IMG/VR virus record: IMGVR_UViG_3300027816_000051
Location: 1 to 64,000 of that record
Direction: 5' to 3' (one strand)
DNA length: 64,000 nt
In this document: positions 1-64,000 of the stretch, in pieces
How the letters are laid out: every line of letters starts with the position of its first letter
How positions within the stretch are numbered: position 1 is the stretch's first letter
Position numbers and translations under genes: made by a program
Notes under the pieces: model-generated
The model's database searches: none
Told to the model about the DNA's origin: nothing
What the model saw: only the letters and a program-made list of their open reading frames with translations

Positions 1-57
1 TCGAACTGGCATCTTCAGATTGGAAGTCTGAAGTAATGACCGTTATACGATATTCGC
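1..57 (-). tRNA. tRNA-Gly(TCC), 3' end cut by window edge
   Basis: Minus strand GCGAATA...TCAGA CTTCCAA TCTGA...GTTCGA; acceptor 3' strand lies outside the window. Confidence 0.9.
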
Positions 58-64
58 TTAAAAG

Positions 65-125
65 GTAGACCCGGGCCCAACAAGCCGTTTTCGTACGCAA
101 CGGAAGGGCCCTTTTTAAGGTCTAC
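65..125 (-). ncRNA. Candidate structured spacer RNA (nested rod hairpin)
   Basis: GTAGACC/GGTCTAC, GGGCCC/GGGCCC and CCGTT/AACGG nested stems. Confidence 0.4.
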
Positions 126-526
126 TTACTTTGATATCTCCATTTCCTACCCTTACCTCTTCGACCAAAAAATTCTGTTAAAGAATGACAGTTAGGACAG
201 AGTAACTCAACATTTGATAAATCATGATTATGTGGGTTACCATCTATATGATTAATTTGGATTGGGACTATCCCTGTATGTTCATTCACTTTATCCCATT
301 CACAAACCATACATTTTTCACCAAATTTTTCTATCAAATATTTTTTTGTTATCTCGTGGATTGTGTCACATCTTGTATATCTTTCAAAATTATTTTCCTC
401 TAAAGATTTGAAAATATTTTTTCTTTGATATTCGAATTGACACTTATTATTACAGTAAAGATTCCTATTAGGAATTTCACAACCACAATTCAAACATTGT
501 TTTTCTTTTTTTTCTCTATTTCTCAT
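122..526 (-). CDS. HNH endonuclease (free-standing, inside tRNA array)
   Basis: CxxC pairs plus C-terminal QINHIDGNPHNHDLSNVELLCPNCHS HNH motif. Confidence 0.9.
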   Translation of the reverse strand: MRNREKKEKQCLNCGCEIPNRNLYCNNKCQFEYQRKNIFKSLEENNFERYTRCDTIHEITKKYLIEKFGEKCMVCEWDKVNEHTGIVPIQINHIDGNPHNHDLSNVELLCPNCHSLTEFFGRRGKGRKWRYQSK

Positions 527-573
527 TGGACAACCATTATGTAATAATAAATATTGGTTGTCCGATAAAAGTG

Positions 574-645
574 AGCGACAGAATGGAATTGAACCATCGT
601 CCCCACCTTGGCAAGGTGGTATAATAACCGTTATACGACTATCGC
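574..645 (-). tRNA. tRNA-Gly(GCC)
   Basis: GCGATAG/CTGTCGC acceptor; CCACC TTGCCAA GGTGG anticodon arm; GTTCAATT T-loop. Confidence 0.93.
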
Positions 646-646
646 G

Positions 647-705
647 TGGAGTGGTCTTCCCATAACGATTTCCTTAACAGGTTTTGGAGTTAAGGGTGCG
701 ACCAC
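647..705 (-). ncRNA. Candidate tRNA-like minihelix / structured spacer ending in T-CCA
   Basis: GTGGTC/GACCAC closing stem followed by TCCA; internal CCTTAAC/GTTAAGG hairpin; too short for a cloverleaf. Confidence 0.35.
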
Positions 706-714
706 ATGATGATA

Positions 715-1167
715 TTATTTTTGATTTTTTTGTTGCCACTCATATGACACCGTATTTTCGGTAATCGGACCACCTTTTGCCCATGTTTTACATGTTCTTG
801 CGGAGTGACATTTAAAGTGATGCATCCAACAGTATCCTAATCTACCACTATCATCAGAAACCGAACCTGGCATACATTCATCCATTCTTGGTGATATATC
901 AAATGCAACACAATTACCACATAGTGATTTTTTAGCGGCTTCAACAGTCGTATTCCAATCGGATGCAACCATTTCCCAATAATCACCGGGTTCATCAATA
1001 TTAAGTGGACCATATTTTATATAATCCGCTTTTATTGATTTGTCTCTATTATTAGTGTTCAACTCTAAATCTTGAGTTGCTTTAGGACACTCCATTTCGG
1101 CTTCAGATAATAATCTTTTGTTTAATCTTTCGATAAGTTGTTTTTTCTTTTTTAATTCAATTCCCAT
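715..1167 (-). CDS. Cys/His-rich hypothetical phage protein
   Basis: Start moved to MGIELKK (1167) because the ORF-track N-terminus abuts tRNA-Ile2 and a TATTTATA motif sits at 1180-1187; CGNC, CWMHHFKC and C motifs suggest metal binding. Confidence 0.8.
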   Translation of the reverse strand: MGIELKKKKQLIERLNKRLLSEAEMECPKATQDLELNTNNRDKSIKADYIKYGPLNIDEPGDYWEMVASDWNTTVEAAKKSLCGNCVAFDISPRMDECMPGSVSDDSGRLGYCWMHHFKCHSARTCKTWAKGGPITENTVSYEWQQKNQK

Positions 1168-1192
1168 GATTTTTTTATATATAAATATCTCG

Positions 1193-1266
1193 TGGTCCCT
1201 CACGGGCTTGAACCGTGGACCTACCGATTATGAGTCGGGTGCTCTAACCAACTGAGCTAAGGGACC
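1193..1266 (-). tRNA. tRNA-Ile2(CAT), lysidine type
   Basis: GGTCCCTTAGCTCAGTTGGTTAGAGCA..GACTCATAATC..GGTC closely follows the bacterial ileX-type pattern; G1-C72. Confidence 0.8.
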
Positions 1267-1268
1267 AA

Positions 1269-1345
1269 TGGTAGTGGTGACGGGATTTGAACCCATAACC
1301 TTGACGGTATAAGCGTCCTGCTCTCACCAATTGAGCTACACCACC
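1269..1345 (-). tRNA. tRNA-Ile(TAT)
   Basis: Cloverleaf with anticodon loop CTTATAC; CCA encoded. Confidence 0.88.
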
Positions 1346-1887
1346 AAATCCAACGAAAACTCTATAATCGTACTCATTAAATGTTCTTCGTCATAGATTT
1401 TTATGTTCTCAAGTTCGATGTTATAAGAACACATATCACAATCCCATAATGCAAATCTTAAACCTTTTTTGAAATCATCCATATCTCGAATGTTCAAAAC
1501 ACCCATGTGACAATAAAGAGGATTGGGTAGGTATTTCCTTTCCAACATTTTATTGTGTTGGTGGTATAAGTCCCATTTTTCTTTATTGCCACTTTCATCC
1601 TTACCATTCCATTCCCCACCATGTTGTGTTGTTACATACCATTCGGTGTCCAATCTTTCATTCTCTAATGAATCTTCTTCAGATACCTCAATGACATTAC
1701 GAGTTTGTAACATATCAGTTGATAGGGTTGGGAGATAATTGTGAACGATTTCCAAACCAACATAATGACCAAGTTGATATTCTGCGGTTAAACTATTTTT
1801 CCACTCGATTCTTTCTTGTTTGAACCTTTCCTCCATTTCAGGAGTGATTGAATCCATCATACTTTTAATAATGTTATTTCTTTCCAT
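1336..1887 (-). CDS. Hypothetical protein (last codons overlap tRNA-Ile(TAT))
   Basis: Start moved to MERNNII (1887); the upstream part of the track ORF is tRNA-Tyr sequence. Confidence 0.75.
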   Translation of the reverse strand: MERNNIIKSMMDSITPEMEERFKQERIEWKNSLTAEYQLGHYVGLEIVHNYLPTLSTDMLQTRNVIEVSEEDSLENERLDTEWYVTTQHGGEWNGKDESGNKEKWDLYHQHNKMLERKYLPNPLYCHMGVLNIRDMDDFKKGLRFALWDCDMCSYNIELENIKIYDEEHLMSTIIEFSLDLVV

Positions 1888-1901
1888 ACTATTACTTTTT
1901 G

Positions 1902-1984
1902 TTGAAAGGGAGGGATTCGAACCCCCGTACCCCGAAGAGAGCAAATTTACAGTCTGCCGGTTTTAACCACTCACCCACCTTTCA
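1902..1984 (-). tRNA. tRNA-Tyr(GTA)
   Basis: GCAGA CTGTAAA TTTGC anticodon arm; long variable arm; GTTCGAAT. Confidence 0.93.
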
Positions 1985-1990
1985 TTGTTG

Positions 1991-2071
1991 TACCGAAGAA
2001 GGGACTCGAACCCCCACGCAATTACGCGCGACATCCTAAGTGTCGTGTGTCTACCATTCCACCACTTCGGC
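1991..2071 (-). tRNA. tRNA-Leu(TAG)
   Basis: GCCGAAG acceptor; CGACA CTTAGGA TGTCG; long variable arm. Confidence 0.93.
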
Positions 2072-2076
2072 AAAGT

Positions 2077-2140
2077 GTAGGACATCGCTTAACCTACGGT
2101 GTTGCTAGCATTACACACCTTCGATGTTTCCATCAGCGAT
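2077..2140 (-). ncRNA. Candidate compact structured RNA with GAAA tetraloop and crossing pairing
   Basis: ATCGCT/AGCGAT, GATG-GAAA-CATC, GGTGT/ACACC, GTAGG/CCTAC. Confidence 0.5.
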
Positions 2141-2147
2141 TTTTTTG

Positions 2148-2219
2148 CTCCCCGACCAAGATTCGAACTTGGGACCCAACGGTTAACAGCCGTTTGCTCT
2201 ACCACTGAGCTATCAAGGA
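2148..2219 (-). tRNA. tRNA-Asn(GTT)
   Basis: AACGG CTGTTAA CCGTT anticodon arm; canonical cloverleaf. Confidence 0.95.
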
Positions 2220-2224
2220 ATTTG

Positions 2225-2298
2225 TAGGGAAAACAGGACTCGAACCTGCGACCCCCTGGTCCCAAACCAGGTGCGCTAACCAACTGCGCTACTTCCCT
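2225..2298 (-). tRNA. tRNA-Pro(TGG)
   Basis: CCTGG TTTGGGA CCAGG anticodon arm. Confidence 0.95.
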
Positions 2299-2305
2299 AT
2301 TAAAA

Positions 2306-2445
2306 AAGATAGTGATGGAGTACCCGTCTCGCTCCAATCTTAACGGCTTCTTCTGAGTTTTATCAGTGCACCGGCCGAGGGTGATGAACACTATGAACCT
2401 TACAACTACTTTGTCGACTTTCATTGTAAGAGTGACCACTATCTT
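2306..2445 (-). ncRNA. Candidate multibranch ncRNA (~140 nt)
   Basis: Perfect 9-bp closing stem AAGATAGTG/CACTATCTT enclosing CTTACAA/TTGTAAG, CGGC/GCCG, CTGA/TCAG and TGGAG/CTCCA stems. Confidence 0.55.
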
Positions 2446-2447
2446 AG

Positions 2448-2519
2448 TAGGCCCACCAAGACTCGAACTTGGAACATCTCATTAGAAGTGAGAAGTTATA
2501 TCCCTTTAACTATGGGCCC
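2448..2519 (-). tRNA. tRNA-Arg(TCT)
   Basis: TCTCA CTTCTAA TGAGA anticodon arm. Confidence 0.95.
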
Positions 2520-2522
2520 ATT

Positions 2523-2724
2523 AAAATGAAAACCTCCTTCTACGCTCACCGTAGTTGTAGATTTGATTGGACATAGTTTACTGTCCACCTGTTGACGTGC
2601 ACATCAGAGCAGGGTCCATCACAGTTCACTTTGGGTCATGTAACTCATTTGGGTAGCTAATCCCAAGAGCCAAAGTTTCTTTCAACGGTGCTAATCCGTC
2701 CTCTGTAAGGAGTTTTTCATTTTT
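2523..2724 (-). ncRNA. Candidate multibranch ncRNA (~200 nt)
   Basis: 16/17-bp terminal stem; several internal hairpins, two with ATTAGC loops. Confidence 0.6.
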
Positions 2725-2725
2725 G

Positions 2726-2810
2726 TACCGAGGATGGGAGTCGAACCCACACGAACATTACTGTCCAAGGGATTTTAAGTCCCTCATGTCTACCATTCCA
2801 TCACCTCGGC
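2726..2810 (-). tRNA. tRNA-Leu(TAA)
   Basis: AGGGA CTTAAAA TCCCT; long variable arm. Confidence 0.95.
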
Positions 2811-2821
2811 ATTTACCAATT

Positions 2822-2840
2822 CCAATATGTCAAAGAACAA
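2822..2840 (-). promoter_or_regulatory. boxA-like antitermination element
   Basis: TTGTTCTTTGACATATTGG, identical to 5482-5500; resembles rrn boxA. Confidence 0.6.
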
Positions 2841-2871
2841 ATCTAATCAAAATATAAACAACAAAATCTTA

Positions 2872-2906
2872 AAAACAAAAAACCCGAACTTTTTTTGAGT
2901 TCGGGT
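2872..2906 (-). terminator. Intrinsic terminator of tRNA leader 1 (attenuator-like)
   Basis: ACCCGAACT-loop-AGTTCGGGT followed by T-rich tract. Confidence 0.8.
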
Positions 2907-2930
2907 CTTCTTATTAGTAGGTTAAGTTCC

Positions 2931-3035
2931 TTACACTTTTAAAAACTCCGAACATGGGTCACATAAATATATACCTCTCCCATTACCACTTAGTGGGTTG
3001 TTCAAGGGTTGTTGTATGTAAACCATTTTCATCAT
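2931..3035 (-). CDS. Putative leader peptide (34 aa, MMKMVYIQQPLNNPLSGNGRGIYLCDPCSEFLKV)
   Basis: Read by hand; lies between a consensus promoter and a terminator; its 3' end contains a strand complementary to the terminator 5' arm. Confidence 0.55.
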   Translation of the reverse strand: MMKMVYIQQPLNNPLSGNGRGIYLCDPCSEFLKV

Positions 3036-3052
3036 TTTGTTTATAACTATCA

Positions 3053-3083
3053 CAAAGATACAAAAAGTTTTTTAATTTCCAAG
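3053..3083 (-). promoter_or_regulatory. Bacteroidota sigma70-type promoter
   Basis: CTTG-N19-TATCTTTG. Confidence 0.8.
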
Positions 3084-3099
3084 TTTTTTTAAAAAAAAA

Positions 3100-3342
3100 T
3101 TAAAATAAATCTTCACACCATATTGGAGTCTTTTCACCAACGTAAGAACCGGAAACATTAAATTCAAAATATTCTACCGCTTCTGTCATATCCATTCCTT
3201 GATTCATAAGTATAGTGATACACTTCTCAACAGAATAGATTAATCTCATTGAAGATGTTTCAATTCCTATTACCGCATCATCAAATCCATCAGCAATTAA
3301 GATTTGTTCATCTTCGTATTGTTCTAAAATTTTTTCTAACAT
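3100..3342 (-). CDS. Hypothetical phage protein
   Basis: Start moved to MLEKIL (3342); ADGFDDAVIG...EYFEFNV..SYVGE.TPI is a protein-like pattern; upstream part of the track ORF is tRNA-Glu. Confidence 0.8.
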   Translation of the reverse strand: MLEKILEQYEDEQILIADGFDDAVIGIETSSMRLIYSVEKCITILMNQGMDMTEAVEYFEFNVSGSYVGEKTPIWCEDLF

Positions 3343-3370
3343 ATTGGTTTTTTTTAATTTAATTTCAGTG

Positions 3371-3442
3371 TAGCCCGACGGGGAATCGAACCCCGCTTTC
3401 ATCCGTGAAAGGGACGTGTCCTAACCGATAGACGACCGGGCC
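3371..3442 (-). tRNA. tRNA-Glu(TTC)
   Basis: CGTCC CTTTCAC GGATG anticodon arm. Confidence 0.93.
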
Positions 3443-3448
3443 AATTTG

Positions 3449-3536
3449 AGGAGAGTGAGGGATTCGAACCCCCGGAACCCTCACGAGTTCTCCTGATTTC
3501 AAGTCAGGTGCAATAAACCAACTCTACCAACTCTCC
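3449..3536 (-). tRNA. tRNA-Ser(TGA)
   Basis: CCTGA CTTGAAA TCAGG; long variable arm; discriminator U. Confidence 0.93.
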
Positions 3537-3540
3537 AATT

Positions 3541-3746
3541 ACCCCACCTGAGATTACGGTGAGTAGTCATTTCGGTTTATTTTCTTTCAAACAACCTGAA
3601 GGGCGTCCCCGTTAAAAAAAGTCAACACTACTGGGAGGAGGTGTGTCGCTCTCCTTTGTTCCCATGAAGTCCCACTCGCGCCGTAGACTTTCTGCGGAAT
3701 CATTCTTAAAGTCTTGATTCGAAGACTCTGAGTATCTCTTACTCAT
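3541..3746 (-). ncRNA. Candidate structured ncRNA (~205 nt)
   Basis: GC-richer non-coding spacer with hairpins TGAGTA/TACTCA, AGTCTT/AAGACT, GGAG/CTCC, AGTAGT/ACTACT, CTCACC/GGTGGG. Confidence 0.45.
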
Positions 3747-3748
3747 TG

Positions 3749-3820
3749 CGGTCCCACCGGGAATCGAACCCGGCACTTCGCCGTGACAGGGCGATATTAT
3801 AGCCGATTAACTATGAGACC
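3749..3820 (-). tRNA. tRNA-Asp(GTC)
   Basis: TCGCC CTGTCAC GGCGA; G73. Confidence 0.95.
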
Positions 3821-3826
3821 AATCGG

Positions 3827-3900
3827 AGCCTCCTGTCGGATTCGAACCAACGACCCGCTGATTACAAATCAGCTGCTCTGGCCAACTGAGCTAAGGAGGC
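3827..3900 (-). tRNA. tRNA-Thr(TGT)
   Basis: GCTGA TTTGTAA TCAGC. Confidence 0.95.
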
Positions 3901-3906
3901 AATAGT

Positions 3907-3990
3907 GGGTCAGAGTAGTCACGGCCACCTCTGTTCCTTCTGACCCTTGTCATAACCGTGGCAAGATGTGGCTCGACCCTAATTATGACC
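3907..3990 (-). ncRNA. Candidate two-hairpin RNA with loop-loop complementarity
   Basis: GTCATAA/TTATGAC and GGGTCAGA/TCTGACCC stems; loops carry GCCAC/GTGGC and CACGG/CCGTG complements. Confidence 0.5.
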
Positions 3991-3995
3991 ATTTG

Positions 3996-4067
3996 TTGCG
4001 GGGGTCGGATTCGAACCGACGACCTTTAGGTTATGAGCCTAACGAGCTACCACTGCTCTACCCCACG
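3996..4067 (-). tRNA. Initiator tRNA-fMet(CAT)
   Basis: C1:A72 mismatch (CGTGGGG/CCCCGCA); TTAGG CTCATAA CCTAA. Confidence 0.88.
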
Positions 4068-4068
4068 A

Positions 4069-4085
4069 TATATTTCAAAGAACAA
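4069..4085 (-). promoter_or_regulatory. boxA-like element (variant)
   Basis: TTGTTCTTTGAAATATA immediately 5' of tRNA-fMet. Confidence 0.5.
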
Positions 4086-4123
4086 ATAAAATATAAGAAG
4101 TAAATTCCATATTTCAAAATGTT

Positions 4124-4201
4124 TGGTTGCGGGACCCGGACTCGAACCGGGAACTTCAGCTTATGAGACTGACGAGATGACCACTTTCTACGCATCCCGC
4201 A
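4124..4201 (-). tRNA. Atypical tRNA(CAT), fMet-like with irregular D-arm
   Basis: TGCGGGA/TCCCGCA acceptor, TCAGT CTCATAA GCTGA, CCA encoded; about 3 extra nt before the D-stem. Confidence 0.7.
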
Positions 4202-4206
4202 ATGTT

Positions 4207-4283
4207 TGGTTGGAATAATAGGAATCGAACCTATAACCTTTCGCGTATCAGACGAATGCTCTAACCAATTGAGCTATATTCCA
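4207..4283 (-). tRNA. tRNA-Ile(GAT)
   Basis: TTCGT CTGATAC GCGAA; CCA encoded. Confidence 0.95.
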
Positions 4284-4286
4284 ATT

Positions 4287-4364
4287 TGGGGTAAATAATC
4301 GGATTCGAACCGACGACCTTCTGGACCACAATCAGACGTTCTAACCAACTGAACTATATCTACC
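4287..4364 (-). tRNA. tRNA-His(GTG)
   Basis: Loop TTGTGGT; encoded G-1 opposite C73; CCA encoded. Confidence 0.93.
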
Positions 4365-4372
4365 ATTTATAA

Positions 4373-4423
4373 ATTATAAGGTTCAAACCTTATAATGAAC
4401 CATTATAAGTCTCACACCTTATA
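4373..4423. repeat. Chain of overlapping short inverted repeats around TTATAA
   Basis: ATTATAAGGTTCAAACCTTATAATGAACCATTATAAGTCTCACACCTTATA. Confidence 0.6.
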
Positions 4424-4426
4424 TTG

Positions 4427-4500
4427 AGGTCCCGAGTGGATTCGAACCACCGAATAAGAGTTTTGCAGACTCCCCCCTTAAGCCACTTGGGTACAGGACC
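4427..4500 (-). tRNA. tRNA-Cys(GCA)
   Basis: GGAGT CTGCAAA ACTCT; U73. Confidence 0.93.
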
Positions 4501-4501
4501 G

Positions 4502-4576
4502 TGGTGATTCCTAAAGGACTCGAACCCTTACTTCAACGTCCGTAGCGTTGCGTGCTATCCATTACACCAAAGAACC
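4502..4576 (-). tRNA. tRNA-Arg(ACG)
   Basis: CAACG CTACGGA CGTTG; CCA encoded. Confidence 0.93.
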
Positions 4577-4577
4577 A

Positions 4578-5006
4578 TTACTTAATTCGTTCATCCCATT
4601 CTTCTTGGGTCCCCAATCTAATTGGAACGAACAATGCAAATCCATCATCATCTTCAAAATGGTTACAATCATCCTCTCTCCAACCAAACTTATATCTCAT
4701 GTGTATAAATTTGTTTGTCTCTTGATTCCATCTTGCGATTGTGGTATTTCTATGTTCACCAATATAAATTTGACCATTTACTAAATCTTTTTTAGGAATC
4801 GCACCTGCGTCAATTAGTTTCGGAACATAGAACTCTCTCCATTCTTTTTCATCCACTCTTGGAAGAGTTGGGACATCTTCGGGATTATTAATCTTTGGTA
4901 AATTCTCCCAATGATTCCTAATCATTCTTTCCCTCTCTTCTTTTAGTTTCATTTTCTCCGCTTCAAATTTCATTTTGACGGCGTTGATGTTATCATTTCT
5001 TTCCAT
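4578..5006 (-). CDS. Hypothetical protein
   Basis: Start moved to MERNDNI (5006); upstream part of the track ORF is tRNA-Trp/Val sequence. Confidence 0.8.
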   Translation of the reverse strand: MERNDNINAVKMKFEAEKMKLKEERERMIRNHWENLPKINNPEDVPTLPRVDEKEWREFYVPKLIDAGAIPKKDLVNGQIYIGEHRNTTIARWNQETNKFIHMRYKFGWREDDCNHFEDDDGFALFVPIRLGTQEEWDERIK

Positions 5007-5028
5007 GTCGTTTATTTTTAAAAGTTTG

Positions 5029-5099
5029 CACAGGTGGAGAGATTCGAACTCCCAACAACGGTTTTGGAGACCGGTATGATACCCTTTCACTACACCTGT
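5029..5099 (-). tRNA. tRNA-Trp(CCA)
   Basis: CGGT CTCCAAA ACCG anticodon arm. Confidence 0.93.
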
Positions 5100-5107
5100 G
5101 TATTGTG

Positions 5108-5180
5108 TAGTCCCTGTCGGATTCGAACCGACGACCCTCTGCATGTAAGGCAGACGCTCTCCCAACTGAGCTAAGGAACT
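5108..5180 (-). tRNA. tRNA-Val(TAC)
   Basis: TCTGC CTTACAT GCAGA. Confidence 0.95.
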
Positions 5181-5190
5181 ATGAAAGGAA

Positions 5191-5313
5191 AGAGGAAGAT
5201 GGTTCAGTGGACATCCTCTTTTACGATTGGCGTTACTTCAGGTGAATATCTGCAAACTCCGAATACATCATCCAATATTCACTCTCGAGATATTGATGTA
5301 TCATTCCCCAATC
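5191..5313 (-). ncRNA. Candidate pseudoknot/switch RNA
   Basis: GATTGG/CCAATC closing stem; crossing TACATCA/TGATGTA and GTGAATAT/ATATTCAC stems; trailing GAGGA/TCCTC hairpin. Confidence 0.5.
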
Positions 5314-5321
5314 AACCTTTG

Positions 5322-5395
5322 TGTCCCCGATGCGACTCGAACGCATAACCCCCACATTAAAAGTGTGGTGCTCTAACCAATTGAGCTACGAAGAC
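5322..5395 (-). tRNA. tRNA-Lys(TTT)
   Basis: CCACA CTTTTAA TGTGG. Confidence 0.95.
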
Positions 5396-5400
5396 AAATG

Positions 5401-5473
5401 TGGTACCGACAGGAATTGAACCTGTGACACCCAGATTTTCAGTCTGGTGCTCTACCAACTGAGCTACGGTACC
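5401..5473 (-). tRNA. tRNA-Phe(GAA)
   Basis: CCAGA CTGAAAA TCTGG. Confidence 0.95.
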
Positions 5474-5481
5474 ATTTTAAA

Positions 5482-5500
5482 CCAATATGTCAAAGAACAA
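5482..5500 (-). promoter_or_regulatory. boxA-like antitermination element
   Basis: TTGTTCTTTGACATATTGG, identical to 2822-2840. Confidence 0.6.
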
Positions 5501-5505
5501 CTTTG

Positions 5506-5575
5506 TGGACACTGTGGGAATCGAACCCAATCGTTCTGATTGCAAATCAGACGGTCTGCCGTTGACATCAGGCCC
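5506..5575 (-). tRNA. Atypical tRNA-Ala(TGC)
   Basis: TCTGA TTTGCAA TCAGA; G3:U70 present; bulged or mismatched acceptor stem; A at position 8. Confidence 0.75.
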
Positions 5576-5582
5576 ATAAAAC

Positions 5583-5610
5583 AAAAAAACCTCGAGATTT
5601 CTCCCGAGGT
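5583..5610 (-). terminator. Intrinsic terminator of tRNA leader 2 (attenuator-like)
   Basis: ACCTCGGGA-GAAA-TCTCGAGGT followed by a T run. Confidence 0.85.
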
Positions 5611-5638
5611 TCCTTTATATCGTTTTAAACTAAACAAC

Positions 5639-5728
5639 TTACAAGACACCTCGGGACATGCAAATATCAGCCACCTCCGCCCATTTTGAACAGATTGTAA
5701 ATGACATTGTATGTGTAAAGCGTCTCAT
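5639..5728 (-). CDS. Putative leader peptide (29 aa, MRRFTHTMSFTICSKWAEVADICMSRGVL)
   Basis: Read by hand; between promoter and terminator; contains TCCCGAGGT, a perfect 9-nt complement of the terminator 5' arm. Confidence 0.6.
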   Translation of the reverse strand: MRRFTHTMSFTICSKWAEVADICMSRGVL

Positions 5729-5758
5729 TGAAGTTTTATTTAATTTTAAAATCTTTTA

Positions 5759-5790
5759 CAAAGATAATAATAAGTATGCTGAAAAACAAG
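5759..5790 (-). promoter_or_regulatory. Bacteroidota sigma70-type promoter heading the tRNA array
   Basis: CTTG-N20-TATCTTTG. Confidence 0.8.
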
Positions 5791-5843
5791 AAAAGTTTGA
5801 AATTTTTTTAAAAAAATATATATAACAATCTCGATTGCCGAGG

Positions 5844-5851
5844 TATTTATA
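5844..5851 (+). promoter_or_regulatory. Putative phage late-promoter motif TATTTATA
   Basis: Same octamer precedes many structural genes on either strand. Confidence 0.6.
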
Positions 5852-5887
5852 GTAAACCAAATAAATAAACTAAACTAAATTACAACT

Positions 5888-6142
5888 ATGAACTTCAAAA
5901 AATGGATTATTGACCTTTTCAAAGATGAAAGAGGGTCAACTTCAATCAAACCGGTAATCGCCCTTTTAGGTGCATTATTCCTTTGCGGAACCATGATGGC
6001 AAATTCTTTTACACATGGTGACATTAAACCATCAGAAGAATTGGTAAACGCGGTGATGGTCATTACCGCTATTGGAATGGGTGCAGATACTTTAGATAAG
6101 TTCTCACATAAAAAGAAATCAGACGACGAAGTTTCTGAGTAA
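5888..6142 (+). CDS. Small 2-TM membrane protein (holin-like)
   Basis: Two hydrophobic segments and a charged C-terminus. Confidence 0.6.
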   Translation: MNFKKWIIDLFKDERGSTSIKPVIALLGALFLCGTMMANSFTHGDIKPSEELVNAVMVITAIGMGADTLDKFSHKKKSDDEVSE

Positions 6143-6147
6143 AAATT

Positions 6148-6172
6148 ATGGGGTTAGATAACCCCATTTTTT
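6148..6172 (+). terminator. Intrinsic terminator
   Basis: ATGGGGTT-AGAT-AACCCCAT plus T run. Confidence 0.7.
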
Positions 6173-6179
6173 CTTTTTT

Positions 6180-6677
6180 GTGATGAAGAGACTGCCCATC
6201 ATATTATTATTATTTCTAATATCATTTGGATTTTCGAATCTGAATGCCCAAACTATTGTTGTTGATACGGTAATCAATAACATTAAAATTGGTCCGTTCA
6301 CCGAAAATAAGAATTTGGCTTTCGGTGTTAAAAATATAATTGAAGAAATCATCAATGAACAGGATAGTTTAATTCTGATTACAGATAAAAATAAAGCAGA
6401 CTACAAAATTAAAGTTGAACTCATATTTTTTGACATTGTAACGACTAACTCGGGGGTTAGTATTTTTCACGAAGACAAAACAACCACCGTCATAAGAATG
6501 AAAGGTGTATTGTACAAAGGTGATAAAAAAATTAAACAGGAATTTTCGGAAGGTAAATCAACCGAAATTTCAACCTCAACCATAATGATTGATGAGGGTG
6601 GTAAATTCAATCAACAATCTGCTAGTTCGGCATTAAAGAAAACAACTCAAAACCTAATAAACAAACTAATACTATGA
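6180..6677 (+). CDS. Exported protein, probable CsgG/TolB-N-like fold
   Basis: Sec signal peptide; C-terminal G.S.....KFNQQSASSALKK parallels the CsgG-like protein at 9477. Confidence 0.6.
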   Translation: MMKRLPIILLLFLISFGFSNLNAQTIVVDTVINNIKIGPFTENKNLAFGVKNIIEEIINEQDSLILITDKNKADYKIKVELIFFDIVTTNSGVSIFHEDKTTTVIRMKGVLYKGDKKIKQEFSEGKSTEISTSTIMIDEGGKFNQQSASSALKKTTQNLINKLIL

Positions 6678-8590
6678 AAAAATTATTATTTATCCTAACC
6701 GCGTTAATTTTTACGACGACCGCGTTTTCTCAAACTACGCCACAGATTGGTAATCCTGTTGCGTATAAAACAATCAAAAGGGGTGACACCCTTGATGTTG
6801 TGTTTAAATACACACCAGCATCTTCTGTTGATGTTAGAACTTTCCAAGTTGATTTTCAATATAGAAAACAACTTTTCACTCACGTATCAACAACTGTCGA
6901 CCCAACTGTGAGTACTATGACACCAGCACTTTCGATTAAGTTCTTTAACAACTACAAATACTCAAGCTACAGTTCGGGAACTGGTTTGTACTCATATTCA
7001 ACGGATACAAATTACACTGTGGCAAGAAACTTTTTGGTTTTGTCAAGTGGTTCTCAAATCACCCAAGACACCTTTTTGATTCACAACAAATTTATCATCA
7101 ACGATGTTGAATCGAACTTCGACGCGGACAGTGTTGAAATAAACTGGGCTCGAATGTTCAAATATGACGGTACTACAATAGGTGATAACATTGCAATCTT
7201 AGATGTTCAAGACATGCATCTTGAACTTTTGGGTAACTTGGTTATCAGTGGTGTTGTTGAATTACCGCCAACAATGAAACTAAATGGTAGAAGACCAACA
7301 GTTATATGTACAAAATACAACACAGGTACATTTGTATCATCAGCACTTTGTGACACTGCGGGTTTCTACTCACTTAACAACGTAGATAAAAATACTAAGT
7401 ATAAATTACTTGTAAGATTCCCCGCGGATAGTATGGAAGTTTTCAGAGATTACGCAGTGACAATATCAGACGCGGTAAAAACATATGATGAATATACAGT
7501 AACTGATGTAAACCAAGGATTTGGTCAACAATATTTGAAAAATGGCTTGGCTTATCTAATAGGTGATATGAACCAAAACGGAAAGTTAGATGGTGGTGAC
7601 CCATACTTGATTTATGCAAACGTTAGTGGTATGAAAAAAATTGACACCACAACCATGATTAGAACATTCCACGCTGATGTTTATGATTCATTAGTGTTAG
7701 GTTCAACACAATGGAATGATTGGCCAAATCATTTAACCGCCACCAATTTTATTACTGATAGTGTTGGATTAACTAATAAGACAGTAAACATTAAGTACTT
7801 TATTCAAGGTGATGTTGACAGAACTTACTCATCGAGAGTATGGAACTCATCAGGTGTATTAGTAGCTAAGGCGGTGTTTAAAGGTAAATTAGATGTTGAG
7901 ATACCTAATACCGCATCATCAGGTAATCAACCAATATACGTACCATTTAATGTAAACACTAATGGTGATAATAATTATGGTCTACAGTTTGAAATGAAAT
8001 ATGATAAAAACAAGGTTAAATTTGAAGAAATCATATCTAATTTTAACGGAGGTCCATGGTTACAGTACGTTACACATGACGCAACTGCTGGTACAATTAG
8101 ATTTGGTGGTATGAATAACCAATTTAAAGATGGTTTAATTGGTCAAGCAACACCATTTAAATTAAAATTTTCACCTATTGGAAATAATGATATTGTGAGT
8201 AATATTTACGTTAGACAATTAATGGACGCATCCGATGAAAGAGGTGACCACTTGAATATTGACTTAGTTAGTAGTGTTGCTGTTATTATGTACAAAATGG
8301 CACCACCTATGAATCAAGACATTGATGAAATTACAGCATCAATTCGTCCAAACCCAACTGGTGGTTGGTTTGAATTAGAAGTAAAATTTCCCAACCCAAA
8401 CATGTCAATGAATGTTTCCATCTATGATAATAGAGGTCAACTAATTAAACAAGTTGGTTCTGTTACCACTAACTATATGGAAACAACTGCCTACAAACAA
8501 ATTGATATGAGTTCTGCATCATCAGGTAATTATTATCTGATTTTGAATAATTATAATAAACAATTAACAAGACAATTTATAAAAGTTTAA
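6674..8590 (+). CDS. T9SS type-A-sorted protein with cohesin-like and dockerin-like modules
   Basis: Signal peptide; GDMNQNGKLDGGDPYLI Ca-loop and later QGDVD; GLQFEMKYDKNKVKFEEI...IRFGG cohesin-like; C-terminal IRPNPT...IYDNRGQLI...GNYYLIL...QFIKV sorting domain. Confidence 0.8.
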   Translation: MKKLLFILTALIFTTTAFSQTTPQIGNPVAYKTIKRGDTLDVVFKYTPASSVDVRTFQVDFQYRKQLFTHVSTTVDPTVSTMTPALSIKFFNNYKYSSYSSGTGLYSYSTDTNYTVARNFLVLSSGSQITQDTFLIHNKFIINDVESNFDADSVEINWARMFKYDGTTIGDNIAILDVQDMHLELLGNLVISGVVELPPTMKLNGRRPTVICTKYNTGTFVSSALCDTAGFYSLNNVDKNTKYKLLVRFPADSMEVFRDYAVTISDAVKTYDEYTVTDVNQGFGQQYLKNGLAYLIGDMNQNGKLDGGDPYLIYANVSGMKKIDTTTMIRTFHADVYDSLVLGSTQWNDWPNHLTATNFITDSVGLTNKTVNIKYFIQGDVDRTYSSRVWNSSGVLVAKAVFKGKLDVEIPNTASSGNQPIYVPFNVNTNGDNNYGLQFEMKYDKNKVKFEEIISNFNGGPWLQYVTHDATAGTIRFGGMNNQFKDGLIGQATPFKLKFSPIGNNDIVSNIYVRQLMDASDERGDHLNIDLVSSVAVIMYKMAPPMNQDIDEITASIRPNPTGGWFELEVKFPNPNMSMNVSIYDNRGQLIKQVGSVTTNYMETTAYKQIDMSSASSGNYYLILNNYNKQLTRQFIKV

Positions 8591-8594
8591 AACT

Positions 8595-8933
8595 ATGAGC
8601 GACGAAACAAACGTACCAGAATCTGACGGAACATGGTCAGGCCTTAAGAAAACATTAATCGGAACTATTTCAACCGCAATTTTAGCTGGTGGTACATGGT
8701 TTACTACTACTCTTATGGGTGGTGGTGAAGAAAAAAATGAACCCACACCAACTCAACAATCGGCACCTGTTATTAATTTAAATGTAGATAATTCTTCTAA
8801 GAACACATCATCAAGTGGTGGGGGAAATACTACAATTATAAAAGAAAGAGTGGTTGAAAAACCATCCAAATCAGAACCTTCTAAACCTAAAAAAGAAGGT
8901 GATGAATTTAAAGAAAAAGAACCACAATGGTAA
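8595..8933 (+). CDS. Membrane-anchored low-complexity protein
   Basis: One N-terminal hydrophobic segment; Ser/Pro/Lys/Glu-rich tail. Confidence 0.75.
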   Translation: MSDETNVPESDGTWSGLKKTLIGTISTAILAGGTWFTTTLMGGGEEKNEPTPTQQSAPVINLNVDNSSKNTSSSGGGNTTIIKERVVEKPSKSEPSKPKKEGDEFKEKEPQW

Positions 8934-9475
8934 ATAATCAACCAACCGGATTTAAAGACCTTCTTAATTCAATGATGAAAAGAAGGTGGTTTATTACCGC
9001 GATTGTTTTAGGTGGATTTATGTTTATTATGGCTGGAATATTTGCCGCCATAATTGGTAAAAATGAAATAGGTGGAGAATGGAAAGAACTTCTTCTTTTA
9101 CTTCTTGGTGCTTTCATTGGTTCTTATGGTAAAATCATTGACTATTGGTTCAGTGATACCGATAAAGATAAAATGTTAGTACAAAAAATGGATGAGGAAG
9201 ATGGTACATCTTTGTCAAACACCGCCGATATGAAAACACCAATCAATCAAAGTTTAGATGAATCTACCCCTCAAGTCACTCCTCAAGTCACCCCCCAAGT
9301 TGGTGTGGAAATAGACGAAGATGGTGATGGTGTAATGGATGGTTTAGATTTTGATAATGATGGTATCATAGATGAATATTTTGAACATCGTCAATGTGAG
9401 CACGTTTGGGGCGACCAAGATAATGACGGTGATTTAGAATGTTTGAAATGTGGTAAGATTAAAGACCCTGAGTAA
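8927..9475 (+). CDS. 2-TM membrane protein with DxDxDG Ca-binding-like repeats and Cys/His motif
   Basis: Two TM segments; DEDGDG, DFDNDG, DQDNDG; CEH...CLKC. Confidence 0.75.
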   Translation: MVNNQPTGFKDLLNSMMKRRWFITAIVLGGFMFIMAGIFAAIIGKNEIGGEWKELLLLLLGAFIGSYGKIIDYWFSDTDKDKMLVQKMDEEDGTSLSNTADMKTPINQSLDESTPQVTPQVTPQVGVEIDEDGDGVMDGLDFDNDGIIDEYFEHRQCEHVWGDQDNDGDLECLKCGKIKDPE

Positions 9476-9476
9476 T

Positions 9477-10235
9477 ATGAAAAATTTCTTATTTAAGAAA
9501 ATTTTATCTCCAATTGTTTTAGTAATACTATGGTTTTTGGCGATGTTACTATTTGCTAATACGGTAAGTGCTCAAGTTGTGGGTAAGACACAAACAGAAC
9601 AATATAAAGCGTCTTTTGAAACAAATGTGTCTATAGATTCTCTTATGGATTATGATGGCCCTCAAATCCCAATACAAATTTTGAAAATTGGTATTAGTGA
9701 TGAGGTGTATGAACAATATCCCGAACTAAAAGAAAAAAAAGTTGGTTTGGGTGTTGCCAATATTACACTTGAATATTTGGAGAATTTAAATAGATTCACA
9801 TTTACCGAAGACAAAACTGAAATCAAAAATCGTATGGTGAAACAATACCAAGCATCTCAAGCCGGTATTAGTTATGACACATTAAATGGTAGAGGTAAGA
9901 TAAGATTGGCACATTATTTTGTGACAATTGAAGTTTATGAATTTTCAGTGAGTGAGGATGAAACCGTAAATCTTAGTAATGGTGTTAAAAATACCGTTGT
10001 AACTAGATTAGGTTTACAGGTTAGATTTACAGACGCAGAAACCGGTCAAATAATCGCCGCAAGTGGTTTAGGTGAAGCGGTAACAGTAAGAGAACTCAGT
10101 CTTTTGAATGATGATAATTTAAGTGAAGTGAAGTTTAATCAATCAACAATAGGTATTAGTACAAAAAAAGCATTAGATATTGCTTGTTCAAGAATTCTAT
10201 TAAGAATGATAAAAAAGGGTGTATTCCCAAAATAA
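9477..10235 (+). CDS. CsgG-family (curli assembly/transport-like) protein
   Basis: Signal peptide; GLGVANITLEYLENLNRFTFTE, VTIEVYEF, LGLQVRFTDAETGQIIAASG pattern typical of the CsgG/TolB-N family; start set at MKNFLFK. Confidence 0.7.
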   Translation: MKNFLFKKILSPIVLVILWFLAMLLFANTVSAQVVGKTQTEQYKASFETNVSIDSLMDYDGPQIPIQILKIGISDEVYEQYPELKEKKVGLGVANITLEYLENLNRFTFTEDKTEIKNRMVKQYQASQAGISYDTLNGRGKIRLAHYFVTIEVYEFSVSEDETVNLSNGVKNTVVTRLGLQVRFTDAETGQIIAASGLGEAVTVRELSLLNDDNLSEVKFNQSTIGISTKKALDIACSRILLRMIKKGVFPK

Positions 10236-10256
10236 CTTCATAATGTTTAAAAGTTA

Positions 10257-10284
10257 ATAAAAGGGGGGTTAAACCCCCTTTTTA
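10257..10284. terminator. Probable bidirectional terminator hairpin
   Basis: A-run, G-run/C-run hairpin, T-run. Confidence 0.6.
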
Positions 10285-10286
10285 AT

Positions 10287-12083
10287 ATGGTTATGAATTT
10301 TAAAACGTTAATATTAAGTTTTTTTCTTATTTTCGTATGTAACATATCGAAAGCACAGGTATCAACATATACCTTTATCGACCCTTGTACAAAAGAGGTA
10401 ACTATGTTTAGTGTACCAATACAGGGTGGTAAAACAATGATTATTTTTTTAGATAATGTTGGTTACTTTGATGCTAATGATTTGTCAAATGGTAATTTTT
10501 CAAATTGGGTAAATCAGGTTTACACAAAATACAGACAGACCAATCCCTGTTCACAACAACAAGGTCAGGTAATTCAAAATCAGATAACCGCACAAATAAT
10601 TGGAGGTACGATTCAGTCAGTTGTTAGTTCTATTTTGTCAAGCAGTCAATCACAATCAACAAGTTTAGAAAGTGGTTCGTCAAGTAGTGATGCTGGTGGA
10701 AAAGACAATAAAAATTCTGAAAAAAAGAAAAATAATAATTCATCCCAAACAAATGGAAATAATTCATCTCAATCAAATACAACGAGTACTACTTCAACTC
10801 AAACTGGAGGACAATCCCAAACGAATTCAGGAACTAATAACTCAAATGGAGGAAGTGGTTCAACATCAGGAAATGGGAATACAACGAATGGTGGAGGGAC
10901 ATCAGGTTCAGGTAACACAACTCAAGGTGGAAATTCAACGACTCAACCGTCTGTAGGAACAAACACGTCTACTAACAACAATTCAGGTTCAACCAATAGT
11001 GGTGGTTCTGGTGGTACTAACAATAGTTCGTCTAATAATACGAACACAACAACCGGTAACAATGGAACATCTACAAATACTTCGGGTGGTTCAACAACTA
11101 ATACAAACGGTTCGGCAACCACAAGTGGTAGTGGTGGTAGTAATACCAACAATTCAAATAGTGGAGGTTCTAATACAAACGGTTCTAATGGTAATACCAC
11201 AGGTGGTTCTACAAATGGTAATAGTGGGGGTTCTAATGGTGGTACCACTAGTGGTACAAATACAACAGGTGGAAGCGGTTCAAGTAATACTAATAACACC
11301 AACACAAATAATCAAAAGGGTGAGGAAGTTGGTGCCACAACACAAATGAATAATGATGCACACAATGATAATAATGCGGGTGGAGGTTCTAATAGTGGTG
11401 GTAAAGGTAAATCAGGGGGTAGTGGTAGTGCGAGGTCAAACCCTATAATAGTTTCTTCTGATATTACCTCAGCACAAAACTTGAATAGAACATTTACACC
11501 TATTGTTAATATAGGTACAAGTAAATCGTCAATGACGGGTTTATCAAGTTATGGTGTTACTGGTATGGTATGGTTAAACTTTAAACAGTTTGCTGTTTCG
11601 GCTAAATACACTAAAATACATTACAGTAAATCAAAAAAATTAAAATTCATACATAATTTAAATTTAACGGGTGTATATACTTACGGAAACTACTTGGGTT
11701 TTGTTGGTTATAGTGGGATTTTAAATGGTGGAAAATACGGTGTAACAGGTTTTAATATAAGTGGTGCAGCCACGATAATATCAGAAGAAAAAAGTGGTTA
11801 TTATTCACCATCAATTACCGCTTTTTATACAAGACCAATTAAGGTTAGTAAAAAAATGATAGTTAGTCCTGAATTATATGTTATTTCTACACCATTGGTT
11901 TATTCAACCAAAGACAAAGTATCAATAAGTGATAGATACGTGAGTGGGTTTATTGGGACGGGTATTGATTATCAAATATCAAAAAGATTTAAGTTAAATG
12001 TCAACTATAAAGCAAATATGAGTACAAATCCGGAATTTCCGATTTTGTCATTCTTTTTAATTGGTAGTAAGATAAATTTATGA
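10287..12083 (+). CDS. Exported protein with long S/T/N/G-rich linker and probable C-terminal beta-barrel
   Basis: Signal peptide; about 260 aa of low complexity; C-terminal alternating amphipathic strands ending GSKINL. Confidence 0.7.
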   Translation: MVMNFKTLILSFFLIFVCNISKAQVSTYTFIDPCTKEVTMFSVPIQGGKTMIIFLDNVGYFDANDLSNGNFSNWVNQVYTKYRQTNPCSQQQGQVIQNQITAQIIGGTIQSVVSSILSSSQSQSTSLESGSSSSDAGGKDNKNSEKKKNNNSSQTNGNNSSQSNTTSTTSTQTGGQSQTNSGTNNSNGGSGSTSGNGNTTNGGGTSGSGNTTQGGNSTTQPSVGTNTSTNNNSGSTNSGGSGGTNNSSSNNTNTTTGNNGTSTNTSGGSTTNTNGSATTSGSGGSNTNNSNSGGSNTNGSNGNTTGGSTNGNSGGSNGGTTSGTNTTGGSGSSNTNNTNTNNQKGEEVGATTQMNNDAHNDNNAGGGSNSGGKGKSGGSGSARSNPIIVSSDITSAQNLNRTFTPIVNIGTSKSSMTGLSSYGVTGMVWLNFKQFAVSAKYTKIHYSKSKKLKFIHNLNLTGVYTYGNYLGFVGYSGILNGGKYGVTGFNISGAATIISEEKSGYYSPSITAFYTRPIKVSKKMIVSPELYVISTPLVYSTKDKVSISDRYVSGFIGTGIDYQISKRFKLNVNYKANMSTNPEFPILSFFLIGSKINL

Positions 12084-14365
12084 GAAATGTACTATTTTTT
12101 ATATTGTTTTTGTTGTTACCTGTCTTAGCTTTTTCACAAGCAACAACAATGTCATTGGGTACAAGTAGTACGGGTGTGGTATCATCTACTTACAATACAT
12201 GGACCAAGGTTGACCCTAATTTAACAATTACAGCAAATGGGACAATAAATGGATTTAGAGTTCAAATATCTCAAACGTACACAAGTGGCGACCAATTGAG
12301 GTCAACATCAACTTTACCAACAGGTGTGAGTGCTTCTTTTAATACTACCACAGGTATATTAGTATTTTCGGGCACAGCAAGTGCAAGTGATTGGCAAACA
12401 GTATTGAGAGGTGTTGAATTTAAATCAACAACATCAACTTGTTACCCACTACAAAGGAGAGTCACATTTGTTGCTGGTTTAGTTTTTTACAACCCATTAA
12501 CTGAACATTTTTATGAATATGTTTCATCATCAGGTTCATGGACAACCGCAAAAACTAATTCTGAGTTAAGGTCTTATTTTGGTAGAGCCGGTTATTTAGC
12601 GACCATGTCTTCTGAAGCTGAAAATAATTTTATTTGGAAATTAATGTCATCAGATGGTTGGTTTGGGGCGTCGGATGAGATGAGTCAGGTTAATACCGCT
12701 AAGGGTTCTACCGTTTATACTTCACAAGCGGCGGTAGAACAAAAATGGCATTGGGTGTCAGGTCCTGAGAAGGGGACACAGTTTTCTAACGGTAGTACCG
12801 CGGTAACGGGTCAATACTCAAAATGGGCTGGTGGTGAACCAAATAATGCGGGTGGTGAACATTATGCACAATTTTATTCCGCGAACAGTGGACAATGGAA
12901 TGATTTACCTAACACTAACTTACCCGGTTATATTTGTGAATATGGAGACATGCCAAACGACCAAACATCAAGTATCACAATATTAACAAGGAATGTTGAA
13001 ATCAGTAACGCTTCAAGTGGTTACATAAGTGGTGGTAACATAAATGTTTGTTCGGGTAGTAACAGCACAACTTTAACGTTAAATGGGTATACAGGTAGTA
13101 TTGTTAGATGGGAATCTTCTTTTGATAACTTTTTTACCGCAGCAACCACAATATCGAGTACATCTTCAAGTATAACAGTAACCAACTTAACTAAAACCAC
13201 ATACTACAGAGCGGTAATAAATTCAACAAGTCCTGTGAGTTGTACAGGTTTAGTAACATCAAGTGTTTATCTGTCTGTAAAACCAACAAAATCAGGTTCA
13301 GTATTTGCGGTAAATAATAGTATATGTGCGGGAGGGCAATCCGAATTAACATTATCTGGTCAACAAGGTAATGTAAATAAATGGCAACGCTCAACTAATG
13401 GAACAACATGGACCGATATATCAAATACAACCACAAGTCTTACCGAAACAATTAGTAGCGCCGGAACTTATTATTATAGGGTAGAAGTTCAAACTCCAAA
13501 TTGTGGTAGTGCGGTCTTTTCTGATTCTAAAATAATCACAGTTACATCGGGAACACCTCCTGTTGGTGGTTCTATATCTTCATCAACACATACTTCTACA
13601 ACAAACTCAGGAACACTTACACTAAGTAGTTACACGGGTACAATTGTTAAATGGCAACGTTCAACAAATGATGGTGTAACATGGACTGACATTGTAAACA
13701 CATCGACAACTTATTCATACACAAATATAACCGTCAAAACATTGTTCAGAGCTCAATTACAAAGTGGTACTTGTGGTTTCGCTTATAGTTCATCAGGTTC
13801 TGTAACGATTATAACTGAAACAATAATCGGTACAATTACGATACCTACAGGTTTATCGGTAAGACCACAAGTAAAATTATATTTGGTTGAAAATGGTGTT
13901 GAGACACTGTTACAAACTGTCACGGTTGGTACAACAGGTACTTACACTTTAAACCCAACAAAATATAACTCAACTTATAAAATAGTTCCTTCGTTTTCAT
14001 CATCATTAACGTCCGCAGATTTTGATAATGTTTTTAATGAGTCACAAAACGAAAATACACCGAGTTTATTACAACCCGGTGTAGTATTGAATAATGGCCC
14101 GAAAATGAAAGCTGGCGATATTAATAAAGATGGTAAGGTAACAATATCGGATGCGTACTTATTAGGTGCTAATTTAACAAGTATGATAACATTTGATGAG
14201 GTTTATTGGTACACCGCGAATGATTTTAATTCGTTAACAATATCAAACTTCAATACAGTCACTCCATCAAATAATTTCTCAATAAATTTTACAAATACAT
14301 CAGTTACTTTTAACATCAAGTATATTGTAAAAGGAGATGCTAACTTATCTTCTTCGTCTTATTGA
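12080..14365 (+). CDS. C-type lectin / Ig-like repeat / dockerin-like adhesin
   Basis: Signal peptide; GYLAT..SEAENNFI..W.G.SD..W.W..G..Y.KWAGGEPNN..E....WND..YICEY C-type lectin; three ICxG..LTLxG..G....WQ repeats; GDINKDGKVTISDAYLL...KGDAN dockerin-like end. Confidence 0.85.
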   Translation: MRNVLFFILFLLLPVLAFSQATTMSLGTSSTGVVSSTYNTWTKVDPNLTITANGTINGFRVQISQTYTSGDQLRSTSTLPTGVSASFNTTTGILVFSGTASASDWQTVLRGVEFKSTTSTCYPLQRRVTFVAGLVFYNPLTEHFYEYVSSSGSWTTAKTNSELRSYFGRAGYLATMSSEAENNFIWKLMSSDGWFGASDEMSQVNTAKGSTVYTSQAAVEQKWHWVSGPEKGTQFSNGSTAVTGQYSKWAGGEPNNAGGEHYAQFYSANSGQWNDLPNTNLPGYICEYGDMPNDQTSSITILTRNVEISNASSGYISGGNINVCSGSNSTTLTLNGYTGSIVRWESSFDNFFTAATTISSTSSSITVTNLTKTTYYRAVINSTSPVSCTGLVTSSVYLSVKPTKSGSVFAVNNSICAGGQSELTLSGQQGNVNKWQRSTNGTTWTDISNTTTSLTETISSAGTYYYRVEVQTPNCGSAVFSDSKIITVTSGTPPVGGSISSSTHTSTTNSGTLTLSSYTGTIVKWQRSTNDGVTWTDIVNTSTTYSYTNITVKTLFRAQLQSGTCGFAYSSSGSVTIITETIIGTITIPTGLSVRPQVKLYLVENGVETLLQTVTVGTTGTYTLNPTKYNSTYKIVPSFSSSLTSADFDNVFNESQNENTPSLLQPGVVLNNGPKMKAGDINKDGKVTISDAYLLGANLTSMITFDEVYWYTANDFNSLTISNFNTVTPSNNFSINFTNTSVTFNIKYIVKGDANLSSSSY

Positions 14366-14703
14366 ATTTGAATTATTTTATTGTAAGTGTCGGTAATCTC
14401 ACCACATGTTTCATAATCTTCATTGGTTTCAAAGAAAGGTAAGATATCTCTAACTAATACTATTGATTCTTGTCTCTTAAATTTTAATTCGGTCTCCCAC
14501 TGTAAACCATTTATCTTAGCGCCCAAGACTAAAGTTACATTGTTTTTATCTTTTCTTTTGAGACTTTTAAATAGATTCGCTAAGGTGCGATAAATAAGTT
14601 CTTTATTGACGTTGTAAAAATCACCAAAACTTTTATAGTCTTGTTTTAGTATTAACTTCTTGATTACGGTGTCATTTGGTTTTTTAGGTAGTTTTGTTGA
14701 CAT
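14359..14703 (-). CDS. Hypothetical protein
   Basis: Clean ORF with an upstream near-consensus host promoter (TTTG-N20-CATATTTG). Confidence 0.7.
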   Translation of the reverse strand: MSTKLPKKPNDTVIKKLILKQDYKSFGDFYNVNKELIYRTLANLFKSLKRKDKNNVTLVLGAKINGLQWETELKFKRQESIVLVRDILPFFETNEDYETCGEITDTYNKIIQIQ

Positions 14704-14786
14704 TGTCGATTTAATTATTGGTTCATCACAAATATGAACAATAAAGTCGACATAAACAAACTTTACCCCAAATTGTTTAAAGTATT

Positions 14787-15197
14787 TTATACAGTATGTT
14801 CAATCTGAACCCGTACACAATTTTGTGGTAATCTATGGATGTGTCTGTAATTGTTGATGTAACCCATCATATTGGCACTACCAATCGCGTTAGCTGAATG
14901 TATAACAACATCAACAACTGGTTTACCATCCAACCATTGTTCCACTAACCACTTGGTACAATCCATACCTGTTTTTTCTTTGATGTTGTTGTAGTCTAAT
15001 TCGTAATTATGATAAACATTACGATGCCATTCAGCCATTGCGGTATCACCTAAATCATGGTCAAGAGAAATTAAACTAATATTCTCCAATCCAATTTCTG
15101 ATACTTTCTCAACAAACTCCTCATATGTTCGAACAATGACCCATTCGTCCTTTAGTACTGGTGTTCTAACGTCATCTAAATAAATTCTTTTTTTCAT
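14787..15197 (-). CDS. Cyclic-phosphate-processing receiver-domain protein
   Basis: IYLDDVRTP, ISLDHDLG, TGMDCTKWL and IHSANAIG motifs; adjacent to RNA ligase and kinase. Confidence 0.8.
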   Translation of the reverse strand: MKKRIYLDDVRTPVLKDEWVIVRTYEEFVEKVSEIGLENISLISLDHDLGDTAMAEWHRNVYHNYELDYNNIKEKTGMDCTKWLVEQWLDGKPVVDVVIHSANAIGSANMMGYINNYRHIHRLPQNCVRVQIEHTV

Positions 15198-15213
15198 TGT
15201 ATGATTTTTCTTA

Positions 15214-16299
15214 CTAATTCTCTTCATCTTTTTTAAATGGTTTTGAATATGGTGGATATAATATTTTCCATATTATATTTTTATATGATTTACCATCCAA
15301 CATATTAAACAGTATTGAAGGGTGGGAATATCTTTTAGCTAATTCAGCAAACTCCGCTCGGGTAAATTCTTTTTGGTATGATTCAAAATAAACGTTACGA
15401 ATTTTGTTGAATATCCATTTATATTCCTTTTCGATATTTTCAAATCGAATCACAAAGTCCTTTACCGTTTCTTTCACCCAACTATTAAATTCATCTGGTA
15501 CCTTCTCAAGTAACTCATCAAATGGTTTATCTTCTTTAAGATATTCCCAAATATCTCTACTTGACACATTAGTTAGTATTCTATGTAAACGAACATACTC
15601 TTCGAATTTTATTTTCATTCTAAAGTTCGATGGGTAGAAACGAATAACAAACCCTTCACTATTTGGGGTGTTTAGTTTTTTATAGTTGTCAAATGTTTCC
15701 TTGTTGAAGGTTACCATAGTGCTATCGACAATATCTTTCTCTTCAATATCCGATGAATGAAAAATTGCTCGAGCGGTGTGCCAGTTTAATTCTCCTATGG
15801 GTGTTGTTACAGATAAAAAGGTAATCTTATCACAACCATAGTTCACTACTATCCTATTTTCGGGATAAATAATTTCACATAAATAGGTAACTTCCTTCAT
15901 GAATTTACTTAAATCATATTTTGATTTAAGAATTTCTAAACCACGAATGGATTGTTCCGAGGTAAAAGAACCTCTTGTTGACATAATCCATTCACCATCA
16001 TAAAAGAAAAGGATTCCAAGAGAACCATCCATTTTATCTTGGATGTGAGTATACTCACTATCCCAAGGAATTAAATTTTTATCAATAACCTCTTCGTAGT
16101 TGAAAAATTTACCAAATGGTTTTGATATTACTTCTCCTGAATGGGTTGTAATAAGACCACGACATTGCATAGTAATATCATCCCACAAAGATTCATATTG
16201 TACTCTTGGTGTGTAATTCCATATGTACAAATCTTTGGTTGGGTGAGTTTGTTTCATTAACAAACCATCCTTATGATATCTCTCTAAAACTTCAATCAC
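15214..16299 (-). CDS. rnlA: T4 Rnl1-like RNA ligase
   Basis: QCRGLI, KPFGKFFNYEE, motif I DKMDGSLG, TYLCEII, EGFVIRF, MKIKFEEY. Confidence 0.92.
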   Translation of the reverse strand: MIEVLERYHKDGLLMKQTHPTKDLYIWNYTPRVQYESLWDDITMQCRGLITTHSGEVISKPFGKFFNYEEVIDKNLIPWDSEYTHIQDKMDGSLGILFFYDGEWIMSTRGSFTSEQSIRGLEILKSKYDLSKFMKEVTYLCEIIYPENRIVVNYGCDKITFLSVTTPIGELNWHTARAIFHSSDIEEKDIVDSTMVTFNKETFDNYKKLNTPNSEGFVIRFYPSNFRMKIKFEEYVRLHRILTNVSSRDIWEYLKEDKPFDELLEKVPDEFNSWVKETVKDFVIRFENIEKEYKWIFNKIRNVYFESYQKEFTRAEFAELAKRYSHPSILFNMLDGKSYKNIIWKILYPPYSKPFKKDEEN

Positions 16300-16709
16300 A
16301 ACTTAATTTCAAAACGATTTTTCATAATCTCTAATTTGTCTTCAGGAACTCCATGTATGTTCTCACCACCGTGTCTGTTTTCAACCACAATAGTGTGAAC
16401 TCTGTAACCATATCTTTTAGCCATTTCAAAATATGGCTCCATTTCCCATTCTTGTGTAAAAGTGTTTGAAACAACAACCCTAACAACACTATTCATCATT
16501 AAATTGGCACATCTTTGTTGACAATCATTATGTGCTTCCCTTAATTTTGTTGGGTCGAAATTATAATTACCCTCTTTATCTGTAAAGTAATCGTCCGCAG
16601 ACAATGGTTTCAACGGGTTATTTGGAGTGTATAAAATTATCTCCCCTAAAGTAGATTTACCCGAACCAGGTAACCCTCTCACTAAAATCAAATCTTTTGT
16701 ATATTCCAT
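16296..16709 (-). CDS. Stand-alone polynucleotide kinase (P-loop, AAA_33-like)
   Basis: LVRGLPGSGKST Walker A; SADDYF; VSNTFTQEWE; HGVP; no HAD phosphatase domain. Confidence 0.85.
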   Translation of the reverse strand: MEYTKDLILVRGLPGSGKSTLGEIILYTPNNPLKPLSADDYFTDKEGNYNFDPTKLREAHNDCQQRCANLMMNSVVRVVVSNTFTQEWEMEPYFEMAKRYGYRVHTIVVENRHGGENIHGVPEDKLEIMKNRFEIKL

Positions 16710-16727
16710 GATAAATTAGATTTATCA

Positions 16728-16759
16728 CAAATATACGTATTAATTTTTAGAATACCAAA
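16728..16759 (-). promoter_or_regulatory. Bacteroidota sigma70-type promoter of the RNA-repair operon
   Basis: TTTG-N20-TATATTTG. Confidence 0.8.
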
Positions 16760-16763
16760 AAAA

Positions 16764-16792
16764 ATAAAAACCCCCAACGGTGAGTCGGGGGT
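16764..16792 (-). terminator. Intrinsic terminator downstream of the clp gene
   Basis: CCCCC...GGGGG hairpin followed by T-rich tract. Confidence 0.7.
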
Positions 16793-16901
16793 TTGCGGTC
16801 ATTTTGTGGATTCAACACCACGGACTATAAAACGAGAGGAAATCGGCAAAGATATCCTGTGTGAATATAAATATATATGTTTTTTTAAAAAGTCTGAATA
16901 T

Positions 16902-18920
16902 TTACCCCTTTTTTTTAAAAATTTTTATTTCTCCGTCTTTAATTTTCAAATTAATTGTTTCGTTTTCTTTGATTTCACCTCTTAAAATTGAATCACTTAA
17001 ATAATCTTCACACATATTTTGGATAATTCTTTTAATAGGTCTCGCACCAAAATCTTCTTGTGTATTCAATTCAGATATCCTTTCTACAATTGTTTTATCA
17101 AAAGAAACTTTAAAATTCTTTTCTTTAAGTCGGATTACTAATTTATTCAATTCAATCTCAATAATCTTTTTAATCACATCTTTATCTAAAGAATTAAAAC
17201 TGATTATATCATCTACTCGATTTAAAAACTCAGGATTAAAATGTTGTTTGAGTGATTTTTGAACAATTGACTTTTTGACTTCATAGTTTTGAGACGTTGA
17301 TGACGACGAACTAAACCCAACACCCTTACCGAATTCGGATACTTTTTTAGCACCGATGTTAGATGTCATAATCACAATAGTGTTGGTAAAATTCACTTTT
17401 CTTCCAAAAGAATCTGTCAAGTGCCCCTCATCCAATATTTGAAGTAGAATGTTGAACACATCTTTATGTGCTTTTTCAACCTCATCAAATAGAACTACTG
17501 AGAATGGATTATTTTTGATTTTTTCAGTGAGTTGTCCACCTTCATCATAACCAACATATCCTGGAGGTGACCCGATTAATTTAGCAACATTGTGTTTTTC
17601 CATGTACTCACTCATGTCAACACGAATTACTTTTTCAGCATCCCCAAAAAGTAGTTCGGCGATACTTTTAGCGAGATACGTTTTACCAACACCTGTTGAA
17701 CCTAAGAAAATAAAAGAACCGATTGGTTTATTGGTATCTTTGATACCAACTCTATTTCTTCTAATGGCTTTAGAGATGATTGATATTGCCTCGTCCTGTC
17801 CAATCACTTTAGATTTTAATTTTTCTTCTAAATTTAATAGATTTGTTGTTTCTCTGTCATCAATTTTAGAAAGAGGTACTCCAGTTATTTGTGATATTAT
17901 CTCGTAAACATCAGCAATTGTTACTGGTGTTTTATTGTCTTTTTGTTTATCTAACCATTTCTTTTTCTCTTCATCTAACTTACTTAATAACTTTCTTTCT
18001 TCATCACGTAACTTAGCTGCCTGTTCGTAGTTTTGACTTTTAACGACTTGTATTTTTTTATCCTTCAAATCATCAGATTCCTTTTTAAGTTTTTCAATAA
18101 TTTCGGGAATCTTTGTGTTGATTTTTTTATCAGAACCTAATTCGTCCATTACGTCAATCGCCTTATCGGGGAACTGACGGTCCGTGATAAATCTAGATGA
18201 GAGACTAACAATAGTTTCAAAAACTTCCGGTTCGTAAAAAACTTTATGGAAGTTTTGATAAGAATCTCTTAGGTTATTTAGAATTTGTACGGTTTCTTCT
18301 TTAGTTGGTTCTTTAAGGATTATCTTTTGGAATCTACGAACCAACGCACCATCTTTTTCGATATGTTTTTTAAATTCGTCAAATGTTGTTGCACCAATAC
18401 ATTGAATTTCACCCCTTGCTAAAGCGGGTTTCATAATATTAGCAGCATCCATTGAACCACTAGCATTACCCGCTCCAACCATAGTGTGAATCTCATCTAT
18501 GAATACAATTACGTTTGGTTCGTTCTGTAATTCATTTAGAATAGCTTTAATCCTTTCTTCAAACTGTCCTCTATATTTCGTGCCAGCAACTAAGGATGTT
18601 AAATCTAACGAGACTATTCTCTTATCTAAAAGATTTGATGGACAATCTCCCTTGACAATCATTTGTGCTAATTTTTCAACCAACGCTGATTTACCAACAC
18701 CCGCATCACCAACTATTACTACGTTGTTTTTCTTTTTTCGAGATAATATCTGTGCAATTCTCTTGACCTCACTATCTCGACCTATAACGGGGTCTACTTT
18801 ACCCTCTTCAACCATTTTATTCAAATCTCTTGAAAAGTTATCAAGGATAGGGGTGGTTGAACCCTTCCTTGTTTTCTTTGGGTTGGTTGTGTTTCCTTCT
18901 TCGAAAAAATCTACTGACAT
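16902..18920 (-). CDS. clpC: ClpC/ClpA-type Hsp100 AAA+ ATPase lacking the N-terminal Clp-repeat domain
   Basis: LDNFSRDL, DPVIGRD, GDAGVGKS, RGQFEER, UVR-like QNYEQAAKLRDEE, GSTGVGKT, GSPPGYVGY, FGARPI. Confidence 0.9.
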   Translation of the reverse strand: MSVDFFEEGNTTNPKKTRKGSTTPILDNFSRDLNKMVEEGKVDPVIGRDSEVKRIAQILSRKKKNNVVIVGDAGVGKSALVEKLAQMIVKGDCPSNLLDKRIVSLDLTSLVAGTKYRGQFEERIKAILNELQNEPNVIVFIDEIHTMVGAGNASGSMDAANIMKPALARGEIQCIGATTFDEFKKHIEKDGALVRRFQKIILKEPTKEETVQILNNLRDSYQNFHKVFYEPEVFETIVSLSSRFITDRQFPDKAIDVMDELGSDKKINTKIPEIIEKLKKESDDLKDKKIQVVKSQNYEQAAKLRDEERKLLSKLDEEKKKWLDKQKDNKTPVTIADVYEIISQITGVPLSKIDDRETTNLLNLEEKLKSKVIGQDEAISIISKAIRRNRVGIKDTNKPIGSFIFLGSTGVGKTYLAKSIAELLFGDAEKVIRVDMSEYMEKHNVAKLIGSPPGYVGYDEGGQLTEKIKNNPFSVVLFDEVEKAHKDVFNILLQILDEGHLTDSFGRKVNFTNTIVIMTSNIGAKKVSEFGKGVGFSSSSSTSQNYEVKKSIVQKSLKQHFNPEFLNRVDDIISFNSLDKDVIKKIIEIELNKLVIRLKEKNFKVSFDKTIVERISELNTQEDFGARPIKRIIQNMCEDYLSDSILRGEIKENETINLKIKDGEIKIFKKKG

Positions 18921-19030
18921 ACGAAATAATTTTCTTTAAGTATACAAAAAGAATCCCGTAAAAACAAATGTTGACTCCGAGAAGTTGTTTTTAGGAATAT
19001 CAGTTTCTACAAACATAAATAAAAAATGAC

Positions 19031-19050
19031 ACCCCTACAAGGGGTTTTTT
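19031..19050 (+). terminator. Hairpin/terminator in divergent intergenic region
   Basis: ACCCC-TACAA-GGGGT plus T run. Confidence 0.5.
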
Positions 19051-19091
19051 ATTTGATATTTATTATGTATACTAATATCTAAAAAAAAATT

Positions 19092-19337
19092 ATGTCAATT
19101 ATTTTAGAAAAAACAGAAGGTAACATTACAGAGGTTGTGGTTTCATCATCAAATCTGAATCGAGCGATTTATAATTCCTCTGAAAACCATTTATCGATTG
19201 AATTTAATAATGGCTCTATTTATGAGTATGAAAATGTGCCGCTAGAGATTTTTGAAAATTTTAAAAAATCGGAATCTCAAGGTAAATTTTTTAATTCGAA
19301 TATATCGAGAACGTACAAATATAAAAAAATCAAATGA
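19092..19337 (+). CDS. KTSC-domain protein
   Basis: SSNL...Y....L.IEFNNGSIYEYENVP...F.....S.GKFFN..I. Confidence 0.9.
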   Translation: MSIILEKTEGNITEVVVSSSNLNRAIYNSSENHLSIEFNNGSIYEYENVPLEIFENFKKSESQGKFFNSNISRTYKYKKIK

Positions 19338-20122
19338 GTGTAATTGATGAAATAATTGAAGATATGGAAAAGGACCAAGAGATTGTAAAGTCTTTTGTTC
19401 CAAAAGAGACATTACCAAAAAATATCTTTGATATTAATAATGGTAAATCTATTTTAAATTCTGAAGTCAGAAAAAAAATGTTAGAAATAACAGAAGAATT
19501 TATTGACTTTGTTGGAGTTAATTTTTTCATTTACGATATTATTTTTATTGGTTCATTAGCAAACTATAATTGGTCTGAATATTCAGACGTTGATATTCAC
19601 ATATTAATCGATTATGACGAATTTGATGAGTCCGAAAACAAAGACTTGGTCGTTTATCATCAAATTGTGCAAGAGTTTTTTGATGTCAAAAGAAGATTGT
19701 GGAATGAAACCACAGACATTAAAATAAAAGGATACGAGGTCGAAATGTACGTTCAAGACGTAGATGACAAATATGTTGCTACGGGTGTTTATTCAATTTT
19801 AAATAACGAATGGATTGTTGAACCTAAAAAAATTGAGTCGGCTTTCGATATAGATGAGAAGAAAATTTTAGAAAAGTCTGAAGAATATGCGAAAGAGGTA
19901 GAACGTTTAGAAGACTTAAACAACAAAGGTCAAGACGTTTCAAAAGAAATAAAAACCCTAAAAGATAAACTTAAAAAATTCAGACAGTCGGGATTAGAAA
20001 AAGGAGGTGAGTATTCTTATGAAAATTTAACCTTCAAATTATTAAGAAGAAATGGGTTTATCGAAAAACTTTTTAATATCAAAAGTTCAATACGAAATAA
20101 AAAATTGTCCTTACCGCAATAG
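19334..20122 (+). CDS. Pol-beta superfamily nucleotidyltransferase
   Basis: IGSLANYNWSEYSDVDIHIL (hGS..DxD) and YEVEMYVQD. Confidence 0.85.
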   Translation: MSVIDEIIEDMEKDQEIVKSFVPKETLPKNIFDINNGKSILNSEVRKKMLEITEEFIDFVGVNFFIYDIIFIGSLANYNWSEYSDVDIHILIDYDEFDESENKDLVVYHQIVQEFFDVKRRLWNETTDIKIKGYEVEMYVQDVDDKYVATGVYSILNNEWIVEPKKIESAFDIDEKKILEKSEEYAKEVERLEDLNNKGQDVSKEIKTLKDKLKKFRQSGLEKGGEYSYENLTFKLLRRNGFIEKLFNIKSSIRNKKLSLPQ

Positions 20123-20196
20123 AAACAATAAATTTTTTATCTATATGCATGTATTTATAGGATACAAGAATAATATAATTATCAACATTTAAAGAA

Positions 20197-21234
20197 ATGG
20201 CAGATTTAAAACCATTAGGAAGCGAAAAACTTAACGGAGACGACAAACTAAGACGTATCCTCGAGTTGACCTATTACGGTAATGATAAAAAATCATCTAC
20301 CCCTAACCAATCACCAGTATCTAAAACTGAATATCTTTCTGAATCCGTAAGTGGTTTCAGATTTGGTATTGTAAGAGAAAAAGATGGATACTACGTAAAA
20401 AAAGGTTTAAACGAAAATTCATTAGACTACATTGGTGGTCTTTTCATGAAAAATAAAAACAGATTTAATTCATATGCTGAAGCACTAAAAAGATTAGAGT
20501 TATTATCGGGAGGTGAATTAAATGAAGCGACTAAGTACGTTTTAAAACAAAAACCAACTTCAGAACCCGCTAACGAAGCTCCTGTTCCATCACCAGAAAT
20601 GGGTGAGGTTCCGCCAGCTCCCGTAGCTCCTGAGGGTGACGTACCACCATCACCCGAAATGGGTGGTGATGTTCCGATGGCACCTGAAGGGGATGTTCCG
20701 ATGTCACCTGAAGGAGATGAAATGGGTGATGATTTACCATCTGATGAATCAGGTAAACCTTCTGATTATATGGCCGAAATCCAAAAATTTGCTGGAAAAT
20801 TGGGTCAAGAATTGAGAGACCAAAAAGATAAAATGGAAAGTGACGATATTAAATACGTACTTAACATGATTATCTCGGCTGTTGATTTAGACAAATTAGA
20901 AGATGATGATATTGAAGAAATTGGTAAAAAATTTGATAGAGACATAGAAGATGATGTTGCGTTATCTGACGAACCTTCTGATGATATGTCTGACGTTCCT
21001 TCTGATGATGAAACAACACCAGCTGAACCAACCGCAGATGATGATTTAGGTGAAATGCACGCAATGGACAAATTGGAAAGTTTTATAAACACACCAATGT
21101 CAACCGATGAAGAAATTGATTTATCTAAATACGCAGATTTGGGTGGTGATGATGTTAAAGAAATTGATTTAGATGAAATAAAAAAAGAAATCAACAAAAC
21201 TATATCTGATACTTTAGGTAAATACTTTAAGTAA
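20197..21234 (+). CDS. Acidic Pro-rich hypothetical late protein
   Basis: TATTTATA at 20152; PEGDVP-type repeats. Confidence 0.8.
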   Translation: MADLKPLGSEKLNGDDKLRRILELTYYGNDKKSSTPNQSPVSKTEYLSESVSGFRFGIVREKDGYYVKKGLNENSLDYIGGLFMKNKNRFNSYAEALKRLELLSGGELNEATKYVLKQKPTSEPANEAPVPSPEMGEVPPAPVAPEGDVPPSPEMGGDVPMAPEGDVPMSPEGDEMGDDLPSDESGKPSDYMAEIQKFAGKLGQELRDQKDKMESDDIKYVLNMIISAVDLDKLEDDDIEEIGKKFDRDIEDDVALSDEPSDDMSDVPSDDETTPAEPTADDDLGEMHAMDKLESFINTPMSTDEEIDLSKYADLGGDDVKEIDLDEIKKEINKTISDTLGKYFK

Positions 21235-21235
21235 A

Positions 21236-21637
21236 ATGCGTCTTATCTATGTCAACGAAATCGGAACCGATTATAAGGGTCAAAAACAGTATGAATTCAT
21301 CTTTAGTGAATCAACTGAAATAGACATGGACGAATGGTTTGACGTACCCGCATCATCGACCTCAACATCTAAATCACCAAACATAGAATATATAGACCAA
21401 GTAGGTCTCCTTCAAGACACCGATATAGTTTTTGAATTAATACAAAATTCAGACTATTTCGGTGTTATTGATGCTGTGGACGGTATAATAGCCATGGCTT
21501 GGGAAAAATCTAATTTTGATTTAGAAGAAGACAGATTGTTTTTTCGATTTGGTGAATCATATGAAAACGTTTCAAAAAAATTAAAAGAAAGGGGAATATC
21601 CCTTGAAAAAAAATCAATAAAATTCAAAGAATCATGA
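21236..21637 (+). CDS. Hypothetical protein
   Basis: Clean ORF in operon. Confidence 0.8.
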   Translation: MRLIYVNEIGTDYKGQKQYEFIFSESTEIDMDEWFDVPASSTSTSKSPNIEYIDQVGLLQDTDIVFELIQNSDYFGVIDAVDGIIAMAWEKSNFDLEEDRLFFRFGESYENVSKKLKERGISLEKKSIKFKES

Positions 21638-22239
21638 ATAGAAAATTAATCATTGAAAAATTAATAATAGAAGGGTTTTCAGAGAGAACTCTTTCTCGTT
21701 TAAATGATAACGAATTATCTACCCTATCAAAAACAGTTCTTAAAGAAGCTGTTATGATTAAAAAAGATAATTTAAAAGATATTGCAGCAGCTAAAGCCGC
21801 TGGTAAAACTATTGAAACTTACGAATCAAAAGTTTGTCCAAAATGTGGTATGAAAAACTGTAAGTGTAAGGATAAGAAACATCAAGACGTTAATGAAATT
21901 GAAGAGTGGGTGTTAGATTTAGCTGAATCAAAATATTCACAATTCACATCTAAAAACGATATCATGAGTATTATTAGTGAGAAAATAGAAACAACGTTCC
22001 AACCTATGCCAAAAACTAAAGCAAAAAAAGGTCACAATGGTGTACCTGAGTTTATGACATATGATTCTATCATGGCCGCAGCGCAACCCGCACCTGTTGA
22101 AACACCTGTTGAAACCCCAACAAAACCAAAAACACCAACAAGACCTCAAGAAGACGAACCATTTGACCCGTTTGAACCACAACCAGGTCCCGATACTAAA
22201 CCAAAGGCGTTAGCCGAAAAGAAAAAAATCAAAAAATGA
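21634..22239 (+). CDS. Hypothetical protein with CPKC..CKC motif
   Basis: Overlapping start/stop coupling with neighbours. Confidence 0.8.
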   Translation: MNRKLIIEKLIIEGFSERTLSRLNDNELSTLSKTVLKEAVMIKKDNLKDIAAAKAAGKTIETYESKVCPKCGMKNCKCKDKKHQDVNEIEEWVLDLAESKYSQFTSKNDIMSIISEKIETTFQPMPKTKAKKGHNGVPEFMTYDSIMAAAQPAPVETPVETPTKPKTPTRPQEDEPFDPFEPQPGPDTKPKALAEKKKIKK

Positions 22240-23675
22240 AATTCAAAAAGAAAGATTTAATATCTTTACTGGAAGATATTAACGAAATGCCAATGGATTT
22301 TGATTCGGAAGATAGACCGAATATAGACATACAAAGGGCACTATCCACAGGTGATACTCCTCTTAAGAAAGTCCCACTACCTCAATCAGGTCAAGAACCT
22401 AATAAAAACTTTCAGGAATTATTAGCCTCCGAAAGATATAGACAAGTTGTTGCGAGATTAAGGGAACTTACAGGTTCTAATGTTAGATTAACAGATGATG
22501 AAGGCGGAATTATGCCGTTGGTTCAGATGATGATGACGGCACATAATGAAATTGTTCAAACAGAACAAAACCATAGACCCGAATTAATCGCATTAGGTGT
22601 TAAATTGGCTGTTGATGAGATACCTGTTTTATCAAGAAAAGAAATTGCAACCTTAAGTGAGGGTGACAATGGAGGAATTGAATTTGATAATGGAATTTAT
22701 AAAGTTTTTTATAGATTACCCGACGGTAGTAAAAAATATAAAATACAATACGACGCCAAACTTGTTAGTCAAGGTCAAGTAAATCCTGAAGGTTTTAACC
22801 GAGAAATGCAAAATCAACCAAACATCGACCCTGTTGATGTTGAGAAGGATTTAGCAACCGATTTGGAAAAAATGGATTTTGAAAAAGCTAAGAGAAGGAT
22901 GATTAACGCGATGATTCAAGGTGTATCAAAAAAAGGTCACTACATGTATTCATACGTCGCGGATAAACTCGCAGAAATTACTGGTTCTAATAATATAGTT
23001 AATAACTATGGTATTTTAATGTCAATAAATGACACATTATATTGGCAATTAAGTGATAATCAAATGAAAGGTATGATGGGGGGTGCTGGTATGGGTGGAA
23101 AAGAACAAGTTAAACGTAGTACAACACCACCAACAGTTTATGTAGAAGCGGTAAATTTTCCAATTTTAGTACATGAATTAATTAAGGGTACTTATGAATT
23201 ATTCGGTATTCAAGGAAGACCAAAAGATGATGAGGGTAAAGAAGACCCAAGATTCGCTGAAATTGAACAATCGGAAGATACTCTTGAAAAAGAGGTTTGG
23301 GATTTAAGATTAGGTCCCGCCATTTATGATAGAATCAGACAACAATTTCCCGATGAAATTTTTAATGAGGAAGAGTCATATTATCTTCAAAACTACCTAA
23401 TCACAAGTATTTTTAGATTACCAGCAAAAGAGTTCTTGGTTTTCACTAAAGAAGTTGTATCGGGTTCTCGTGAAGGTAAAAGATTAATGGGTGTTTTACT
23501 TCAAGGAATTAGTCAAATGTTACAAGACAAAGATTATAACGAAGCAATTAATAGATTTAACCAAGAATTGGAACAAGTTACCGATAAAATAGATGATGAT
23601 GATTTAAGAGATTTCTTAGGAGATATTGGTATACGATTATCGGATGACGATGGTCCACAAGGTCCTACGGTATAA
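22236..23675 (+). CDS. Hypothetical protein (479 aa) upstream of terminase
   Basis: Long ORF; no motif recognised. Confidence 0.85.
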   Translation: MKFKKKDLISLLEDINEMPMDFDSEDRPNIDIQRALSTGDTPLKKVPLPQSGQEPNKNFQELLASERYRQVVARLRELTGSNVRLTDDEGGIMPLVQMMMTAHNEIVQTEQNHRPELIALGVKLAVDEIPVLSRKEIATLSEGDNGGIEFDNGIYKVFYRLPDGSKKYKIQYDAKLVSQGQVNPEGFNREMQNQPNIDPVDVEKDLATDLEKMDFEKAKRRMINAMIQGVSKKGHYMYSYVADKLAEITGSNNIVNNYGILMSINDTLYWQLSDNQMKGMMGGAGMGGKEQVKRSTTPPTVYVEAVNFPILVHELIKGTYELFGIQGRPKDDEGKEDPRFAEIEQSEDTLEKEVWDLRLGPAIYDRIRQQFPDEIFNEEESYYLQNYLITSIFRLPAKEFLVFTKEVVSGSREGKRLMGVLLQGISQMLQDKDYNEAINRFNQELEQVTDKIDDDDLRDFLGDIGIRLSDDDGPQGPTV

Positions 23676-23682
23676 AAGTTTT

Positions 23683-23709
23683 AAGGGTGGTTTTTAACCA
23701 CCCTTTTTC
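23683..23709 (+). terminator. Intrinsic terminator
   Basis: AAGGGTGG-loop-CCACCCTT plus T run. Confidence 0.75.
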
Positions 23710-23721
23710 ATATTTATATAT

Positions 23722-25497
23722 ATGAGTAATCAAAAAATAGAACAATTAAAAGAGTATGCCCGTATTTTAAAAGATACACCATATGCTTTAAGAACATATC
23801 TACAGACTTACGATAACACTCAGAAAAGATACGTCCCGTTAGAACTTTTTCCTGACCAAATTCAATTGTTAAAAGACTACGAATCGTACAATGAAAATAT
23901 CACAAGAAAGTATAGACAGGCAGGTGTAACAACTGTTACCGCGGCTTGGATTTCTAAAAAGTTACAATTAGCAAAACCTGAAAATCCTGAAAGGGTTCTT
24001 GTTATTGCGAACAAAAAAGATACTGCGGTAGAAATGGCTAATAAGATTAGAAATTTCTTAGACCAATGGCCTGATTGGATTAATGTTGGGTTTTCACCCG
24101 ATAAAAACTCAGAAAGTAGATTTAGATTAAACAATGGATGTGAGGTAAAAGCTGTAGCAACTTCTGCGGATGCGTTACGTGGTTATACACCAACTATACT
24201 TGTATTTGACGAAGCTGCGTACATTGAAGCCGGTGAAGACTTTTGGGCTGCATCTATGGCGTCTCTATCTACGGGTGGTAAGATTATTCTTATTTCGACA
24301 CCAAACGGTTTTGACCCAATTTATTACGGTGTTTACGACCAAGCGATTAGAGGTGTAAACGATTTTCATATTACCGATTTAAGATGGTTTAAAGACCCGA
24401 GATACACAAAAGATTTAAGATGGGTTAAGTGTAGTGATATAGTCCATTACATGTTGAATAGAGAGCAATACGATGATGACGAAGTTGTAATGACCGACTT
24501 TGAAATTCAAAACTATAAACAATACGAAGAAGAAGGTTATAAACCTTTATCTTCTTGGTTTGAATCAATGTCAAAAAAATTCAAATTTGATAGAAGAAAA
24601 ATTGCACAGGAATTAGAGTGTGACTTTCTTGGTTCAGGTGATGGTGTAATTCCTTCAGATGTTCAAGACAATATTGTAAAAAATATGTTGAGAGACCCTA
24701 AGGAAAAATACATGCAAGGAACATTTTGGCAATGGAAAGAACCAATTCAAGGACACAAATACATAATGGGTGTTGATGTTTCTCGTGGGGATAGTGAAGA
24801 CTTTTCATCAATAAACATAATTGACTTTGATGAGAGGGAACAAGTGGCTGAATACATTGGTAAAATACCACCTGACGATTTGGCGTCCGTCGCATACAAA
24901 TGGGGTGTTCTTTATGAAGCATTTATTGTTGTTGATATCACTGGTGGAATGGGTGTTGCAACATCAAGAAAACTACAAGAATTGAACTACAAAAATCTCT
25001 ATATTGATGGTATCAACACAAAGAATATTTGGGAATATAATTCCAAAGCGATGGAGAAAATCCCCGGTATTAATTTCAATAATAAGAGGACTCAAATCGT
25101 TGCGGCATTTGAAGAACAATTAAGAAAAGGATTTCAGGTTAGGTCCGCAAGGTTAATGAATGAATTAAACACATTTGTTTACATCAATGGTAGACCAGAC
25201 CACATGAAAGGAGCTCACGATGATGCTATCATGAGTATGTCTATGGCTCTATATGTTGGGGACATTTCTTTCTCTCAACTAAGTAAAAATGAAAACGCAA
25301 ATAAAGCGATGTTAGAATCGTGGACAATATCTGAAAGGACGTATGAACCAAATAAATCTTTTTATTCATATGGTACCGCATTTGACCAAATAGGTTCAAT
25401 GTCTATGGATAATGACCCAAATGTCCCAAGACACAACAACAATGCAACAAAAGAACAATACGCACAGTATTCTTGGTTATTTGGTAAAAAAAGATAA
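23722..25497 (+). CDS. terL: Terminase large subunit (T4 gp17-like)
   Basis: KYRQAGVTT, LVFDEAAYI, LISTPNG, QELECDFLGSG, GVDVSRG..D.S, HDDAIMS. Confidence 0.95.
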   Translation: MSNQKIEQLKEYARILKDTPYALRTYLQTYDNTQKRYVPLELFPDQIQLLKDYESYNENITRKYRQAGVTTVTAAWISKKLQLAKPENPERVLVIANKKDTAVEMANKIRNFLDQWPDWINVGFSPDKNSESRFRLNNGCEVKAVATSADALRGYTPTILVFDEAAYIEAGEDFWAASMASLSTGGKIILISTPNGFDPIYYGVYDQAIRGVNDFHITDLRWFKDPRYTKDLRWVKCSDIVHYMLNREQYDDDEVVMTDFEIQNYKQYEEEGYKPLSSWFESMSKKFKFDRRKIAQELECDFLGSGDGVIPSDVQDNIVKNMLRDPKEKYMQGTFWQWKEPIQGHKYIMGVDVSRGDSEDFSSINIIDFDEREQVAEYIGKIPPDDLASVAYKWGVLYEAFIVVDITGGMGVATSRKLQELNYKNLYIDGINTKNIWEYNSKAMEKIPGINFNNKRTQIVAAFEEQLRKGFQVRSARLMNELNTFVYINGRPDHMKGAHDDAIMSMSMALYVGDISFSQLSKNENANKAMLESWTISERTYEPNKSFYSYGTAFDQIGSMSMDNDPNVPRHNNNATKEQYAQYSWLFGKKR

Positions 25498-25549
25498 TCC
25501 TTTATTATAAAAATAAAATTAATTATATTCTCTTAAACTATTTATATAC

Positions 25550-27358
25550 ATGGCGGAAAGTAATTTGACGGTATTTCAGAGATTGACAAAAATGTTTGGG
25601 TTTCCTGGTAAGGTAACTCCTGAAGAAGCTCCGTCTTTCAATTTTGACAAAGAACAAATTTTAAAAACAAGTAGTAGAGAGGAATACGAAAAGGCGATGT
25701 TACAAGCTCAACAGAGCCAGTACGTTGCGGATAAGTGGACAAAACTTGACCAATCTCTTTATAATCAATCTGTATACTATGAACCAAATAGGATATCAGC
25801 TTACTACGATTATGAATCAATGGAGTTTACTCCTGAAATTTCAGCAGCGTTAGACATTTATGCGGAAGAATCAACAACACTATCAGAAAAGGGTGAAATA
25901 TTAACTATTTTTTCAGAATCGACAAGAATTAAATCCATTCTTGAAGATTTGTTTATGAATAGATTGGATTTGAATACCAATCTACAGATGTGGACAAGAG
26001 GTGTTTGTAAATATGGTGATAATTTTGTTTACCTTAAAATAGACCCCGAAAGAGGTATAATTGGGTGTCAACAATTACCAAATATTGAAATAGAAAGACA
26101 CGAAGGAAAAGAGAGTAAAACTTCTAATCAACAAAACACAATGCAACTTCCTACAAGGGAATTGAGATTCCAATGGAAGAACAAAGATTTAGAATTTCAA
26201 GCTTGGGAAATTGCACATTTTAGGTTATTAGGTGATGATAGAAAACTTCCTTATGGTACATCTATGTTAGATAAAATCAGAAGGATTTGGAAACAGTTAC
26301 TTTTAGCTGAAGACGCTATGTTGATTTACAGAACAACAAGAGCACCTGAAAGAAGAGTCTTTAAAATATTTGTTGGAAACATGGACGATAAAGATATCGA
26401 AGCTTATGTTCAACGTGTGGCAAATAAATTTAAAAGAGACCAAATTGTTGATTCAAGAAACGGCCAGGTTGATATGAGGTATAACCAAATGGCGGTTGAC
26501 CAAGATTATTTTATTCCTGTTCGTGACCCTGCTCAAACAAACCCGATTGAAACATTAGCGGGAGCACAGAACTTAGGTGAGATTGCGGATATTGAATATA
26601 TCCAAAAGAAAATGTTAGCGGCTCTTCGTATACCAAAAGCTTTCTTAGGGTTTGAAGAGGTTGTAGGTGATGGTAAAACTCTCGCGTTAATGGATATACG
26701 TTTTGCGAGAACAATTAATAGAATTCAAAAATCAATTATTCAAGAATTAAATAAAATTGCACTAATACACCTTTATTTACTTGGATTAGAAGATGAGTTG
26801 GATAATTTTACATTGTCTTTAACTAATCCGTCGGCACAGTCTGACTTATTAAGAATTGAACAATGGAAAGAAAAAATTACACTATATAAAGACGCAACTT
26901 CAGACCAATCTCAGATTGGTATTCTTCCTGTTTCACATACTTGGGCTAAGAAAAATATTCTTGGTATGAGTGATAGTGAAGTAATTCTTGATTTACAACA
27001 ACAAAGAATTGAAAGAGCAATTGGATTTGAATTGACAAATACACAAAACGTTATTAAACGAAGTGGTGTATTTGATGATGTTGATTCCAAATATGGTGTT
27101 CCTGAAGAAGAAAGACAAGAGGGTGGTGAAACTGCCGGTGGTGAAGCTGGTGGAATGGATATGGGTGCGGGTGCACCACCACCTCCGCCACCAGCCGGTG
27201 GAGGGGAAGCTCCATTAAGCGAAAACGAAACAAAAAAACATAATATTTTAAGTATGTTGAGTGAAAACAATAAATTGGAAGATTTATTTGATATGAATAG
27301 AGCTCAACAGAATATTTATGAAATAGAAAATAAACTAAAAGACTTCTTAAACGAATAA
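25550..27358 (+). CDS. Portal protein (T4 gp20-like)
   Basis: EISAALDIYAEE, EDAMLIYRTTRAPERRVF, QDYFIPVR, IETLAGAQNLGEIADIEY, LRIPKAFL. Confidence 0.95.
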   Translation: MAESNLTVFQRLTKMFGFPGKVTPEEAPSFNFDKEQILKTSSREEYEKAMLQAQQSQYVADKWTKLDQSLYNQSVYYEPNRISAYYDYESMEFTPEISAALDIYAEESTTLSEKGEILTIFSESTRIKSILEDLFMNRLDLNTNLQMWTRGVCKYGDNFVYLKIDPERGIIGCQQLPNIEIERHEGKESKTSNQQNTMQLPTRELRFQWKNKDLEFQAWEIAHFRLLGDDRKLPYGTSMLDKIRRIWKQLLLAEDAMLIYRTTRAPERRVFKIFVGNMDDKDIEAYVQRVANKFKRDQIVDSRNGQVDMRYNQMAVDQDYFIPVRDPAQTNPIETLAGAQNLGEIADIEYIQKKMLAALRIPKAFLGFEEVVGDGKTLALMDIRFARTINRIQKSIIQELNKIALIHLYLLGLEDELDNFTLSLTNPSAQSDLLRIEQWKEKITLYKDATSDQSQIGILPVSHTWAKKNILGMSDSEVILDLQQQRIERAIGFELTNTQNVIKRSGVFDDVDSKYGVPEEERQEGGETAGGEAGGMDMGAGAPPPPPPAGGGEAPLSENETKKHNILSMLSENNKLEDLFDMNRAQQNIYEIENKLKDFLNE

Positions 27359-27363
27359 TAAAA

Positions 27364-28104
27364 ATGACAAACTTTGGTGAATTAAAAACAAAACTGTTAA
27401 CAAAACTTACCGAATCTTACACCTCAAATAATAAAGGTGAAATTAAAGATTTAGTAAATAAACTAAAATCAAATAAATCTTTATCTGAAATGTATATGTT
27501 TTATGAAAATATTGAAAACTTAAACATTTCATCAAAAGATAAAGCCAAATTATATGTGGAATCTATTGAACCTATTTTGATTGAAAAAACAAAATCTTTG
27601 AAAAAAGAAATGAAGGAGTTTGGTAAATCACTCAAAGACGTTGTGGTGGAATCAAATTCACTTTATAATGATTTGGATGTTCTTTCAGAAGAGACTAATA
27701 TGCACAATATCGCGTCTAAGATTGACGCTAGAGAAAACTTAATGTCTCATTTAATTAAAGAAAAGAAAAAAGAGGTTTTTGAAAAACCTTCAGTTCAAAT
27801 TGAAAACCATTCTTTATTGAATACGGTATTGGTAAATAATTTCAATATTAAGTATGGTGATTTTTTAAATGAGGAACAAAAAGAAACTTTTAATAAGATT
27901 GTATCAATGACTAACGAGGAGTTGATTAGTGAAATGAACTCTGTTAAAAAAGAACTCAATAACAAATTAGATTCACTCTTAAAAGAATCTACTGAAGATT
28001 CTGTAGTTAGTAAACTTACGAATGTAAAATCGGAAGTGGAAAAATCGGAAATTTCAAAATTCAATTACTATAAATTAATTGAATTAAAGAACGGTTTAAT
28101 TTGA
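27364..28104 (+). CDS. Hypothetical head-module protein
   Basis: Charged helical ORF between portal and protease. Confidence 0.8.
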   Translation: MTNFGELKTKLLTKLTESYTSNNKGEIKDLVNKLKSNKSLSEMYMFYENIENLNISSKDKAKLYVESIEPILIEKTKSLKKEMKEFGKSLKDVVVESNSLYNDLDVLSEETNMHNIASKIDARENLMSHLIKEKKKEVFEKPSVQIENHSLLNTVLVNNFNIKYGDFLNEEQKETFNKIVSMTNEELISEMNSVKKELNNKLDSLLKESTEDSVVSKLTNVKSEVEKSEISKFNYYKLIELKNGLI

Positions 28105-28296
28105 TTTTTCTTCGTCGGTAAACAATTGTTGCTTATAAATCGCCTTTAATTTTTTACCCCTTCTTTCAACCGATGGTTTAGTGTATTCTTGTTTTTCTCT
28201 AAGTTTTTCGGTTTGTTTAGTTTTCTGAACCTTGTATTTGTATTTTTTTAATGCAGATTCAAGGTTCTTTTCTTTACTGACGTTTACTATTATCAT
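28096..28296 (-). CDS. rpsU: Ribosomal protein bS21
   Basis: NLESALKKYK.KV.KTK...LRE.QEYTKPSVERR..K.KA.Y.Q matches the Bacteroidota-type S21 pattern. Confidence 0.9.
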   Translation of the reverse strand: MIIVNVSKEKNLESALKKYKYKVQKTKQTEKLREKQEYTKPSVERRGKKLKAIYKQQLFTDEEKSN

Positions 28297-28393
28297 AATC
28301 TTTTTTTGAAATATAAATGAAAAGTTTTGATTTGTTAAGTTTATTTTGTATATTTTAAATACACCATAAAATATATAAGTATGATATTATTAA

Positions 28394-28819
28394 ATGAAAA
28401 AAGGAAAGTTTATTTCAATCGGTGTACACAATAATGTAAAAATTGGATACGGTACGGTTGATTATAAGAACTTAAAAACAATCTACGTCCAATTAAACTC
28501 ATGGACTCAACCACTAATAAATGACCACGATTTTGAAAAATTGATTTCAAAAACAAGAAGACAGATAAAAGAAAAAGTATATTCTTTAAATTCTGATTTA
28601 TTCAAAAAAGAATCAATTGTTGACTTGGATATTAAAACTAGTGGTATAAAGACAAACAAAAGGTCTTTTATGGACCTTGAAATTACCTTGTACGTTGATA
28701 AATTTTTTGATGTGCGTTCTAAAGAGGTTAAAAGTATTATCACCAACTTATCAGAATCTATAGTAGATACCGTTCTGACAGACGAAACTTTATTTAATTT
28801 CTTTGAAAAAAAGAATTAA
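28394..28819 (+). CDS. Hypothetical protein
   Basis: Clean ORF. Confidence 0.8.
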   Translation: MKKGKFISIGVHNNVKIGYGTVDYKNLKTIYVQLNSWTQPLINDHDFEKLISKTRRQIKEKVYSLNSDLFKKESIVDLDIKTSGIKTNKRSFMDLEITLYVDKFFDVRSKEVKSIITNLSESIVDTVLTDETLFNFFEKKN

Positions 28820-28854
28820 TTCAGTATTCGGGGTATTTATTATAAAAAAGTTGG

Positions 28855-29538
28855 ATGAAAATACTCGGCCCAAATGAAACCGGTAAAGGTATATTAATAG
28901 AATACGACGCTGGTTATATATCACCAAAAGAAAATCAGAAAATTATTTCTGAAATGAAAGACGTGGACTACTCTCAGGATGTAGTTCTTTACGCTGTTTT
29001 ACAAAAATACGATACACCGAATAAAAACGGTAGAATCTACCCTGAAAGTATTCTTAAGAGAGAGAATGAAAAATATCAATCTCTTATAAAGAAGGGTAGT
29101 GCGTTAAATGAATTAAATCACCCAACTTCTTCCCTAATAGATTTAGATAGAGTTTCACATTCAATTTTAGAAACTTGGTGGGATGGTAAAATCCTAATGG
29201 GTAAAATCAAATTGTTCACATCTCCCGCTTGGAAAAAAATGGGTATTGTTAGTACTAAAGGCGACCAAGCCGCCATGTTATTAATGAATGGTGCAACACT
29301 TGGTATATCATCAAGAGGTGTTGGTTCCTTAAAAAATATTAAAGGTCAAAACATTGTTCAAGAAGATTTTGAATTAGTTTGTTTTGATTTGGTGTCATCC
29401 CCAAGTACACCAGGTGCCTATGTATTCTCCGATTTAAAAGACAGGGACCAATACCAAGAATCAATTCAAGAAAACCCAACAGACGCAAATAGAATGAAAA
29501 ATCTAATGTCTAAGTTGGATAGTTATTTAGGTAAATAA
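28855..29538 (+). CDS. Prohead core protease (T4 gp21-like)
   Basis: NKNGRIYP, ELNHP, DRVSH, GISSRGVGS, FDLVSSPSTPGA. Confidence 0.95.
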   Translation: MKILGPNETGKGILIEYDAGYISPKENQKIISEMKDVDYSQDVVLYAVLQKYDTPNKNGRIYPESILKRENEKYQSLIKKGSALNELNHPTSSLIDLDRVSHSILETWWDGKILMGKIKLFTSPAWKKMGIVSTKGDQAAMLLMNGATLGISSRGVGSLKNIKGQNIVQEDFELVCFDLVSSPSTPGAYVFSDLKDRDQYQESIQENPTDANRMKNLMSKLDSYLGK

Positions 29539-29618
29539 TAATTTATTATTGGTTATCATACTATAATCAGTATTTTTTTACATTATCAGCATATTTATAG
29601 GTAAATATATTTAATAAA

Positions 29619-30872
29619 ATGAGCGAAAAATCCATTCTAGAACAAGCATTACTTCAAGTACAGACTCTTGAAGAGGCAGTAAAGGCAAACGCAAAAGGTA
29701 TACTTGCTTCAACTATGAAGCAAGAAATCGGCGATTTGTTGAAAGAATCAATGGAAGATGAGGAAGAAGTTGTTAAAGAACAACCTAATCCTGAAGAAGA
29801 CCCCGCAGACGATGTATCAGCTGATGCTGACGATAACACAGGGGATGATAAATCGGACGAAGATGATGATTCATCTGACGAACTATCTAAGGGCATCGAC
29901 TCAAAAGATTCATCTGATGACGACTTTGGCGACATGGGTAACATGAACGACTTTGGCGATATGGGTGATGACGTGGTTGATATGACCAACGCCGATGAAG
30001 ACGAAATTTTAAAGGTTTTCAAAGCAATGAGTCCTGAGGATGGTGTAATCGTTAAGAAAGATGATGACCACATTGAATTGTCTGATGGTGATGATGAGTA
30101 TATCATTAAGTTAGGTGAGGAAGATTTGGATGAAACCATGATGTCTGAAGATGATTACTATGAAGGTCACGACGAAGACCACTCTGATAAAGATTTAGAA
30201 GAGGGTGATGAGTCTGAATATTCAAATGAAGAATTGGAAGAAATGATGGATGACACTGAAGAAACTGTTTACGAAATCGAACTTGATGATGTTGATGAAG
30301 ACATGATGAGTGATGAAGACCCTAATATGGGAGATGAATCACTTGAAGAATATGTCGACGAGACTTACGAAGGTGATGAGCCTGTAGAAGGTGATGTTGA
30401 AGAATCTGCTCGTACTAAAGGTTACGGTTACCATGGAGGTCTTAAAAGTAAAAATGTATTTAAGGCCGGTAATAAAAGAGAAGAAATCAACGAAGAAGTT
30501 AGCAAACTTAGAAAACAAAATGATGAGTATAAGAAAGCTCTTGTATTATTCAAAGAAAAGTTAAATGAGGTTGCTGTATTTAACGCCAACTTAGCTTACG
30601 CTACTCGTTTGTTTACTGAACACTCAACCACCAAACAAGAGAAGTTAAACATCTTAAAAAGATTCGATTCAATTTCAACCTTGAAAGAGTCTAAGAACTT
30701 ATATAGTTCTATAAAAACTGAATTAGATACTAAAAAACCTGTAACTGAATCAGTGGTTGATAAAATAACAACGTCACAAACATCTTCTTCTTCAAAAGTA
30801 TTGTCGGAATCAAAAGCATATGAGAATCCACAATTCAAGAGAATGAAAGATTTAATGACAAAAATAAAATAA
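29619..30872 (+). CDS. Prohead scaffold (gp22-like position), highly acidic
   Basis: Acidic central region and coiled-coil end; lies between protease and capsid. Confidence 0.75.
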   Translation: MSEKSILEQALLQVQTLEEAVKANAKGILASTMKQEIGDLLKESMEDEEEVVKEQPNPEEDPADDVSADADDNTGDDKSDEDDDSSDELSKGIDSKDSSDDDFGDMGNMNDFGDMGDDVVDMTNADEDEILKVFKAMSPEDGVIVKKDDDHIELSDGDDEYIIKLGEEDLDETMMSEDDYYEGHDEDHSDKDLEEGDESEYSNEELEEMMDDTEETVYEIELDDVDEDMMSDEDPNMGDESLEEYVDETYEGDEPVEGDVEESARTKGYGYHGGLKSKNVFKAGNKREEINEEVSKLRKQNDEYKKALVLFKEKLNEVAVFNANLAYATRLFTEHSTTKQEKLNILKRFDSISTLKESKNLYSSIKTELDTKKPVTESVVDKITTSQTSSSSKVLSESKAYENPQFKRMKDLMTKIK

Positions 30873-30899
30873 ACTTAAAAATTAAAAATCAATACTAAA

Positions 30900-32663
30900 A
30901 TGGGAGCATTATTAGAATCTGGTATGGTTGGTAACATTGGTCTTAAGCACCTACGTGTTATCAAAGAAGATACCATCAAAAAATGGGACGACTTAGGATT
31001 CCTTGAGGGTCTTAACGGTCACCAAAAAGACAACATCGCACAATTGTATGAAAACCAAGCTTCATACCTAATCAACGAATCGGCTGTGGCTGATGCTTCA
31101 GGTTCATTTGAAACTGTAGTATTCCCTATCATCCGTCGTGTTTTCTCTAAATTGTTAGCGAACGACATCGTATCTGTACAAGCAATGAACTTACCTATCG
31201 GTAAATTGTTCTACTTCGTACCTAAAATCCAAGACAGAACTGCAGGAGGTGCACACCGTCAACCATACGGTTTCCCTTCTTCTGAAACTGACCCAGCTGC
31301 CGGTTACACTGGTAACAACTTGTATGACCGTTTCTACGAAGCTGATGATTCAGTTGATTCTGGTTTGTTTGACTACTCAAAAGGTGCTTACACAACAATT
31401 ACTGGTGTAACATCTGAATTTGTTACTTTCAGTAACGGTGTTGCTTCAACTCAATCAGCTATCGCTTCAGGTACCTCAGTATCAAGTGTGATTGCTAAAA
31501 TTACAGGTTTCACAACTTACGAAGGTGCTGGTAAACTTGCGGGTCCTAACGGTCATGTTATGGATACTGAAGAGTTCTTAGCATCATTAACTGTTTATAC
31601 CCTATCAGGTCTTGATAGTTCATTGTATAGTCACTTAGGTGCTACAGTAGCTGCTAACATTCCTTTTAACGTAGTAACTCAAAAATACGGTAAAGGTATC
31701 GTTGAGTACGGTTCTAAAGACAGTGGTAGAACAGGTAAATATGCTAACATTTGTGACGCCGAAGGAGTTATCTACTTATCTATCGACTTACAAAAGTATA
31801 ACGGTACAACAACAGGTTTCACAAACTATACAGTTGCCGCTAATACATCATTAGCATCAACTGACATTAAGGTAAGTTGGAGAGAATATAGTTCATTAGA
31901 ATTCGAAGAAGAAATCGGTGAAGTATCTTTCGACCTTGAGTCAGTAACAGTTTCTGTAACTGAAAGAAAGTTGAGAGCTAGCTGGTCTCCTGAATTGGCA
32001 CAAGACGTAAGTGCATTCCACAACATCGATGCTGAAGCCGAATTGACAGCTTTATTGTCTGAGCAAATCGCAGCAGAAATCGACCGTGAAATCCTTCGTG
32101 ACCTTCGTAAAGGTGCGGCTTGGACAGCTAAGTGGGACTACAACGAATGGAGATACGGTAACAACGGTTCATCATTCGCTGGATACACTCAAAAAGATTG
32201 GAACCAAACTTTGGTTACCAAGATTAACCAAATCTCAGCTCAAATCCACAAAACTACCTTAAGAGGTGGAGCTAACTGGATTGTTGTATCTTCTGAGGTA
32301 TCTGCAGTATTTGATGACTTGGAATACTTCCACGTTTCAAACGCAAATCCTGAGCAAGACCAATACAACATGGGTATCGAGAAAATCGGTTCATTAGCAG
32401 GTCGTTACCAAGTGTTCAGAGACCCGTATTTACCAGCAGGTAAAATCATCATTGGACACAAAGGTAAATCATTGTTGGACGCTGGTTACATCTACGCACC
32501 ATACGTTCCATTACAATTGACACCTACAATGTACAATCCATTCAACTTTACACCAATCAAAGGTATCATGACCAGATACGCTAAGAAAATGGTTAACAAC
32601 CGTTACTTTGGTGTGGTAAACGTAAGTGGTTTGTCTACATTCAGTCTTGACACCTTGAGATAA
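30900..32663 (+). CDS. Major capsid protein (T4 gp23-like)
   Basis: PIIRRVF...DIVSVQAMNLP.G..F, RKLRASWSPELAQD..A.H.IDAEAEL, YAPYVPL, GIMTRY. Confidence 0.97.
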   Translation: MGALLESGMVGNIGLKHLRVIKEDTIKKWDDLGFLEGLNGHQKDNIAQLYENQASYLINESAVADASGSFETVVFPIIRRVFSKLLANDIVSVQAMNLPIGKLFYFVPKIQDRTAGGAHRQPYGFPSSETDPAAGYTGNNLYDRFYEADDSVDSGLFDYSKGAYTTITGVTSEFVTFSNGVASTQSAIASGTSVSSVIAKITGFTTYEGAGKLAGPNGHVMDTEEFLASLTVYTLSGLDSSLYSHLGATVAANIPFNVVTQKYGKGIVEYGSKDSGRTGKYANICDAEGVIYLSIDLQKYNGTTTGFTNYTVAANTSLASTDIKVSWREYSSLEFEEEIGEVSFDLESVTVSVTERKLRASWSPELAQDVSAFHNIDAEAELTALLSEQIAAEIDREILRDLRKGAAWTAKWDYNEWRYGNNGSSFAGYTQKDWNQTLVTKINQISAQIHKTTLRGGANWIVVSSEVSAVFDDLEYFHVSNANPEQDQYNMGIEKIGSLAGRYQVFRDPYLPAGKIIIGHKGKSLLDAGYIYAPYVPLQLTPTMYNPFNFTPIKGIMTRYAKKMVNNRYFGVVNVSGLSTFSLDTLR

Positions 32664-32683
32664 TTTTAAAAAATCTCATAATA

Positions 32684-32712
32684 GAAAGGGGGACATTAGT
32701 CCCCCTTTTTTA
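32684..32712 (+). terminator. Intrinsic terminator after capsid gene
   Basis: AAGGGGGAC-loop-GTCCCCCTT plus T run. Confidence 0.85.
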
Positions 32713-32741
32713 TTGCGGTGTTTTTTACGTATATTTGTAAT

Positions 32742-33095
32742 ATGGGAAAAATATCAAAAAAAGATATACAAAAAACCATCAATTCCAACGAACCGTTTGA
32801 TTATGAAAAATTAAGATTGGATGTATTAAAAGGTTTGATAGAAAGTAGGAATATTGAGTGTAAACAAACAAAAGATGAGATGGTTAAACATCTTACCATG
32901 GACGACCAAGGTAAGTACATTAGACCTGTCACATATCAAAAGGCACCTGACGGTAAATTTATTGTTGGTATTGATATTGGTGATTCAGATAATTGTAGAG
33001 AGATGGGTAAATTAGTAGAAAAGGGTCTCGCTGAAAATCTTAGATTATATTACGATAACAGAGTACATTTTATTTCAAACCAAAAATTAATATGA
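32742..33095 (+). CDS. Hypothetical protein (possible SAP/Rho-N-like helical motif)
   Basis: Start set at MGKISK after TATATTTG (32730); LKGLIESRNI...TKDEMVKHL. Confidence 0.7.
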   Translation: MGKISKKDIQKTINSNEPFDYEKLRLDVLKGLIESRNIECKQTKDEMVKHLTMDDQGKYIRPVTYQKAPDGKFIVGIDIGDSDNCREMGKLVEKGLAENLRLYYDNRVHFISNQKLI

Positions 33096-33532
33096 ATTGG
33101 ACAGATTATTTCTTAAACATTGCTGAACAGGTAAAATTAAAATCTAAAGACGAATCCACACAAATAGGTGCGGTAGTTGTTGGATTGGATAATGAGGTAC
33201 TTTCTACGGGTTATAATTCCTTTCCGAGAGGTTTAGATGACACAAAACAAGAACGTCAGGAAAGACCTGAAAAGTACTTTTGGTTTGAACATGCTGAACG
33301 TAACGCGATTTATAATGCAGCGAGAATAGGGGTATCTTTGAAGAATTCGAAAATTTATTTAACTTCAGGAATACCTTGTATGGACTGTGCTAGAGGTATA
33401 GTAAATAGTGGGATTAAAACTGTTTACTGTAAAGAGGTGTGTACCACAAAAAATAAGGAAAAGTGGGAAGAGTCTCAAAAGAAATCACTCCAACTTCTCC
33501 TCGAATGTGGGGTTGTTGTTAATTATTATTAA
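33092..33532 (+). CDS. dCMP deaminase
   Basis: SKD.STQIGA, GYNSFPRG, HAERNAI, PCMDCA. Confidence 0.95.
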   Translation: MNWTDYFLNIAEQVKLKSKDESTQIGAVVVGLDNEVLSTGYNSFPRGLDDTKQERQERPEKYFWFEHAERNAIYNAARIGVSLKNSKIYLTSGIPCMDCARGIVNSGIKTVYCKEVCTTKNKEKWEESQKKSLQLLLECGVVVNYY

Positions 33533-34561
33533 TTACCAAGTTTTACAAGCCCAATATCTCGCTTTCCATCTTGGTCCAGGATTATTACAATTGTGTCTGG
33601 CTCTAAATGATTTTCTTCTTTCGGGATTATTTTTTTTAATTCTCATTACTTTACCCTTAGCGGATTTGCCACCAAATCCAAAGTTTACTTTAACAACCTT
33701 TCCTTTATCGTTTTTAACGTAAACTTTAAATTTCTTTATATCACCTTGCATAATTTTACCAAGTTCTACCTTTCTTCCTTGGTATTCCGCCTCGTTTAAA
33801 ACGTTAATGACTTCATAATTAGTTTCTTCAATTGGACCATATTCGTTTTCGTAAATGAATGTAATTTCTTCATCTGATAAATCTATATAACCACTCAGAT
33901 ATAATTCTTTACATTCTTCTAATAATTGAAAAAAACTATCGGTACCTAATTTGTACACATTTTCTAATAATGATTTTTTTGAAGTAACATGATACTTCAA
34001 AGCGTTTGAAATTTCCACATTTTCAGTAATCAATTTTGGATATTGAATTGATTCTCGTATCAAAGATAAATCCAATTTAATATTGTTTTCCATATTTTCA
34101 TCAAATCTTGTCATTGTCGGTTTATTACCTTTACCAATTTTGGGCTCTTTTTTTTCTGCCCTTCTCTTTTGAGAAGTCATAGATTTTTTTTCTTTTTTAC
34201 TATATGAGGAAGCTATTTTTGGAGTTTCTTTTGAAACCTTTTTTTGTGGCCTACATTTTGGGTAACCCTTTCTACCTTCTTCACCGTTGGCAGATTTTCT
34301 ACCACAAGGTGGATGTTTACCATCAATCTTACGGGAAACATCGACCCATTTTTCTTTGAACCATCTGGATAAATCTTCTTTTATCACCTCACCAGATTCA
34401 ATAGATTCATTTACATAAGATAAATCTTCTTCACTAATATAAATCTTCATTGTGTACTTATCTGTATTATCATGACCACATTTATGACATGTATATGGGT
34501 CATCTCCACCATCAGATAGAGACCAATTCCAACCACATTCACAAACGATTTTTTTATCCAT
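33533..34561 (-). CDS. Multi-module hypothetical phage protein (Zn ribbon plus basic Cys/Trp modules)
   Basis: CECG..CHKC; RWFKEKWVD..CGR..YPKCRP; SFRARHNC..ARYWAC. Confidence 0.85.
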   Translation of the reverse strand: MDKKIVCECGWNWSLSDGGDDPYTCHKCGHDNTDKYTMKIYISEEDLSYVNESIESGEVIKEDLSRWFKEKWVDVSRKIDGKHPPCGRKSANGEEGRKGYPKCRPQKKVSKETPKIASSYSKKEKKSMTSQKRRAEKKEPKIGKGNKPTMTRFDENMENNIKLDLSLIRESIQYPKLITENVEISNALKYHVTSKKSLLENVYKLGTDSFFQLLEECKELYLSGYIDLSDEEITFIYENEYGPIEETNYEVINVLNEAEYQGRKVELGKIMQGDIKKFKVYVKNDKGKVVKVNFGFGGKSAKGKVMRIKKNNPERRKSFRARHNCNNPGPRWKARYWACKTW

Positions 34562-34992
34562 TATTTTTTACCTGAACAATATGAGCCAGAACATTTTTTC
34601 TTTCCGTCGAGACCTTTTATTTTACCTTTACAAACTTGAACAGCGTATCCATTTGCGTATGCACTTGGATAAACTTTAAATTTTGATTTAGCGGCCGATA
34701 CACCTCTTGCACATAATTTGTTTGATTTTGCCTCGTTTATTGATTCTTTGGTTGTGTTCATCATAAAATCAAAAACTTGGTCAATATTTTCTTTTGCAAC
34801 TGCGACATGGTCGTCAGCCCAATCGTGACCATTTTGTATAATAGATTCAACCACAGATGGGTCTAATTCCAACAACATTTGACACTGTCTATGTAATTGT
34901 TTTAAGTTACTGAAAAACATATAGTTTTCAGTGATATTACCATCTTTGAAACTATCAAGTTGGTTTTTGATTAAATTATCTAAATTATCCAT
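34561..34992 (-). CDS. Hypothetical phage protein
   Basis: TATTTATA at 34996; C-terminal KLCARG..KFKVYPSAYANGYA basic module. Confidence 0.85.
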   Translation of the reverse strand: MDNLDNLIKNQLDSFKDGNITENYMFFSNLKQLHRQCQMLLELDPSVVESIIQNGHDWADDHVAVAKENIDQVFDFMMNTTKESINEAKSNKLCARGVSAAKSKFKVYPSAYANGYAVQVCKGKIKGLDGKKKCSGSYCSGKK

Positions 34993-35006
34993 AGTTATAA
35001 ATATTT

Positions 35007-36380
35007 TTAAATCTCTGATAATATTTCAAACTTCACGTAGTCATTGTAAAATATTTCCTCAGTATATGTCTTGGATTTAAACTCCATAAAGTATTCTCTT
35101 GGAATCATGTAGGATGTATCCAAATAGAAAGAGTTTTCGTTTGTCACATCAACCTTTGTCCAATCGTAAACAATTACATTTGTTTTACCTTCTTTTATAA
35201 AGATTCGGTAATAAACTTCATCAAACAATATTGTTTTTGACTGTTCAATAGATTTGAGATAAAGTACAATTTTCTTTAATTCACCTCTTATTATTTTTTC
35301 GTTCTGTTTTATGCCTGAGAACTGAATTTTGTAGTTTTGAGTTTCAGTTGGGTTCGTACCAATACTATATCCTGATGTGTATGGTTTTGGTACAAATTTT
35401 TGAGTAACGTCACTTACGGATATACCGTCAACTGATAGTCCTTTCCATTTATCATAGAAAAATCTTTTACCGTCACATAGTTGTCCTGTCAATCCAAATC
35501 TAACTTTGTATACCCCTTTTCTAACTCTTGTTGTTGTAAGACCTGTGAGACCTGAAATTGGGGTACTACTTGAGTTGAGAATGTCAACGGTTGGGTTGCT
35601 TGTTAAATTGTAATAATTAGAACCTTTTGTTACATACAAATAAAGGTTATTGTACCTCTCTTCTATAAAATTGTGTCGGTTATCATCAATTCTATCATCA
35701 AAAGTTGATTCAACAAATGGTTCAAAAAAAGTTTGTGTATATTTTGAGAAGAATGCAACAGATTGTTGTGTTTCACCAGTCGTGATTGTTTCGTAAGCTG
35801 ATGTAAATGCTAAACCCAATCCGTGGTCGGTGTTTCCTGATACAATAATACCATTTACATAATTCGTGATATCAACGTCAATGTCTTCATTACCATTATT
35901 AAAATGGATTGTACTTAAGACGGTTGCACCTGTATAAATACCCGGATACGTCCATCCTGAAGTGGTTGTCCTGTCGTACCAATTAGATGGTCTTGTATCG
36001 TACAATTTGTTTCCTAAACTATCGTCATATGTTGTGAATTCGTAATCGTATCCAACACCCTCATCCCAAGATTGTGGTATAGAAAATAATATTAAATCAA
36101 AAGAAGTTGCACGGTCTTTTCCGTTAGATTTACTGTCCCCTATTAATTTAGGGTCACCAACGACCGTGTTAGTCATTTTAAGATGATGAGTAGTTCCTGT
36201 GGTGATAACTAAATCACCATTAGATATTTTACTTTGTAAATCTGTAAAATCAACTTTAAATATGAATCTGGAAAACCCATCCCCATAATAAATCTCAGTT
36301 GTTGGATTTTTTGCGGTGTTGACCCTACTATTTTCTATGATAGTATTGTTCTTTGAAAAATATGAGCGATAGTACGACAT
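35007..36380 (-). CDS. Probable virion structural protein (beta-rich)
   Basis: Late motif at 36392; Thr/Gly/Tyr-rich composition. Confidence 0.65.
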   Translation of the reverse strand: MSYYRSYFSKNNTIIENSRVNTAKNPTTEIYYGDGFSRFIFKVDFTDLQSKISNGDLVITTGTTHHLKMTNTVVGDPKLIGDSKSNGKDRATSFDLILFSIPQSWDEGVGYDYEFTTYDDSLGNKLYDTRPSNWYDRTTTSGWTYPGIYTGATVLSTIHFNNGNEDIDVDITNYVNGIIVSGNTDHGLGLAFTSAYETITTGETQQSVAFFSKYTQTFFEPFVESTFDDRIDDNRHNFIEERYNNLYLYVTKGSNYYNLTSNPTVDILNSSSTPISGLTGLTTTRVRKGVYKVRFGLTGQLCDGKRFFYDKWKGLSVDGISVSDVTQKFVPKPYTSGYSIGTNPTETQNYKIQFSGIKQNEKIIRGELKKIVLYLKSIEQSKTILFDEVYYRIFIKEGKTNVIVYDWTKVDVTNENSFYLDTSYMIPREYFMEFKSKTYTEEIFYNDYVKFEILSEI

Positions 36381-36404
36381 TCCTTTTATAGTATAAATAT
36401 CGTT

Positions 36405-37964
36405 TTAGTTGATTTTAATAGATTTATTTGTTAACTCATCCCTTAATTTATTATATAGTATTTCCAATTTTGCGTGGTCAGAGTATCCATTTTTAACATA
36501 CTCTTTATTGATATTGTGAACATGACCAGTTAAAACATTGTAAAGAGCGTCAATAAAATCTAATAGTATTTCACCTCTAACTAAAGAATATGTGTTTGGT
36601 TCTATCTTTTCAATATAATCAGACTGTTCATATTCATAAGTGTTTAAAACAGGGAAATCAATTTTCTTATCAGTAAAATTGGTATCCGTTGAAAGTAAAT
36701 AAATTTTATCCGCGGTTATATTTCCAAAAGTTTGTTCAAAAGACGTGGTATCTGTTTTTAAAACTTTTACCGTTCTGTCTACTGTTCTTGTGTTAGGATT
36801 TACTTTGTCTTTACTATAAACCAAACTAGATTTAGATGTTGAACCCGGTAATTTAATGTTATTAAATAACGTTAATCTATCAGATTGTTCTGTTGTAGTA
36901 ACACTTCGGTTTTCAAATTCACTTGTTGGTCTATAAAAAAACGGATAGATGTTAGAATCTGATTGTGTAACTATTAAATCAGTCAAAATTTTAAATGAAA
37001 CAATACCATTAAATCCATTACTTTGAATTTGAGTTAATTTGTTTCTAATTTCTTGGTAAATTAATTTTATTTTATTTGTTAATGTTGACCCACTATAATC
37101 TGTTATTGTGTTTAACTCACTTCTAAAAGTATATGTGTTACCCGACTCGTATAAAAATACGGATTCACCAGCCAATATTTGTGTTGATTCAGTAAAGTTA
37201 CTTGAATTGTACTTTTTTGTTACATTTGGTTTTATTTGGTACAAATAAAAATTTACATAGTTTGGATTTGAAAGATTATCAACATCGTATTCTATTATGA
37301 ATTTTAAATTTGAATTTTCAGTGATACTTTCTTTTTTTGTCTCTTCTGTTACAAATTGTTTTGGTCCGAATTTTTTTAAATGAAGTTTTGCAACTTTATC
37401 GGAAACAATCGGAAATCCTTTTGTTAGGAGTTCTCTGTTTTGGTCACTGGTAACATCCTTTTGAACTAATTTACCACCTCTTAACACTAATCCGTCTTGT
37501 GTGAATAGAGCATCAGAGCCGTATTTTCCACCAACAGAGTAGTCTTTATATTTTGATAATGCATTTTTACAATTTTCGGGTAGTGTACCTTCTTCATTTT
37601 TTATAATATCCACTTTATCCTCCACAGATACACCATATGATGTTAAAGATATTTGGGTGTTAAATTCTTGAGAATTAAAATCGTACCTTGTTGAGAATGG
37701 TCCAGCGATGTATTCTTGGTTTACTGTTGTTTTATTCGTATCATAACGAATTATTTTTACCGCTTGTTTAAATTCAGGTATAAAATTTATGTTGTTAGGT
37801 AAAAATGGTGCAGCAACAAAAGGGTCATCCTTACTCCAATGTTGTATACCCTCTTTAATGTTTGATTTACCACCAATATAATCATCATAATCAACTACAC
37901 GAATTCTACCTAACCCTTTAGGGTCGTTATTATCTAAACAAACACCAATGTCAACTATTTTCAT
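36405..37964 (-). CDS. Baseplate hub/spike protein (gp5/VgrG-like OB-fold N-terminus)
   Basis: IGVCLDNNDPKGLGRIRV...WS...P..P..F.P N-terminus; HVH near C-terminus. Confidence 0.7.
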   Translation of the reverse strand: MKIVDIGVCLDNNDPKGLGRIRVVDYDDYIGGKSNIKEGIQHWSKDDPFVAAPFLPNNINFIPEFKQAVKIIRYDTNKTTVNQEYIAGPFSTRYDFNSQEFNTQISLTSYGVSVEDKVDIIKNEEGTLPENCKNALSKYKDYSVGGKYGSDALFTQDGLVLRGGKLVQKDVTSDQNRELLTKGFPIVSDKVAKLHLKKFGPKQFVTEETKKESITENSNLKFIIEYDVDNLSNPNYVNFYLYQIKPNVTKKYNSSNFTESTQILAGESVFLYESGNTYTFRSELNTITDYSGSTLTNKIKLIYQEIRNKLTQIQSNGFNGIVSFKILTDLIVTQSDSNIYPFFYRPTSEFENRSVTTTEQSDRLTLFNNIKLPGSTSKSSLVYSKDKVNPNTRTVDRTVKVLKTDTTSFEQTFGNITADKIYLLSTDTNFTDKKIDFPVLNTYEYEQSDYIEKIEPNTYSLVRGEILLDFIDALYNVLTGHVHNINKEYVKNGYSDHAKLEILYNKLRDELTNKSIKIN

Positions 37965-38161
37965 TATATTTTTCTATTTTCAATCTCTGTTGTTATCGTT
38001 TCATGTAGATTCTCAATAAACTCTAATTTTTTTGTCAATTCAACGATGTATAATTTTAATTCCTCGTGTTGTTTAAAAAGAAACTCCTCAGCATCAAATA
38101 AATCTTTATTTGATTTATCTTTAGCATTTTCTACAATGTTTTGTAATTTTTCAATATTCAT
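37964..38161 (-). CDS. Small coiled-coil hypothetical protein
   Basis: Coupled ORF. Confidence 0.7.
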   Translation of the reverse strand: MNIEKLQNIVENAKDKSNKDLFDAEEFLFKQHEELKLYIVELTKKLEFIENLHETITTEIENRKI

Positions 38162-38162
38162 A

Positions 38163-40121
38163 TTATTGTTTTTTACCTACGCCCGTTATAAAACCAGGTG
38201 GTATTACCGCCCCCCCTGCAAGTGGCGGTCCGGGTAACGTCCCACCTTTTAATACAATTTTTACAAATGAATTAGCGTCTTCTTCTTCGGTGTACCCATC
38301 AACAACAGATTTTACCAAATTACCTATGTCATTTGATTCACCATATAGTGGCCCTGTTGGTACTCCCGCAGCTTCTAGTTTATTCATAATGTTCATAAAC
38401 GCCCTGTCTTGACTAAATCCGGGTAATGAATCTGAGAATAATAAAAGAATTGACGGTATTGTTATTGGTGCTTTTTGTGATAACGCAGCTTCAATTGTTG
38501 ACAAAATTGTTTGAAACAAGTCATAACAATTATTAATTTCTGTTTCTAAAGCTTTTCTCAATAACGCAATTAATGATGTAATAATTAGTAGATATCTTTT
38601 ATACTTATTTTTAATAATTCTTTGTACAATACTTTGAATAAAAGCCAATAAATCTACTTTTATCAATCTCCAAAATTCTCTTATAAATAACCAAAATAAA
38701 TCTTTAATTATTGCACCTATAGCTTTGTAGAATTTCTTGGCTAGTTCTTTACTATTTAAATACACATTAGTCAATCCGGTTTTAAATATTTTATACAATA
38801 CTATAATTGGTAAAAATATTTTAGCCGATAAAATTGACATTACCAAAGCCTTCGGTAAACTTATAATAAAATTGTTTAATAGGTTATTTAAAAATGCACT
38901 AATATCAAAAGAAGAATCAGATTGTGATAAAGCGTCTTTGGATAAATTTTCTAAAGTTTTATCAACCGCTTTATCTACACTCTGATTGTTTGTTAAGTAA
39001 ATGAAATCTTCCACGTGCATATCATCCACAGGAATTTCAAAATTATAACAGTCTTTAAACCTTAATACTCTTTTAAATCTATTTTGTTCGTCATCTAAGT
39101 CAATACCTTCTACATCGTCGAAATCAAAATAAAATTCAATATCTTGGTCGTTTTCACTAAACATATCAACCGGTGTCTGATTCTTTAACTCATCTTTTTG
39201 AGTATTTGAACCACACACTTTGAATAATTTATCAATTAGTCTTAGAGATTTATTTAATGATACAGTAAATTTACTTGAGTCACTACAACTTGAACCACCT
39301 TGTATAGTTAACATCATAGCGGTCTTCATAATATCTTCAATATCAGGAAATTCCAAAGACTCATAATAATCTTTGATGAAGTCTTGTACTTTGGTTGTAC
39401 CCGTTGTACCTTGAGTTAATCCTGTGATTAAAAATTGTTGTGTTGAAGCACTCCATTGAGTACTAAATAGGTTTTTACCATTGTTTGATGAGTAAGTGTA
39501 TAAACCTCCTGAAGACATTAAATCATAAAATTTTCTATTCGCCTTTTGTTTGTTTTTATCCGGTGACTTTTTCTCATAAATTAATTGACCACAATCTGAA
39601 TCGGGGTCAATTGTAAAAATATCTAAAAAGTCAAATTCATCGGGTTTTAAAACTATTGAATCTATGTTAAAAACAGACTGACTGCCACAAATTCCATCAC
39701 CCATAAAAAGAGCTTCAGAAAAGTGTTTAATTGCTATTTGTTTTGCAGATTGTAAAGTTGTTTTTGCGGAAGAAACCGCATAACGTTTTATTTTTCCTTT
39801 TACAAGATTCTTATCAACGTTGACAGGTACACTGTCACTTTTTGTTGGTGTAGTATCGGTTTTTGTTTTTTTGTTACTGGTAATAAATTGTTCTGTAATT
39901 TCTAACAATTCTTTAAAGATGTCTTTATTATTTTCTACCTTGGATTTTAATTTGTTTTTTAAGTCCGCACTTTTTTTAGAAAATAACTCGTTTGGGTCCG
40001 GTATGTTTTTTTGATAAGAGTCAGCAACAGAACCCAATGAACCTTTTGGGTCGTCATTAATTTTTTTTATCGCCTCAATCGAAGCTTGAAGTTTTTTTTT
40101 GGGTTCTTTTGAATTAGCCAT
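38163..40121 (-). CDS. Hypothetical protein (652 aa), possibly baseplate-associated
   Basis: Long ORF in late operon. Confidence 0.8.
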   Translation of the reverse strand: MANSKEPKKKLQASIEAIKKINDDPKGSLGSVADSYQKNIPDPNELFSKKSADLKNKLKSKVENNKDIFKELLEITEQFITSNKKTKTDTTPTKSDSVPVNVDKNLVKGKIKRYAVSSAKTTLQSAKQIAIKHFSEALFMGDGICGSQSVFNIDSIVLKPDEFDFLDIFTIDPDSDCGQLIYEKKSPDKNKQKANRKFYDLMSSGGLYTYSSNNGKNLFSTQWSASTQQFLITGLTQGTTGTTKVQDFIKDYYESLEFPDIEDIMKTAMMLTIQGGSSCSDSSKFTVSLNKSLRLIDKLFKVCGSNTQKDELKNQTPVDMFSENDQDIEFYFDFDDVEGIDLDDEQNRFKRVLRFKDCYNFEIPVDDMHVEDFIYLTNNQSVDKAVDKTLENLSKDALSQSDSSFDISAFLNNLLNNFIISLPKALVMSILSAKIFLPIIVLYKIFKTGLTNVYLNSKELAKKFYKAIGAIIKDLFWLFIREFWRLIKVDLLAFIQSIVQRIIKNKYKRYLLIITSLIALLRKALETEINNCYDLFQTILSTIEAALSQKAPITIPSILLLFSDSLPGFSQDRAFMNIMNKLEAAGVPTGPLYGESNDIGNLVKSVVDGYTEEEDANSFVKIVLKGGTLPGPPLAGGAVIPPGFITGVGKKQ

Positions 40122-40495
40122 TAGTCTCTATATGTTCCTGACGACTCTCCCTCAGTATCATTCATCAGTTTTTCCAATATGACCCTATCTTCATCAGTAA
40201 GTTGTAATTTACCTCCACTTGAATTAGGTCCACTTCCTTGAGTTTGTTTTAATAAAGCACCTTGGAGTTTAACTAACGAAATCTTCTTTTCAGTACAATC
40301 GTTTAGTATTTTTTGTTGTTCTTTAATGACGGGACCAATAACACTCATGTCTTCAGCGTCTTTCATAAATGTTAACATTTTTTTAGTTATCATCGACGCG
40401 GTATTTTTCTGTTCAACAATATCATTGTAGATTTCTTGCATTAATGCCAATGCTGAGTCGGTGTCTAATGATATTATGTTTTTCTTTTCCCTCAT
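40121..40495 (-). CDS. Hypothetical protein
   Basis: TATTTATA at 40500. Confidence 0.8.
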   Translation of the reverse strand: MREKKNIISLDTDSALALMQEIYNDIVEQKNTASMITKKMLTFMKDAEDMSVIGPVIKEQQKILNDCTEKKISLVKLQGALLKQTQGSGPNSSGGKLQLTDEDRVILEKLMNDTEGESSGTYRD

Positions 40496-40516
40496 AATAT
40501 ATAAATAGAGAAATAG

Positions 40517-41215
40517 TTAATTTATGAATCCTACCATGATTCCTTCGTAAACTTTTTTATATCTCTTTAAAGAAAGTCTAATTTCTTTTGTGGATAATGA
40601 AGTCATTTCTCTTAGTGACAAAAGAATTAAATTTTTATTGAATTTATTTCCCTCACCCACTTGAAATATTTTTTCAAAGTTGCTAAAAATCTCAATCAAT
40701 GCATATCCTAATTTTTGTTCATTATCATTCAACTCTTCGACCTCCATAAAAGTTTCCAATTCAATTATAAATTTTATTATAACATCTTTATAATCAATAT
40801 GATATTCATCAATTGAGTATGAGTGTTCCGCACTTTCTTCTAAATCAGATGATATGTCATCATATGAGACACTTCGATTCATTTCCTTAGTGTCTTTTTG
40901 AATAGCACCCATCAAATAATTTTTACAGATGGTCCCAAAATAAGAATAAGCTTTATGGTTTTTGGTGTGGTCGAATTTGTTAATTTTTGTCATAAGAAAC
41001 GACATTGTATCTGCGTGTATGTCCACAAATTCAAAGTCTTTTCTATACAATTTATAACGTCGAATTATACTTTCGACCATTATTGTGAGAGGTTCTCTTA
41101 AATATTCGTTGAATATCTTATTCTTTTCTGTATCGGATTCGGATTCTAGGTATCTTACAACCGCTTGTTCTTGCTCCTCCCCAAAATATATTTTTTGGGT
41201 TCGTTTACGCGGCAT
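40517..41215 (-). CDS. Phage sigma factor (T4 gp55-like late sigma)
   Basis: KINKFDHTKNHKAYSYFGTICKNYL parallels the gp55/sigma region-2 NFD..K....AYF pattern. Confidence 0.75.
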   Translation of the reverse strand: MPRKRTQKIYFGEEQEQAVVRYLESESDTEKNKIFNEYLREPLTIMVESIIRRYKLYRKDFEFVDIHADTMSFLMTKINKFDHTKNHKAYSYFGTICKNYLMGAIQKDTKEMNRSVSYDDISSDLEESAEHSYSIDEYHIDYKDVIIKFIIELETFMEVEELNDNEQKLGYALIEIFSNFEKIFQVGEGNKFNKNLILLSLREMTSLSTKEIRLSLKRYKKVYEGIMVGFIN

Positions 41216-41218
41216 ATA

Positions 41219-41998
41219 TTAATTTTCTACATAGTTTATGTCTCTGTTATTTTTAAAGAAAAACTCTTTTTTTGCAGTGTCTAACCAAAATTTAACCTCT
41301 TCTTGTGAGAGTCTCATTTTCTCTGAATTTTTATAATTCCAAAATAAAGAATCCTCTCTAAAGTTTACGTGTTGGTATCCTAATCTTGGAATCGTCATCA
41401 CAATAACATTGTTATGTGTTAATCTTAATAAAAATTCATAACCAAACGTTAGTTTAATATTTGATTTTAATTTACCATACTCCGTTATAACAGAAGTTTT
41501 GTATAGACCACCATTAATTTGAAAGTTTTGATATTCTAATAAGGCTTCATTATCTAAGAATCCCTGTTTATCTGTGAATCCGTAAGCCCAAGTCGATTCA
41601 TTGGTGTAACTTAAAAATTTACCTTCAACATTGATATCTTTTACTAAACTTAAAAAGGCACCGACTTCAGGGTTTTCATTTCTGTATGAGTTTACTAATG
41701 TTAACCAGTTTTTGTGGTACTCATCATCAACTTCCAAAATTGAAAACCACTCTGTGTCACAATTTGTGATACCAAGATTAATTTGTGAACAAAAATCATG
41801 TTCTCCACTGTTTTCGATTATTTTATATTCTAAATTAGATTGTTCAATGTTTATTTTTGAAACGACACTTGATGGTCCAACAATCAACAATTTCACATCG
41901 TTATAAAATTGTTCAACTGAACTGAATGCGTTTTTAAACATTGTTTCATATTCCTCGTCCCATTTATGAATGGGTAAAATTATTGATATGTCTTTCAT
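41219..41998 (-). CDS. Glycosyltransferase family 2
   Basis: ISIILPIH, INLGI, WFSILEVDDEY, YEFLLRL. Confidence 0.85.
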   Translation of the reverse strand: MKDISIILPIHKWDEEYETMFKNAFSSVEQFYNDVKLLIVGPSSVVSKINIEQSNLEYKIIENSGEHDFCSQINLGITNCDTEWFSILEVDDEYHKNWLTLVNSYRNENPEVGAFLSLVKDINVEGKFLSYTNESTWAYGFTDKQGFLDNEALLEYQNFQINGGLYKTSVITEYGKLKSNIKLTFGYEFLLRLTHNNVIVMTIPRLGYQHVNFREDSLFWNYKNSEKMRLSQEEVKFWLDTAKKEFFFKNNRDINYVEN

Positions 41999-43068
41999 GC
42001 TACTTCTTCTTTATTTTCTTCTTTTATTTTATTTAACGCCTTTTCTATTGCGTCAATTCTTTTATTTATGAATGAATCAAAAATATTTAATATGTTACTT
42101 TTTGTAATATCTGATTCATATGGTAACAATGTGTCTTTCATTTTCTTTTTGACATCATCATTAATTTCAACTCCCTCTAACCAAGCGTTGATATATGTTC
42201 CAAGGATTTCAACAATTTTTGAATCGTCATATGTCCACATTCCATTCTCACTTAACCAATCTGGTTCGTTCTTTGGTATTTTACCGATTACAGGTACTCC
42301 TGACTTCATCGATTCTAACGGGAAGGTTCCAAATGTGGAATCTTCATCTACCCATACCGAAACAACACATTCTCTTAGGTTATCGGCGAATTCTTGGTAA
42401 GACATATTAACCATGTCTCTAAAAGTCAACCATCTCAAATGTGGGTATCTAATATAAAATTCAGATATAATTCTCTTATTTGTTGACCTGTCTTTACACA
42501 TTATTGCAATGATTGGTTTTGTGTTTTTATCACTAACCTTAAATTCATCACTAATAATTGGAGGAATAATATGCACTAAAGACTCAGGGAAAACCTCACT
42601 AATGTATTTTTTAGAAAATTCAGTAGTTGTGATTACTCTATCAAATCCGTAGTCAGACCATCTACTACCAATTGGTAATGTTTCAAAAATGTATTCTTTT
42701 TGTTGAACTAACATGACTTTTACACATCTAATATTTGTCATGGACTCCAAAACATTTGAATAGTACTCGGGAACAATAATAACGTCTTCAATTTTAATTT
42801 CAACTCGGTCGTCTTTAATTGTTACGATTTCCAATTCAGAGTATGTATCCCCTAACCAAGAGTTAACCCCTGAATATGTTTTATCTTCAACAAGTAATTT
42901 TGAATTATACCCATTTTGCTTTAAAGTTAAAGCAATGTCGTAAATGTGTTTTACTGACGCTCTTGGGTTGTTTTTGGTATCGTACACCAAAAAATATATG
43001 GTGTTAGTTTTGGTGTTTAGTTTTTCTAAAGCCACCGATAATTTTTCTATGTTTTCTTTGTTATTCAT
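41995..43068 (-). CDS. Glycosyltransferase (GT-B/GT4-like)
   Basis: C-terminal STFGTFPLESMKSGVPVIG motif. Confidence 0.8.
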   Translation of the reverse strand: MNNKENIEKLSVALEKLNTKTNTIYFLVYDTKNNPRASVKHIYDIALTLKQNGYNSKLLVEDKTYSGVNSWLGDTYSELEIVTIKDDRVEIKIEDVIIVPEYYSNVLESMTNIRCVKVMLVQQKEYIFETLPIGSRWSDYGFDRVITTTEFSKKYISEVFPESLVHIIPPIISDEFKVSDKNTKPIIAIMCKDRSTNKRIISEFYIRYPHLRWLTFRDMVNMSYQEFADNLRECVVSVWVDEDSTFGTFPLESMKSGVPVIGKIPKNEPDWLSENGMWTYDDSKIVEILGTYINAWLEGVEINDDVKKKMKDTLLPYESDITKSNILNIFDSFINKRIDAIEKALNKIKEENKEEVA

Positions 43069-43342
43069 CTTCTGATATTAATATGTCATATTTTATTAGT
43101 GTGTTAAAAGCAATTTTAAAAGATATTGATAAACCGTTTTCACCGAATTCACCTAATCCTTCATCCACTTCTTCAAACTCATTTAGTATTCTTTCAATAC
43201 AAGTTTTGATAATCTCATATTTGAATAGGTTTATTTCTAATGTTGTGGTTCCGTCTTCATTTTGGATTTGATTACCCGTTTGACATTTGTTACTGATTCC
43301 ATCAACATCGATATAATAGTTTTTACCGAAAATTTCAACCAT
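43061..43342 (-). CDS. Hypothetical protein
   Basis: Clean ORF; overlapped by 3' end of the upstream gene. Confidence 0.75.
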   Translation of the reverse strand: MVEIFGKNYYIDVDGISNKCQTGNQIQNEDGTTTLEINLFKYEIIKTCIERILNEFEEVDEGLGEFGENGLSISFKIAFNTLIKYDILISEDE

Positions 43343-43917
43343 GTTTTATTTATTTCTGATAATTTATTTATTTGTAGTTTATTTGTAAAGTTATTATTAT
43401 AAAAGGTATTAAATTTTATAACCTTTTTGTGTATTGGACATTGTGAAACAACATTTATATCATCTGTTATCCATAAATCACATTTTTTCCATAATTTTTT
43501 TATCTCATCAGGCGTTGAAAAAACGATATTATCAGCCATAATACCGTTTTTTGAAAGAAAGAAAAGTGTGGCAGGTTTTGCTTTACCTTTTTCACTTAAA
43601 CCAACTAAAGTTATTTTAGCATTTTTGTTTTCAAAAATGAATGTGTTTAATTCAGTGGCGGCTTGATTATAACTTAAACCGGCGTGTCCATATATTTCAA
43701 TTGGGAAATCGAAATATAAAAATTTATTAAATTCATCGATTGATTGAAACTTGTAGGTACTTAACAAATTTTCAATAGATATTGGTACACCATTTACACC
43801 ATAATCAAACTTTTCTTCTTCGTCTGTTTCAGTGTTTAAGAAATAATCTTTATAATGGTAATCAAATTTCTGTATCGTGTTTCTTAAAACACCATCAATA
43901 CTAACAAATATTTCCAT
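43237..43917 (-). CDS. HAD-like 5'(3')-nucleotidase homolog with altered motif I
   Basis: FVSIDGVLRN (DxDGVL with first Asp replaced by Ser); LWITDD motif IV-like. Confidence 0.65.
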   Translation of the reverse strand: MEIFVSIDGVLRNTIQKFDYHYKDYFLNTETDEEEKFDYGVNGVPISIENLLSTYKFQSIDEFNKFLYFDFPIEIYGHAGLSYNQAATELNTFIFENKNAKITLVGLSEKGKAKPATLFFLSKNGIMADNIVFSTPDEIKKLWKKCDLWITDDINVVSQCPIHKKVIKFNTFYNNNFTNKLQINKLSEINKTWLKFSVKTIISMLMESVTNVKRVIKSKMKTEPQH

Positions 43918-43954
43918 ATAGGAAATATAATAGATAAAATATTATAAGTAAAGT

Positions 43955-44671
43955 TTAATCGTACCTTTTTAAGATTTGAGTGATGATTGGATTTCTAACA
44001 ATATCCTCATTACCAAATTCAAATACACCGACATTTTTTAAATCACCAAGTCTTACTTTTGCGTCGTATAATCCGGTTTTTGTTTTGTCTTTAAATTTGT
44101 CTGATTGTTCTAAATCTCCTGAAATAAAAAACTTTGAATTGAACCCAATACGGGTCAATAAAAGTTTCATTTGTGACGGGGTTGTGTTTTGAGCTTCTTC
44201 GAATACTAAAATTGTGTTGTCAACATTCCAACCTCTCATATAAGCCAATGCGGCAATTTCAATAAATCCTTCATCCTTTAATTTTTCTCTAGCATCTTTA
44301 CCAATTATTTTATTTAGTAAATAATATGAAGGATAGATGTATGGGTCAAGTTTTTCTTCTAATCCACCGGGTAGTGAACCTAATTTTTCCTCAGCTTCAA
44401 CCGCTGGTCTAACAATGATAATTTTTTCGTATTTATTACTGTCGTCCCAAAGTAAATCAACAGCCCTTTTCATTGCAATATATGATTTACCAACACCAGC
44501 AGGACCAAAACAAAGTGTTATTTCGTTTTCACCTAAAGTTCTCCAATAGTCTTCTTGATTCTTGGTTAGAAATTTTTCTTTAGGTTGTTTTATTATTTGC
44601 CTAATTCTATCTTTTTTAGGTGTTTTTTTATCTTCTACAAGATTTACGGTTTTTGTTGTTGATTTTCTCAA
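43955..44671 (-). CDS. phoH: PhoH-family ATPase
   Basis: GPAGVGKS, IVRPAVEA.EKLGSLPG, LAYMRG, EEAQNTT..QMK.LLTRIG..SK..ISGD..Q.D. Confidence 0.95.
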   Translation of the reverse strand: MRKSTTKTVNLVEDKKTPKKDRIRQIIKQPKEKFLTKNQEDYWRTLGENEITLCFGPAGVGKSYIAMKRAVDLLWDDSNKYEKIIIVRPAVEAEEKLGSLPGGLEEKLDPYIYPSYYLLNKIIGKDAREKLKDEGFIEIAALAYMRGWNVDNTILVFEEAQNTTPSQMKLLLTRIGFNSKFFISGDLEQSDKFKDKTKTGLYDAKVRLGDLKNVGVFEFGNEDIVRNPIITQILKRYD

Positions 44672-44697
44672 TTGAGTGTTTTTTATTAATATAATTA

Positions 44698-45303
44698 TTA
44701 TGAACCTGTAGAACCAAATCCACCTTCACCCCTATCTGTTTGAGACAATTCGTCCACCTCTACAAAGGTTACAGAAGGATAAGGTATTATCATTATTTGA
44801 GCAATTCTATCACCCACTTTATAATCTAATTCATCTAATCTGACATCGTTTTTACCAAAGACTTTTTTAAATGTTGCTTGGATTTCACCTCTATATCCAC
44901 TGTCAATAACCCCAACACAATTTGTAAGTGATAAATCGGTTTTTCTAATAGAAGAGCGAGGAAAAACTAAACCAACGTATCCTTTTGGTATTTCCATGGC
45001 GATTCCTGTACCATAAGTAACATCAAATGTGGTATTTGAAATTATTTCTGTTGCAACCAAATCCATACCAGCGTCCCCATCTTTTGCGTATTTGGGAATT
45101 ACCGCTTTCGGATGTAATCTTTTAACTTTAACTTCAAAACGATTAACCTGTTCCTCAACTTGATTTTTAATATCATCACCGAGATTAAATAATAAATTAT
45201 TTAAATCTCCCATAATTGATGTGTCGTCAGAATTATCACTAAGGATTTCTTTTTCTAATTCTTGTAGTCGTTTGATATACGACTCAATTTCATTTTTGTC
45301 CAT
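44698..45303 (-). CDS. dut: dUTPase (trimeric type) with N-terminal extension
   Basis: DAGMDL, PRSS, GVIDSGYRGEI, DRIAQ, RGEGGFGSTG. Confidence 0.95.
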   Translation of the reverse strand: MDKNEIESYIKRLQELEKEILSDNSDDTSIMGDLNNLLFNLGDDIKNQVEEQVNRFEVKVKRLHPKAVIPKYAKDGDAGMDLVATEIISNTTFDVTYGTGIAMEIPKGYVGLVFPRSSIRKTDLSLTNCVGVIDSGYRGEIQATFKKVFGKNDVRLDELDYKVGDRIAQIMIIPYPSVTFVEVDELSQTDRGEGGFGSTGS

Positions 45304-45856
45304 TTTTTTCTTCTATGATTGATAGTTCAAAACCGATTCTTATTACGTTGGATAAAGTACCCGAACGATATTTCGCCATTTTATCATCAGATTCTTTATC
45401 TGAATTCATAATTGATTGAAATTCATCTTCTGATAATTTTACTCCATTGTTTACCGCATAATATACTGCTCGTTCTCCTGATTTCATTGAAACTTCTTGT
45501 TCATTGAATTCGTACATTTTACCAAGGTTTTTTCTATGCCATTCACTTGGGTTTGGTTTAAACATAAAAGTTTTACCAATCTGTGATAAAAATATACACT
45601 TCAAAATAGAAGAAGTTTCTACCCTCATTGTTTCAGGGAGTAGTTCATTGGTTTTAACCGAATACTTCGCAGCTTTAAAACAATGACTTAATAGACCACC
45701 CGGAAAACACCCATACATGTCTAAAGATGTGGATGCTGGTGCTAAAAAAAAGTCATTACCCAAAAAGTCTAACAACTCTTCTGTAAAAATTTTATATTTT
45801 GAGTTCGTTTCAAGAAACTTTTTCTTGTTTGACTCTATTTGTTCTGCGGTTAACAT
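45290..45856 (-). CDS. Degenerate HD-domain (YhaM-like) protein
   Basis: APAS...GGLLSH retained, but LHDxGK is LSQIGK. Confidence 0.65.
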   Translation of the reverse strand: MLTAEQIESNKKKFLETNSKYKIFTEELLDFLGNDFFLAPASTSLDMYGCFPGGLLSHCFKAAKYSVKTNELLPETMRVETSSILKCIFLSQIGKTFMFKPNPSEWHRKNLGKMYEFNEQEVSMKSGERAVYYAVNNGVKLSEDEFQSIMNSDKESDDKMAKYRSGTLSNVIRIGFELSIIEEKNGQK

Positions 45857-45861
45857 TTTAA

Positions 45862-46095
45862 TTATTTTTTAAAGTACTCAGGAGTATTTTGTGGGTCAAT
45901 AATACATTCGATTGGCATCTTTACAATCGCCAAACTTTCTGAAGACCTCATGTCTCCGGCTCTGTACTTTGAAACAACCAAAGTCGCTTCTTCAACCGAC
46001 TCAGCTTCTACAATGTACTTAACTTTTTGTAATCTTGGATTACCGTTTCTGTCTAAATTTTCGGTTTCATAACCTACTGTTACTAAATAATGCAT
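45862..46095 (-). CDS. Small protein resembling DUF4494
   Basis: Y.V...YE....NG....K.KYIVEAESVEEA pattern. Confidence 0.55.
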   Translation of the reverse strand: MHYLVTVGYETENLDRNGNPRLQKVKYIVEAESVEEATLVVSKYRAGDMRSSESLAIVKMPIECIIDPQNTPEYFKK

Positions 46096-46107
46096 GGTTT
46101 TTTGTTT

Positions 46108-47328
46108 TTAAATTATTGATTTGAAAAATTCTGTTCTGTTTTTTGAAACTGTTACTAAAGAGTATTTGTCTTTCACTGTTTCGTATAATCTATTACCCAA
46201 GTCTTCAACCATATTTGGATTGTCTATTAATAATTTCATATACTTTGACCACAGTTTATGGTTTTTGTTTTCATGTACTAATAAAGCATTACCGTCATCT
46301 AATAACTTACCTTCTTTGTATGCAGTTTTTAAATCAATTGTATACGGCATTGTTTCACTTGCAATGATAGGTTTTTTATGGAAGCCCGCCTCAATTATTT
46401 TTAATTGTGATTTACAGGAATTGAATTCTGATGGTATGATTGGTGCTAAAGATACATCAAATAAGTTATAATTAGAACCATATCTACCAATTGGTTGTGT
46501 CCAAACTCTTCTATATTTTTTATCACTAACGTCAATTTCTGGTGTTTGTGTAAAATTCATTAAATATGATTTATACTCGGGGTCAACTGTTTTGTAATTG
46601 TCCGTAAATATTTGTTCGTATTTGTACCAAACCGTTTCGGTGGGTTGAATTTGTCTTGTTTTTCTTTCGCCTGTTTGTGGATTTACTTCCGTGATTGAAC
46701 CCCTTAAATCGTAACCACACAAAACAAATTGAATATTATCGTATTGATTAGCAATCATTGAAATTCCACCTCTAATTTGTTCTAAATCATGTAAGTGAGT
46801 TGAACCTCCAAGCCACCCAAATCTAAGTCTATCTGACTCTGTGGGTTTAGGTTGGAATTGACTTTCATTCGGGTCAATTGCATTGGGGAATACTAAAACA
46901 TTTTTTAAATTTAATCTTTTTCTTAAAGTTTCAGCAAAATATTCGGTCGTACACGTAACGTAGTCCGACTCTTTCATCATGTCGGCTTTTTTCTTCGGTA
47001 ACTCGTTTTCTCTAATGTGAAAATACATTGGGTGTCTATGGTCGGGAGACCAATGGTCATCAATATCCATTACGATTTTAATACCTTGGGATTTTAACCA
47101 CTTAATTCTTGAAATATTTTCTTCGTGACTTGTTTGATGGATAAAACTATGGAATACTACAATATCGTAGTTCTTAAAAAAATTATCACTGTTTTCAACA
47201 GATAATGCAATGTCGACATGAAATTCGTCGGCATAATGGTCTCCAATAAATTTATATGGGTCTAATATTCTATATTTACCCACACCATGTGTATCGGGGG
47301 GTATTGCTAAAATTCTAATTTTTGACAT
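46108..47328 (-). CDS. Glycosyltransferase (GT-B/GT4-like)
   Basis: GVGKYRI..P, DIDDHW, VFPNAID, FGWLGGSTH..DL, FN.CKS.LKIIEAG. Confidence 0.88.
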   Translation of the reverse strand: MSKIRILAIPPDTHGVGKYRILDPYKFIGDHYADEFHVDIALSVENSDNFFKNYDIVVFHSFIHQTSHEENISRIKWLKSQGIKIVMDIDDHWSPDHRHPMYFHIRENELPKKKADMMKESDYVTCTTEYFAETLRKRLNLKNVLVFPNAIDPNESQFQPKPTESDRLRFGWLGGSTHLHDLEQIRGGISMIANQYDNIQFVLCGYDLRGSITEVNPQTGERKTRQIQPTETVWYKYEQIFTDNYKTVDPEYKSYLMNFTQTPEIDVSDKKYRRVWTQPIGRYGSNYNLFDVSLAPIIPSEFNSCKSQLKIIEAGFHKKPIIASETMPYTIDLKTAYKEGKLLDDGNALLVHENKNHKLWSKYMKLLIDNPNMVEDLGNRLYETVKDKYSLVTVSKNRTEFFKSII

Positions 47329-47379
47329 TCAAATTTTTCCTTTTTATAAATTATAAGAAAAAAAATTGAAAAGTCAAAC

Positions 47380-47961
47380 TTACTTAGATTTATTTACGCC
47401 AGTAATTTTACCTTTAAAAACAGAATCACCAACCTTTAATACCAAATTTTCATTGATACTCATGGTTTGTTGTGCCGTTAAAATTTGATTGAGTTTGGAA
47501 TCCATAATTTCGACTACAGTCTTTCTTACAATGTTTTCAATTATTGGTGTAAGTTGTTTAACTAAATCTGAACTATCCACTTGTGAACTCCTTTGTTGTG
47601 TAGATTTTTTTGTGGCGACACCTTCAGATTCCATTAGTTTTTTTGTTTTTTCAACAAAGTTTAAATCTAAAGAATCTGATAAACTAATTTGAGGTATCGG
47701 ATTTTCAATCATCGCTCTTTTGATTGCTTCAGGTAATTTGGATTCTTGTATTTTTTGCAAATTAGGTTGTTGTGGTTGTCTAATTTGTGGATTTTGATTT
47801 GATGATGATAATACATCTTCAGGGTTACTTCTTAATATTTCTTCGTTTACATGGCCAGTTTCAAAGTCTCCAGTTTCAACTTTGTTCAATATTTTTTTGG
47901 CTTGTACTAGTCTTTGCATTAGGTCATTTTGTGATATCACCCCTTGTCCTGTTTTTTCCAT
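47380..47961 (-). CDS. Hypothetical protein
   Basis: Clean ORF. Confidence 0.8.
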   Translation of the reverse strand: MEKTGQGVISQNDLMQRLVQAKKILNKVETGDFETGHVNEEILRSNPEDVLSSSNQNPQIRQPQQPNLQKIQESKLPEAIKRAMIENPIPQISLSDSLDLNFVEKTKKLMESEGVATKKSTQQRSSQVDSSDLVKQLTPIIENIVRKTVVEIMDSKLNQILTAQQTMSINENLVLKVGDSVFKGKITGVNKSK

Positions 47962-47988
47962 ATTGATTTTTTTATAAAATAAGTATTT

Positions 47989-48843
47989 TTAAAAGAAAAT
48001 TAAAGTCTTGATTCTTTTTAATTGTTCTTGCAGTTCAACGGGTTCTTCCGATGACGGTTCAATAACTTTAATATTATCTTGTTTTAGTAGTCTATCTAAA
48101 TCTGACTCAGAATCTTTTTCCATTCTTCTTCTTGTTCCCTCACCCGCATTTACATTTCCACCAATTTCTGTTTGTGATTTTTTCCAATCATCCATTTTCT
48201 TTTTGTATAAATCATCAATCGCGGTTTTAAAATCTTCAGGATTAATTTGTTTTATATTGTCAACAACTTTTACTTTAGTTTTTAAATCATTGAAAACTTC
48301 GACTTCTCTTTTTGGTGTTTCAACCGGAGTGACCGTTGGTTTTTCTTTTGGTTTTGGTTGAGGTAGTTCCTGTCTTCTTGGTTCTTCTTTACGTTTTGGT
48401 TCAGGTGATGGTGTTGGTTTTGTTTGTTGGGGTTGTTTCACGGCTCCCCAATCACTTGTTACATATGTTGTGGAAAAACTTTTATCATCACCTTCTTTAT
48501 ATCCGGGTCTTTTTTGTGTGAATTGTTCGTCCTCGTAAACTTGTACTGAACCAGATGATATTCTGTCTAAAATAAATGTTCTCCATCCATGCTCTCTAAA
48601 TCCTTTTTTAGAAACTGACGGTGGTTGTACCCACCCTCTGACAGCTAAATTTCCTTTTTTAGTTAATCCCGATGCAACCAATTCGGCTTTAATTCTTCTA
48701 CCAGGTAAAACTTCACCTTTTGGTCCTCTATAATCAAAAGAAACGGGCATCCTATTTTTAATAGCATATTCAAGAGTTTTTTGGGTACCCCTTGAAGGTG
48801 CCTCAGTAAGAATGTTTGTTAATATTGATTCAAAGTTTATCAT
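47989..48843 (-). CDS. WYL-domain protein (no HTH) with Pro/Glu/Lys-rich tail
   Basis: AIKNRMPVSFDY......R......L...LAVRGW......WRTFILDRI matches the WYL pattern. Confidence 0.7.
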   Translation of the reverse strand: MINFESILTNILTEAPSRGTQKTLEYAIKNRMPVSFDYRGPKGEVLPGRRIKAELVASGLTKKGNLAVRGWVQPPSVSKKGFREHGWRTFILDRISSGSVQVYEDEQFTQKRPGYKEGDDKSFSTTYVTSDWGAVKQPQQTKPTPSPEPKRKEEPRRQELPQPKPKEKPTVTPVETPKREVEVFNDLKTKVKVVDNIKQINPEDFKTAIDDLYKKKMDDWKKSQTEIGGNVNAGEGTRRRMEKDSESDLDRLLKQDNIKVIEPSSEEPVELQEQLKRIKTLIFF

Positions 48844-49508
48844 TAAAAATCAGGATATGTTTTTGTACTACCGTATTTGTTTTTAGCGCCTAAAGTTGTC
48901 CTCTCATTTATGTCGGTAACAGTACCTACACCACCTGTATTATTTTCTCCTCTACCTCTTTCATCACCATCTGATATTGCATTTGGGTTAATGGTTGAGT
49001 ACCCAAAATTATTATTGTAAATATTTTTAGCTAATAGAGTTGTCCTCTCATTTATGTCGGTAACAGTGCCTACACCACCTGTATTATTTTCTCCTCTACC
49101 TCTTTCATCACCATCTGACAAAGCGTTTGGATTACCTGAAGAATATTGAAAAGAGTTATTGTAAATATTTTTAGCTAAAAGACTATTTCTTTCCGCGATG
49201 TCGGTTTTAGAACCAATACTATTATTCAGTTCTCCTTTACCTTTTTCATCACCGTCTGACAGTGCGTTAGGATTACCACTGTTATACTGATTTGTTGGAC
49301 CGTAAGGATTTTTTGCGACTAAAGAAGTTCTTTCCATGATATCAGTTTTAGAACCAATATTTCCGCTTAATTCACCTTTTCCTCTTTCATCACCGTCTGA
49401 TAACGCACCAGTATTATTTGAACTGTACAAATCTCCAAGATTGTATTCGTTCCTTGACATGAGAATGTTTCTCTCTCTATCTCCGATTATTTCTAATTGT
49501 GTTGGCAT
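48843..49508 (-). CDS. Tandem 47/48-aa repeat protein
   Basis: Four repeats of NALSDGDE(R/K)G(K/R)GE...G..TDI.ER..L.AKN.Y. Confidence 0.85.
   Translation of the reverse strand: MPTQLEIIGDRERNILMSRNEYNLGDLYSSNNTGALSDGDERGKGELSGNIGSKTDIMERTSLVAKNPYGPTNQYNSGNPNALSDGDEKGKGELNNSIGSKTDIAERNSLLAKNIYNNSFQYSSGNPNALSDGDERGRGENNTGGVGTVTDINERTTLLAKNIYNNNFGYSTINPNAISDGDERGRGENNTGGVGTVTDINERTTLGAKNKYGSTKTYPDF
48878..49420. repeat. 141/144-bp tandem coding repeat
   Basis: CTCTCATTTATGTCGGTAACAGT at 48901 and 49045 (period 144). Confidence 0.9.
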
Positions 49509-49509
49509 A

Positions 49510-50007
49510 TTAGTAACTAATTAATTTTTTTATTTTATCTATTTCTTCAAATAATTTCATTGATGTAAGTGGAGATACACTCGTCTTATGAGAATTACTC
49601 TTAATCAAATTTGTTGGAATTTTAAAACTAAATCTTTTTTTGTGTGATTTTAAATGACTGTTTTTTCTTTCCCCTGTCATTGACGTAATCTCATCGGCTC
49701 TTTTTTTGGAGTCTTTTCTATTACTTACTAAATCTCTTTCTCCTTGTAAAAATTGTTTAGCCCATTTTTCCATGAGGTCTCCGCCACATAAGTCGTACTT
49801 AGTTTTTTCTTGCATTTTATCCATATTTTGGATGTCATGGATAATTCTTTTAAGTTGACCGTATTTTACTTTTTTATCAATTAAAAGTTTTTTAGCTCTT
49901 TCAATACCTCGCACATTTTCACCGTTTAAACCAACTACAGTGTGGTTTATCTTGTCTAAAATATCTTGCGGGATATCAAAAATTCTACCTTTTAATTCTT
50001 TATTCAT
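49510..50007 (-). CDS. Hypothetical basic protein
   Basis: Clean ORF in late operon. Confidence 0.8.
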   Translation of the reverse strand: MNKELKGRIFDIPQDILDKINHTVVGLNGENVRGIERAKKLLIDKKVKYGQLKRIIHDIQNMDKMQEKTKYDLCGGDLMEKWAKQFLQGERDLVSNRKDSKKRADEITSMTGERKNSHLKSHKKRFSFKIPTNLIKSNSHKTSVSPLTSMKLFEEIDKIKKLISY

Positions 50008-50761
50008 CGGAATCTTCTTCCTTTTTAAGGATATTAATTACATCTTCAACAGATACGTTATTTTTTACTAAAGTATTTTTTAAAGACATAACCTGTCTTT
50101 TAATAATTGGACTTAATTCTGTTTCAATATCTTCTGTTTGGTCTTTTTTTACTAAATCACTACTGTTAGATTTTTTATTAAGAACACTTTCAACATAATC
50201 ATTTACAAATTTTTTAGGATTTTCAATAAGTCTGACCTTGTCTCCTTTTAATTTTTCATCATAACCATAGGAAGATAATCTTTCTTTGCTCTCATCATCA
50301 CTCATACCTAAATCGTCTTCAAAATATTCATAAGCACCTTCAATGTCTTCGTCCTGACCTAAAGTTTTTTCATAACCTAAAGCTTTACTTAAATCAGACT
50401 CCGTCCAATATTTTATGGTTGTATTTGTCCCATGAGCAATACCATGTGTACCCATTTGACCAAAACCTGTTTTGACAACTTTATCGGTTATTGCGTGAGA
50501 ACCACCTTTACTTGCTTTAGAAATTGGAATTTTTCTTCTTGCTACGTTACCTTTTTCATCAACAATTTCATCTACCTCAGTTTCAACCTTTTCTGGAATT
50601 TTCTCAAAGTCGGTATCATCAGAATATTCTTTGGCCCACTTTGACCATTTTTTTCTTTCTTTCTTTGGGATTGACTTATCGTTTGCTTTCGCGTAGAAAT
50701 ATCTTTGTTGTTTTTTGGACGCAAATGTCTCTTCAATTATATTTTTAACATATTTATCCAT
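50000..50761 (-). CDS. Hypothetical protein
   Basis: TATTTATA (minus) at 50778; FASKKQQRYFYAKA motif. Confidence 0.8.
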   Translation of the reverse strand: MDKYVKNIIEETFASKKQQRYFYAKANDKSIPKKERKKWSKWAKEYSDDTDFEKIPEKVETEVDEIVDEKGNVARRKIPISKASKGGSHAITDKVVKTGFGQMGTHGIAHGTNTTIKYWTESDLSKALGYEKTLGQDEDIEGAYEYFEDDLGMSDDESKERLSSYGYDEKLKGDKVRLIENPKKFVNDYVESVLNKKSNSSDLVKKDQTEDIETELSPIIKRQVMSLKNTLVKNNVSVEDVINILKKEEDSDE

Positions 50762-50777
50762 GCAATTATCTTTTTAA

Positions 50778-50810
50778 TATAAATATCAAAAGAAAGGAAA
50801 GATATTTATA
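50778..50810. promoter_or_regulatory. Back-to-back divergent TATTTATA motifs
   Basis: Minus copy 50778-50785 and plus copy 50803-50810 between divergent genes. Confidence 0.7.
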
Positions 50811-50817
50811 GAATATC

Positions 50818-52161
50818 ATGAATAGTCAAAACATACTTAAATTTTGGGGGAGTAAATTAGATTTACAACTCGATTCTTCGGAATATTACGATTACGAAAT
50901 CTCTAAAACTGAATTAGATTACGATGATTTGGTTTTAGATTTAGATAACACTATCGTGTATACCGGATTGACTATTAATACAACGGGTTTATCGGGAACC
51001 GATTGTACAAGAGATACAATATCTTTGGTTGAATATAACAATACAGTCAATGATGCTTCCTATGTGTATTTGGGACTCTCTTGGACTTTACAATATTCTG
51101 CATTTACGGCTACATTAGGTAATTCCGATACTATATTACAAAACGACGTTTATTCTTATACACTGAATAATAACACTCATTATTTAATAAATAGTGGTTA
51201 TAACAACGCTTTATCAAATCCATTTTCTTTACAAACATCGGGATTAGGTTCTTCGTCATATGCGTGTACTGAACAATTAGGAGGAGATGATTGTTGTCCT
51301 CAGGATTTAATATCTGAAGCAAAACCTTGGGCTTATCAAATAAATCATGGTGCGGGGGTTGATAATTGTTCCTACAAAGTCAAAAGAAGAACAGAAAAAG
51401 GATGGACAATTGATTTGGTTTTAAATAGAAATAATTCAGGTTGGTCGAGCGGAAGAACCATTTATTATTTAGGTGTGAGAGGTGAATCTGATTTAAGAAA
51501 CTACGCAGATAATAACCTATCTTTTTCTTTTACAAATGACGGTAGAATTCAATGGAGAGCAATAAGATATTCGGGTATTTGTACAACAAACAGTGGATAC
51601 AGTGAAACTTTTTATACATCTTCAGGTCAAACACCTGTTTTATGTACAAGTGGAACATCTAAAGATTTTAATATCACAATAACTTTTGAAAGAGATAAAT
51701 ATTTTAATGATTGTGAATTAGAAAATGATGGTGGTTGGAATGATTTGATTACAGGTCGAACATTGACCACCCCGATTAGTAGTTGGTTAACGGGAGCGAC
51801 TCCAACATATGAAGACATTGAAATTTTAAATAAAAAATGGGCACTAGAAAGAAATAGAAGAATTGGTACATTAAAAATTTATTTAAATGGAAGAACCATA
51901 TATAAATTAAAAGGATGGGAAGAAGTTATCCCTTCAACAAGGGGTAATCAAATAATGATTCAATCGTGGGCTGGTGGTACACAATATTCTGGTGGCATAC
52001 ATAATATGGGTATTTCTTGTTTTAATTTTAAAAGAGTACAATATTATGAAGAACCATTAAATTTTGTAAGAGTAAGACATCATTATCTTGTTGATACTAA
52101 ACCCAACTATGACATAACGGAATGTGTTGAAAATTGTGTGGATAGTATGATTGGCCTTTAA
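50818..52161 (+). CDS. Probable virion protein (beta-rich, possible LamG-like C-terminus)
   Basis: Late motif upstream; GTLKIYLNG strand pattern. Confidence 0.6.
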   Translation: MNSQNILKFWGSKLDLQLDSSEYYDYEISKTELDYDDLVLDLDNTIVYTGLTINTTGLSGTDCTRDTISLVEYNNTVNDASYVYLGLSWTLQYSAFTATLGNSDTILQNDVYSYTLNNNTHYLINSGYNNALSNPFSLQTSGLGSSSYACTEQLGGDDCCPQDLISEAKPWAYQINHGAGVDNCSYKVKRRTEKGWTIDLVLNRNNSGWSSGRTIYYLGVRGESDLRNYADNNLSFSFTNDGRIQWRAIRYSGICTTNSGYSETFYTSSGQTPVLCTSGTSKDFNITITFERDKYFNDCELENDGGWNDLITGRTLTTPISSWLTGATPTYEDIEILNKKWALERNRRIGTLKIYLNGRTIYKLKGWEEVIPSTRGNQIMIQSWAGGTQYSGGIHNMGISCFNFKRVQYYEEPLNFVRVRHHYLVDTKPNYDITECVENCVDSMIGL

Positions 52162-52193
52162 AAAAATGATACAAATTGATATAATTTAAATAA

Positions 52194-53120
52194 ATGGATA
52201 CTTTAAAAATAGTTTCGACAAATTATACAGGTCAAAGTGCGGTTATTACTTATTATCCAGATACTGGTGGTACTATTAATCTTGGCACCCAAGTATTACC
52301 CTATGATTATGTTGCGTCTTATTTTTATGGAACATATTCTTTATTTTTTCCCGCGTTTGGTAGTACTTGTACACTGTACGTAGAAGATTTATCAGGTAAT
52401 TTTTTACTACAAGAAAACGGTGATTATATTTTCCAAGAAAACTATTATAAAATAAAAATAGAAACAGGTCCATCTCCGACCCCAACAGTGACACCTTCAA
52501 CAAGTGTAACACCATCGATAACACCATCTGTTACACCGTCTATAACCCCAAGTGTAACACCATCTGTTACACCGTCTGTTACACCAAGTAGAACACCTTC
52601 AACAAGTGTAACACCATCAATAACACCAAGTAGAACACCGTCGGTTACCCCAACACCAACACCAACACCATCAAGACCCGCATACACATATTATAGGTGG
52701 CAGATTACTGAAAGTAAAACATCACCACCTAATGCGAATTGCATACAAGCATCCGAATTCGTTTTTCAAATAGGTGGTGTAGACCAAAGTATGGCTGGTG
52801 TTACGGTAACTAACCCAAGTGGTAATAACCCTGTTGGTGAGGAACCTCCAAAGTTAGCGGATGGTAATTTAACAACTAAAGCTTTGGATTTGAATTTTGT
52901 AACAAATGGAAATGTAAGTAATTTTATTTTTCAATTTAGTAGTGCAAAGGCGTTTACGGGTTATAGATGGGGTACCGCAAATGATGAAGAAAGTAGAGAC
53001 CCTAAATCATGGACGATTGCCGGTAGTAATAATGGAACAACTTGGACAACGTTACATACGGTATCAGGATTTAACTCTACCACCACAAGAAATACGTATC
53101 AAACACCTCAAACGTATTAA
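52194..53120 (+). CDS. Protein with (T/S)P-rich linker and discoidin/F5-8-like domain
   Basis: TPSV/TPSI repeats; [11 protein letters not shown]...[19 protein letters not shown]. Confidence 0.75.
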
Positions 53121-53149
53121 AATATAAAAATAGATATTTATAAAATAAG

Positions 53150-53782
53150 ATGAATTTACCAATATCCCAATTACCCGAACTTACAGGTTTAACCGCAAAT
53201 GCGGAGTTTGCTGTTTCTCAAGGTGGAACCACATATAGAGTTAAAAATAGTGTTTTAGCTCCATTTCCAACGGTTTATGGTTTGTTTTCTCAAACAGGAA
53301 ATAGTGTAACTATAAGTGGTACAACATCAGAATTAAGTGTTATTGACGGTGGGGTTGGAACCTTAAGTGTTCCCGCTAATGGATTTAGGGTTGGTGATAG
53401 CTTTAGAGCGGATTTTGGTGGTCTTTTATCCGCAAAAAATGGTGATGATATAAGAATAAAAGTTAAAACTGGTTCGGTAATTTTAGCAGATTCTGGACTT
53501 CAAAATATGACAACATCAGTTGATGACGTTTGGCAACTTTCTATAAATTTCACAATTAGGTCTCTCGGTGTTGCGGGTGTTGCCAGTATAGTTGCTCTTG
53601 GTGTATTTCATACAACAAAACAATCTAATGGTTCACAAGGTGGGTTTGCGTTCAATACGGTTAATAGTACTACGTTTGATACCACCGTTTCAAATACAAT
53701 TGAAGTAACAGCTCAGTTTAGTTCAAGTGACCCCGCAAATAAAATATATAGTGACATTTTTGTATTAAATAAAATATATTAA
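53150..53782 (+). CDS. Probable virion structural/fibre protein
   Basis: TATTTATA at 53135; PISQLPEL N-terminus; beta-rich. Confidence 0.65.
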   Translation: MNLPISQLPELTGLTANAEFAVSQGGTTYRVKNSVLAPFPTVYGLFSQTGNSVTISGTTSELSVIDGGVGTLSVPANGFRVGDSFRADFGGLLSAKNGDDIRIKVKTGSVILADSGLQNMTTSVDDVWQLSINFTIRSLGVAGVASIVALGVFHTTKQSNGSQGGFAFNTVNSTTFDTTVSNTIEVTAQFSSSDPANKIYSDIFVLNKIY

Positions 53783-53787
53783 ATAAG

Positions 53788-54156
53788 ATGGAATTTTTTA
53801 TAAGACAAGGTGCTTCACAACCGATATTAAAAATGAGACTTATTGATGATGGAAAAAATGATAAATCCGGATTCAACGATATGTTGGAAAGTTGTGATAT
53901 TACTTTTGATATGTTTGATGTTGAGACAGGTGAACCTGAAATCCTAAACTCAACTTGTTTAATCACCACAAGAGACAAAAAGTACAATCAAACCACAGAC
54001 GAATATTATATTACCCACCAATTCACAGAATCACAAACCGCAAGAATTGGTAAGTATGAAGGTAAAGTTACAGTTCAATTTTTAGATACCAACTTAAATC
54101 CAACCACAAAACTGATTCTTCCTGTAAAGGAAAAATTATTTATCACCATATTTTGA
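53788..54156 (+). CDS. BppU-like baseplate N-terminal domain protein
   Basis: FFIRQG...P.L...L.D...G.YEG.V.VQF....ILP pattern. Confidence 0.6.
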   Translation: MEFFIRQGASQPILKMRLIDDGKNDKSGFNDMLESCDITFDMFDVETGEPEILNSTCLITTRDKKYNQTTDEYYITHQFTESQTARIGKYEGKVTVQFLDTNLNPTTKLILPVKEKLFITIF

Positions 54157-54182
54157 TATGTGATGATTATTTCGTATAATTG
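54152..54182 (+). promoter_or_regulatory. Near-consensus host-type promoter for DNA polymerase
   Basis: TTTG-N19-TATAATTG. Confidence 0.6.
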
Positions 54183-54243
54183 TTAGCAAGACAAACTACA
54201 ACACGGTGTTGTAAGCAAATGTGTCAAAACAAAAATATACGAT

Positions 54244-57141
54244 ATGTCAGAAGTTATTTCTCAAGAGGTAATCGAAAGTTTTTTAAATGGTTGGGACCCT
54301 GAAGAATACATTGTAGGGGTTGAATACGATTACCAAACCAACAAAATTTACAAAATTATTCAAGACCCTGTAAGGGGTAAGGTAGTAAAACCCGACACTT
54401 TAACTCCATTTCTATGGGTTGGTGATTTAAGTTCTTGTAATTTCTATCAAGGAAGTAAATCCATACAAAAGAAAAAAATGGGGGAATACGGTATTATTAT
54501 TGATAAACTTGAGACCCAAGGTAATGATAGACTTGAAAATGGACAAAATTTTTTAGTAAAAAGTCTAAAGGGTTATCGTGAATTAATTAGTTTTTTCAAA
54601 CAAGGCGGTATTGACCCGTGGGGTGATAATTTTAAACACTTATTTACTATTTTATCACCTGTAGAACAATATCTTATTCAAAAGAAAAAAAGATTATTTA
54701 AAGGTATTGATGATTATTCAGGTGTTCATCGATTTGTATTCGATATCGAGACCACGGGCCTTGAACCTGAGACTAATGAGATAATTCTTATTGGAGTAAA
54801 GGACAACCGTGGTTTACAAAAAACCATACCCGCTTTTGGTCCTGATGGTGAGAAAAAATGTATCGAAGAATTTTTTGAAATAATAAAAGAATTAAAACCA
54901 ACAATTATTGGTGGGTATAATTCAGCGTCATTTGACTTTCCATTCATATTAAAAAGAGCCGAAATTTTAGGTGTTGATATTGTTGAGTGTACATCAATAC
55001 TCACATCGGATGGGATTAAACAAAAAGAAGGTGTATTAAAGTTAGCAAATGAAATTGAACCTTACACTCAACATATCATTTGGGGTCATAATATTGTTGA
55101 TATCGCTCACGCAGTAAGAAGGGCACAAGCAATTAATTCGGAAATTAAATCTTGGGGATTGAAATACATTACCCAATATTTGGAAAAAGAAAAACCAAAT
55201 CGGGTATATGTCGATGGTGCTTTTATTTCAAAAATATATTTGGAAAATGATAGTTATTACGTTAACCCTAAAACAGGTAAATACAAAAAGATTGGTGAAC
55301 CCGGTACTGAAAATTTATTAGACAAATACCCTAATAAATACGAAATATGGCCAGGTCAAAGAATTGTAGAACAGTATCTTGATGATGACTTGTACGAAAC
55401 AATGATTGTGGATGATTCGTTCTCTCAATCTACGTTCTTACTTTCTAAATTGGTACCAACAACTTATGAAAGAATTGCAACGATGGGAACTGCAACACTT
55501 TGGAAAATTATCATGTTAGCTTGGTCATATGAAAACGGTTTGGCAATACCCACCAAAGATGAAAAAAGAGCAATTACAGGAGGTCTTTCAAGATTATTAA
55601 ATGTCGGATACTCCAAGAATATTGTAAAATTTGACTACGCATCTCTTTACCCATCAATCCAATTGGTTTATGATGTATTTCCTGAATGTGATGTTATGGG
55701 TGTTCAGAAGTCTATGTTAAAGTACTTTAGAAACATTCGTATCAAATATAAAAGACTTGCTGGTGAACTTAAAGATAGTGACCCCGTACAAGCAGAAATG
55801 TACGACCGTAAACAATTACCAATCAAGATTTTTATCAACGCTTATTTTGGTTCCTTGTCCGCACCACAGGTATTTCCATGGGGTGATATGAACATGGGTG
55901 AAACCATCACATGTACTGGTCGTCAGTGTCTTCGTATGATGATTATGTTCTTTGAGAAAAAAGGATATAAACCTCTTGTAATGGATACGGACGGTGTTAA
56001 CTTTTCTACTCCCGATGATATTGATACCCACATATACATTGGTAAAGGTTTGAATGAATTAGTAGAAGAAGGGAAAGAATACGTTGGTATCGAAGCAGAT
56101 ACCGCGGAATTCAATGACACTTTTATGAGAAATGAAATGGGTCTTGATATTGATTACACCGCACCTGCGTGTATCAACGTTTCAAGAAAAAATTACATCA
56201 TTAAACTTCTTAAAAAAGGTAAAGAAAAAATCAAACTTACGGGGAATACTATTAAATCAAAAAAACTTCAACAATATGTTGTAGAATTTTTAGATGAAGG
56301 ATTAAAACACCTATTAAATGGCGATGGATTATCTTTTGTTGAGCTTTATTACAGATATGTCCAACAAATTTATGATAAGAAAATCCCATTGTCTAAAATG
56401 GCTAATAAGTCTCGTGTAAAACAATCGGTCGAGGATTACAAAAAACATATTAAAAAAACCACGAAAGCTGGTTCTTTGATGTCTCGACAAGCACATATGG
56501 AGTTGGTTATTCAGAATAACTATCCCGCCAGTCTTGGTGAGACCATTTACTATATTAATAATGGTGAAAAAAAATCAGACGGTGATGTTCAGAAAATAAC
56601 AAAACCAACCAAAAAACAACAAGAGGAGTTTACTAAATTACACGGTAAACCAATGCCAGATAATTACATACAGATTAATTGTTACATGATTTCTGAAAAG
56701 GAGTTAACAAACAATCCCGACATGACTGGTGATTATAACGTGGCGAGATACTTGACTAATTTTAATAAGAGAATAGAACCATTGTTAGTTGTTTTCAACC
56801 CTGAAATACGTCACGATATTTTGGTTGAAAAACCCGAAGACAGACAATATTTTACAAGAGCTCAATGTGAATTAGTAAGTGGGTTTCCTCTTAAGGAAGA
56901 TGGTCAAGATAAGTACGATGAGGTAATGACACTATCTGATAGTGAAGTACTATTTTGGAATAGAGTAAAAAGAGACCCTTTCTTTATGTATGTGGAGGAC
57001 AGTTTGAAGTTAGCAGACCCTTATTGGGTGGATTTGAATAGAAAAGTGGTATCTCTACAAGCTGAAAGTATCAAGAGTAATGAGGATGAGATTATTCAGA
57101 CCAACGGTAATGATTACGCTTATCACGCAACCAATATCTAA
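54244..57141 (+). CDS. Family B DNA polymerase
   Basis: Exo FDIETTG, GYNSASFDFPF; Pol FDYASLYPSI, KIFINAYFG, MDTDG, RKNY. Confidence 0.97.
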   Translation: MSEVISQEVIESFLNGWDPEEYIVGVEYDYQTNKIYKIIQDPVRGKVVKPDTLTPFLWVGDLSSCNFYQGSKSIQKKKMGEYGIIIDKLETQGNDRLENGQNFLVKSLKGYRELISFFKQGGIDPWGDNFKHLFTILSPVEQYLIQKKKRLFKGIDDYSGVHRFVFDIETTGLEPETNEIILIGVKDNRGLQKTIPAFGPDGEKKCIEEFFEIIKELKPTIIGGYNSASFDFPFILKRAEILGVDIVECTSILTSDGIKQKEGVLKLANEIEPYTQHIIWGHNIVDIAHAVRRAQAINSEIKSWGLKYITQYLEKEKPNRVYVDGAFISKIYLENDSYYVNPKTGKYKKIGEPGTENLLDKYPNKYEIWPGQRIVEQYLDDDLYETMIVDDSFSQSTFLLSKLVPTTYERIATMGTATLWKIIMLAWSYENGLAIPTKDEKRAITGGLSRLLNVGYSKNIVKFDYASLYPSIQLVYDVFPECDVMGVQKSMLKYFRNIRIKYKRLAGELKDSDPVQAEMYDRKQLPIKIFINAYFGSLSAPQVFPWGDMNMGETITCTGRQCLRMMIMFFEKKGYKPLVMDTDGVNFSTPDDIDTHIYIGKGLNELVEEGKEYVGIEADTAEFNDTFMRNEMGLDIDYTAPACINVSRKNYIIKLLKKGKEKIKLTGNTIKSKKLQQYVVEFLDEGLKHLLNGDGLSFVELYYRYVQQIYDKKIPLSKMANKSRVKQSVEDYKKHIKKTTKAGSLMSRQAHMELVIQNNYPASLGETIYYINNGEKKSDGDVQKITKPTKKQQEEFTKLHGKPMPDNYIQINCYMISEKELTNNPDMTGDYNVARYLTNFNKRIEPLLVVFNPEIRHDILVEKPEDRQYFTRAQCELVSGFPLKEDGQDKYDEVMTLSDSEVLFWNRVKRDPFFMYVEDSLKLADPYWVDLNRKVVSLQAESIKSNEDEIIQTNGNDYAYHATNI

Positions 57142-58260
57142 TTAGATTACGTTAAATGGTGATTGGAAAGGTCTGTACTTAAGTGCTTTGTTTAGGTTTT
57201 CCGCTTCCGCTCCTTTTCTTTCCATTAACTTATCGGGTCTTAATCTTTCTAAACGATTCATTAATTCCTCAATAAGTTTTAATTTTTCATCTTTACCTTC
57301 TTGTAACAATGTTGAATAATCTAACTTAACAGAACTATCAGGTACTTGTAAATCACCTGAGAATTTACCCCATATTCTACCTAAACCTTCTTTTGAATAT
57401 GCGATAAGATATTTCCTAACCCAGTTTTGTGCTGGTTTATTTAACATGTCCCAAGTAAGTTCTTCGGTTTCAACATCAGAAGGTAATTTTACAATACCAC
57501 TATTTTTGTCTAAACAAGTATCGGGGTCTGTGGTATCATAATACCAATACCACACTTTTTGTCTATTGTTTTGAATCGAACCAAAATCAAATCTACCACC
57601 TGGTACATTGTATAGGTGAACTATTTTTGTTCCGTTTGGTCCTGCCGTAATTCTATATGTTAAGTCACCACCAATTAATCGGTTTTTAATATTTCTATCG
57701 CCCATTCTTAATAATAAATCATAAGCTGGTAATAAGAAATAAGAACCCGAAGCTCCTTGTTGTGCAAATCCACCGACACCACCAAAAGCAACACCCCCAA
57801 GACCACCAAAACCGCCTAAAAATGGGTCAACAATTGAGTCTGTTAATTCCGCTCTTGAGAACCACAATAATTCATTAATCTCTCTACCAGCAGGAATCAC
57901 ATAAGTTTGTGTGTTCGCAGATAATGAAATATAATCTTTTTTTAATTCACTATTACCACCCGTCTGTAGACCTACAATCTTAGAGTAAGAATGGGTGTAT
58001 TGTGTCTCGTAATCTAAACTCCTTGTGGTAAACGCTCTTGTTAATGATTGTGTATCCACATTAAGACCAGCGAGTGCTGACCACTGTGATTCAATCAACC
58101 AATCACTTACATATTGTTCATATTCAGATACTGACAACTCTAAAAAGGTGTCCATTTGTTCTTCTGTGAGTTCAACTCCCCTAACGGGTAAACCCAATAA
58201 ATGAAACACTTGGGTGTACAATTTTTGTTTTTCAGTATTTGAAATGACAGTTGTTGACAT
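57142..58260 (-). CDS. Neck protein (T4 gp13-like)
   Basis: WVRKYLIAYSKEGLGRIWGKF...V.LD...LLQEGKDEK..L.EEL; start set at MSTTVIS. Confidence 0.75.
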   Translation of the reverse strand: MSTTVISNTEKQKLYTQVFHLLGLPVRGVELTEEQMDTFLELSVSEYEQYVSDWLIESQWSALAGLNVDTQSLTRAFTTRSLDYETQYTHSYSKIVGLQTGGNSELKKDYISLSANTQTYVIPAGREINELLWFSRAELTDSIVDPFLGGFGGLGGVAFGGVGGFAQQGASGSYFLLPAYDLLLRMGDRNIKNRLIGGDLTYRITAGPNGTKIVHLYNVPGGRFDFGSIQNNRQKVWYWYYDTTDPDTCLDKNSGIVKLPSDVETEELTWDMLNKPAQNWVRKYLIAYSKEGLGRIWGKFSGDLQVPDSSVKLDYSTLLQEGKDEKLKLIEELMNRLERLRPDKLMERKGAEAENLNKALKYRPFQSPFNVI

Positions 58261-58264
58261 TAAC

Positions 58265-58295
58265 TTTGATTTATCAATAAATATCTGTATATTTG
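58265..58295 (+). promoter_or_regulatory. Bacteroidota sigma70-type promoter
   Basis: TTTG-N19-TATATTTG. Confidence 0.8.
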
Positions 58296-58315
58296 TTTTA
58301 ATATTCCAAATATTA

Positions 58316-59470
58316 ATGTATTCCACCGGAAACTTAAGAAACATAGAAAACCACGTAAAAAAGATTTGCACAATAAAGGGACCTATCAAGGACCTTTTTT
58401 TGAGTGAATGGAGAGAGGTTTTTAAGGAATGCTACTTGAGTAAAAACCAATATGGTTTTTGTCAAAAAAATGGGACATATGGTGTTTTAACCCCAAGGGG
58501 GTCGTGGTCTCCTGTAAATCAGTTTAATACGAACTATATTGTCAACATAAAAATTGTTGAGAAATTAAACGAATGGATTTTTCAAGATTATTTTCTTAAG
58601 GGAATAAACAATCTAAATGGCGTACCATTAAAAGAAATTACTTTTGATGGTAATAGTTCAAGTTATATTGAAGAAGAAATAAAAAACTATTTTAAATGGT
58701 TTCGAGTATACAAAGACAAAATATTGATAGACCATAGGACTGTTGGTCCTAGCGATTTTTTATATGAACTTTTTCATATTGCATCCAAAACGATTGGTAC
58801 GGGTACATATGGTGAATTGTGTATTGAACATTATTTTAAAAAAAATGTAAAAACAGCTAAGATTTACAGGACATCATTGGTGAGGGGTTCTTCGATTGAC
58901 ATGGTTAACGGTTGTGATTTATTCACGGTCAACAACGATGATAATACAAAAGTTAAAAGAATCCAAAGCAAGGTTGTTAAATTTCAAGGTGATAGTTTTA
59001 AAAATATTATAGATGTAAGGGATTACATTGGTAAAAATATTGATTATTTAGTTTTGGTATCATTGAACTATGATTTTAGATTTCATACTGTGAACCCAAC
59101 GAGAATGATTTTTTTACATCTTAAAGAAGATACCATTATAACCGAATTAAATGGTTGGTATACATATAACAAAAATAATATACTAATGGAAGAAAAAATT
59201 GATGATATTTTTAACTCAAAAATTTTCTTTGAGTTTTTCATGTATTGTTCAAAAAACGATGTAGAGTTTTCTCTTGAAGTTTCTGAAGACACAAACTTAA
59301 ATTTTATAAAAGAAGAAAGAAAAGTTTGTGTGAGTTTGCCTTCAAGTAGTGAAAATTTTGATATTGATAAAATCCACGATGTGTGGGTTGAAATAATTCA
59401 GAGTATTTCTCAAAAACAAGAGGACATTGATTTCATGATGAATATCTTAAAGAATCTCTTTAAGAATTGA
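58316..59470 (+). CDS. Hypothetical protein with possible PD-(D/E)XK nuclease motif
   Basis: GTYGE....YF...D...G.DL....IQSK; start set at MYSTGN. Confidence 0.55.
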   Translation: MYSTGNLRNIENHVKKICTIKGPIKDLFLSEWREVFKECYLSKNQYGFCQKNGTYGVLTPRGSWSPVNQFNTNYIVNIKIVEKLNEWIFQDYFLKGINNLNGVPLKEITFDGNSSSYIEEEIKNYFKWFRVYKDKILIDHRTVGPSDFLYELFHIASKTIGTGTYGELCIEHYFKKNVKTAKIYRTSLVRGSSIDMVNGCDLFTVNNDDNTKVKRIQSKVVKFQGDSFKNIIDVRDYIGKNIDYLVLVSLNYDFRFHTVNPTRMIFLHLKEDTIITELNGWYTYNKNNILMEEKIDDIFNSKIFFEFFMYCSKNDVEFSLEVSEDTNLNFIKEERKVCVSLPSSSENFDIDKIHDVWVEIIQSISQKQEDIDFMMNILKNLFKN

Positions 59471-61201
59471 TTGTGCAAAACTTTCTGAGAAATCTCCATC
59501 ACCCATTACTTGGTCGATAATATTCTTTTTCTTTTGAAGCATATTATACACTATCTTTTCAATAGTATTTTCGAAAATCGGATAATACACTAATACATTT
59601 TTCTTTTGTCCGTATCTAAACGCTCTGTCTTCTGCTTGACTGTGATGTGCAGGAACAAATGATAAGTCATTCATAATCACACATTCCGCAGCGGTTAAGG
59701 TGATACCAACTCCACCTGCAATAATATTTGAAATAAACACTTTTACTTTGTCTTCATTTTGAAAACGGTCAACAGATTGTTGTCTTTTTTCTTTAGACAT
59801 TCTACCATCTAAAACCACCGAGTTCTTTTTGTATTTCTCATGTAACATATCTAAAGACATGGTGAAGTTCGTAAACACAATAACCTTTTTACCTTGTTCT
59901 AAACATCTATCAATAATCTCACAAGTATAATCAATTTTTTCCTGAGAGATAATTTGTCTAACTTTCATTAAACGATTAATAGTAACAGATAATGATTCTT
60001 TGTTTTTAGATTCACTTGTAATTCTTAAAAAGTCCTCAAGTTCTTCATCATAGTATGTACTCTTTAAATCTAAGAATATTGGTGTGATAATTTTATCGGG
60101 AAGGTCTAATATGTCAGTTTTCATTCTTCTTAAAACAAGATTTTTAGTTCTCATTCTAAGTTCATCTAAATTTGTTGCACCGTTAGTATTCCATATTTTC
60201 TTTTTGTTTACCGTGAATTGATAACCACCACAATACCTTTTAACATAACCTTGCCAATTTAACGTAACATTTGAATTTACGATTCTTAATAGATTATAAT
60301 AATTGATTGGTTTTGAGGTCATGGGTGTACCTGTAAGTAACCAAACTTTTGGTATATTTTTTAATATATCATTTATTAATTTAGTTCTTTGAGCGGTAGT
60401 ATTTGATATGTAATGAGCTTCATCTACTATTGCCAAATCAAATTTTTCATTGGCAATTAAATTAGTATTTTCTTGACCAATTTCAGGTGTTTCAGTTGAG
60501 TGATAGTTTTTTACAATATCATAATTTATAATATAGTAATTAAATGTTGAACCCCACTTACGACCTTCAACAATTAAAGTTTTCTTATCTGAGTAATTTT
60601 CAATTTCTCTCTGCCAATTAATCTTTAGAGATGCTGGGCATATTATTAAAATCTTTTTTGCTCCACTTTCTAAAGAGGCAATAATCGCTGATGTGGTTTT
60701 ACCCAGTCCCATATCATCAGCGAGAATATATTTGTCGTTGGCCAATAATTTCTCAATAGCTTCTTTTTGGTGAGGTAATGGAGGTCGGTTATCGTAAGAT
60801 GAATAATCAATCTCTCTGTTTAATTTTTTTTCCTCTTGGATGATTGCGGATTTAGGAACCCACATAGCTGAATTTTTTTCAGTTTCAAAAATTTTACCCC
60901 ATATGTGATATGCCATATCACTTTCACATAATAACTTTTCACACCATATTTTTTCGGGTGGTTTTGTTAGATGTTTAGATTCCATTAACTTGTCTGCAAA
61001 TCCATCAACAATACTGATATATTTTTTTGCAACCCGAGGAACTACCTCATGGTATTTTAAAACATACTCAGCTTGGGGTCTTGTTAACTGAAAACCTTTA
61101 ACTTCAGATAACTTTCTTTTCCACTCAATTAGTTGGTTGTTAAAACCTTCGTAAGTGGACAAAATTTCCCTTGCTTCTATCTCAGGAATCTTACTCTGCA
61201 T
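59447..61201 (-). CDS. SNF2-family (SMARCAL1/HARP-like) helicase
   Basis: ILADDMGLGKT, IICPASLK.NW, IVDEAHYI, LTGTP, LRRMK, GGVGITLTAA, QAEDRAFRYGQ. Confidence 0.95.
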   Translation of the reverse strand: MQSKIPEIEAREILSTYEGFNNQLIEWKRKLSEVKGFQLTRPQAEYVLKYHEVVPRVAKKYISIVDGFADKLMESKHLTKPPEKIWCEKLLCESDMAYHIWGKIFETEKNSAMWVPKSAIIQEEKKLNREIDYSSYDNRPPLPHQKEAIEKLLANDKYILADDMGLGKTTSAIIASLESGAKKILIICPASLKINWQREIENYSDKKTLIVEGRKWGSTFNYYIINYDIVKNYHSTETPEIGQENTNLIANEKFDLAIVDEAHYISNTTAQRTKLINDILKNIPKVWLLTGTPMTSKPINYYNLLRIVNSNVTLNWQGYVKRYCGGYQFTVNKKKIWNTNGATNLDELRMRTKNLVLRRMKTDILDLPDKIITPIFLDLKSTYYDEELEDFLRITSESKNKESLSVTINRLMKVRQIISQEKIDYTCEIIDRCLEQGKKVIVFTNFTMSLDMLHEKYKKNSVVLDGRMSKEKRQQSVDRFQNEDKVKVFISNIIAGGVGITLTAAECVIMNDLSFVPAHHSQAEDRAFRYGQKKNVLVYYPIFENTIEKIVYNMLQKKKNIIDQVMGDGDFSESFAQSILKEIL

Positions 61202-61254
61202 ACAATAAGTTAAATATAGTAAAATAGAATCAATAAATGAACTATTTATAGTAA

Positions 61255-61767
61255 ATGAAGAATAAACTACCGATAACCAGATTAAGTAAATTTTTTTCTC
61301 AAACTGATTTTGATTTAAATGTTCAGTTAGGGGAAGAATACTTGCATGGTGATTTAGGTATGAAATTAGTTTTATTTAGAGTAGATAGACAAAAAACCGA
61401 CACTGATGATGTATACGGTGAAGTTGGTAAAGACCAAATTAAATTTTTACCACCTACCGAATTTTTCGGATTGGTTAAAATTGAAGAACCTAAAAACAAT
61501 TCATATACTAAAGGTGTAAATAGATATTTGGAACCCGGTAATATGACCATTTCAGTTTATATAAAACACTTAGAAGAAATGGGTATTGATATTAGATATG
61601 GTGATTTTATTGGGTACCCCGAATCGGAAGAAAGAATTAGATACTATACGGTGGTAAACGATGGAAAAGTTACTTCCGATAATAAACATAATATGTTTGG
61701 TTTTAGACCTCATTATAGAACTATCACCTGTGCAATTGCACAAGAATCTGAATTTAGAGGAATTTAA
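61255..61767 (+). CDS. Head completion/neck protein (gp14-like)
   Basis: TATTTATA at 61243; D..YGE....KF..P; position before the gp15-like gene. Confidence 0.6.
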
Positions 61768-61769
61768 TT

Positions 61770-64000
61770 ATGGGATTACCAAAAAGAAAAAAAGATATTA
61801 AAGTATACGGTGTAAACCAAAACGCGGATGGTCCTGCAATTACCGGTAGAAGAAAAGAATTATTAGAAGAAATAATTAAATCTGATACTTTTCTTCCTGA
61901 TTCGATATTGCACGACGACCTTGATTTGGGTATGTTAGAATTTGTAAAAGAAAATTTTAAAGTAATATCTGACGGGGACCAAATACCAATGATTCCAAAA
62001 ATTCTCACAATTCAAAGATGGGGTGAGTATACCAACAATTGGTCTTTTAGTGATGAAGATGGAAATATTAAGTTACCATTTATTGCTGTTGTAAGAAAAC
62101 CTGAAGTTCAGTTAGGTACAAACCCATCTATTCAAAGAACTATTCCTGATAGAAGAGACTTTTTTTATGCATCGGTTCCGACTTGGGATGGAAATCAAAT
62201 GGGTGCGGACATATACAAAATACCTCAACCAATTGCGGTTGATATTAGTTTTGATGTAACTATTGTTTGTACAAAATTTAGAGATATAAATAAGTTCAAT
62301 CAAAAGGTTTTACAAAAGTTTTCATCTCGTCAAGCATACACTCGAGTAAAAGGTCATTATATCCCAATTGTATTAGATAGAATCGAAGATAATACTCCGA
62401 TGGATACTTTAGATGGTAGAAGATTCTACATTCAAAATTACGGGTTTACAATGTTAGGATTCTTAATTGATGATGAAGAATTTGAAGTTTCTCCTGCAAT
62501 TAACAGAAGTATTACCATGGTGGAACCCGATTTAAGGTCAATTCCATCTATAAAAAAAATTGAAAACTCAATAACAATATCATCAAATTATAGTAGTGGT
62601 TCAATCGTTGCGGACTACACCGCAACCGCAACAAATAAGGTAGATAAGACGGTTGAAATTTCATTTACTGACACTTTATTAACTGTGACTGGTAGTTCAA
62701 TATCAATTCCTGTTAAAATTTTTATTGAACCAAATCAATTAAGTGGTACTACACAATATACTGTCGATGGTACGTTTAGTAATTTAACTTTGGTTAATAA
62801 TTTTAGTTCGGTAGATATTAATACGTCGTCTAAAACAAAATTTAGATATGATTTTACAACACAATCAACTTTTACAATACCAATAACACCGACCCCAACA
62901 CCTTCAATAACACCATCTTCATCTGTAACACCATCAATAACCCCAACATCAACACCTACGGTTACCCCTACTTTAACCTCAACCTCTATTATCACCCCAA
63001 CCATAACTGTAACACCTTCAGTTACCCCCTCAGTAACACCGTCAATTACTCCGTCACTTACATCATCGGTTACACCAACCCCTACTTTAACCTCAACACC
63101 CACAGTTACCCCTTCGGTAACAATTGAGTCTTCACCGACACCATCACCAACTCAATCAGTAACACCATCCATTACTCCCAATAGTTCTGTCACACCATCG
63201 GCCACCCCAACACCATCATTGATGGTGGATGATAAACTATTAATTTCTGGTGGATTCTCATTATACAATGGCACATTATATAATGACATAATTAAATTAA
63301 ACTCAAATGGTTCAGTTGATAGTTCATTTAGCGGTGGAACCGGATTTGATAATTTCTTAGAAAATCACATAATATATAATAACAAAATTTACGGTGCGGG
63401 TTATTTTACAACATACAGTGGTGTATCGTCCAATTATATAATTAGATTAAACTTAGACGGTTCAATCGATAATACATTCAGTATCGGAACGGGATTCAAT
63501 AGTATCACAAAATTTGTTGTACCCCAATCTGATGGAAAACTATTAATCGGTGGATATTTTACATCATATAATGGCACGTCGGCGAATAAAATTATTAGGT
63601 TAAATTCTGACGGAACAATTGATAATACATTTAGTGGTTCAACGTCTACTACTTATGATGCAAACTCAACTGTTCAAGATGTTTCTTTACAATCAGATGG
63701 TAAAATGATTCTTTGTGGTAGTATGACCACAAGAAGAATTGAGAGACTTAATTCCGATAAGAGTCACGATTCTAGTTTTACAACTACAGTCGGTACGGGA
63801 TTTAATGCCTACACATACATGTCATCGGTACAATCAGATGGTAAGATTGTCGTTGGTGGAGATTTTACATCATATAGTGGAGTGACATCTAATAGAATAA
63901 TTAGATTAAATTCCGGAGGAACTATCGATGATACATTTATTATTGGAACCGGATTTAATAATAGTGTTTATTTTGTCTCGACTCTTTCAAGTGGTAAAAT
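61770..64000 (+). CDS. gp15-like tail terminator fused to T/P/S linker and Delta-60 repeat beta-propeller (partial, runs off window)
   Basis: Open frame read by hand from ATG 61770; [25 protein letters not shown] gp15-like; QSDGK(L/I)..GG.FTSY.G...[12 protein letters not shown] repeats. Confidence 0.8.

What the first reader, a model, noticed from the sequence alone, without database searches (positions are those of the whole stretch)
6674..8590. T9SS cargo encoded by a phage, with both cohesin-like and dockerin-like modules
Seen: signal peptide plus a typical type-A CTD (PNP...IYD..GQLI...G.Y.L...FIK). Known: such CTDs route proteins through the Bacteroidota T9SS and can lead to surface anchoring; cohesin-dockerin pairs assemble cellulosome-type complexes. 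Inference: a scaffoldin-like protein that may self-polymerise and hijacks the host secretion system.
Basis: partly seen in the sequence, partly recalled or inferred. Interest (0 to 1): 0.7.

Follow-up and report, generated by a model that had tools for sequence, protein, structure and literature searches.

The report
Phage surface scaffold that docks a lectin
A giant phage of Bacteroidota encodes an exported protein with two cohesin domains, a half-degenerate dockerin-type module and a type IX secretion tag, next to a sugar-binding lectin with the same dockerin-type module, so the phage probably builds a small cellulosome-style adhesive complex on the infected cell.

Summary
ORF 6674-8590 (638 aa) lies in a 288 kb T4-like jumbo phage. 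It has a Bacteroidota-type signal peptide and a T9SS type A CTD that passes both curated cut-offs.

The predicted structure shows two cohesin folds, not one (residues 20-188 and 401-546, Z 15.0-15.6). Between them sits a 75-residue module with one canonical dockerin F-hand and one degenerate repeat. Pfam's dockerin model does not hit it. A profile of diverse relatives finds solved dockerins (E 3.3e-07), but only through the second repeat.

The only other protein in the genome with this module is a cassette neighbour (12080-14365), a real C-type lectin with invariant EPN/WND sites. In 80 related viral loci, every CTD-bearing scaffold is accompanied by a lectin-dockerin gene wherever the contig reaches both positions.

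A complex prediction gives weak support for lectin-module-to-cohesin binding: ipSAE 0.53, best control 0.22.

The most likely function is a T9SS-exported scaffold that displays a phage lectin. Self-polymerisation was not tested. Distant relatives lack the CTD, so T9SS use is lineage-specific. Phage T9SS cargo has been reported before. A phage cohesin-dockerin-lectin system has not, as far as my searches reach.

The parts
6674..6730 (+). Sec (SPase I) signal peptide, residues 1-19. The predicted cleavage AFS|Q exposes Gln20, as in the Bacteroidetes Q-rule.
   Evidence: Read from the sequence. Q20 is invariant in 32 homologues. The Q-rule is described in PMC5837995.
6731..7237 (+). N-terminal cohesin-fold domain, residues 20-188.
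   Evidence: AF2 pLDDT is 85-92. VIA-align gives Z 15.0 to 2vo8, 14.0 to 2jh2, and 12.7-12.8 to the type II cohesins 3ghp and 5k39. There is no Pfam hit.
7238..7423 (+). Small beta-sandwich, CarboxypepD_reg-like, residues 189-250.
   Evidence: pLDDT is 84-96. PF13620 hits 11 of 32 family members, best E 1.7e-4.
7424..7639 (+). Dockerin-type module, residues 251-322. The first repeat is degenerate (R258-D-x-A-V-T-I-S-D266 plus helix). The second F-hand is canonical (D298-M-N-Q-N-G-K-L-D-G-G-D309 plus helix).
   Evidence: There is one canonical loop per protein. Profile A4 finds PDB dockerins (8ajy_B at 3.3e-07, 4fl4_A, 3ul4_B, 1ohz_B) through positions 42-74 only. It is the most conserved domain in the family at 71% identity. 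The fold is not modelled confidently. Pfam PF00404 does not hit.
7640..7858 (+). Alpha/beta 'X' subdomain, residues 323-395, ending in the conserved IKYxxxGDV[DN]xSHSS motif.
   Evidence: pLDDT is 62-95. It always follows the dockerin-type module in relatives.
7874..8311 (+). C-terminal cohesin-fold domain, residues 401-546.
   Evidence: Z 15.6, rmsd 2.2 A and 135 of 143 residues aligned to 6kgf_A, and Z 15.0 to 1aoh_A. Pfam Cohesin scores 16.9 bits, below threshold. It hits 20 of 32 relatives, best E 8e-06.
8342..8587 (+). T9SS type A C-terminal sorting domain, residues 557-638.
   Evidence: PF18962 scores 34.2 against a cut-off of 27, and TIGR04183 scores 27.6 against 23. Z 9.5 to the PorU CTD 6za2_B. 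It is the only PF18962 hit in the genome.
12080..14365 (+). Proposed partner, a 761 aa secreted protein. It has a signal peptide, a C-type lectin domain (residues 140-295, nt 12497-12964), Ig-like repeats, a small beta-sandwich, a dockerin-type module (residues 640-704, nt 13997-14191) and an X subdomain, and it ends at GDANLSSSSY.
   Evidence: The module profile hits it at E 1.7e-08, and it is the only other hit among 1,303 ORFs. The lectin profile hits 123 distinct PDB sequences at E <= 0.01, best 3.8e-12, and EPN/E/WND are invariant. The complex prediction gives weak support.
5888..6142 (+). Cassette gene, 84 aa, one TM segment. It is 74% identical in the distant contig L005, where it sits next to an endolysin.
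6180..6677 (+). Cassette gene, 165 aa, with a signal peptide (..NLNA|Q).
   Evidence: 45% identical in L005.
8595..9475 (+). Two cassette genes. The first is 112 aa. The second is 182 aa, with an N-terminal TM segment and an acidic C-terminal region carrying DxDxDG loops.
   Evidence: 39-55% and 73% identical in relatives.
9477..10235 (+). Cassette gene, 252 aa counted from the internal Met, with a signal peptide. It is extremely conserved and possibly CsgG/HfaB-like (a lead only).
   Evidence: It is 85% identical in L005 and 57% in immuto. It has 5,953 homologues. Atlas gives 0.94 with CsgG clusters, and TM 0.56-0.63 through a relative's model. There is no Pfam or PDB sequence support.
10287..12083 (+). 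Cassette gene, 598 aa, with a signal peptide, a long S/T/G/N-rich low-complexity region, and a C-terminal domain that resembles outer-membrane beta-barrels (a lead only).

Best explanation
The gene encodes a surface scaffold that the phage makes its Bacteroidota host export.

Proposed route and action:
1. The Sec system takes the protein to the periplasm, and signal peptidase I cleaves before Gln20.
2. The protein folds into a string of domains: cohesin, small beta-sandwich, dockerin-type module, X subdomain, cohesin.
3. The C-terminal type A CTD routes it through the host's type IX secretion system to the cell surface.
4. At least one cohesin, probably the N-terminal one, binds the dockerin-type module of the neighbouring gene's product, a Ca-dependent C-type lectin with an EPN sugar site.
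5. The infected cell, or its debris and vesicles, then carries a phage-made glycan-binding complex.

Shown here: the signals, the two cohesin folds, one intact dockerin-type repeat, the real lectin, and the strict co-occurrence of scaffold and lectin.

Inferred: the cohesin-dockerin binding, surface anchoring as opposed to release, how the lectin crosses the outer membrane, and the biological purpose. The purpose could be adhesion or aggregation of infected cells, or masking of receptors against superinfection.
For: - **Export signals.** The CTD is above both curated cut-offs and its hallmark residues are invariant. The signal peptide has an invariant Gln20. All eight cassette genes start with a signal peptide or TM segment, and five have A/S|Q at the predicted cleavage site.
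- **Cohesins.** There are two cohesin folds, at Z 15.0 and 15.6.
- **Dockerin-type module.** It is homologous to solved dockerins at E 3.3e-07, and it is the most conserved domain of the protein.
- **Partner.** The only other copy of the module in the genome is on the lectin gene of the same cassette, at E 1.7e-08. The lectin is genuine.
- **Co-occurrence.** Among 80 viral loci, 34 carry a CTD-scaffold. In 32 of them a lectin-Doc gene is also found. The exceptions are 3 short contigs and 1 locus where the lectin gene is split into two ORFs.
- **Split version.** In Flavobacterium phage immuto, the lectin with the module, a 363 aa N-terminal part and a 243 aa cohesin-CTD protein are separate adjacent genes.
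- **Complex prediction.** Median ipSAE 0.53 (runs 0.50, 0.53, 0.73). Controls scored 0.00 and 0.00 with the partner replaced, and 0.22 with the N-cohesin replaced. Partner pLDDT was 77-79, and the runs shared at least 42% of their contacts. The pass mark was reached by 58 of 80 solved complexes and 2 of 110 mismatched pairs in the tool's calibration, but the tool calls a pass at or below 0.60 weak.
- **Host.** Contigs carrying the cassette were binned with Flavobacterium, Sediminibacterium and other Bacteroidota.
Against: - The complex verdict is only 'weak support', and it could reflect memorised cohesin-dockerin complexes.
- The first dockerin repeat is degenerate, and Pfam PF00404 never hits.
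- The module's fold was not modelled with confidence in this protein (pLDDT below 50).
- The lectin has no CTD, so its route across the outer membrane is unexplained.
- Distant cassettes have no CTD at all yet keep the Doc-X-cohesin unit. The core function therefore does not need T9SS, and Doc-X-cohesin might be a rigid intramolecular unit.
- There are no expression, localisation or binding data.
Confidence: 0.5

Rival explanations
1. Self-polymerising scaffoldin. The protein's own dockerin-type module binds a cohesin of another copy, which builds chains or a lattice on the cell surface.
For: Two cohesins and one dockerin-type module lie in one chain. In CTD-less relatives both cassette proteins carry Doc plus cohesin, which would allow reciprocal or chain-forming pairing. 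This idea does not exclude lectin docking.
Against: The full-length AF2 model gives no confident placement of the module. The orphan module on the lectin needs a free cohesin, and that fits a hetero-complex better.
Confidence: 0.2
2. There is no modular docking. Doc-X-cohesin is one rigid intramolecular unit, and the protein is simply an exported Ig-like stalk or adhesin, or a shield that masks phage receptors (superinfection exclusion).
For: The dockerin-type module sits directly upstream of a cohesin in almost all relatives. The first repeat is degenerate. The protein evolves much faster than its neighbours (27% identity against 73-85% across the same pair of phages), as surface-exposed proteins do.
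Against: The lectin and proteins such as P0141, P0142 and P0150 end right after Doc-X with no cohesin of their own, so the module can exist without a cis cohesin. The module is the most conserved part of the protein. The complex score stands well above the controls.
Confidence: 0.17
3. The cassette is part of the lysis or outer-membrane-disruption machinery, and this protein is an accessory envelope factor.
For: In the distant 173 kb contig L005, a PG_binding_1/GH19 endolysin sits inside the cassette, next to the homologue of the 84 aa TM protein. All cassette products are targeted to the envelope. Phage CsgG pores have been proposed to time lysis (PMC9004378).
Against: In this genome the endolysin homologue lies at 256.6 kb, outside the cassette and without membrane-protein neighbours. 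A lectin, two cohesins and a T9SS tag have no known role in lysis.
Confidence: 0.08
4. It is a virion decoration or fibre protein. The 'signal peptide' and 'CTD' would then be coincidental Ig-like features.
For: Ig-like and lectin domains are common on phage particles, and many BFVD matches are Big/FN3 virion proteins.
Against: The Q-rule signal peptide is conserved. The CTD passes the curated thresholds in all 32 members. There are no structural PHROG hits. The cassette is separated from the head genes by a block of genes on the minus strand. All the neighbours are envelope-targeted too.
Confidence: 0.05

Closest known systems
Phage-encoded T9SS cargo ('Cryophage', Bellas et al. 2020, PMC7468147)
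   Same: A phage of a Bacteroidota host encodes proteins with type A T9SS sorting domains, presumed to use the host's secretion system.
   Different: The cargo there were an endoglucanase, a GH39 and a PA14 protein in hypervariable islands. Here the cargo is a non-enzymatic two-cohesin scaffold in a conserved eight-gene envelope cassette with a matching dockerin-tagged lectin.
Cellulosomal anchoring and adaptor scaffoldins (e.g. C. thermocellum CipA/OlpB, A. cellulolyticus ScaA/ScaB)
   Same: Cohesins and a dockerin lie in one polypeptide together with a cell-surface anchoring module. The predicted cohesin folds superpose on type I and type II cohesins at Z 12.7-15.6. The F-hand is homologous to solved dockerins.
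   Different: The anchor is a T9SS CTD rather than SLH or sortase. The dockerin has only one intact repeat. No carbohydrate-active enzyme in the genome carries the module, and the one candidate passenger is a lectin. Sequence identity to cellulosomal cohesins is only 8-16%.
Non-cellulosomal cohesin/dockerin proteins (C. perfringens GH84C/GH33 cohesins 2vo8, 2jh2, 2w1n; Archaeoglobus fulgidus 2xdh)
   Same: Cohesin-dockerin pairs are used outside cellulose degradation to assemble secreted proteins. The N-terminal domain's best matches are the C. perfringens cohesins, at Z 15.0 and 14.0.
   Different: Those are cellular proteins that assemble glycoside hydrolases and toxins. This one is viral, tagged for T9SS and paired with a lectin.
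Flavobacterium phage vB_FspM_immuto gp13-gp15 (MW353176)
   Same: The cassette is homologous. It holds a C-type lectin with the module (gp13), a 363 aa N-terminal part (gp14), a 243 aa signal peptide-cohesin-CTD protein annotated 'cohesin domain-containing protein' (gp15), and then homologues of the 112 aa, 261 aa and 598 aa genes.
   Different: The scaffold is split into two genes. Identity is only 28%. No function has been assigned in the record.
Phage-encoded CsgG/CsgF curli pores of pelagimyophages and Methylophilales phage Melnitz (PMC9004378)
   Same: T4-like marine or freshwater myophages carry outer-membrane secretion-pore genes of unknown purpose. 'Sibling capture' and lysis timing have been proposed. 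The 261 aa neighbour here may be CsgG-like.
   Different: The CsgG assignment here is only a language-model and structure lead with no sequence support. Those phages infect Proteobacteria, and no cohesin, dockerin or lectin partners are reported for them.

Membership tests
T9SS type A cargo (TIGR04183 / PF18962 CTD) | The C-terminal domain matches the family HMM above the curated cut-off | tested here: met
   PF18962 scores 34.2 against 27, and TIGR04183 scores 27.6 against 23. All 32 relatives hit.
T9SS type A cargo (TIGR04183 / PF18962 CTD) | The domain lies at the extreme C terminus and has the Ig-like beta-sandwich fold | tested here: met
   It spans residues 557-638 of 638, with pLDDT 81-91 and Z 9.5 to the PorU CTD 6za2_B.
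T9SS type A cargo (TIGR04183 / PF18962 CTD) | An N-terminal Sec signal peptide, needed for the periplasmic intermediate | tested here: met
   Read from the sequence, with an invariant Q20 that fits the Bacteroidetes Q-rule. No dedicated signal-peptide predictor was available.
T9SS type A cargo (TIGR04183 / PF18962 CTD) | T9SS-dependent secretion, and CTD removal by PorU, in a host that has a T9SS | not testable with these tools
   The host is unknown. Bacteroidota is inferred from the CTD, the Q-rule, the nearest cultured phage and MAG binning.
Cohesin (PF00963) | A match to the Pfam model above the gathering score | tested here: not met
   The C-terminal domain scores 15.5-16.9 bits against 24.1. 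The N-terminal domain has no hit. The model hits 20 of 32 close relatives and 14 of 34 distant ones, best E 2.5e-08.
Cohesin (PF00963) | The nine-stranded jelly-roll beta-sandwich of cohesin modules | tested here: met
   Residues 401-546 give Z 15.6 and rmsd 2.2 A over 135 of 143 residues of 6kgf_A. Residues 20-188 give Z 15.0 over 134 of 135 residues of 2vo8. Both rest on predicted models.
Cohesin (PF00963) | Binds a dockerin | tested here: inconclusive
   ipSAE is 0.53 against a best control of 0.22, and the tool's verdict is 'weak support'.
Dockerin (PF00404) | A match to the Pfam model | tested here: not met
   There is no hit in this protein or in 65 relatives, even at a permissive E-value.
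Dockerin (PF00404) | A tandem duplication of a ~22-residue F-hand, each with a 12-residue Ca loop (ligands at positions 1, 3, 5, 9, 12) followed by a helix | tested here: not met
   There is exactly one canonical loop (D298, N300, N302, D306, D309). The first repeat keeps only positions 5, 9 and 12 (D259, T263, D266) plus the helix.
Dockerin (PF00404) | Detectable homology to dockerins of solved structure | tested here: met
   Profile A4 finds 8ajy_B at 3.3e-07, 4fl4_A at 6.3e-05, 3ul4_B at 1e-04 and 1ohz_B at 6e-03. About 25 of the 31 hits are dockerins. All match only through the second repeat.
Dockerin (PF00404) | The three-helix dockerin fold | tested here: inconclusive
   AF2 places helices at 264-275, 292-297 and 310-317, but pLDDT is below 50. 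The isolated region gives pLDDT 47. The lectin's copy reached pLDDT 77-79 in the complex run.
Cellulosome scaffoldin | Dockerin-bearing carbohydrate-active enzymes as passengers | tested here: not met
   The module profile finds only this protein and the lectin among all 1,303 ORFs of the genome.
C-type lectin domain (neighbour 12080-14365) | CTLD homology with an intact EPN...E...WND Ca/sugar site | tested here: met
   Profile A9 hits 123 distinct PDB sequences at E <= 0.01, the listed ones almost all C-type lectins, best 3.8e-12. EPN, E121 and WND are invariant in 22 sequences. Pfam Lectin_C scores 18.6 against 22.6 for the single sequence.
CsgG/HfaB (neighbour 9477-10235) | A sequence or profile match to CsgG | tested here: not met
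   There is no Pfam hit, and the profile finds no CsgG chain in the PDB. The only support is an Atlas lead (0.94; TM 0.56-0.63 through a relative's model).

The most novel reading that the evidence does not exclude
A widespread group of T4-like phages of Bacteroidota carries a self-contained kit for remodelling the cell surface. The kit holds a cohesin scaffold (T9SS-anchored in this lineage), a dockerin-tagged C-type lectin as passenger, and its own outer-membrane export components (a CsgG-like pore and an OMP-like protein). With it, infected cells would display a phage-made glycan-binding complex, for example to clump with uninfected hosts or stick to particles before lysis, or to block superinfection. 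This would be the first viral cohesin-dockerin assembly system.
Probability: 0.25. Interest if true: 0.85.

Novelty: new variant of a known kind. Interest (0 to 1): 0.66.

Why it matters
Cohesin-dockerin pairing is the textbook way bacteria assemble cellulosomes, and it is widely used in protein engineering. A viral version that a type IX secretion tag places on the host surface, and that carries a lectin instead of enzymes, would extend the principle to virus-host biology.

It would also give a concrete, testable example of a lytic phage re-decorating its host's surface.

The cassette is common. The conserved neighbour gene has about 6,000 homologues in metagenomes, and a cultured relative exists (Flavobacterium phage immuto on Flavobacterium sp. 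LMO8), so the idea can be tested directly.

It may also help explain why large aquatic myophages carry outer-membrane pore genes, which is still an open question.

Tried and rejected
- **Pfam, NCBIfam and PHROGs on the whole protein and on separate domains.** No dockerin hit, cohesin below threshold, no structural PHROG.
- **Close-family profile of residues 246-400 against the PDB.** Nothing at E <= 10. The alignment was too narrow. Dockerins were found only after distant relatives were added.
- **AF2 of the middle region alone.** pLDDT 47, unusable.
- **'Generic dockerin' reading.** The exhaustive profile search of the middle region found only 40 representative clusters among 1.84 billion proteins. 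The module is therefore a rare, specialised variant and not a member of the broad dockerin population, so I rejected this reading.
- **The 182 aa neighbour's DxDxDG loops as a second dockerin.** The module profile gives E 8.6, so I rejected it.
- **Similarity between the 165 aa and 261 aa neighbours.** Not significant.
- **CsgG assignment of the 261 aa neighbour by PDB profile.** No CsgG hit, so it stays a lead.
- **The 116 aa CTD ORF downstream of CTD-less scaffolds as a frameshifted or split gene.** Rejected. It has its own lipoprotein signal peptide and its own start codon.
- **A bacterial origin of the scaffold.** No close relative in 185,579 GTDB species genomes with the patterns used. 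A first attempt with alignment A5 failed because it had no conserved stretch to search with.
- **Lysis-cassette idea.** The endolysin lies elsewhere in this genome and has no membrane-protein neighbours.
- **Sigma-70 promoter scan of the cassette.** No enrichment: 35 sites against 41.4 expected.
Full report
**1. The observation**

An ORF of 638 codons occupies 6674-8590 on the + strand, as stated. Its first 19 residues, MKKLLFILTALIFTTTAFS, have a basic n-region and a hydrophobic core. Gln20 follows and is invariant in 32 homologues that are 53-77% identical. This fits the Bacteroidetes 'Q-rule' for signal peptidase I substrates (PMC5837995), which has also been noted in phage proteins (PMC10367356).

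The last ~80 residues match the T9SS type A sorting domain above both curated cut-offs. PF18962 scores 34.2 against 27, and TIGR04183 scores 27.6 against 23. All 32 relatives match as well.

The window is a phage. It holds a large terminase, a portal and a T4-like major head protein and 23 tRNA genes. It belongs to a 288,260 bp virus record that CheckV rates 92% complete. The nearest cultured relatives by capsid protein include the Flavobacterium immuto phages at 41% identity. This is the only PF18962 hit in the genome.

**2. Anatomy**

An AlphaFold2 model built from a 32-sequence alignment has mean pLDDT 75. It resolves five well-modelled parts and one poorly modelled part. A second-look structural alignment gives the ranges.

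| Residues | Assignment | Evidence |
|---|---|---|
| 20-188 | Cohesin fold | Z 15.0 to 2vo8, 14.0 to 2jh2, 12.7-12.8 to type II cohesins |
| 189-250 | Small beta-sandwich | Recognised as CarboxypepD_reg in 11 of 32 relatives |
| 251-322 | Dockerin-type module | Helical, pLDDT below 50 (see section 3) |
| 323-395 | Alpha/beta 'X' subdomain | pLDDT 62-95 |
| 401-546 | Cohesin fold | Z 15.6, rmsd 2.2 A over 135 of 143 residues of CaCohA2 (6kgf_A) |
| 549-638 | CTD | Z 9.5 to the CTD of PorU (6za2_B) |

The protein therefore has two cohesin-fold domains, not one. By sequence alone Pfam Cohesin stays below threshold in this copy (15.5-16.9 bits against 24.1). It does hit 20 of 32 close relatives and 14 of 34 distant ones.

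**3. The dockerin question**

Pfam's dockerin model never hits. A profile of the close family found nothing in the PDB. The isolated region folded poorly, at pLDDT 47.

Each family member has exactly one canonical 12-residue EF-hand-type loop. In this protein it is D298-M-N-Q-N-G-K-L-D-G-G-D309, followed by a helix.

An exhaustive profile search of 1.84 billion representative proteins found only 40 matches. Most are 550-700 aa with the same layout. In these distant relatives the second segment reads like a textbook dockerin repeat, for example ADVNLDGQFNEADCYLLLANLTG. The first segment keeps only the back half of a loop (positions 5, 9 and 12) and its helix.

A 76-residue profile from these diverse sequences hits solved dockerins: ScaH dockerin 8ajy_B at E 3.3e-07, 4fl4_A at 6.3e-05, 3ul4_B at 1e-04 and 1ohz_B at 6e-03. 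About 25 of the 31 hits are dockerins. Every match runs through profile positions ~42-74, which is the second repeat.

My reading is that this is a real but atypical dockerin-type module with one intact F-hand. It fails the family's defining tandem duplication. Within the family it is the most conserved part of the protein, at 71% mean pairwise identity against 53% for the CTD.

**4. Context changes the interpretation**

The gene lies in a + strand block of eight genes (5888-14365). Every product starts with a signal peptide or a TM segment, and five have A/S|Q at the predicted cleavage site. The block is syntenic in a 318 kb relative. It can also be recognised in a 173 kb phage contig (L005) and in the cultured Flavobacterium phage immuto.

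Between the window and L005 the neighbours are 73-85% identical, while this protein is only 27% identical. It is therefore the fast-evolving member of a conserved cassette.

I built HMMs for each domain and searched all 1,303 ORFs of at least 40 aa in the 288 kb genome. The cohesin and CTD profiles hit only this protein. The dockerin-type profile hit one more, the 761 aa product of 12080-14365, at residues 640-704 (E 1.7e-08).

That protein has a signal peptide, a C-type lectin domain, Ig-like repeats, a small beta-sandwich, the module (second repeat GDINKDGKVTISDAYLLGANLTS) and the X subdomain. It ends at GDANLSSSSY, which is exactly where the second cohesin begins in the 638 aa protein.

A profile of the lectin domain from 22 phage sequences hits 123 distinct PDB sequences at E <= 0.01. 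The listed ones are almost all animal C-type lectin domains (CEL-I at 3.8e-12, then langerin, mannose-binding protein and DC-SIGN). The EPN...E...WND Ca/sugar site is invariant.

**5. Comparative test**

I fetched 80 viral loci through the conserved 261 aa neighbour and scanned them with the same profiles.

- Thirty-four loci carry an Ncoh-Doc-Ccoh-CTD scaffold. In 32 of them a lectin-Doc protein without a cohesin is also present. The exceptions are three short contigs and one locus where the lectin gene is split into two ORFs.
- A second group pairs (Ncoh)-Doc-Ccoh with lectin-Doc-Ccoh and has no CTD.
- A third group has Ncoh-Doc-Ccoh followed by an independent 116 aa lipoprotein made of a CTD-like domain.
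- In immuto the parts are separate adjacent genes. These are the lectin with the module (E 5e-05), a 363 aa N-terminal part, and a 243 aa signal peptide-cohesin-CTD protein. All were recovered by fold search too.

The cohesin and dockerin-type modules thus travel together with a lectin across distant phages, fused or split, and the CTD is optional.

No close relative of the scaffold was found in 185,579 species-representative cellular genomes with the patterns used. Contigs carrying the cassette were mostly binned with Flavobacterium, Sediminibacterium or other Bacteroidota.

**6. Binding test**

The one complex job folded the N-cohesin, the C-cohesin, the lectin's Doc-X and two Ca2+ ions.

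- The median ipSAE was 0.53 (runs 0.50, 0.53 and 0.73).
- Two unrelated partners scored 0.00.
- Replacing the N-cohesin dropped the score to 0.22.
- Partner pLDDT was 77-79, and the runs shared at least 42% of their contacts.
- In the tool's calibration the pass mark was reached by 58 of 80 solved complexes and 2 of 110 mismatched pairs. The tool rates a pass at or below 0.60 as weak support, and the score may reflect memorised cohesin-dockerin complexes.

The drop on removing the N-cohesin suggests that this is the preferred site. The protein's own module against its own cohesins could not be tested.

**7. Most likely mechanism**

Supported by sequence signals and predicted folds:
- Sec export and cleavage before Gln20.
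- Folding into a cohesin / beta-sandwich / Doc-X / cohesin string.
- A T9SS type A tag.

Inferred:
- Transport through the host T9SS and retention on, or release from, the surface.
- Ca-dependent docking of the lectin's module on a cohesin.
- A biological role in adhesion or aggregation of infected cells, or in receptor masking.

Open problems:
- The lectin has no CTD, so its path across the outer membrane is unknown. The cassette's possibly CsgG-like and OMP-like proteins are candidates, but both are leads only.
- CTD-less cassettes show that T9SS is not essential to the core function.

Rivals are listed separately: self-polymerisation, a rigid non-docking unit, a lysis accessory, and a virion protein.

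**8. Comparison with what is known, and novelty**

Phage-encoded T9SS cargo has been reported once that I could find ('Cryophage', PMC7468147). Phage proteins that follow the Q-rule have been noted (PMC10367356). The immuto record already carries the label 'cohesin domain-containing protein', and UniProt has an uncultured-phage protein auto-named for its sorting domain. Phage CsgG pores are known in pelagimyophages (PMC9004378).

My full-text searches found no description of a viral cohesin-dockerin system or of its pairing with a C-type lectin. That is a limited search and not proof of absence.

I rate this as a new variant of known kinds (non-cellulosomal cohesin-dockerin assembly, and phage T9SS cargo), with moderate to high interest.

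Noticed in passing
window 9450-10235 (probable start at 9477): A secreted protein of about 252 aa that is extraordinarily conserved. It is 85% identical between phages whose scaffold proteins share only 27%, and it has 5,953 homologues. It has no Pfam family. A language-model and structure search points to the CsgG/HfaB outer-membrane pore family, but sequence profiles do not confirm this.
   Followed up: partly
window 10287-12083: A 598 aa secreted protein with a low-complexity tract of roughly 270 residues rich in S/T/G/N, and a C-terminal ~210-residue domain that resembles outer-membrane beta-barrels (Atlas lead, 0.93-0.95). The C-terminal part is 40% identical in L005.
   Followed up: partly
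window 8927-9475: A 182 aa membrane-anchored protein whose C-terminal part has back-to-back DxDxDG Ca-loop-like motifs (DEDGDGVMDGLDFDNDGIIDEY, GDQDNDGD) and a Cys-rich tail. It is 73% identical in L005. My dockerin-type profile does not recognise it (E 8.6).
   Followed up: partly
L065 8583-8933, L077 9077-9427, L078, L079 8649-8999: In relatives whose scaffold lacks a CTD, the next gene is an independent 116 aa lipoprotein (lipobox ...C) that consists of little more than a T9SS CTD-like beta-sandwich. Its start codon overlaps or abuts the scaffold's stop codon.
   Followed up: partly
window 573-5473, minus strand: A block of 23 tRNA genes, including three tRNA-Met(CAT)-type genes and a tRNA-Ile(TAT), immediately upstream of the cassette.
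   Followed up: no
window 14787-16709, minus strand: A possible RNA-repair trio. It comprises a cREC_REC cyclic-phosphate-processing receiver domain (E 1.4e-22), a T4-type RNA ligase 1 (E 8.5e-15), and a 137 aa gene whose homologue in L003 carries AAA_33. It may act as tRNA repair against host anticodon nucleases.
   Followed up: no
window 16902-18920, minus strand: A 672 aa ATP-dependent (Lon-like) protease encoded by the phage (phrog_4871, E 1.3e-244).
   Followed up: no
L005 10417-11256; G000 256580-257401 (L007 1501-2328): A PG_binding_1/GH19 endolysin lies inside the cassette in the 173 kb relative. In this genome its 70%-identical homologue is about 38 kb away across the record ends and has no membrane-protein neighbours.
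   Followed up: partly
L010 8712-10924: In one relative the lectin gene is split into a 618 aa lectin ORF and a 119 aa ORF that carries the dockerin-type module. This is either a frameshift or a sequencing error.
   Followed up: no
window 5400-15000: Terminator-like hairpins are over-represented: 17 found against 5.0 +/- 2.2 in shuffles. Examples lie at 6148-6167 after the 84 aa gene and at 10259-10282 between the 261 aa and 598 aa genes.
   Followed up: no

What the first reader, a model, noticed from the sequence alone, without database searches (positions are those of the whole stretch)
12080..14365. C-type lectin adhesin with a dockerin-like tail but no T9SS signal
Seen: intact EPN...WND lectin motif (EPN is the mannose/glucose-type signature), three Ig-like repeats, and a terminal module (GDINKDGKVTISDAYLL...KGDAN) paralleling that of the 638-aa protein (GDMNQNGKLDGGDPYLI...QGDVD). 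Inference: docks on the scaffold cohesin and leaves the cell piggy-back or through the CsgG-like pore.
Basis: partly seen in the sequence, partly recalled or inferred. Interest (0 to 1): 0.6.

Follow-up and report, generated by a model that had tools for sequence, protein, structure and literature searches.

The report
Phage-encoded lectin with docking module
The gene is real and does encode an exported calcium-type sugar-binding protein with a dockerin-like anchor, but it belongs to a giant freshwater phage of Flavobacterium-like bacteria, inside a conserved phage gene cassette that seems built to place sugar-binding proteins in or on the envelope of the infected cell.

Summary
ORF 12080-14365 (+) is intact and encodes 761 aa.
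- EPN253-255, E260 and WND273-275 are invariant in 140 orthologues.
- There are three 32-35% identical Ig-like repeats.
- A C-terminal module is paralogous to residues 219-387 of the 638-aa neighbour (E=6e-11).
- No T9SS sorting domain is found.

The window is the start of a 288-kb T4-like jumbo phage with terminase, portal, capsid and 23 tRNAs. The gene closes a seven-gene envelope cassette that is syntenic in 55 viral contigs. A compact version sits in the cultured Flavobacterium phage immuto.

The "tail" is not a free dockerin. It is a transthyretin-like sandwich with an inserted helical subdomain that keeps one intact dockerin-type calcium loop. The 638-aa protein has a true cohesin fold and a type A T9SS domain.

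Each complete cassette has exactly one lectin copy and one scaffold copy of the module, and both switched module type together. In related proteins, those checked being viral, the same module carries C-type, legume-type or LamG lectin heads.

This favours an anchoring role. Docking on the cohesin, and the route across the outer membrane, remain untested.

The parts
12080..14365 (+). Whole ORF of the 761-aa lectin (P0001), including the stop codon
   Evidence: 100% identical copies lie in four other IMG/VR contigs, and 55 related viral loci were found.
12080..12136 (+). Sec signal peptide, residues 1-19. Predicted cleavage exposes Gln20 (Bacteroidetes Q-rule).
   Evidence: Hydrophobic segment at residues 1-26. 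The sequence ...AFS|QATT is conserved as Q-A-T-S/T in the orthologues. Q-rule: PMC5837995.
12140..12499 (+). N-terminal domain of unassigned fold, residues 21-140, highly conserved. It ends at invariant Cys121.
   Evidence: No Pfam hit. 79% mean conservation across 140 orthologues.
12500..12949 (+). C-type lectin-like domain, residues 141-290. EPN is at 12836-12844, Glu260 at 12857-12859 and WND at 12896-12904.
12986..13843 (+). Three Ig-like repeats (residues 303-401, 402-491, 492-588) of the kind found next to T9SS type B domains (Ig_7)
   Evidence: The cysteines are invariant.
13844..14362 (+). C-terminal anchor module, residues 589-761. A transthyretin/CarboxypepD_reg-like sandwich is interrupted by a three-helix dockerin-like insert. 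The intact calcium loop D680-x-N682-x-D684-G...D691 lies at 14117-14152.
   Evidence: AF2 pLDDT 87.5, pTM 0.83. VIA Z 7.3 to the transthyretin-related protein 2igl, with the alignment spanning model residues 1-168. Profile against PDB: most hits, and the four best, are dockerins, the best 4uyp_B at E=0.0032. D63, D96 and D107 of the module are invariant.
6674..8590 (+). 638-aa scaffold protein (P0002). It has a signal peptide and a possible N-terminal cohesin-like domain. The same anchor module lies at residues 190-392 (7241-7849), the cohesin-fold domain at residues 395-548 (7856-8317), and the T9SS type A sorting domain at residues 559-638 (8348-8587).
6180..6677 (+). 165-aa exported protein, first gene of the cassette here. 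In some lineages it lies after the lectin gene.
   Evidence: The immuto homologue is 23% identical, E=3e-7. No fold was assigned.
8595..8933 (+). 112-aa cassette protein with a weakly hydrophobic N-terminal stretch (putative membrane anchor; below the hydropathy cut-off used)
   Evidence: 41% identical to the immuto homologue.
8927..9475 (+). 182-aa membrane protein with an acidic, Cys-bearing C-terminus. It is not present in phage immuto.
9450..10235 (+). 261-aa exported protein, probably CsgG/HfaB-like. It is the best-conserved cassette member. The true start is probably the ATG at 9477.
   Evidence: Atlas features 0.94. hhalign against Bacteroidota CsgG: 75% probability, E=2.5e-5. 57% identical to the immuto homologue. 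Not found in 401 sampled Bacteroidota genomes.
10287..12083 (+). 598-aa protein with a signal peptide, a small Cys34/Cys88 domain, about 260 aa of N/G/S/T-rich low complexity, and a C-terminal outer-membrane beta-barrel. Its stop overlaps the lectin start.

Best explanation
The 761-aa protein is an exported, calcium-dependent lectin encoded by a T4-like jumbo phage of Flavobacterium-type Bacteroidota.

Shown by sequence and models:
- A Sec signal peptide obeys the Bacteroidetes Q-rule.
- A conserved N-terminal domain is followed by a C-type lectin domain with a complete EPN/E/WND calcium-sugar site.
- Three Ig-like spacers follow, two of them with an invariant cysteine pair.
- The C-terminal anchor module is a transthyretin-like sandwich carrying one intact dockerin-type calcium loop and helix.

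Inferred:
- After Sec export and folding in the periplasm, the module tethers the lectin to a partner made by the same cassette. The most likely partner is the 638-aa scaffold, which the host T9SS secretes and which carries a cohesin fold and the same module. The beta-barrel protein, or the scaffold's own module, are alternatives.
- The infected cell's envelope thereby gains a new mannose/GlcNAc-type glycan-binding activity.
- The lectin head is the exchangeable business end and the module is the constant adaptor.

Open points: the biological purpose could be sticking infected cells to particles or neighbouring hosts, or masking receptor glycans against superinfection or progeny loss. How the lectin crosses the outer membrane is also not established.
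For: Phage origin:
- The record is a 288,260-bp virus, 92% complete.
- The window holds terminase, portal, T4-type capsid protein and DNA polymerase and 23 tRNAs.

Export:
- Five of the seven cassette proteins have signal peptides ending in Q (PMC5837995).
- The cysteines are invariant.

Lectin.

Cassette:
- The same gene order is found in 55 viral loci and in the cultured phage immuto.
- No counterpart of the 261-aa protein was found in 401 sampled Bacteroidota genomes.
- The genome-contig scan found no full-length lectin homologue.

Anchor role of the module:
- Every complete locus has exactly one scaffold copy and one lectin copy.
- In an ML tree the scaffold and lectin modules of one lineage group together (100/99 for both types). 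Meanwhile lectin residues 1-577 stay 62-78% identical across lineages.
- The same module ends proteins whose heads are Lectin_C, legume lectin or Laminin_G_3. It recurs in viral clusters annotated Por_Secre_tail/Cohesin/Dockerin_1.

Cohesin fold of the scaffold.

Dockerin likeness.
Against: - No direct evidence of binding. The complex prediction gave no answer, so it counts neither way.
- The lectin has no known outer-membrane export signal, so it may stay periplasmic.
- Only half of a dockerin is present, and it is embedded in another domain.
- The cohesin assignment rests on a model whose overall confidence is low (pLDDT 55.7), although the domain itself scores 70-87.
- One relative of the module (P0130) sits behind a tail-fibre-type Mtd_N domain without a signal peptide. 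This hints that the module can also work on virions or bind a host-surface component directly.
- EPN predicts sugar preference but does not prove it.
- Evidence of expression is limited to four small contigs in RNA libraries that may contain DNA.
Confidence: 0.55

Rival explanations
1. One reading: the C-terminal module docks on a cohesin domain of the 638-aa scaffold, and the pair is carried out together by the T9SS (piggy-back), displaying the lectin on the cell surface.
For: - The scaffold has a cohesin fold and a T9SS type A domain.
- The module profile finds mostly dockerins in PDB.
- The two modules are paired 1:1 and switch type together.
- T9SS moves folded cargo (my own knowledge).
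Against: - The scaffold carries the same module itself, so the shared partner could be something else, or the modules could pair with each other.
- Only one of the two dockerin repeats is intact.
- No case of T9SS hitch-hiking is known to me or was found in the literature searches.
- The docking prediction gave no answer.
Confidence: 0.3
2. The lectin stays in the periplasm, or is only released at lysis. It acts there on peptidoglycan, glycoproteins or glycan precursors, or on debris and neighbouring cells after lysis. The cassette is an envelope-remodelling or lysis-associated module rather than a display system.
For: - The lectin has a signal peptide but no outer-membrane export signal.
- A small holin-like membrane protein gene lies just upstream at 5888-6142.
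- The cassette includes a membrane protein (182 aa) and a putatively membrane-anchored 112-aa protein.
Against: - The partner scaffold is a T9SS cargo destined for the surface.
- The long Ig-like stalk and the interchangeable lectin heads are typical of surface adhesins.
- No lysis enzyme was identified in the cassette.
Confidence: 0.15
3. The protein is a virion component, either a tail-fibre tip or a capsid decoration, that binds host or environmental glycans.
For: - Lectin plus Ig-like architectures are common on virions (my own knowledge).
- One relative of the module follows an Mtd_N tail-fibre domain and lacks a signal peptide.
- The gene lies about 10 kb from the packaging and head genes.
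Against: - A cleavable signal peptide is conserved in all orthologues, and virions assemble in the cytoplasm.
- The cysteine pairs are invariant.
- The gene is embedded among a T9SS cargo, a beta-barrel protein and a CsgG-like protein.
- PHROGs gives no structural-protein hit.
- The module is not found in any tail gene of this 288-kb genome.
Confidence: 0.08

Closest known systems
Cellulosomal type I cohesin-dockerin pairs (e.g. PDB 4uyp, 6kge, 1ohz)
   Same: - The neighbour has a cohesin-fold domain.
- The module has a D-x-N-x-D-G...D calcium loop followed by a helix, and a preceding helix ending in a conserved Asp.
- The design is modular: a constant adaptor with variable heads.
   Different: - Only one calcium loop is intact.
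- The helices are inserted into a transthyretin-like sandwich rather than forming a free 60-70-aa module.
- The scaffold carries both cohesin and adaptor.
- The heads are lectins, not enzymes.
- The host is a diderm Bacteroidota and the genes are viral.
- Binding is untested.
Animal collectin-type C-type lectin domains (mannose-binding protein, collectin-11, SP-D)
   Same: The long-loop region aligns with EPN, Glu and WND in register, which predicts calcium-dependent binding of sugars with equatorial 3- and 4-OH groups.
   Different: - There is no collagen or neck region.
- The canonical four-cysteine pattern is missing. Only Cys121 and Cys286 flank the domain.
- The Pfam score is below the curated cut-off.
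- Specificity is unmeasured.
Flavobacterium johnsoniae RemA and other T9SS-secreted surface lectin adhesins (my own knowledge)
   Same: Both are lectin-bearing, repeat-rich proteins of a flavobacterial cell envelope. The Ig_7-type repeats are of the kind found in T9SS adhesins.
   Different: - RemA has its own T9SS C-terminal domain and a different lectin type.
- This protein has no such domain and is phage-encoded.
Phage-encoded envelope proteins that change the host surface (lambda Lom/Bor, T5 Llp; Q-rule proteins of Porphyromonas phages, PMC10367356)
   Same: In both cases phage genes with host-type export signals are predicted to modify the outer membrane of the infected or lysogenic cell.
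   Different: Those are single small proteins. Here a 6-7 gene set with scaffold, barrel, CsgG-like protein and an exchangeable lectin is conserved in lytic-type T4-like phages.
Flavobacterium phage vB_FspM_immuto genes 13-19 (MW353176)
   Same: It holds the same cassette in compact form:
- a C-type lectin with a type II module (332 aa)
- a cohesin-like domain plus module (363 aa)
- a cohesin plus T9SS domain (243 aa, 28% identical, E=6e-15)
- homologues of the 112-aa (41%), 261-aa (57%), 598-aa and 165-aa proteins
   Different: - The immuto lectin lacks the N-terminal domain and the Ig-like repeats.
- The scaffold is split into two genes.
- There is no 182-aa gene.
- All these genes are annotated only by domain or as hypothetical, and no paper found discusses them.

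Membership tests
C-type lectin-like domain, calcium-dependent carbohydrate-recognition type (Pfam PF00059) | Sequence match to the family | tested here: met
   The family profile hits 53 PDB chains, all C-type lectin domains, the best at 7e-7. The Pfam score for this protein alone is below the cut-off (18.6 against 22.6 bits). Two other proteins carrying the same C-terminal module pass (28.0 and 28.9 bits).
C-type lectin-like domain, calcium-dependent carbohydrate-recognition type (Pfam PF00059) | Calcium site 2 ligands (EPN or QPD, Glu, WND) | tested here: met
   E253, P254, N255, E260, W273, N274 and D275 are invariant in 140 orthologues and aligned in register with mannose-binding protein.
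C-type lectin-like domain, calcium-dependent carbohydrate-recognition type (Pfam PF00059) | Two conserved disulfides of the fold | tested here: not met
   Only Cys121 and Cys286 lie at the edges of the domain, so one disulfide at most is possible.
C-type lectin-like domain, calcium-dependent carbohydrate-recognition type (Pfam PF00059) | Calcium-dependent sugar binding | not testable with these tools
   This needs a glycan array or ITC with and without EDTA.
Type I dockerin (Pfam PF00404) | Two tandem repeats of about 22 residues, each a calcium loop plus helix | tested here: not met
   Only the second loop (D680...D691) is intact. The first repeat keeps the helix and its Asp647 but has no D-x-N-x-D start.
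Type I dockerin (Pfam PF00404) | Self-contained module of 60-70 residues | tested here: not met
   The helices at 61-75, 89-95 and 105-115 of the model are inserted between strands of one transthyretin-like sandwich.
Type I dockerin (Pfam PF00404) | Score above the curated threshold | tested here: not met
   15.8 against 22.9 bits. In related viral clusters 28-36% of members carry a Dockerin_1 hit (53% in one bacterial cluster).
Type I dockerin (Pfam PF00404) | Binds a cohesin | not testable with these tools
   The single complex prediction returned no answer, which is not evidence either way.
T9SS cargo (type A TIGR04183/PF18962 or type B TIGR04131/PF13585 C-terminal domain) | Recognisable C-terminal sorting domain | tested here: not met
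   The lectin gives no hit, even at E<=10. The same module is internal in the scaffold, so it is not itself the signal. The 638-aa scaffold meets the test.
Cohesin (Pfam PF00963), for the 638-aa neighbour | Cohesin jelly-roll fold | tested here: met
   Foldseek TM by target is 0.75-0.82 with rmsd 2.3-2.8 over about 146 columns to 6kge_A, 1g1k_A and 3ul4_A. The domain's pLDDT is 70-87. The Pfam score is below the cut-off (16.8 against 24.1 bits).
CsgG/HfaB outer-membrane secretion channel (Pfam PF03783), for the 261-aa neighbour | Family match and N-terminal lipobox cysteine | tested here: inconclusive
   There is no Pfam or PDB sequence hit. Atlas features score 0.94 to CsgG clusters. hhalign gives 75% probability, E=2.5e-5 over 108 columns. 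There is no lipobox cysteine after the signal peptide. Pore formation was not tested.
Virion receptor-binding or decoration protein | Cytoplasmic protein (no export signal), encoded with or matching structural genes | tested here: not met
   The signal peptide is conserved. PHROGs gives no structural hit. The neighbours are envelope proteins.

The most novel reading that the evidence does not exclude
T4-like flavobacterial phages carry a self-contained surface-display kit. It comprises a cohesin scaffold exported by the host's T9SS, their own CsgG-like and beta-barrel envelope parts, and plug-in lectins (C-type, legume-type, LamG) that share one calcium-dependent adaptor module. With it the phage reprograms what the infected cell sticks to, or hides its receptor glycans. 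The lectin, which has no export signal of its own, would reach the surface by riding on the T9SS cargo. That would be the first case of hitch-hiking through this secretion system.
Probability: 0.25. Interest if true: 0.85.

Novelty: new variant of a known kind. Interest (0 to 1): 0.62.

Why it matters
Phage genes that act on the host surface are usually single small proteins. Here a multi-protein envelope cassette is conserved across T4-like freshwater and brackish flavobacterial phages. Its CsgG-like member is more conserved than the capsid protein (57% against 41% identity to phage immuto). The phages themselves are common: the lectin gene is found intact in lake and freshwater metagenomes from ten or more studies.

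If the cassette displays lectins on infected cells, it would be a way for phages to steer aggregation, particle attachment or superinfection of Bacteroidota, which are key degraders of algal carbon. It would also extend cohesin-dockerin-type assembly to viruses and to diderm bacteria that use the T9SS.

A cultured phage-host pair (immuto and Flavobacterium sp. LMO8) carries the compact version, so the idea can be tested directly.

Tried and rejected
- Complex prediction of scaffold residues 395-548 and 22-188 with lectin residues 585-761 scored 0.03 against a mark of 0.34. The tool says this is no answer, so it is not used for or against binding.
- Full-length AF2 of the 638-aa protein was poor overall (pLDDT 55.7). 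Only the cohesin and sorting domains were usable. Whether the N-terminal domain is a second cohesin remains open.
- Foldseek of the C-terminal module against PDB gave nothing below E=0.078. Only the exhaustive aligner showed the split transthyretin-like sandwich.
- Profiles of the 261-aa and 165-aa proteins found nothing in PDB by sequence. hhalign gave no support for a CsgG-like fold in the 165-aa protein.
- The scan of 185,579 species genomes with lectin peptides found only partial matches: 27% identity to Ig repeats of a 3343-aa Saprospiraceae protein, plus a short 45% match (residues 508-569) in Aeromonas and a weak CTLD match in Luteolibacter.
- The profile of the 261-aa protein matched none of 401 sampled Bacteroidota genomes.
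- Context look-ups for three relatives of the module gave only 1-4 kb contigs.
- Four metatranscriptome libraries gave eight small contigs on the cassette, five of them on the lectin gene (two at 100% identity). This is too little to claim expression.
- Literature searches found no description of a phage cohesin/dockerin/lectin cassette or of T9SS cargo in jumbo phages.
- I considered whether the C-terminal module is a new T9SS signal. I rejected this because the same module is internal in the scaffold, which has its own type A domain.
- I considered whether the contig is bacterial and mislabelled as viral. I rejected this because phage hallmark genes surround the cassette and the synteny recurs in 55 viral contigs.

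Full report
**The observation**

The ORF at 12080-14365 (+) is intact and encodes 761 residues. Its ATG overlaps the stop codon of the upstream 598-aa ORF.

- The lectin signature is genuine. A single-sequence search of PDB returns only C-type lectin domains and aligns EPN253-255, Glu260 and WND273-275 in register with mannose-binding protein, collectin-11 and CEL-I.
- A profile of 23 orthologues raises this to 53 hits, all C-type lectin domains, the best at 7e-7.
- All seven residues of the calcium/sugar site are invariant in 140 distinct orthologues.
- Pfam's Lectin_C model scores below its threshold here but above it in two other proteins that carry the same C-terminal module.
- Three repeats of about 95 residues (303-401, 402-491, 492-588) are 32-35% identical to one another. 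The second hits Pfam Ig_7 at 2.6e-5.
- The last 150 residues align to residues 219-387 of the 638-aa neighbour at E=6e-11.
- Neither Pfam nor NCBIfam finds a T9SS sorting domain, even at E<=10.

The window is the first 64 kb of a 288,260-bp virus record judged 92% complete.

- It carries a T4-type large terminase, a portal, a gp23-like major head protein, a DNA polymerase and a helicase.
- It has 23 tRNA genes in one array.
- A T4-style RNA repair cluster lies next to the finding.
- The capsid protein is 41% identical to that of the cultured Flavobacterium phage vB_FspM_immuto.
- The lectin has hundreds of close relatives (72-100% identity, about 763 aa). All are unnamed, on contigs of up to 311 kb.
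- 55 related loci lie in IMG/VR.
- The gene is present intact in freshwater and lake metagenomes of at least ten studies.

**The cassette**

The lectin is the last of seven co-oriented, tightly packed genes at 6180-14365.

| Gene product | Features |
|---|---|
| 165 aa | Exported protein |
| 638 aa | Scaffold |
| 112 aa | Putative membrane-anchored protein (weak hydrophobic N-terminal stretch) |
| 182 aa | Membrane protein |
| 261 aa | Exported protein |
| 598 aa | Signal peptide, small disulfide-type domain, about 260 residues of N/G/S/T-rich low complexity, C-terminal outer-membrane beta-barrel |
| 761 aa | The lectin |

- Five of the seven proteins have signal peptides whose predicted cleavage exposes glutamine. 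This is the Bacteroidetes Q-rule (PMC5837995). Phage proteins obeying the rule have been noted before in Porphyromonas phages (PMC10367356).
- The same gene order recurs in nearly all 55 viral loci.
- Phage immuto, which infects Flavobacterium sp. LMO8, has a compact version in genes 13-19. It contains a 332-aa C-type lectin ending in the module, and a 363-aa protein with the N-terminal scaffold half and the module. A 243-aa cohesin plus T9SS domain protein is 28% identical to scaffold residues 410-637 (E=6e-15). Homologues of the 112-aa (41%), 261-aa (57%, E=4e-89), 598-aa and 165-aa proteins follow.
- The host is therefore a T9SS-bearing member of the Bacteroidota, most likely a flavobacterium.
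- The cassette looks phage-specific. A profile of the 261-aa protein matched none of 401 sampled Bacteroidota genomes. The species-genome scan found no full-length lectin homologue.

**What the tail is**

With an alignment of 34 modules, AlphaFold2 gives a confident model (pLDDT 87.5, pTM 0.83).

- Strands from both ends of the module (13-54 and 124-166) build a single transthyretin/carboxypeptidase-regulatory-type sandwich. The best match is Z 7.3 to 2igl, with the alignment spanning model residues 1-168.
- Three helices (61-75, 89-95, 105-115) are inserted between these strands.
- A profile of the module finds mostly dockerins in PDB: the four best hits and most of the 27 listed. The best is 4uyp_B at E=0.0032. 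It aligns a first helix ending in invariant Asp647, a linker, and the intact loop D680-x-N682-x-D684-G...D691 with its helix.
- The module is therefore half a dockerin embedded in another domain, not a terminal dockerin.
- The closing GDAN cannot form a second loop-helix. It is missing in the second module type of the lectin.

**The scaffold**

- The 638-aa protein passes the type A T9SS models.
- Its full-length model is poor, but residues 400-545 are modelled at pLDDT 70-87.
- That domain superposes on solved cohesins with TM by target 0.75-0.82 and rmsd 2.3-2.8 over about 146 columns.
- Related viral clusters in the ESM Atlas carry Pfam Cohesin in 18-88% of members and Dockerin_1 in 28-36% of members. 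The module recurs there with TM 0.76-0.91 over all 177 residues in the strongest rows.

**Evidence that the module is an adaptor**

1. This genome has exactly two copies of the module, one in the lectin and one in the scaffold. Every complete related locus has exactly one of each.
2. There are two module types. Type I ends ...NIKYIVKGDxN. Type II has YYRMDVNGN... and ends ...YIIKTGYKQ. Both genes switch type in the same lineages.
   - In a maximum-likelihood tree, scaffold and lectin modules of type I group together, and so do those of type II (100/99 each).
   - Cross-gene identity within a type (27-29%) exceeds same-gene identity across types (18-20%).
   - Shared insertions and deletions agree with this.
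   - Meanwhile lectin residues 1-577 stay 62-78% identical across those lineages, while the scaffold drops to 21-23%.
   - The tree tool warned of long branches, so the grouping also rests on the identity matrix and the indels.
3. A profile search of 1.84 billion representative proteins finds 1191 matches. About fifty clusters have the complete module, usually at the very C-terminus.
   - Sampled members carry a C-type lectin, a C-type lectin plus Ig_7, a legume lectin, or a legume lectin plus Laminin_G_3. Each has a Q-rule signal peptide.

A constant module with interchangeable sugar-binding heads, and a 1:1 partner in the same operon, is what an anchoring adaptor looks like.

**What is not shown**

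- Binding of the module to the cohesin, or to anything else, is inferred.
- The scaffold carries the module too. The common partner could therefore be the cohesin, the other module, the N-terminal domain of the beta-barrel protein, or a host envelope component.
- One relative (P0130) joins the module to an Mtd_N tail-fibre domain and has no signal peptide. This keeps open the idea that the module can bind a host-surface structure directly.

**The route across the outer membrane is unknown**

- The 261-aa protein is probably a distant CsgG/HfaB-like protein (Atlas features 0.94; hhalign 75% probability, E=2.5e-5).
- It has no lipobox cysteine and no Pfam or PDB sequence match.
- By my knowledge of curli secretion, CsgG channels pass unfolded chains. 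An 80-kDa protein with invariant cysteine pairs is therefore a poor candidate for that route.
- Riding on the folded T9SS cargo is physically more plausible but has no precedent that I know of or could find.

**Verdict**

The finding is real, and it is more interesting than a bacterial adhesin would be. It is a phage-encoded, exported, mannose-type C-type lectin. It is the exchangeable head of a conserved, apparently phage-specific envelope cassette built around a cohesin-fold T9SS cargo and a shared calcium-loop adaptor module.

I give it about 0.3. I give 0.55 to the broader statement that the module tethers the lectin to a cassette partner at the host envelope. The CsgG exit route is unlikely.

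I found no description of this cassette in the literature available here.

- Read laying was given 5,901 letters.
- No alternative genetic code was used.
- The large representative search was used once, after Pfam and NCBIfam had left the C-terminal module open.

Noticed in passing
window 573-5473, minus strand: An array of 23 tRNA genes lies immediately upstream of the cassette. It covers 19 amino acids and includes three tRNA-Met and two each of Ile, Leu and Arg. The local GC rise to 0.43 at 2001-4000 fits this.
   Followed up: partly
window 14787-16709, minus strand: A T4-style RNA repair cluster lies next to the tRNA-rich region. It has a cyclic-phosphate-processing receiver domain protein (cREC_REC, 1.4e-22), a T4 Rnl1-type RNA ligase, and a small AAA_33 kinase-like protein. 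It probably counters host anticodon nucleases.
   Followed up: no
window 16902-18920, minus strand: A ClpB/ClpA-like double AAA+ ATPase of 672 aa is encoded by the phage (AAA_2 at 1.6e-70; phrog_4871 at 1e-244). It is conserved at 82-95% identity next to the cassette in related contigs.
   Followed up: no
window, 17 sites, e.g. 5844-5851, 23711-23718, 25539-25546, 34996-35003: The octamer TATAAATA occurs 17 times, against 10.3 expected. In 12 of the 17 cases it lies within 40 nt upstream of a start codon, but read as TATTTATA in the gene's direction. These include the terminase, portal and the small gene at 5888 (ORF starts). It may be a promoter or leader element of this phage group.
   Followed up: partly
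window 5888-6178: An 84-aa protein with a hydrophobic core (holin-like) lies here. It is followed by a GC-rich hairpin and a T-run at about 6150-6178 that looks like an intrinsic terminator, just before the first cassette gene.
   Followed up: no
window 10600-11400 (residues ~105-370 of the 598-aa protein): About 260 residues consist almost only of N, G, S and T, between a small two-cysteine domain and an outer-membrane barrel. The length varies between orthologues (493-598 aa in all). It could be a flexible stalk or a glycosylated or amyloid-prone segment.
   Followed up: no
protein P0130 (locus L061:272-1072): A 266-aa metagenomic protein joins an Mtd_N tail-fibre N-terminal domain (2.7e-11), with no signal peptide, to a complete type II copy of the module. 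The contig is only 1.1 kb, so its genome is unknown.
   Followed up: partly
loci L020 (8712-10568 and 10565 onward), L033 (9992-12703), L056: In a few related contigs the lectin gene is split (618 aa plus 119 aa in L020; 380 aa plus 293 aa in L056) or fused to the following 165-aa-type gene (903 aa in L033). These may be frameshifts or assembly errors. Locus L052 has a 994-aa version with extra sequence before the module.
   Followed up: no
window 12689-12898 and 14100-14400: Small contigs from four freshwater, lake and river metatranscriptome libraries match the lectin gene. Two match at 100% identity. The libraries may contain DNA, so this is only a hint of expression.
   Followed up: partly

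What the first reader, a model, noticed from the sequence alone, without database searches (positions are those of the whole stretch)
14787..16759. Three-gene RNA end-healing/sealing operon with a receiver domain replacing the Pnkp phosphatase
Seen: host-type promoter, then kinase-only Pnk, Rnl1 ligase and a receiver-fold protein (LDD..., LDHDLG, HSAN). Known: T4 uses bifunctional Pnkp plus Rnl1; cyclic-phosphate-processing receiver domains were predicted bioinformatically in RNA-repair contexts. To my knowledge their activity is little tested, so this compact operon is a clean test case.
Basis: partly seen in the sequence, partly recalled or inferred. Interest (0 to 1): 0.6.

Follow-up and report, generated by a model that had tools for sequence, protein, structure and literature searches.

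The report
Phage RNA-repair operon with cREC domain
A 288-kb phage of aquatic Bacteroidota carries a tight three-gene unit (a 5'-kinase, a T4-type RNA ligase and a receiver-like "cREC" protein) that most likely mends cut tRNA. This gene combination has already been described by computation, and the phage carries other candidate RNA-end phosphatases elsewhere in its genome.

Summary
Three overlapping minus-strand genes at 16709-14787 encode:
- a 137-aa kinase-only P-loop protein, closest solved relative T4 Pnk;
- a 361-aa Rnl1-type RNA ligase with intact catalytic motifs;
- a 146-aa PF20274 cREC protein. Its AlphaFold model matches receiver domains (Z up to 10.6), and it keeps the acidic pocket (D18 D19, D56-H57-D58, S111).

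A terminator and a conserved Bacteroidota-type promoter precede the unit.

- cREC is a single-copy, highly conserved gene (78-100% identity in the 80 related phage loci kept). The kinase-ligase pair sits anywhere from adjacent to about 55 kb away.
- The pair is missing from the same locus in two contigs and from the complete Flavobacterium phage immuto.
- The window's own genome also encodes a stand-alone HAD_SAK_2 RNA-repair phosphatase and calcineurin-like phosphoesterases. These same families flank cREC in relatives. So cREC is not shown to replace the phosphatase.
- The ligase + cREC + kinase neighbourhood was published by Iyer, Aravind and colleagues (2021, 2022).

cREC activity still appears untested.

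Verdict: a new, compact member of a known predicted system, useful as a biochemical test case but not surprising.

The parts
16768..16794 (-). Intrinsic-terminator-like hairpin (11-bp stem, 6 GC pairs, then a T run). It ends the upstream ClpB-like gene transcript.
   Evidence: the hairpin is conserved in L020, L027, L036 and L069
16728..16758 (-). Bacteroidota-type promoter-like element TTG-N20-TATATTTG (-33 and -7 boxes), 18 nt upstream of the kinase ATG.
   Evidence: both boxes are conserved while the spacer varies in related contigs. Function is inferred, not shown.
16296..16709 (-). Kinase-only P-loop polynucleotide 5'-kinase candidate, 137 aa. It has a Walker A motif GLPGSGKST and an invariant D39 in SADDYF. 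It has no phosphatase domain.
   Evidence: PF13671 2.9e-13, phrog_2071 and phrog_505. A profile of 12 homologues finds T4 Pnk (1ly1/1ltq) as the best solved match at E 6.6e-5, with the D-D-Y motif aligned to T4 R-D-D-Y.
15214..16299 (-). Rnl1-type ATP-dependent RNA ligase, 361 aa. Motif I is K89-M-D91-G92, motif IV is E215-G216, motif V is K229-I-K231. The GTG start overlaps the kinase stop codon.
   Evidence: PF09511 8.5e-15, phrog_562 4e-61, TIGR02308 below its cut-off. T4 Rnl1 2c5u at 5e-8, with the motifs aligned. The motif residues are invariant in 14 homologues.
14787..15227 (-). cREC (cyclic-phosphate-processing receiver-like) protein, 146 aa, or 136 aa if it starts at M11 (15197). Invariant residues are D18 D19 R21 P23 R33 Y35 F38 S54 D56 H57 D58 L59 G87 K92 H110 N113 G116 N119.
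   Evidence: PF20274 1.4e-22. Alignment A1 includes homologues at 38-44% identity. AlphaFold2 gave pLDDT 74.6 and pTM 0.73. The top 50 structural matches are nearly all receiver domains, Z 9-10.6.
14725..14735 (-). Second copy of the 11-mer ATATTTGTGAT (a -7-like box), 21 nt before ORF114. It marks a probable separate promoter and so the 3' limit of the three-gene unit.
   Evidence: The 11-mer occurs 3 times in 288 kb, and 2 of them are here and at 16724. The ATATTTG core is conserved upstream of ORF114 homologues.
14359..14703 (-). ORF114, a neighbour of unknown function. It belongs to the local syntenic backbone (ClpB ... cREC-ORF114), not to the repair module.
   Evidence: No Pfam, PHROG or NCBIfam hit. 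It follows cREC in 17-18 syntenic loci, including L050/L051, which lack the kinase and ligase.

Best explanation
This is a phage RNA (most likely tRNA) break-repair unit, transcribed from its own Bacteroidota-type promoter.

Proposed steps:
- The 137-aa kinase phosphorylates the 5'-OH end left by a metal-independent host ribonuclease.
- The Rnl1-type ligase seals a 3'-OH to a 5'-phosphate through its lysyl-AMP (K89).
- The cREC protein is the 3'-end healing component. It is a receiver-fold phosphoesterase in which D56, at the end of strand 3, is proposed to attack the 2',3'-cyclic (or 3') phosphate. D58 would act as acid/base and D18/D19 would hold a metal, as in receiver and HAD acyl-phosphate chemistry.

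cREC is not a private part of this operon. It is a single-copy, strongly conserved gene of a large group of aquatic Bacteroidota phages, and a mobile kinase-ligase pair lies next to it in this lineage.

Complete removal of the phosphate may be done by cREC alone. It may instead be shared with the phage's HAD_SAK_2 and calcineurin-like phosphoesterases, which are encoded 165-185 kb away.

Shown here: gene identities, catalytic motifs, the fold, synteny and co-occurrence. Inferred: every enzymatic activity, the substrate, and the promoter's function.
For: Identities and motifs.

Operon structure: overlapping ORFs, the terminator and a promoter with a phylogenetic footprint.

Fold: the AlphaFold model matches receiver domains at Z 9-10.6, rmsd about 2.1-2.5 A over about 90-95 residues. 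D18/D19 fall at the end of strand 1, D56 at the end of strand 3 and S111 at the end of strand 4. These are the positions of the receiver acidic pocket and its Thr/Ser.

Guilt by association with several independent RNA-repair families:
- In 80 related loci, 67 have at least one repair gene within 6 kb of cREC. The families seen are Rnl1, an Rnl2-like PF09414+PHA02142 ligase, the same kinase, two Metallophos families and HAD_SAK_2. A CCA-adding enzyme also sits beside cREC in 7 loci.
- At genome level, all 5 records that are at least 90% complete have cREC, the kinase and a ligase.

Positional analogue: Aeromonas phage 2L372X has kinase-Rnl1-Metallophos_2 in the same gene order and has no cREC.

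Context: 23 phage tRNA genes lie at 573-5473, which fits a conflict over tRNA.

Motif parallel: the cREC strand-3 motif SLDHDLG matches motif I (FLDHDGV) of the phage's own HAD_SAK_2.

The published prediction points the same way (PMC7824862, PMC9503650).
Against: - No biochemical data exist for any cREC (PMC9503650).
- cREC persists at 81% identity in the complete phage immuto, which has no Rnl1, Rnl2-like ligase, RtcB or this kinase.
- cREC is also present in L050/L051, where the kinase-ligase pair is absent from the same locus.
- In many genomes cREC lies 16-55 kb from the kinase and ligase.
- Other phosphoesterases in the genome could do the healing.
- The conserved receiver Lys at the end of strand 5 has no invariant counterpart, and one distant homologue ends before strand 5.
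- The model is only of moderate confidence (pLDDT 74.6), and Foldseek alone found nothing with E below 0.001.
Confidence: 0.55

Rival explanations
1. One reading: cREC alone performs both steps, opening the 2',3'-cyclic phosphate and removing the resulting phosphate. It would thereby fully replace the HAD phosphatase domain of T4 Pnkp, and the three proteins would be sufficient for repair.
For: - The operon has no phosphatase domain on the kinase, and the genome has no PNK3P or 2H family member.
- cREC occupies the slot that a Metallophos phosphoesterase fills in Aeromonas phage 2L372X.
- It carries a DxD-like D56-H57-D58 motif, as HAD motif I does.
- The genome has no KptA or sirtuin that could remove a junction 2'-phosphate.
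Against: - The genome keeps HAD_SAK_2 and two to three calcineurin-like phosphoesterases. These are the same families that accompany cREC in relatives' repair islands. This suggests a division of labour rather than replacement.
- The Aravind group predicts ring opening only (PMC9503650).
Confidence: 0.2
2. cREC does not act on RNA ends. It degrades a small cyclic-phosphate or ADP-ribose-derived molecule (a 2',3'-cNMP, ADP-ribose 1''-2'' cyclic phosphate, or a host immune signal). Its adjacency to the kinase and ligase would then reflect clustering of counter-defence genes.
For: - cREC is conserved without any ligase or kinase in the complete phage immuto and in L050/L051.
- In Erwinia, Serratia, Xanthomonas and Yersinia jumbo phages the cREC match lies inside genes annotated as Nudix hydrolase. 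PMC9503650 reports these as fusions.
- Its distance from the repair genes is highly variable.
Against: - 67 of 80 loci have an RNA-repair gene within 6 kb, and these genes come from several unrelated families.
- This genome has no KptA or sirtuin that would generate ADP-ribose cyclic phosphate.
- Its single Nudix gene is far from cREC, at 198 kb.
- Here cREC is translationally close-coupled to the ligase.
Confidence: 0.17
3. cREC is not an enzyme. It would be a phospho-acceptor, a regulatory module or an RNA-end-binding module that modulates repair or another process.
For: It has the receiver fold and acidic pocket. No activity has ever been shown for the family.
Against: - No histidine-kinase partner is reported for the family (PMC7824862).
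- No output domain is present.
- Many additional invariant polar residues (R21, R33, H57, D58, K92, H110, N113, N119) are typical of a substrate-binding active site.
- PF00072 Response_reg does not match at E 0.1.
Confidence: 0.08

Closest known systems
Phage T4 tRNA repair pathway (Pnkp + Rnl1, which counters the PrrC anticodon nuclease)
   Same: - A P-loop 5'-kinase with an Asp about 20 residues after the Walker Lys. T4 Pnk is the best solved match.
- An Rnl1-type ligase with KxDG, EG and KxK motifs aligned to T4 Rnl1.
- The phage also carries its own tRNA genes.
   Different: - The kinase has no fused HAD 3'-phosphatase.
- The ligase is only distantly related: it falls below the TIGR02308 equivalog cut-off, and the T4 alignment stops at residue 248.
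- The third gene is a receiver-fold protein.
cREC-containing predicted RNA-repair neighbourhoods (Iyer, Aravind and colleagues: PMC7824862, 2021; PMC9503650, 2022), for example Escherichia phage V5 and Proteus phage Mydo
   Same: A T4-like ligase, cREC and a nucleotide kinase are linked. cREC is predicted to resolve 2',3'-cyclic phosphates, and it is common in large phages.
   Different: - Those systems are built around a sirtuin, with MazG and sometimes a calcineurin-like enzyme.
- This genome has no sirtuin or KptA and presents a minimal three-gene operon.
- It is in a Bacteroidota phage.
Kinase-Rnl1-Metallophos operon of Aeromonas phage 2L372X (NC_048770)
   Same: It has the same small kinase (about 75% DNA identity over a 108-bp stretch) and the same gene order kinase-ligase-X.
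   Different: There X is a calcineurin-like phosphoesterase (PF12850, below its cut-off) and the genome has no cREC. Here X is cREC, and the Metallophos genes lie elsewhere in the genome.
CheY-like receiver domains of two-component systems
   Same: It has the same fold (Z up to 10.6). The acidic residues sit at the ends of strands 1 and 3 and a Ser/Thr at the end of strand 4.
   Different: - There is no sequence match to PF00072.
- Helix 1 is replaced by a loop carrying invariant R21 and P23.
- There is a 25-residue insertion after strand 3.
- No invariant strand-5 Lys is present, and extra invariant His, Asn and Lys residues are.
- No kinase partner is reported for the family (from the literature, not tested here).
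HAD-superfamily RNA 3'-phosphatases (the T4 Pnkp C-terminal domain; HAD_SAK_2, PF18143)
   Same: They use the Asp-nucleophile chemistry proposed here. The local motif hhh-D-x-D is shared: cREC has SLDHDLG, and the phage's own HAD_SAK_2 has FLDHDGV.
   Different: The motif sits on strand 3 of a receiver scaffold, not on strand 1 of a HAD fold. No homology was detected, so the resemblance may be convergent or accidental.

Membership tests
Rnl1 RNA ligase (PF09511 / T4 RnlA) | Pfam family score above the gathering cut-off | tested here: met
   55.6 bits against a cut-off of 28.3
Rnl1 RNA ligase (PF09511 / T4 RnlA) | Nucleotidyltransferase motifs I (KxDG), IV (EG) and V (KxK) | tested here: met
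   K89/D91/G92, E215/G216 and K229/K231 are invariant in 14 homologues and align to the T4 Rnl1 motifs in 2c5u
Rnl1 RNA ligase (PF09511 / T4 RnlA) | Equivalog of T4 RnlA (TIGR02308 cut-off), including the C-terminal tRNA-specificity domain | tested here: not met
   55.8 bits against a cut-off of 242. The alignment to 2c5u ends at residue 248. It is a family member, not an ortholog.
T4 Pnk-type polynucleotide 5'-kinase | Walker A P-loop plus a downstream catalytic Asp | tested here: met
   GLPGSGKST and an invariant D39. The D-D-Y motif aligns to T4 R-D-D-Y.
T4 Pnk-type polynucleotide 5'-kinase | Closest solved relatives are polynucleotide kinases | tested here: met
   The profile finds 1ly1/1ltq at E 6.6e-5 and Pnkp1 4xrp at 2e-3. 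The match is weak, and the single sequence found nothing at 0.01.
T4 Pnk-type polynucleotide 5'-kinase | Acts on polynucleotide 5'-OH ends rather than free nucleotides | not testable with these tools
   Needs an enzyme assay
Bifunctional Pnkp (kinase fused to a 3'-phosphatase) | A phosphatase domain on the same polypeptide | tested here: not met
   The protein is 137 aa with only AAA_33. Homologues are 133-152 aa. There is no PNK3P in the genome.
cREC (PF20274) | Pfam family score above the gathering cut-off | tested here: met
   80.6 bits against a cut-off of 27; 79.4 bits in the genome scan, single copy
cREC (PF20274) | Receiver-like fold with conserved Asp residues at the ends of strands 1 and 3 | tested here: met
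   In the AF2 model D18/D19 follow strand 13-17 and D56 ends strand 50-56. These residues are invariant down to 38% identity. The top structural matches are nearly all receiver domains.
cREC (PF20274) | Found in RNA-repair or NAD/ADPr contexts, never with histidine kinases | tested here: met
   67 of 80 loci have RNA-repair genes within 6 kb. No histidine kinase was seen among the annotated neighbours. Neighbours were annotated only for the larger clusters.
cREC (PF20274) | Cyclic-phosphate phosphoesterase activity | not testable with these tools
   A prediction only. The literature states it is uncharacterized (PMC9503650).
Canonical two-component receiver (PF00072) | Sequence match to Response_reg, and the conserved Lys at the end of strand 5 | tested here: not met
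   There is no PF00072 hit at E 0.1. No invariant Lys lies near strand 5, and one homologue ends before it.
Single transcription unit (operon) | Same strand, overlapping or abutting ORFs, a promoter upstream and no internal terminator | tested here: inconclusive
   The ORFs overlap by 4 and 14 nt, and a terminator and promoter lie upstream.

The most novel reading that the evidence does not exclude
cREC is a genuine new enzyme class: a receiver-domain scaffold that has acquired a HAD-like D-x-D catalytic centre. It would work as an RNA 2',3'-cyclic phosphodiesterase and/or 3'-phosphatase. It would serve as a shared, single-copy 3'-end healing module of a very large clade of aquatic Bacteroidota phages. 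That module would feed several alternative repair routes (Rnl1, an Rnl2-like ligase, CCA re-addition), which would explain why it is more conserved than any of its partners.
Probability: 0.4. Interest if true: 0.6.

Novelty: new member of a known kind. Interest (0 to 1): 0.4.

Why it matters
tRNA-cutting nucleases are a widespread bacterial defence, and phage repair of the cut is the classic counter-move (T4 Pnkp and Rnl1). cREC is a widespread family: 4,517 protein clusters matched at E 0.001 or better, and PMC9503650 reports it in up to 18% of jumbo phages. Yet no member has a demonstrated activity. This operon offers three small, separately encoded proteins that could be reconstituted in vitro to settle three questions:
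- whether a receiver fold can be a nucleic-acid phosphoesterase;
- which phosphate isomer it leaves;
- whether the ligase needs a further phosphatase.

The comparative data here add a caution for such work. cREC is not tied to one ligase or kinase, and the phage has other candidate healing enzymes.

Tried and rejected
- The sigma-70 promoter scan was no better than shuffled sequence (16 sites against 16.3 expected), so it was not used as evidence.
- A sequence search of the PDB with a cREC profile gave 0 hits at E 10.
- Foldseek against the PDB found nothing with E below 0.001, although most of the weak hits were receiver domains. The exhaustive VIA-align search gave the clear result.
- The kinase as a single sequence found nothing in the PDB at E 0.01. 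Only the profile reached T4 Pnk.
Those rows were dropped and sent to no further tool; the PDB profile search, sent in the same batch, had already used them. The model therefore rests on a shallow alignment (79-91% identity), which probably explains the moderate pLDDT.
- The genome search 'relatives' is not available for a virus record.
- The idea that the two Metallophos genes near cREC in phage immuto match the two own-genome genes in the order I first paired them was wrong. The phrog_547 protein instead resembles immuto gene 34; this comes from reading the aligned fragments, not from a direct comparison.
- Complex prediction was not run, because no constant partner of cREC emerged and I do not claim binding.
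- The large representative protein search was not used, because family scans had already placed all three proteins.
Full report
**What the window is.**
- The window is the first 64 kb of a 288,260-bp IMG/VR virus record, estimated 92% complete. GC content is about 32%.
- It carries 23 tRNA genes at 573-5473 and a large terminase at 23722-25497.
- A protein at 6674-8590 has a type IX secretion sorting domain.
- The closest cultured relative is Flavobacterium phage vB_FspM_immuto.
- It is therefore a jumbo phage of aquatic Bacteroidota.

**Observation check.**
- The ligase GTG overlaps the kinase TGA (GTGA). The first cREC ATG overlaps the ligase end by 14 nt.
- Most homologues start at the equivalent of M11 (15197), 17 nt after the ligase stop.
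- Family scans give AAA_33 and PHROG 'polynucleotide kinase' for the first gene, RNA_lig_T4_1 and phrog_562 for the second, and PF20274 cREC_REC at 1.4e-22 for the third. NCBIfam shows the ligase is not an equivalog of T4 RnlA.

**Transcription signals.**
- A strong terminator-like hairpin (16794-16768) follows the upstream ClpB-like gene.
- Immediately downstream is TTG-N20-TATATTTG (16758-16728), 18 nt before the kinase ATG. To my knowledge this matches the published -33/-7 consensus of Bacteroidota promoters, TTG ... TAnnTTTG. It does not match sigma-70, for which the scan was at chance level.
- In four related contigs the hairpin, the TTGG box and the TATATTTG box are conserved while the spacer between the boxes varies. 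That is the pattern expected of a working promoter.
- A second copy of the 11-mer ATATTTGTGAT lies 21 nt before the next gene, ORF114. The 11-mer occurs only three times in the genome, and its ATATTTG core is conserved upstream of ORF114 homologues. The three genes therefore form the unit, and ORF114 probably has its own promoter.
- I could not obtain transcript data.

**Catalytic equipment of the kinase and ligase.**
- The ligase keeps K89-x-D91-G92, E215-G216 and K229-x-K231. These are invariant across 14 homologues down to 41% identity and align to the corresponding motifs of T4 Rnl1 (2c5u).
- The kinase keeps the Walker A motif and an invariant Asp (D39), among other invariant residues.
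- A profile of the kinase finds T4 polynucleotide kinase as the best solved relative (E 6.6e-5). Its D-D-Y aligns on T4's R-D-D-Y. Capnocytophaga Pnkp1 follows at 2e-3.
- The kinase is kinase-only, at 133-152 aa throughout the group.

**The cREC protein.**
- The alignment includes homologues at 38-44% identity from Stenotrophomonas, Aeromonas and Rhizobium phages. It leaves D18 D19 R21 P23 R33 Y35 F38 S54 D56 H57 D58 L59 G87 K92 H110 N113 G116 N119 invariant.
- The AlphaFold2 model has moderate confidence (pLDDT 74.6, pTM 0.73, from a shallow alignment). It gives strands at 13-17, 30-32, 50-56, 106-111 and 140-144, with helices between them.
- An exhaustive structural comparison returned receiver domains in nearly all of its top 50 rows. 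Z was 9-10.6 and rmsd about 2.1-2.5 A over about 90-95 residues. Foldseek alone was not significant, and no solved structure matches by sequence.
- D18/D19, D56 and S111 fall at the ends of strands 1, 3 and 4. These are the positions of the receiver acidic pocket and its Thr/Ser.
- The strand-5 Lys has no invariant counterpart, and PF00072 does not match.
- The extra invariant polar residues around the pocket argue for a substrate-binding active site rather than a switch.
- The strand-3 motif SLDHDLG has the same LDHD core as motif I (FLDHDGV) of the phage's own HAD_SAK_2 phosphatase. Receiver and HAD enzymes both work through an aspartyl-phosphate (established knowledge).
- I infer that D56 is the nucleophile and D58 the acid/base.

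**Comparative context. This is where the interpretation changes.**

*Locus level.* cREC relatives are very abundant: 4,517 clusters matched at E 0.001 or better, and the best 120 are all at least 77% identical. I fetched 80 viral contigs with cREC at 78-100% identity and clustered their neighbours.
- 16-18 loci repeat the window's array, ClpB-like, kinase, Rnl1, cREC, ORF114. Within them cREC stays at 84-100% identity while the ligase ranges from 55 to 100% and the kinase from 60 to 100%.
- Two contigs (L050/L051) have the same backbone without the kinase and ligase.
- In other loci cREC sits beside different neighbours: a phrog_547 Metallophos, a phrog_1649 Metallophos, a HAD_SAK_2 phosphatase, an Rnl2-like ligase (PF09414 with the PHA02142 OB domain), a 41%-identical Rnl1, or a CCA-adding enzyme.
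- In all, 67 of 80 loci have a repair gene within 6 kb, 41 have a ligase and 50 have another phosphoesterase.

*Genome level.* I searched 29 records, the larger contigs plus immuto and the window's own genome.
- cREC is single-copy in all 29. The same small kinase is in 20 and a ligase is in 22.
- In most records that have both, the kinase lies within a few kb of a ligase; G004 and G007 are exceptions at about 30-40 kb.
- All five records at least 90% complete have all three genes.
- The distance from cREC to the kinase-ligase pair ranges from 0 to about 55 kb.
- The complete genome of phage immuto has cREC (81% identical, flanked by two Metallophos genes and near tRNA genes). It has no Rnl1, Rnl2-like ligase, RtcB or this kinase.

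**The window's own genome.**
- It lacks PNK3P, 2H, Rnl2, KptA, sirtuin and RtcB.
- It does encode HAD_SAK_2 (180,495-181,067), the phrog_547 Metallophos (184,557-185,228; 62% identical to the one that flanks cREC elsewhere), a further Metallophos (199,698-200,393), an SbcD-like protein and one Nudix.
- The genes that flank cREC in relatives are thus present here in a separate region at about 179-191 kb.

**Reading.**
- The kinase-ligase pair is a small cassette that pairs with either ligase family.
- cREC is an independent, strongly conserved gene that keeps company with RNA 3'-end and tRNA repair functions in general.
- In this lineage the two are fused into one promoter-driven unit.
- The Aeromonas phage 2L372X operon, kinase-Rnl1-Metallophos_2 with no cREC in the genome, shows that the third slot is a phosphoesterase slot. 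This supports a healing role for cREC.
- The presence of HAD_SAK_2 and Metallophos enzymes in the same genome means that 'replacement of the Pnkp phosphatase' is not established.
- The persistence of cREC without any ligase keeps a non-RNA-end substrate possible. The published Nudix fusions (PMC9503650) point the same way.

**Comparison with what is known.**
- Iyer, Aravind and colleagues defined cREC and described its operonic links to RNA ligases. They listed a neighbourhood of a T4-like ligase, cREC, a nucleotide kinase, a sirtuin and MazG (PMC7824862, PMC9503650). They state that the domain is experimentally uncharacterized.
- I found no later experimental paper in the held library.
- The present case is a minimal version, without a sirtuin, in a Bacteroidota jumbo phage. 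It is a new member of a known predicted kind.

**Verdict.**
- Interest is moderate (0.4). It is a clean in vitro test set for an untested enzyme family, but it is neither a surprise nor a self-sufficient 'phosphatase replacement'.

Noticed in passing
window 573-5473 (-): A block of 23 tRNA genes covering most amino acids, including three tRNA-Met and an Ile-tat, lies 9 kb from the repair operon.
   Followed up: no
genome G000:C1 about 179,000-191,700 (outside the window; L099): This is a second region holding orthologues of the genes that flank cREC in related phages. They are a phrog_624 protein, HAD_SAK_2, the phrog_547 Metallophos, a c40 protein and a glucosaminidase. It looks as if cREC, or this block, moved within the genome.
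   Followed up: partly
L011-L090, ligase gene upstream of cREC: In syntenic loci the Rnl1 ligase varies from 55 to 100% identity while its neighbours stay much closer. In L036, for example, the kinase is 90%, the ligase 55%, cREC 84% and ClpB 95% identical. The C-terminal third of the ligase comes in two distinct versions. This suggests allele replacement by recombination or diversifying selection.
   Followed up: partly
L050, L051 (IMGVR_UViG_3300020222_001274 and 3300020198_000006): These contigs have the same ClpB ... cREC-ORF114 backbone but lack the kinase and ligase. It is a clean two-gene presence/absence polymorphism.
   Followed up: partly
window 16902-18920 (-): A 672-aa ClpB/ClpA-like double AAA+ protein (AAA_2, AAA_lid_9, ClpB_D2-small; phrog_4871) lies directly upstream of the operon and is conserved at 80-100% identity in the 18 loci that share the window's backbone.
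   Followed up: no
window 19092-20122 (+): A KTSC-domain protein (81 aa) overlaps the start of a 262-aa protein that has a weak nucleotidyltransferase match (PF01909 at 1.3e-3, phrog_36119). The pair is conserved in 18-20 of the related loci.
   Followed up: no
window 6674-8590 (+): A phage-encoded 638-aa protein carries a type IX secretion C-terminal sorting domain (Por_Secre_tail, 3.2e-8). The 761-aa protein at 12080-14365 has a signal-peptide-like N-terminus and Ser/Thr-rich repeats but no family match.
   Followed up: no
L059:4695-5435 and similar (cluster c41); L094 (Aeromonas phage P19): A CCA-adding-type nucleotidyltransferase (PolyA_pol head domain) lies 1-2 kb upstream of cREC in 7 related loci. 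A 'putative tRNA nucleotidyltransferase' lies 2 kb upstream of cREC in Aeromonas phage P19. This hints that cREC may also prepare tRNA 3' ends for CCA re-addition. The window's genome has no such gene.
   Followed up: partly
window 14359-14703 (-): ORF114 has no family match in Pfam, PHROGs or NCBIfam. Its stop overlaps the end of the convergent 761-aa gene by 7 nt. It is conserved (48-100%) only in the ClpB-backbone loci.
   Followed up: partly
L098 (Rhizobium phage LG08, PP429226 3702-3977): The cREC reading frame begins directly after a stop codon, with no ATG before the conserved FLDD strand. The record annotates only a shorter CDS starting about 100 nt further in, and an HNH endonuclease gene lies about 1 kb upstream. 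The cause could be an unusual start codon, a sequencing error or a disrupted gene.
   Followed up: no
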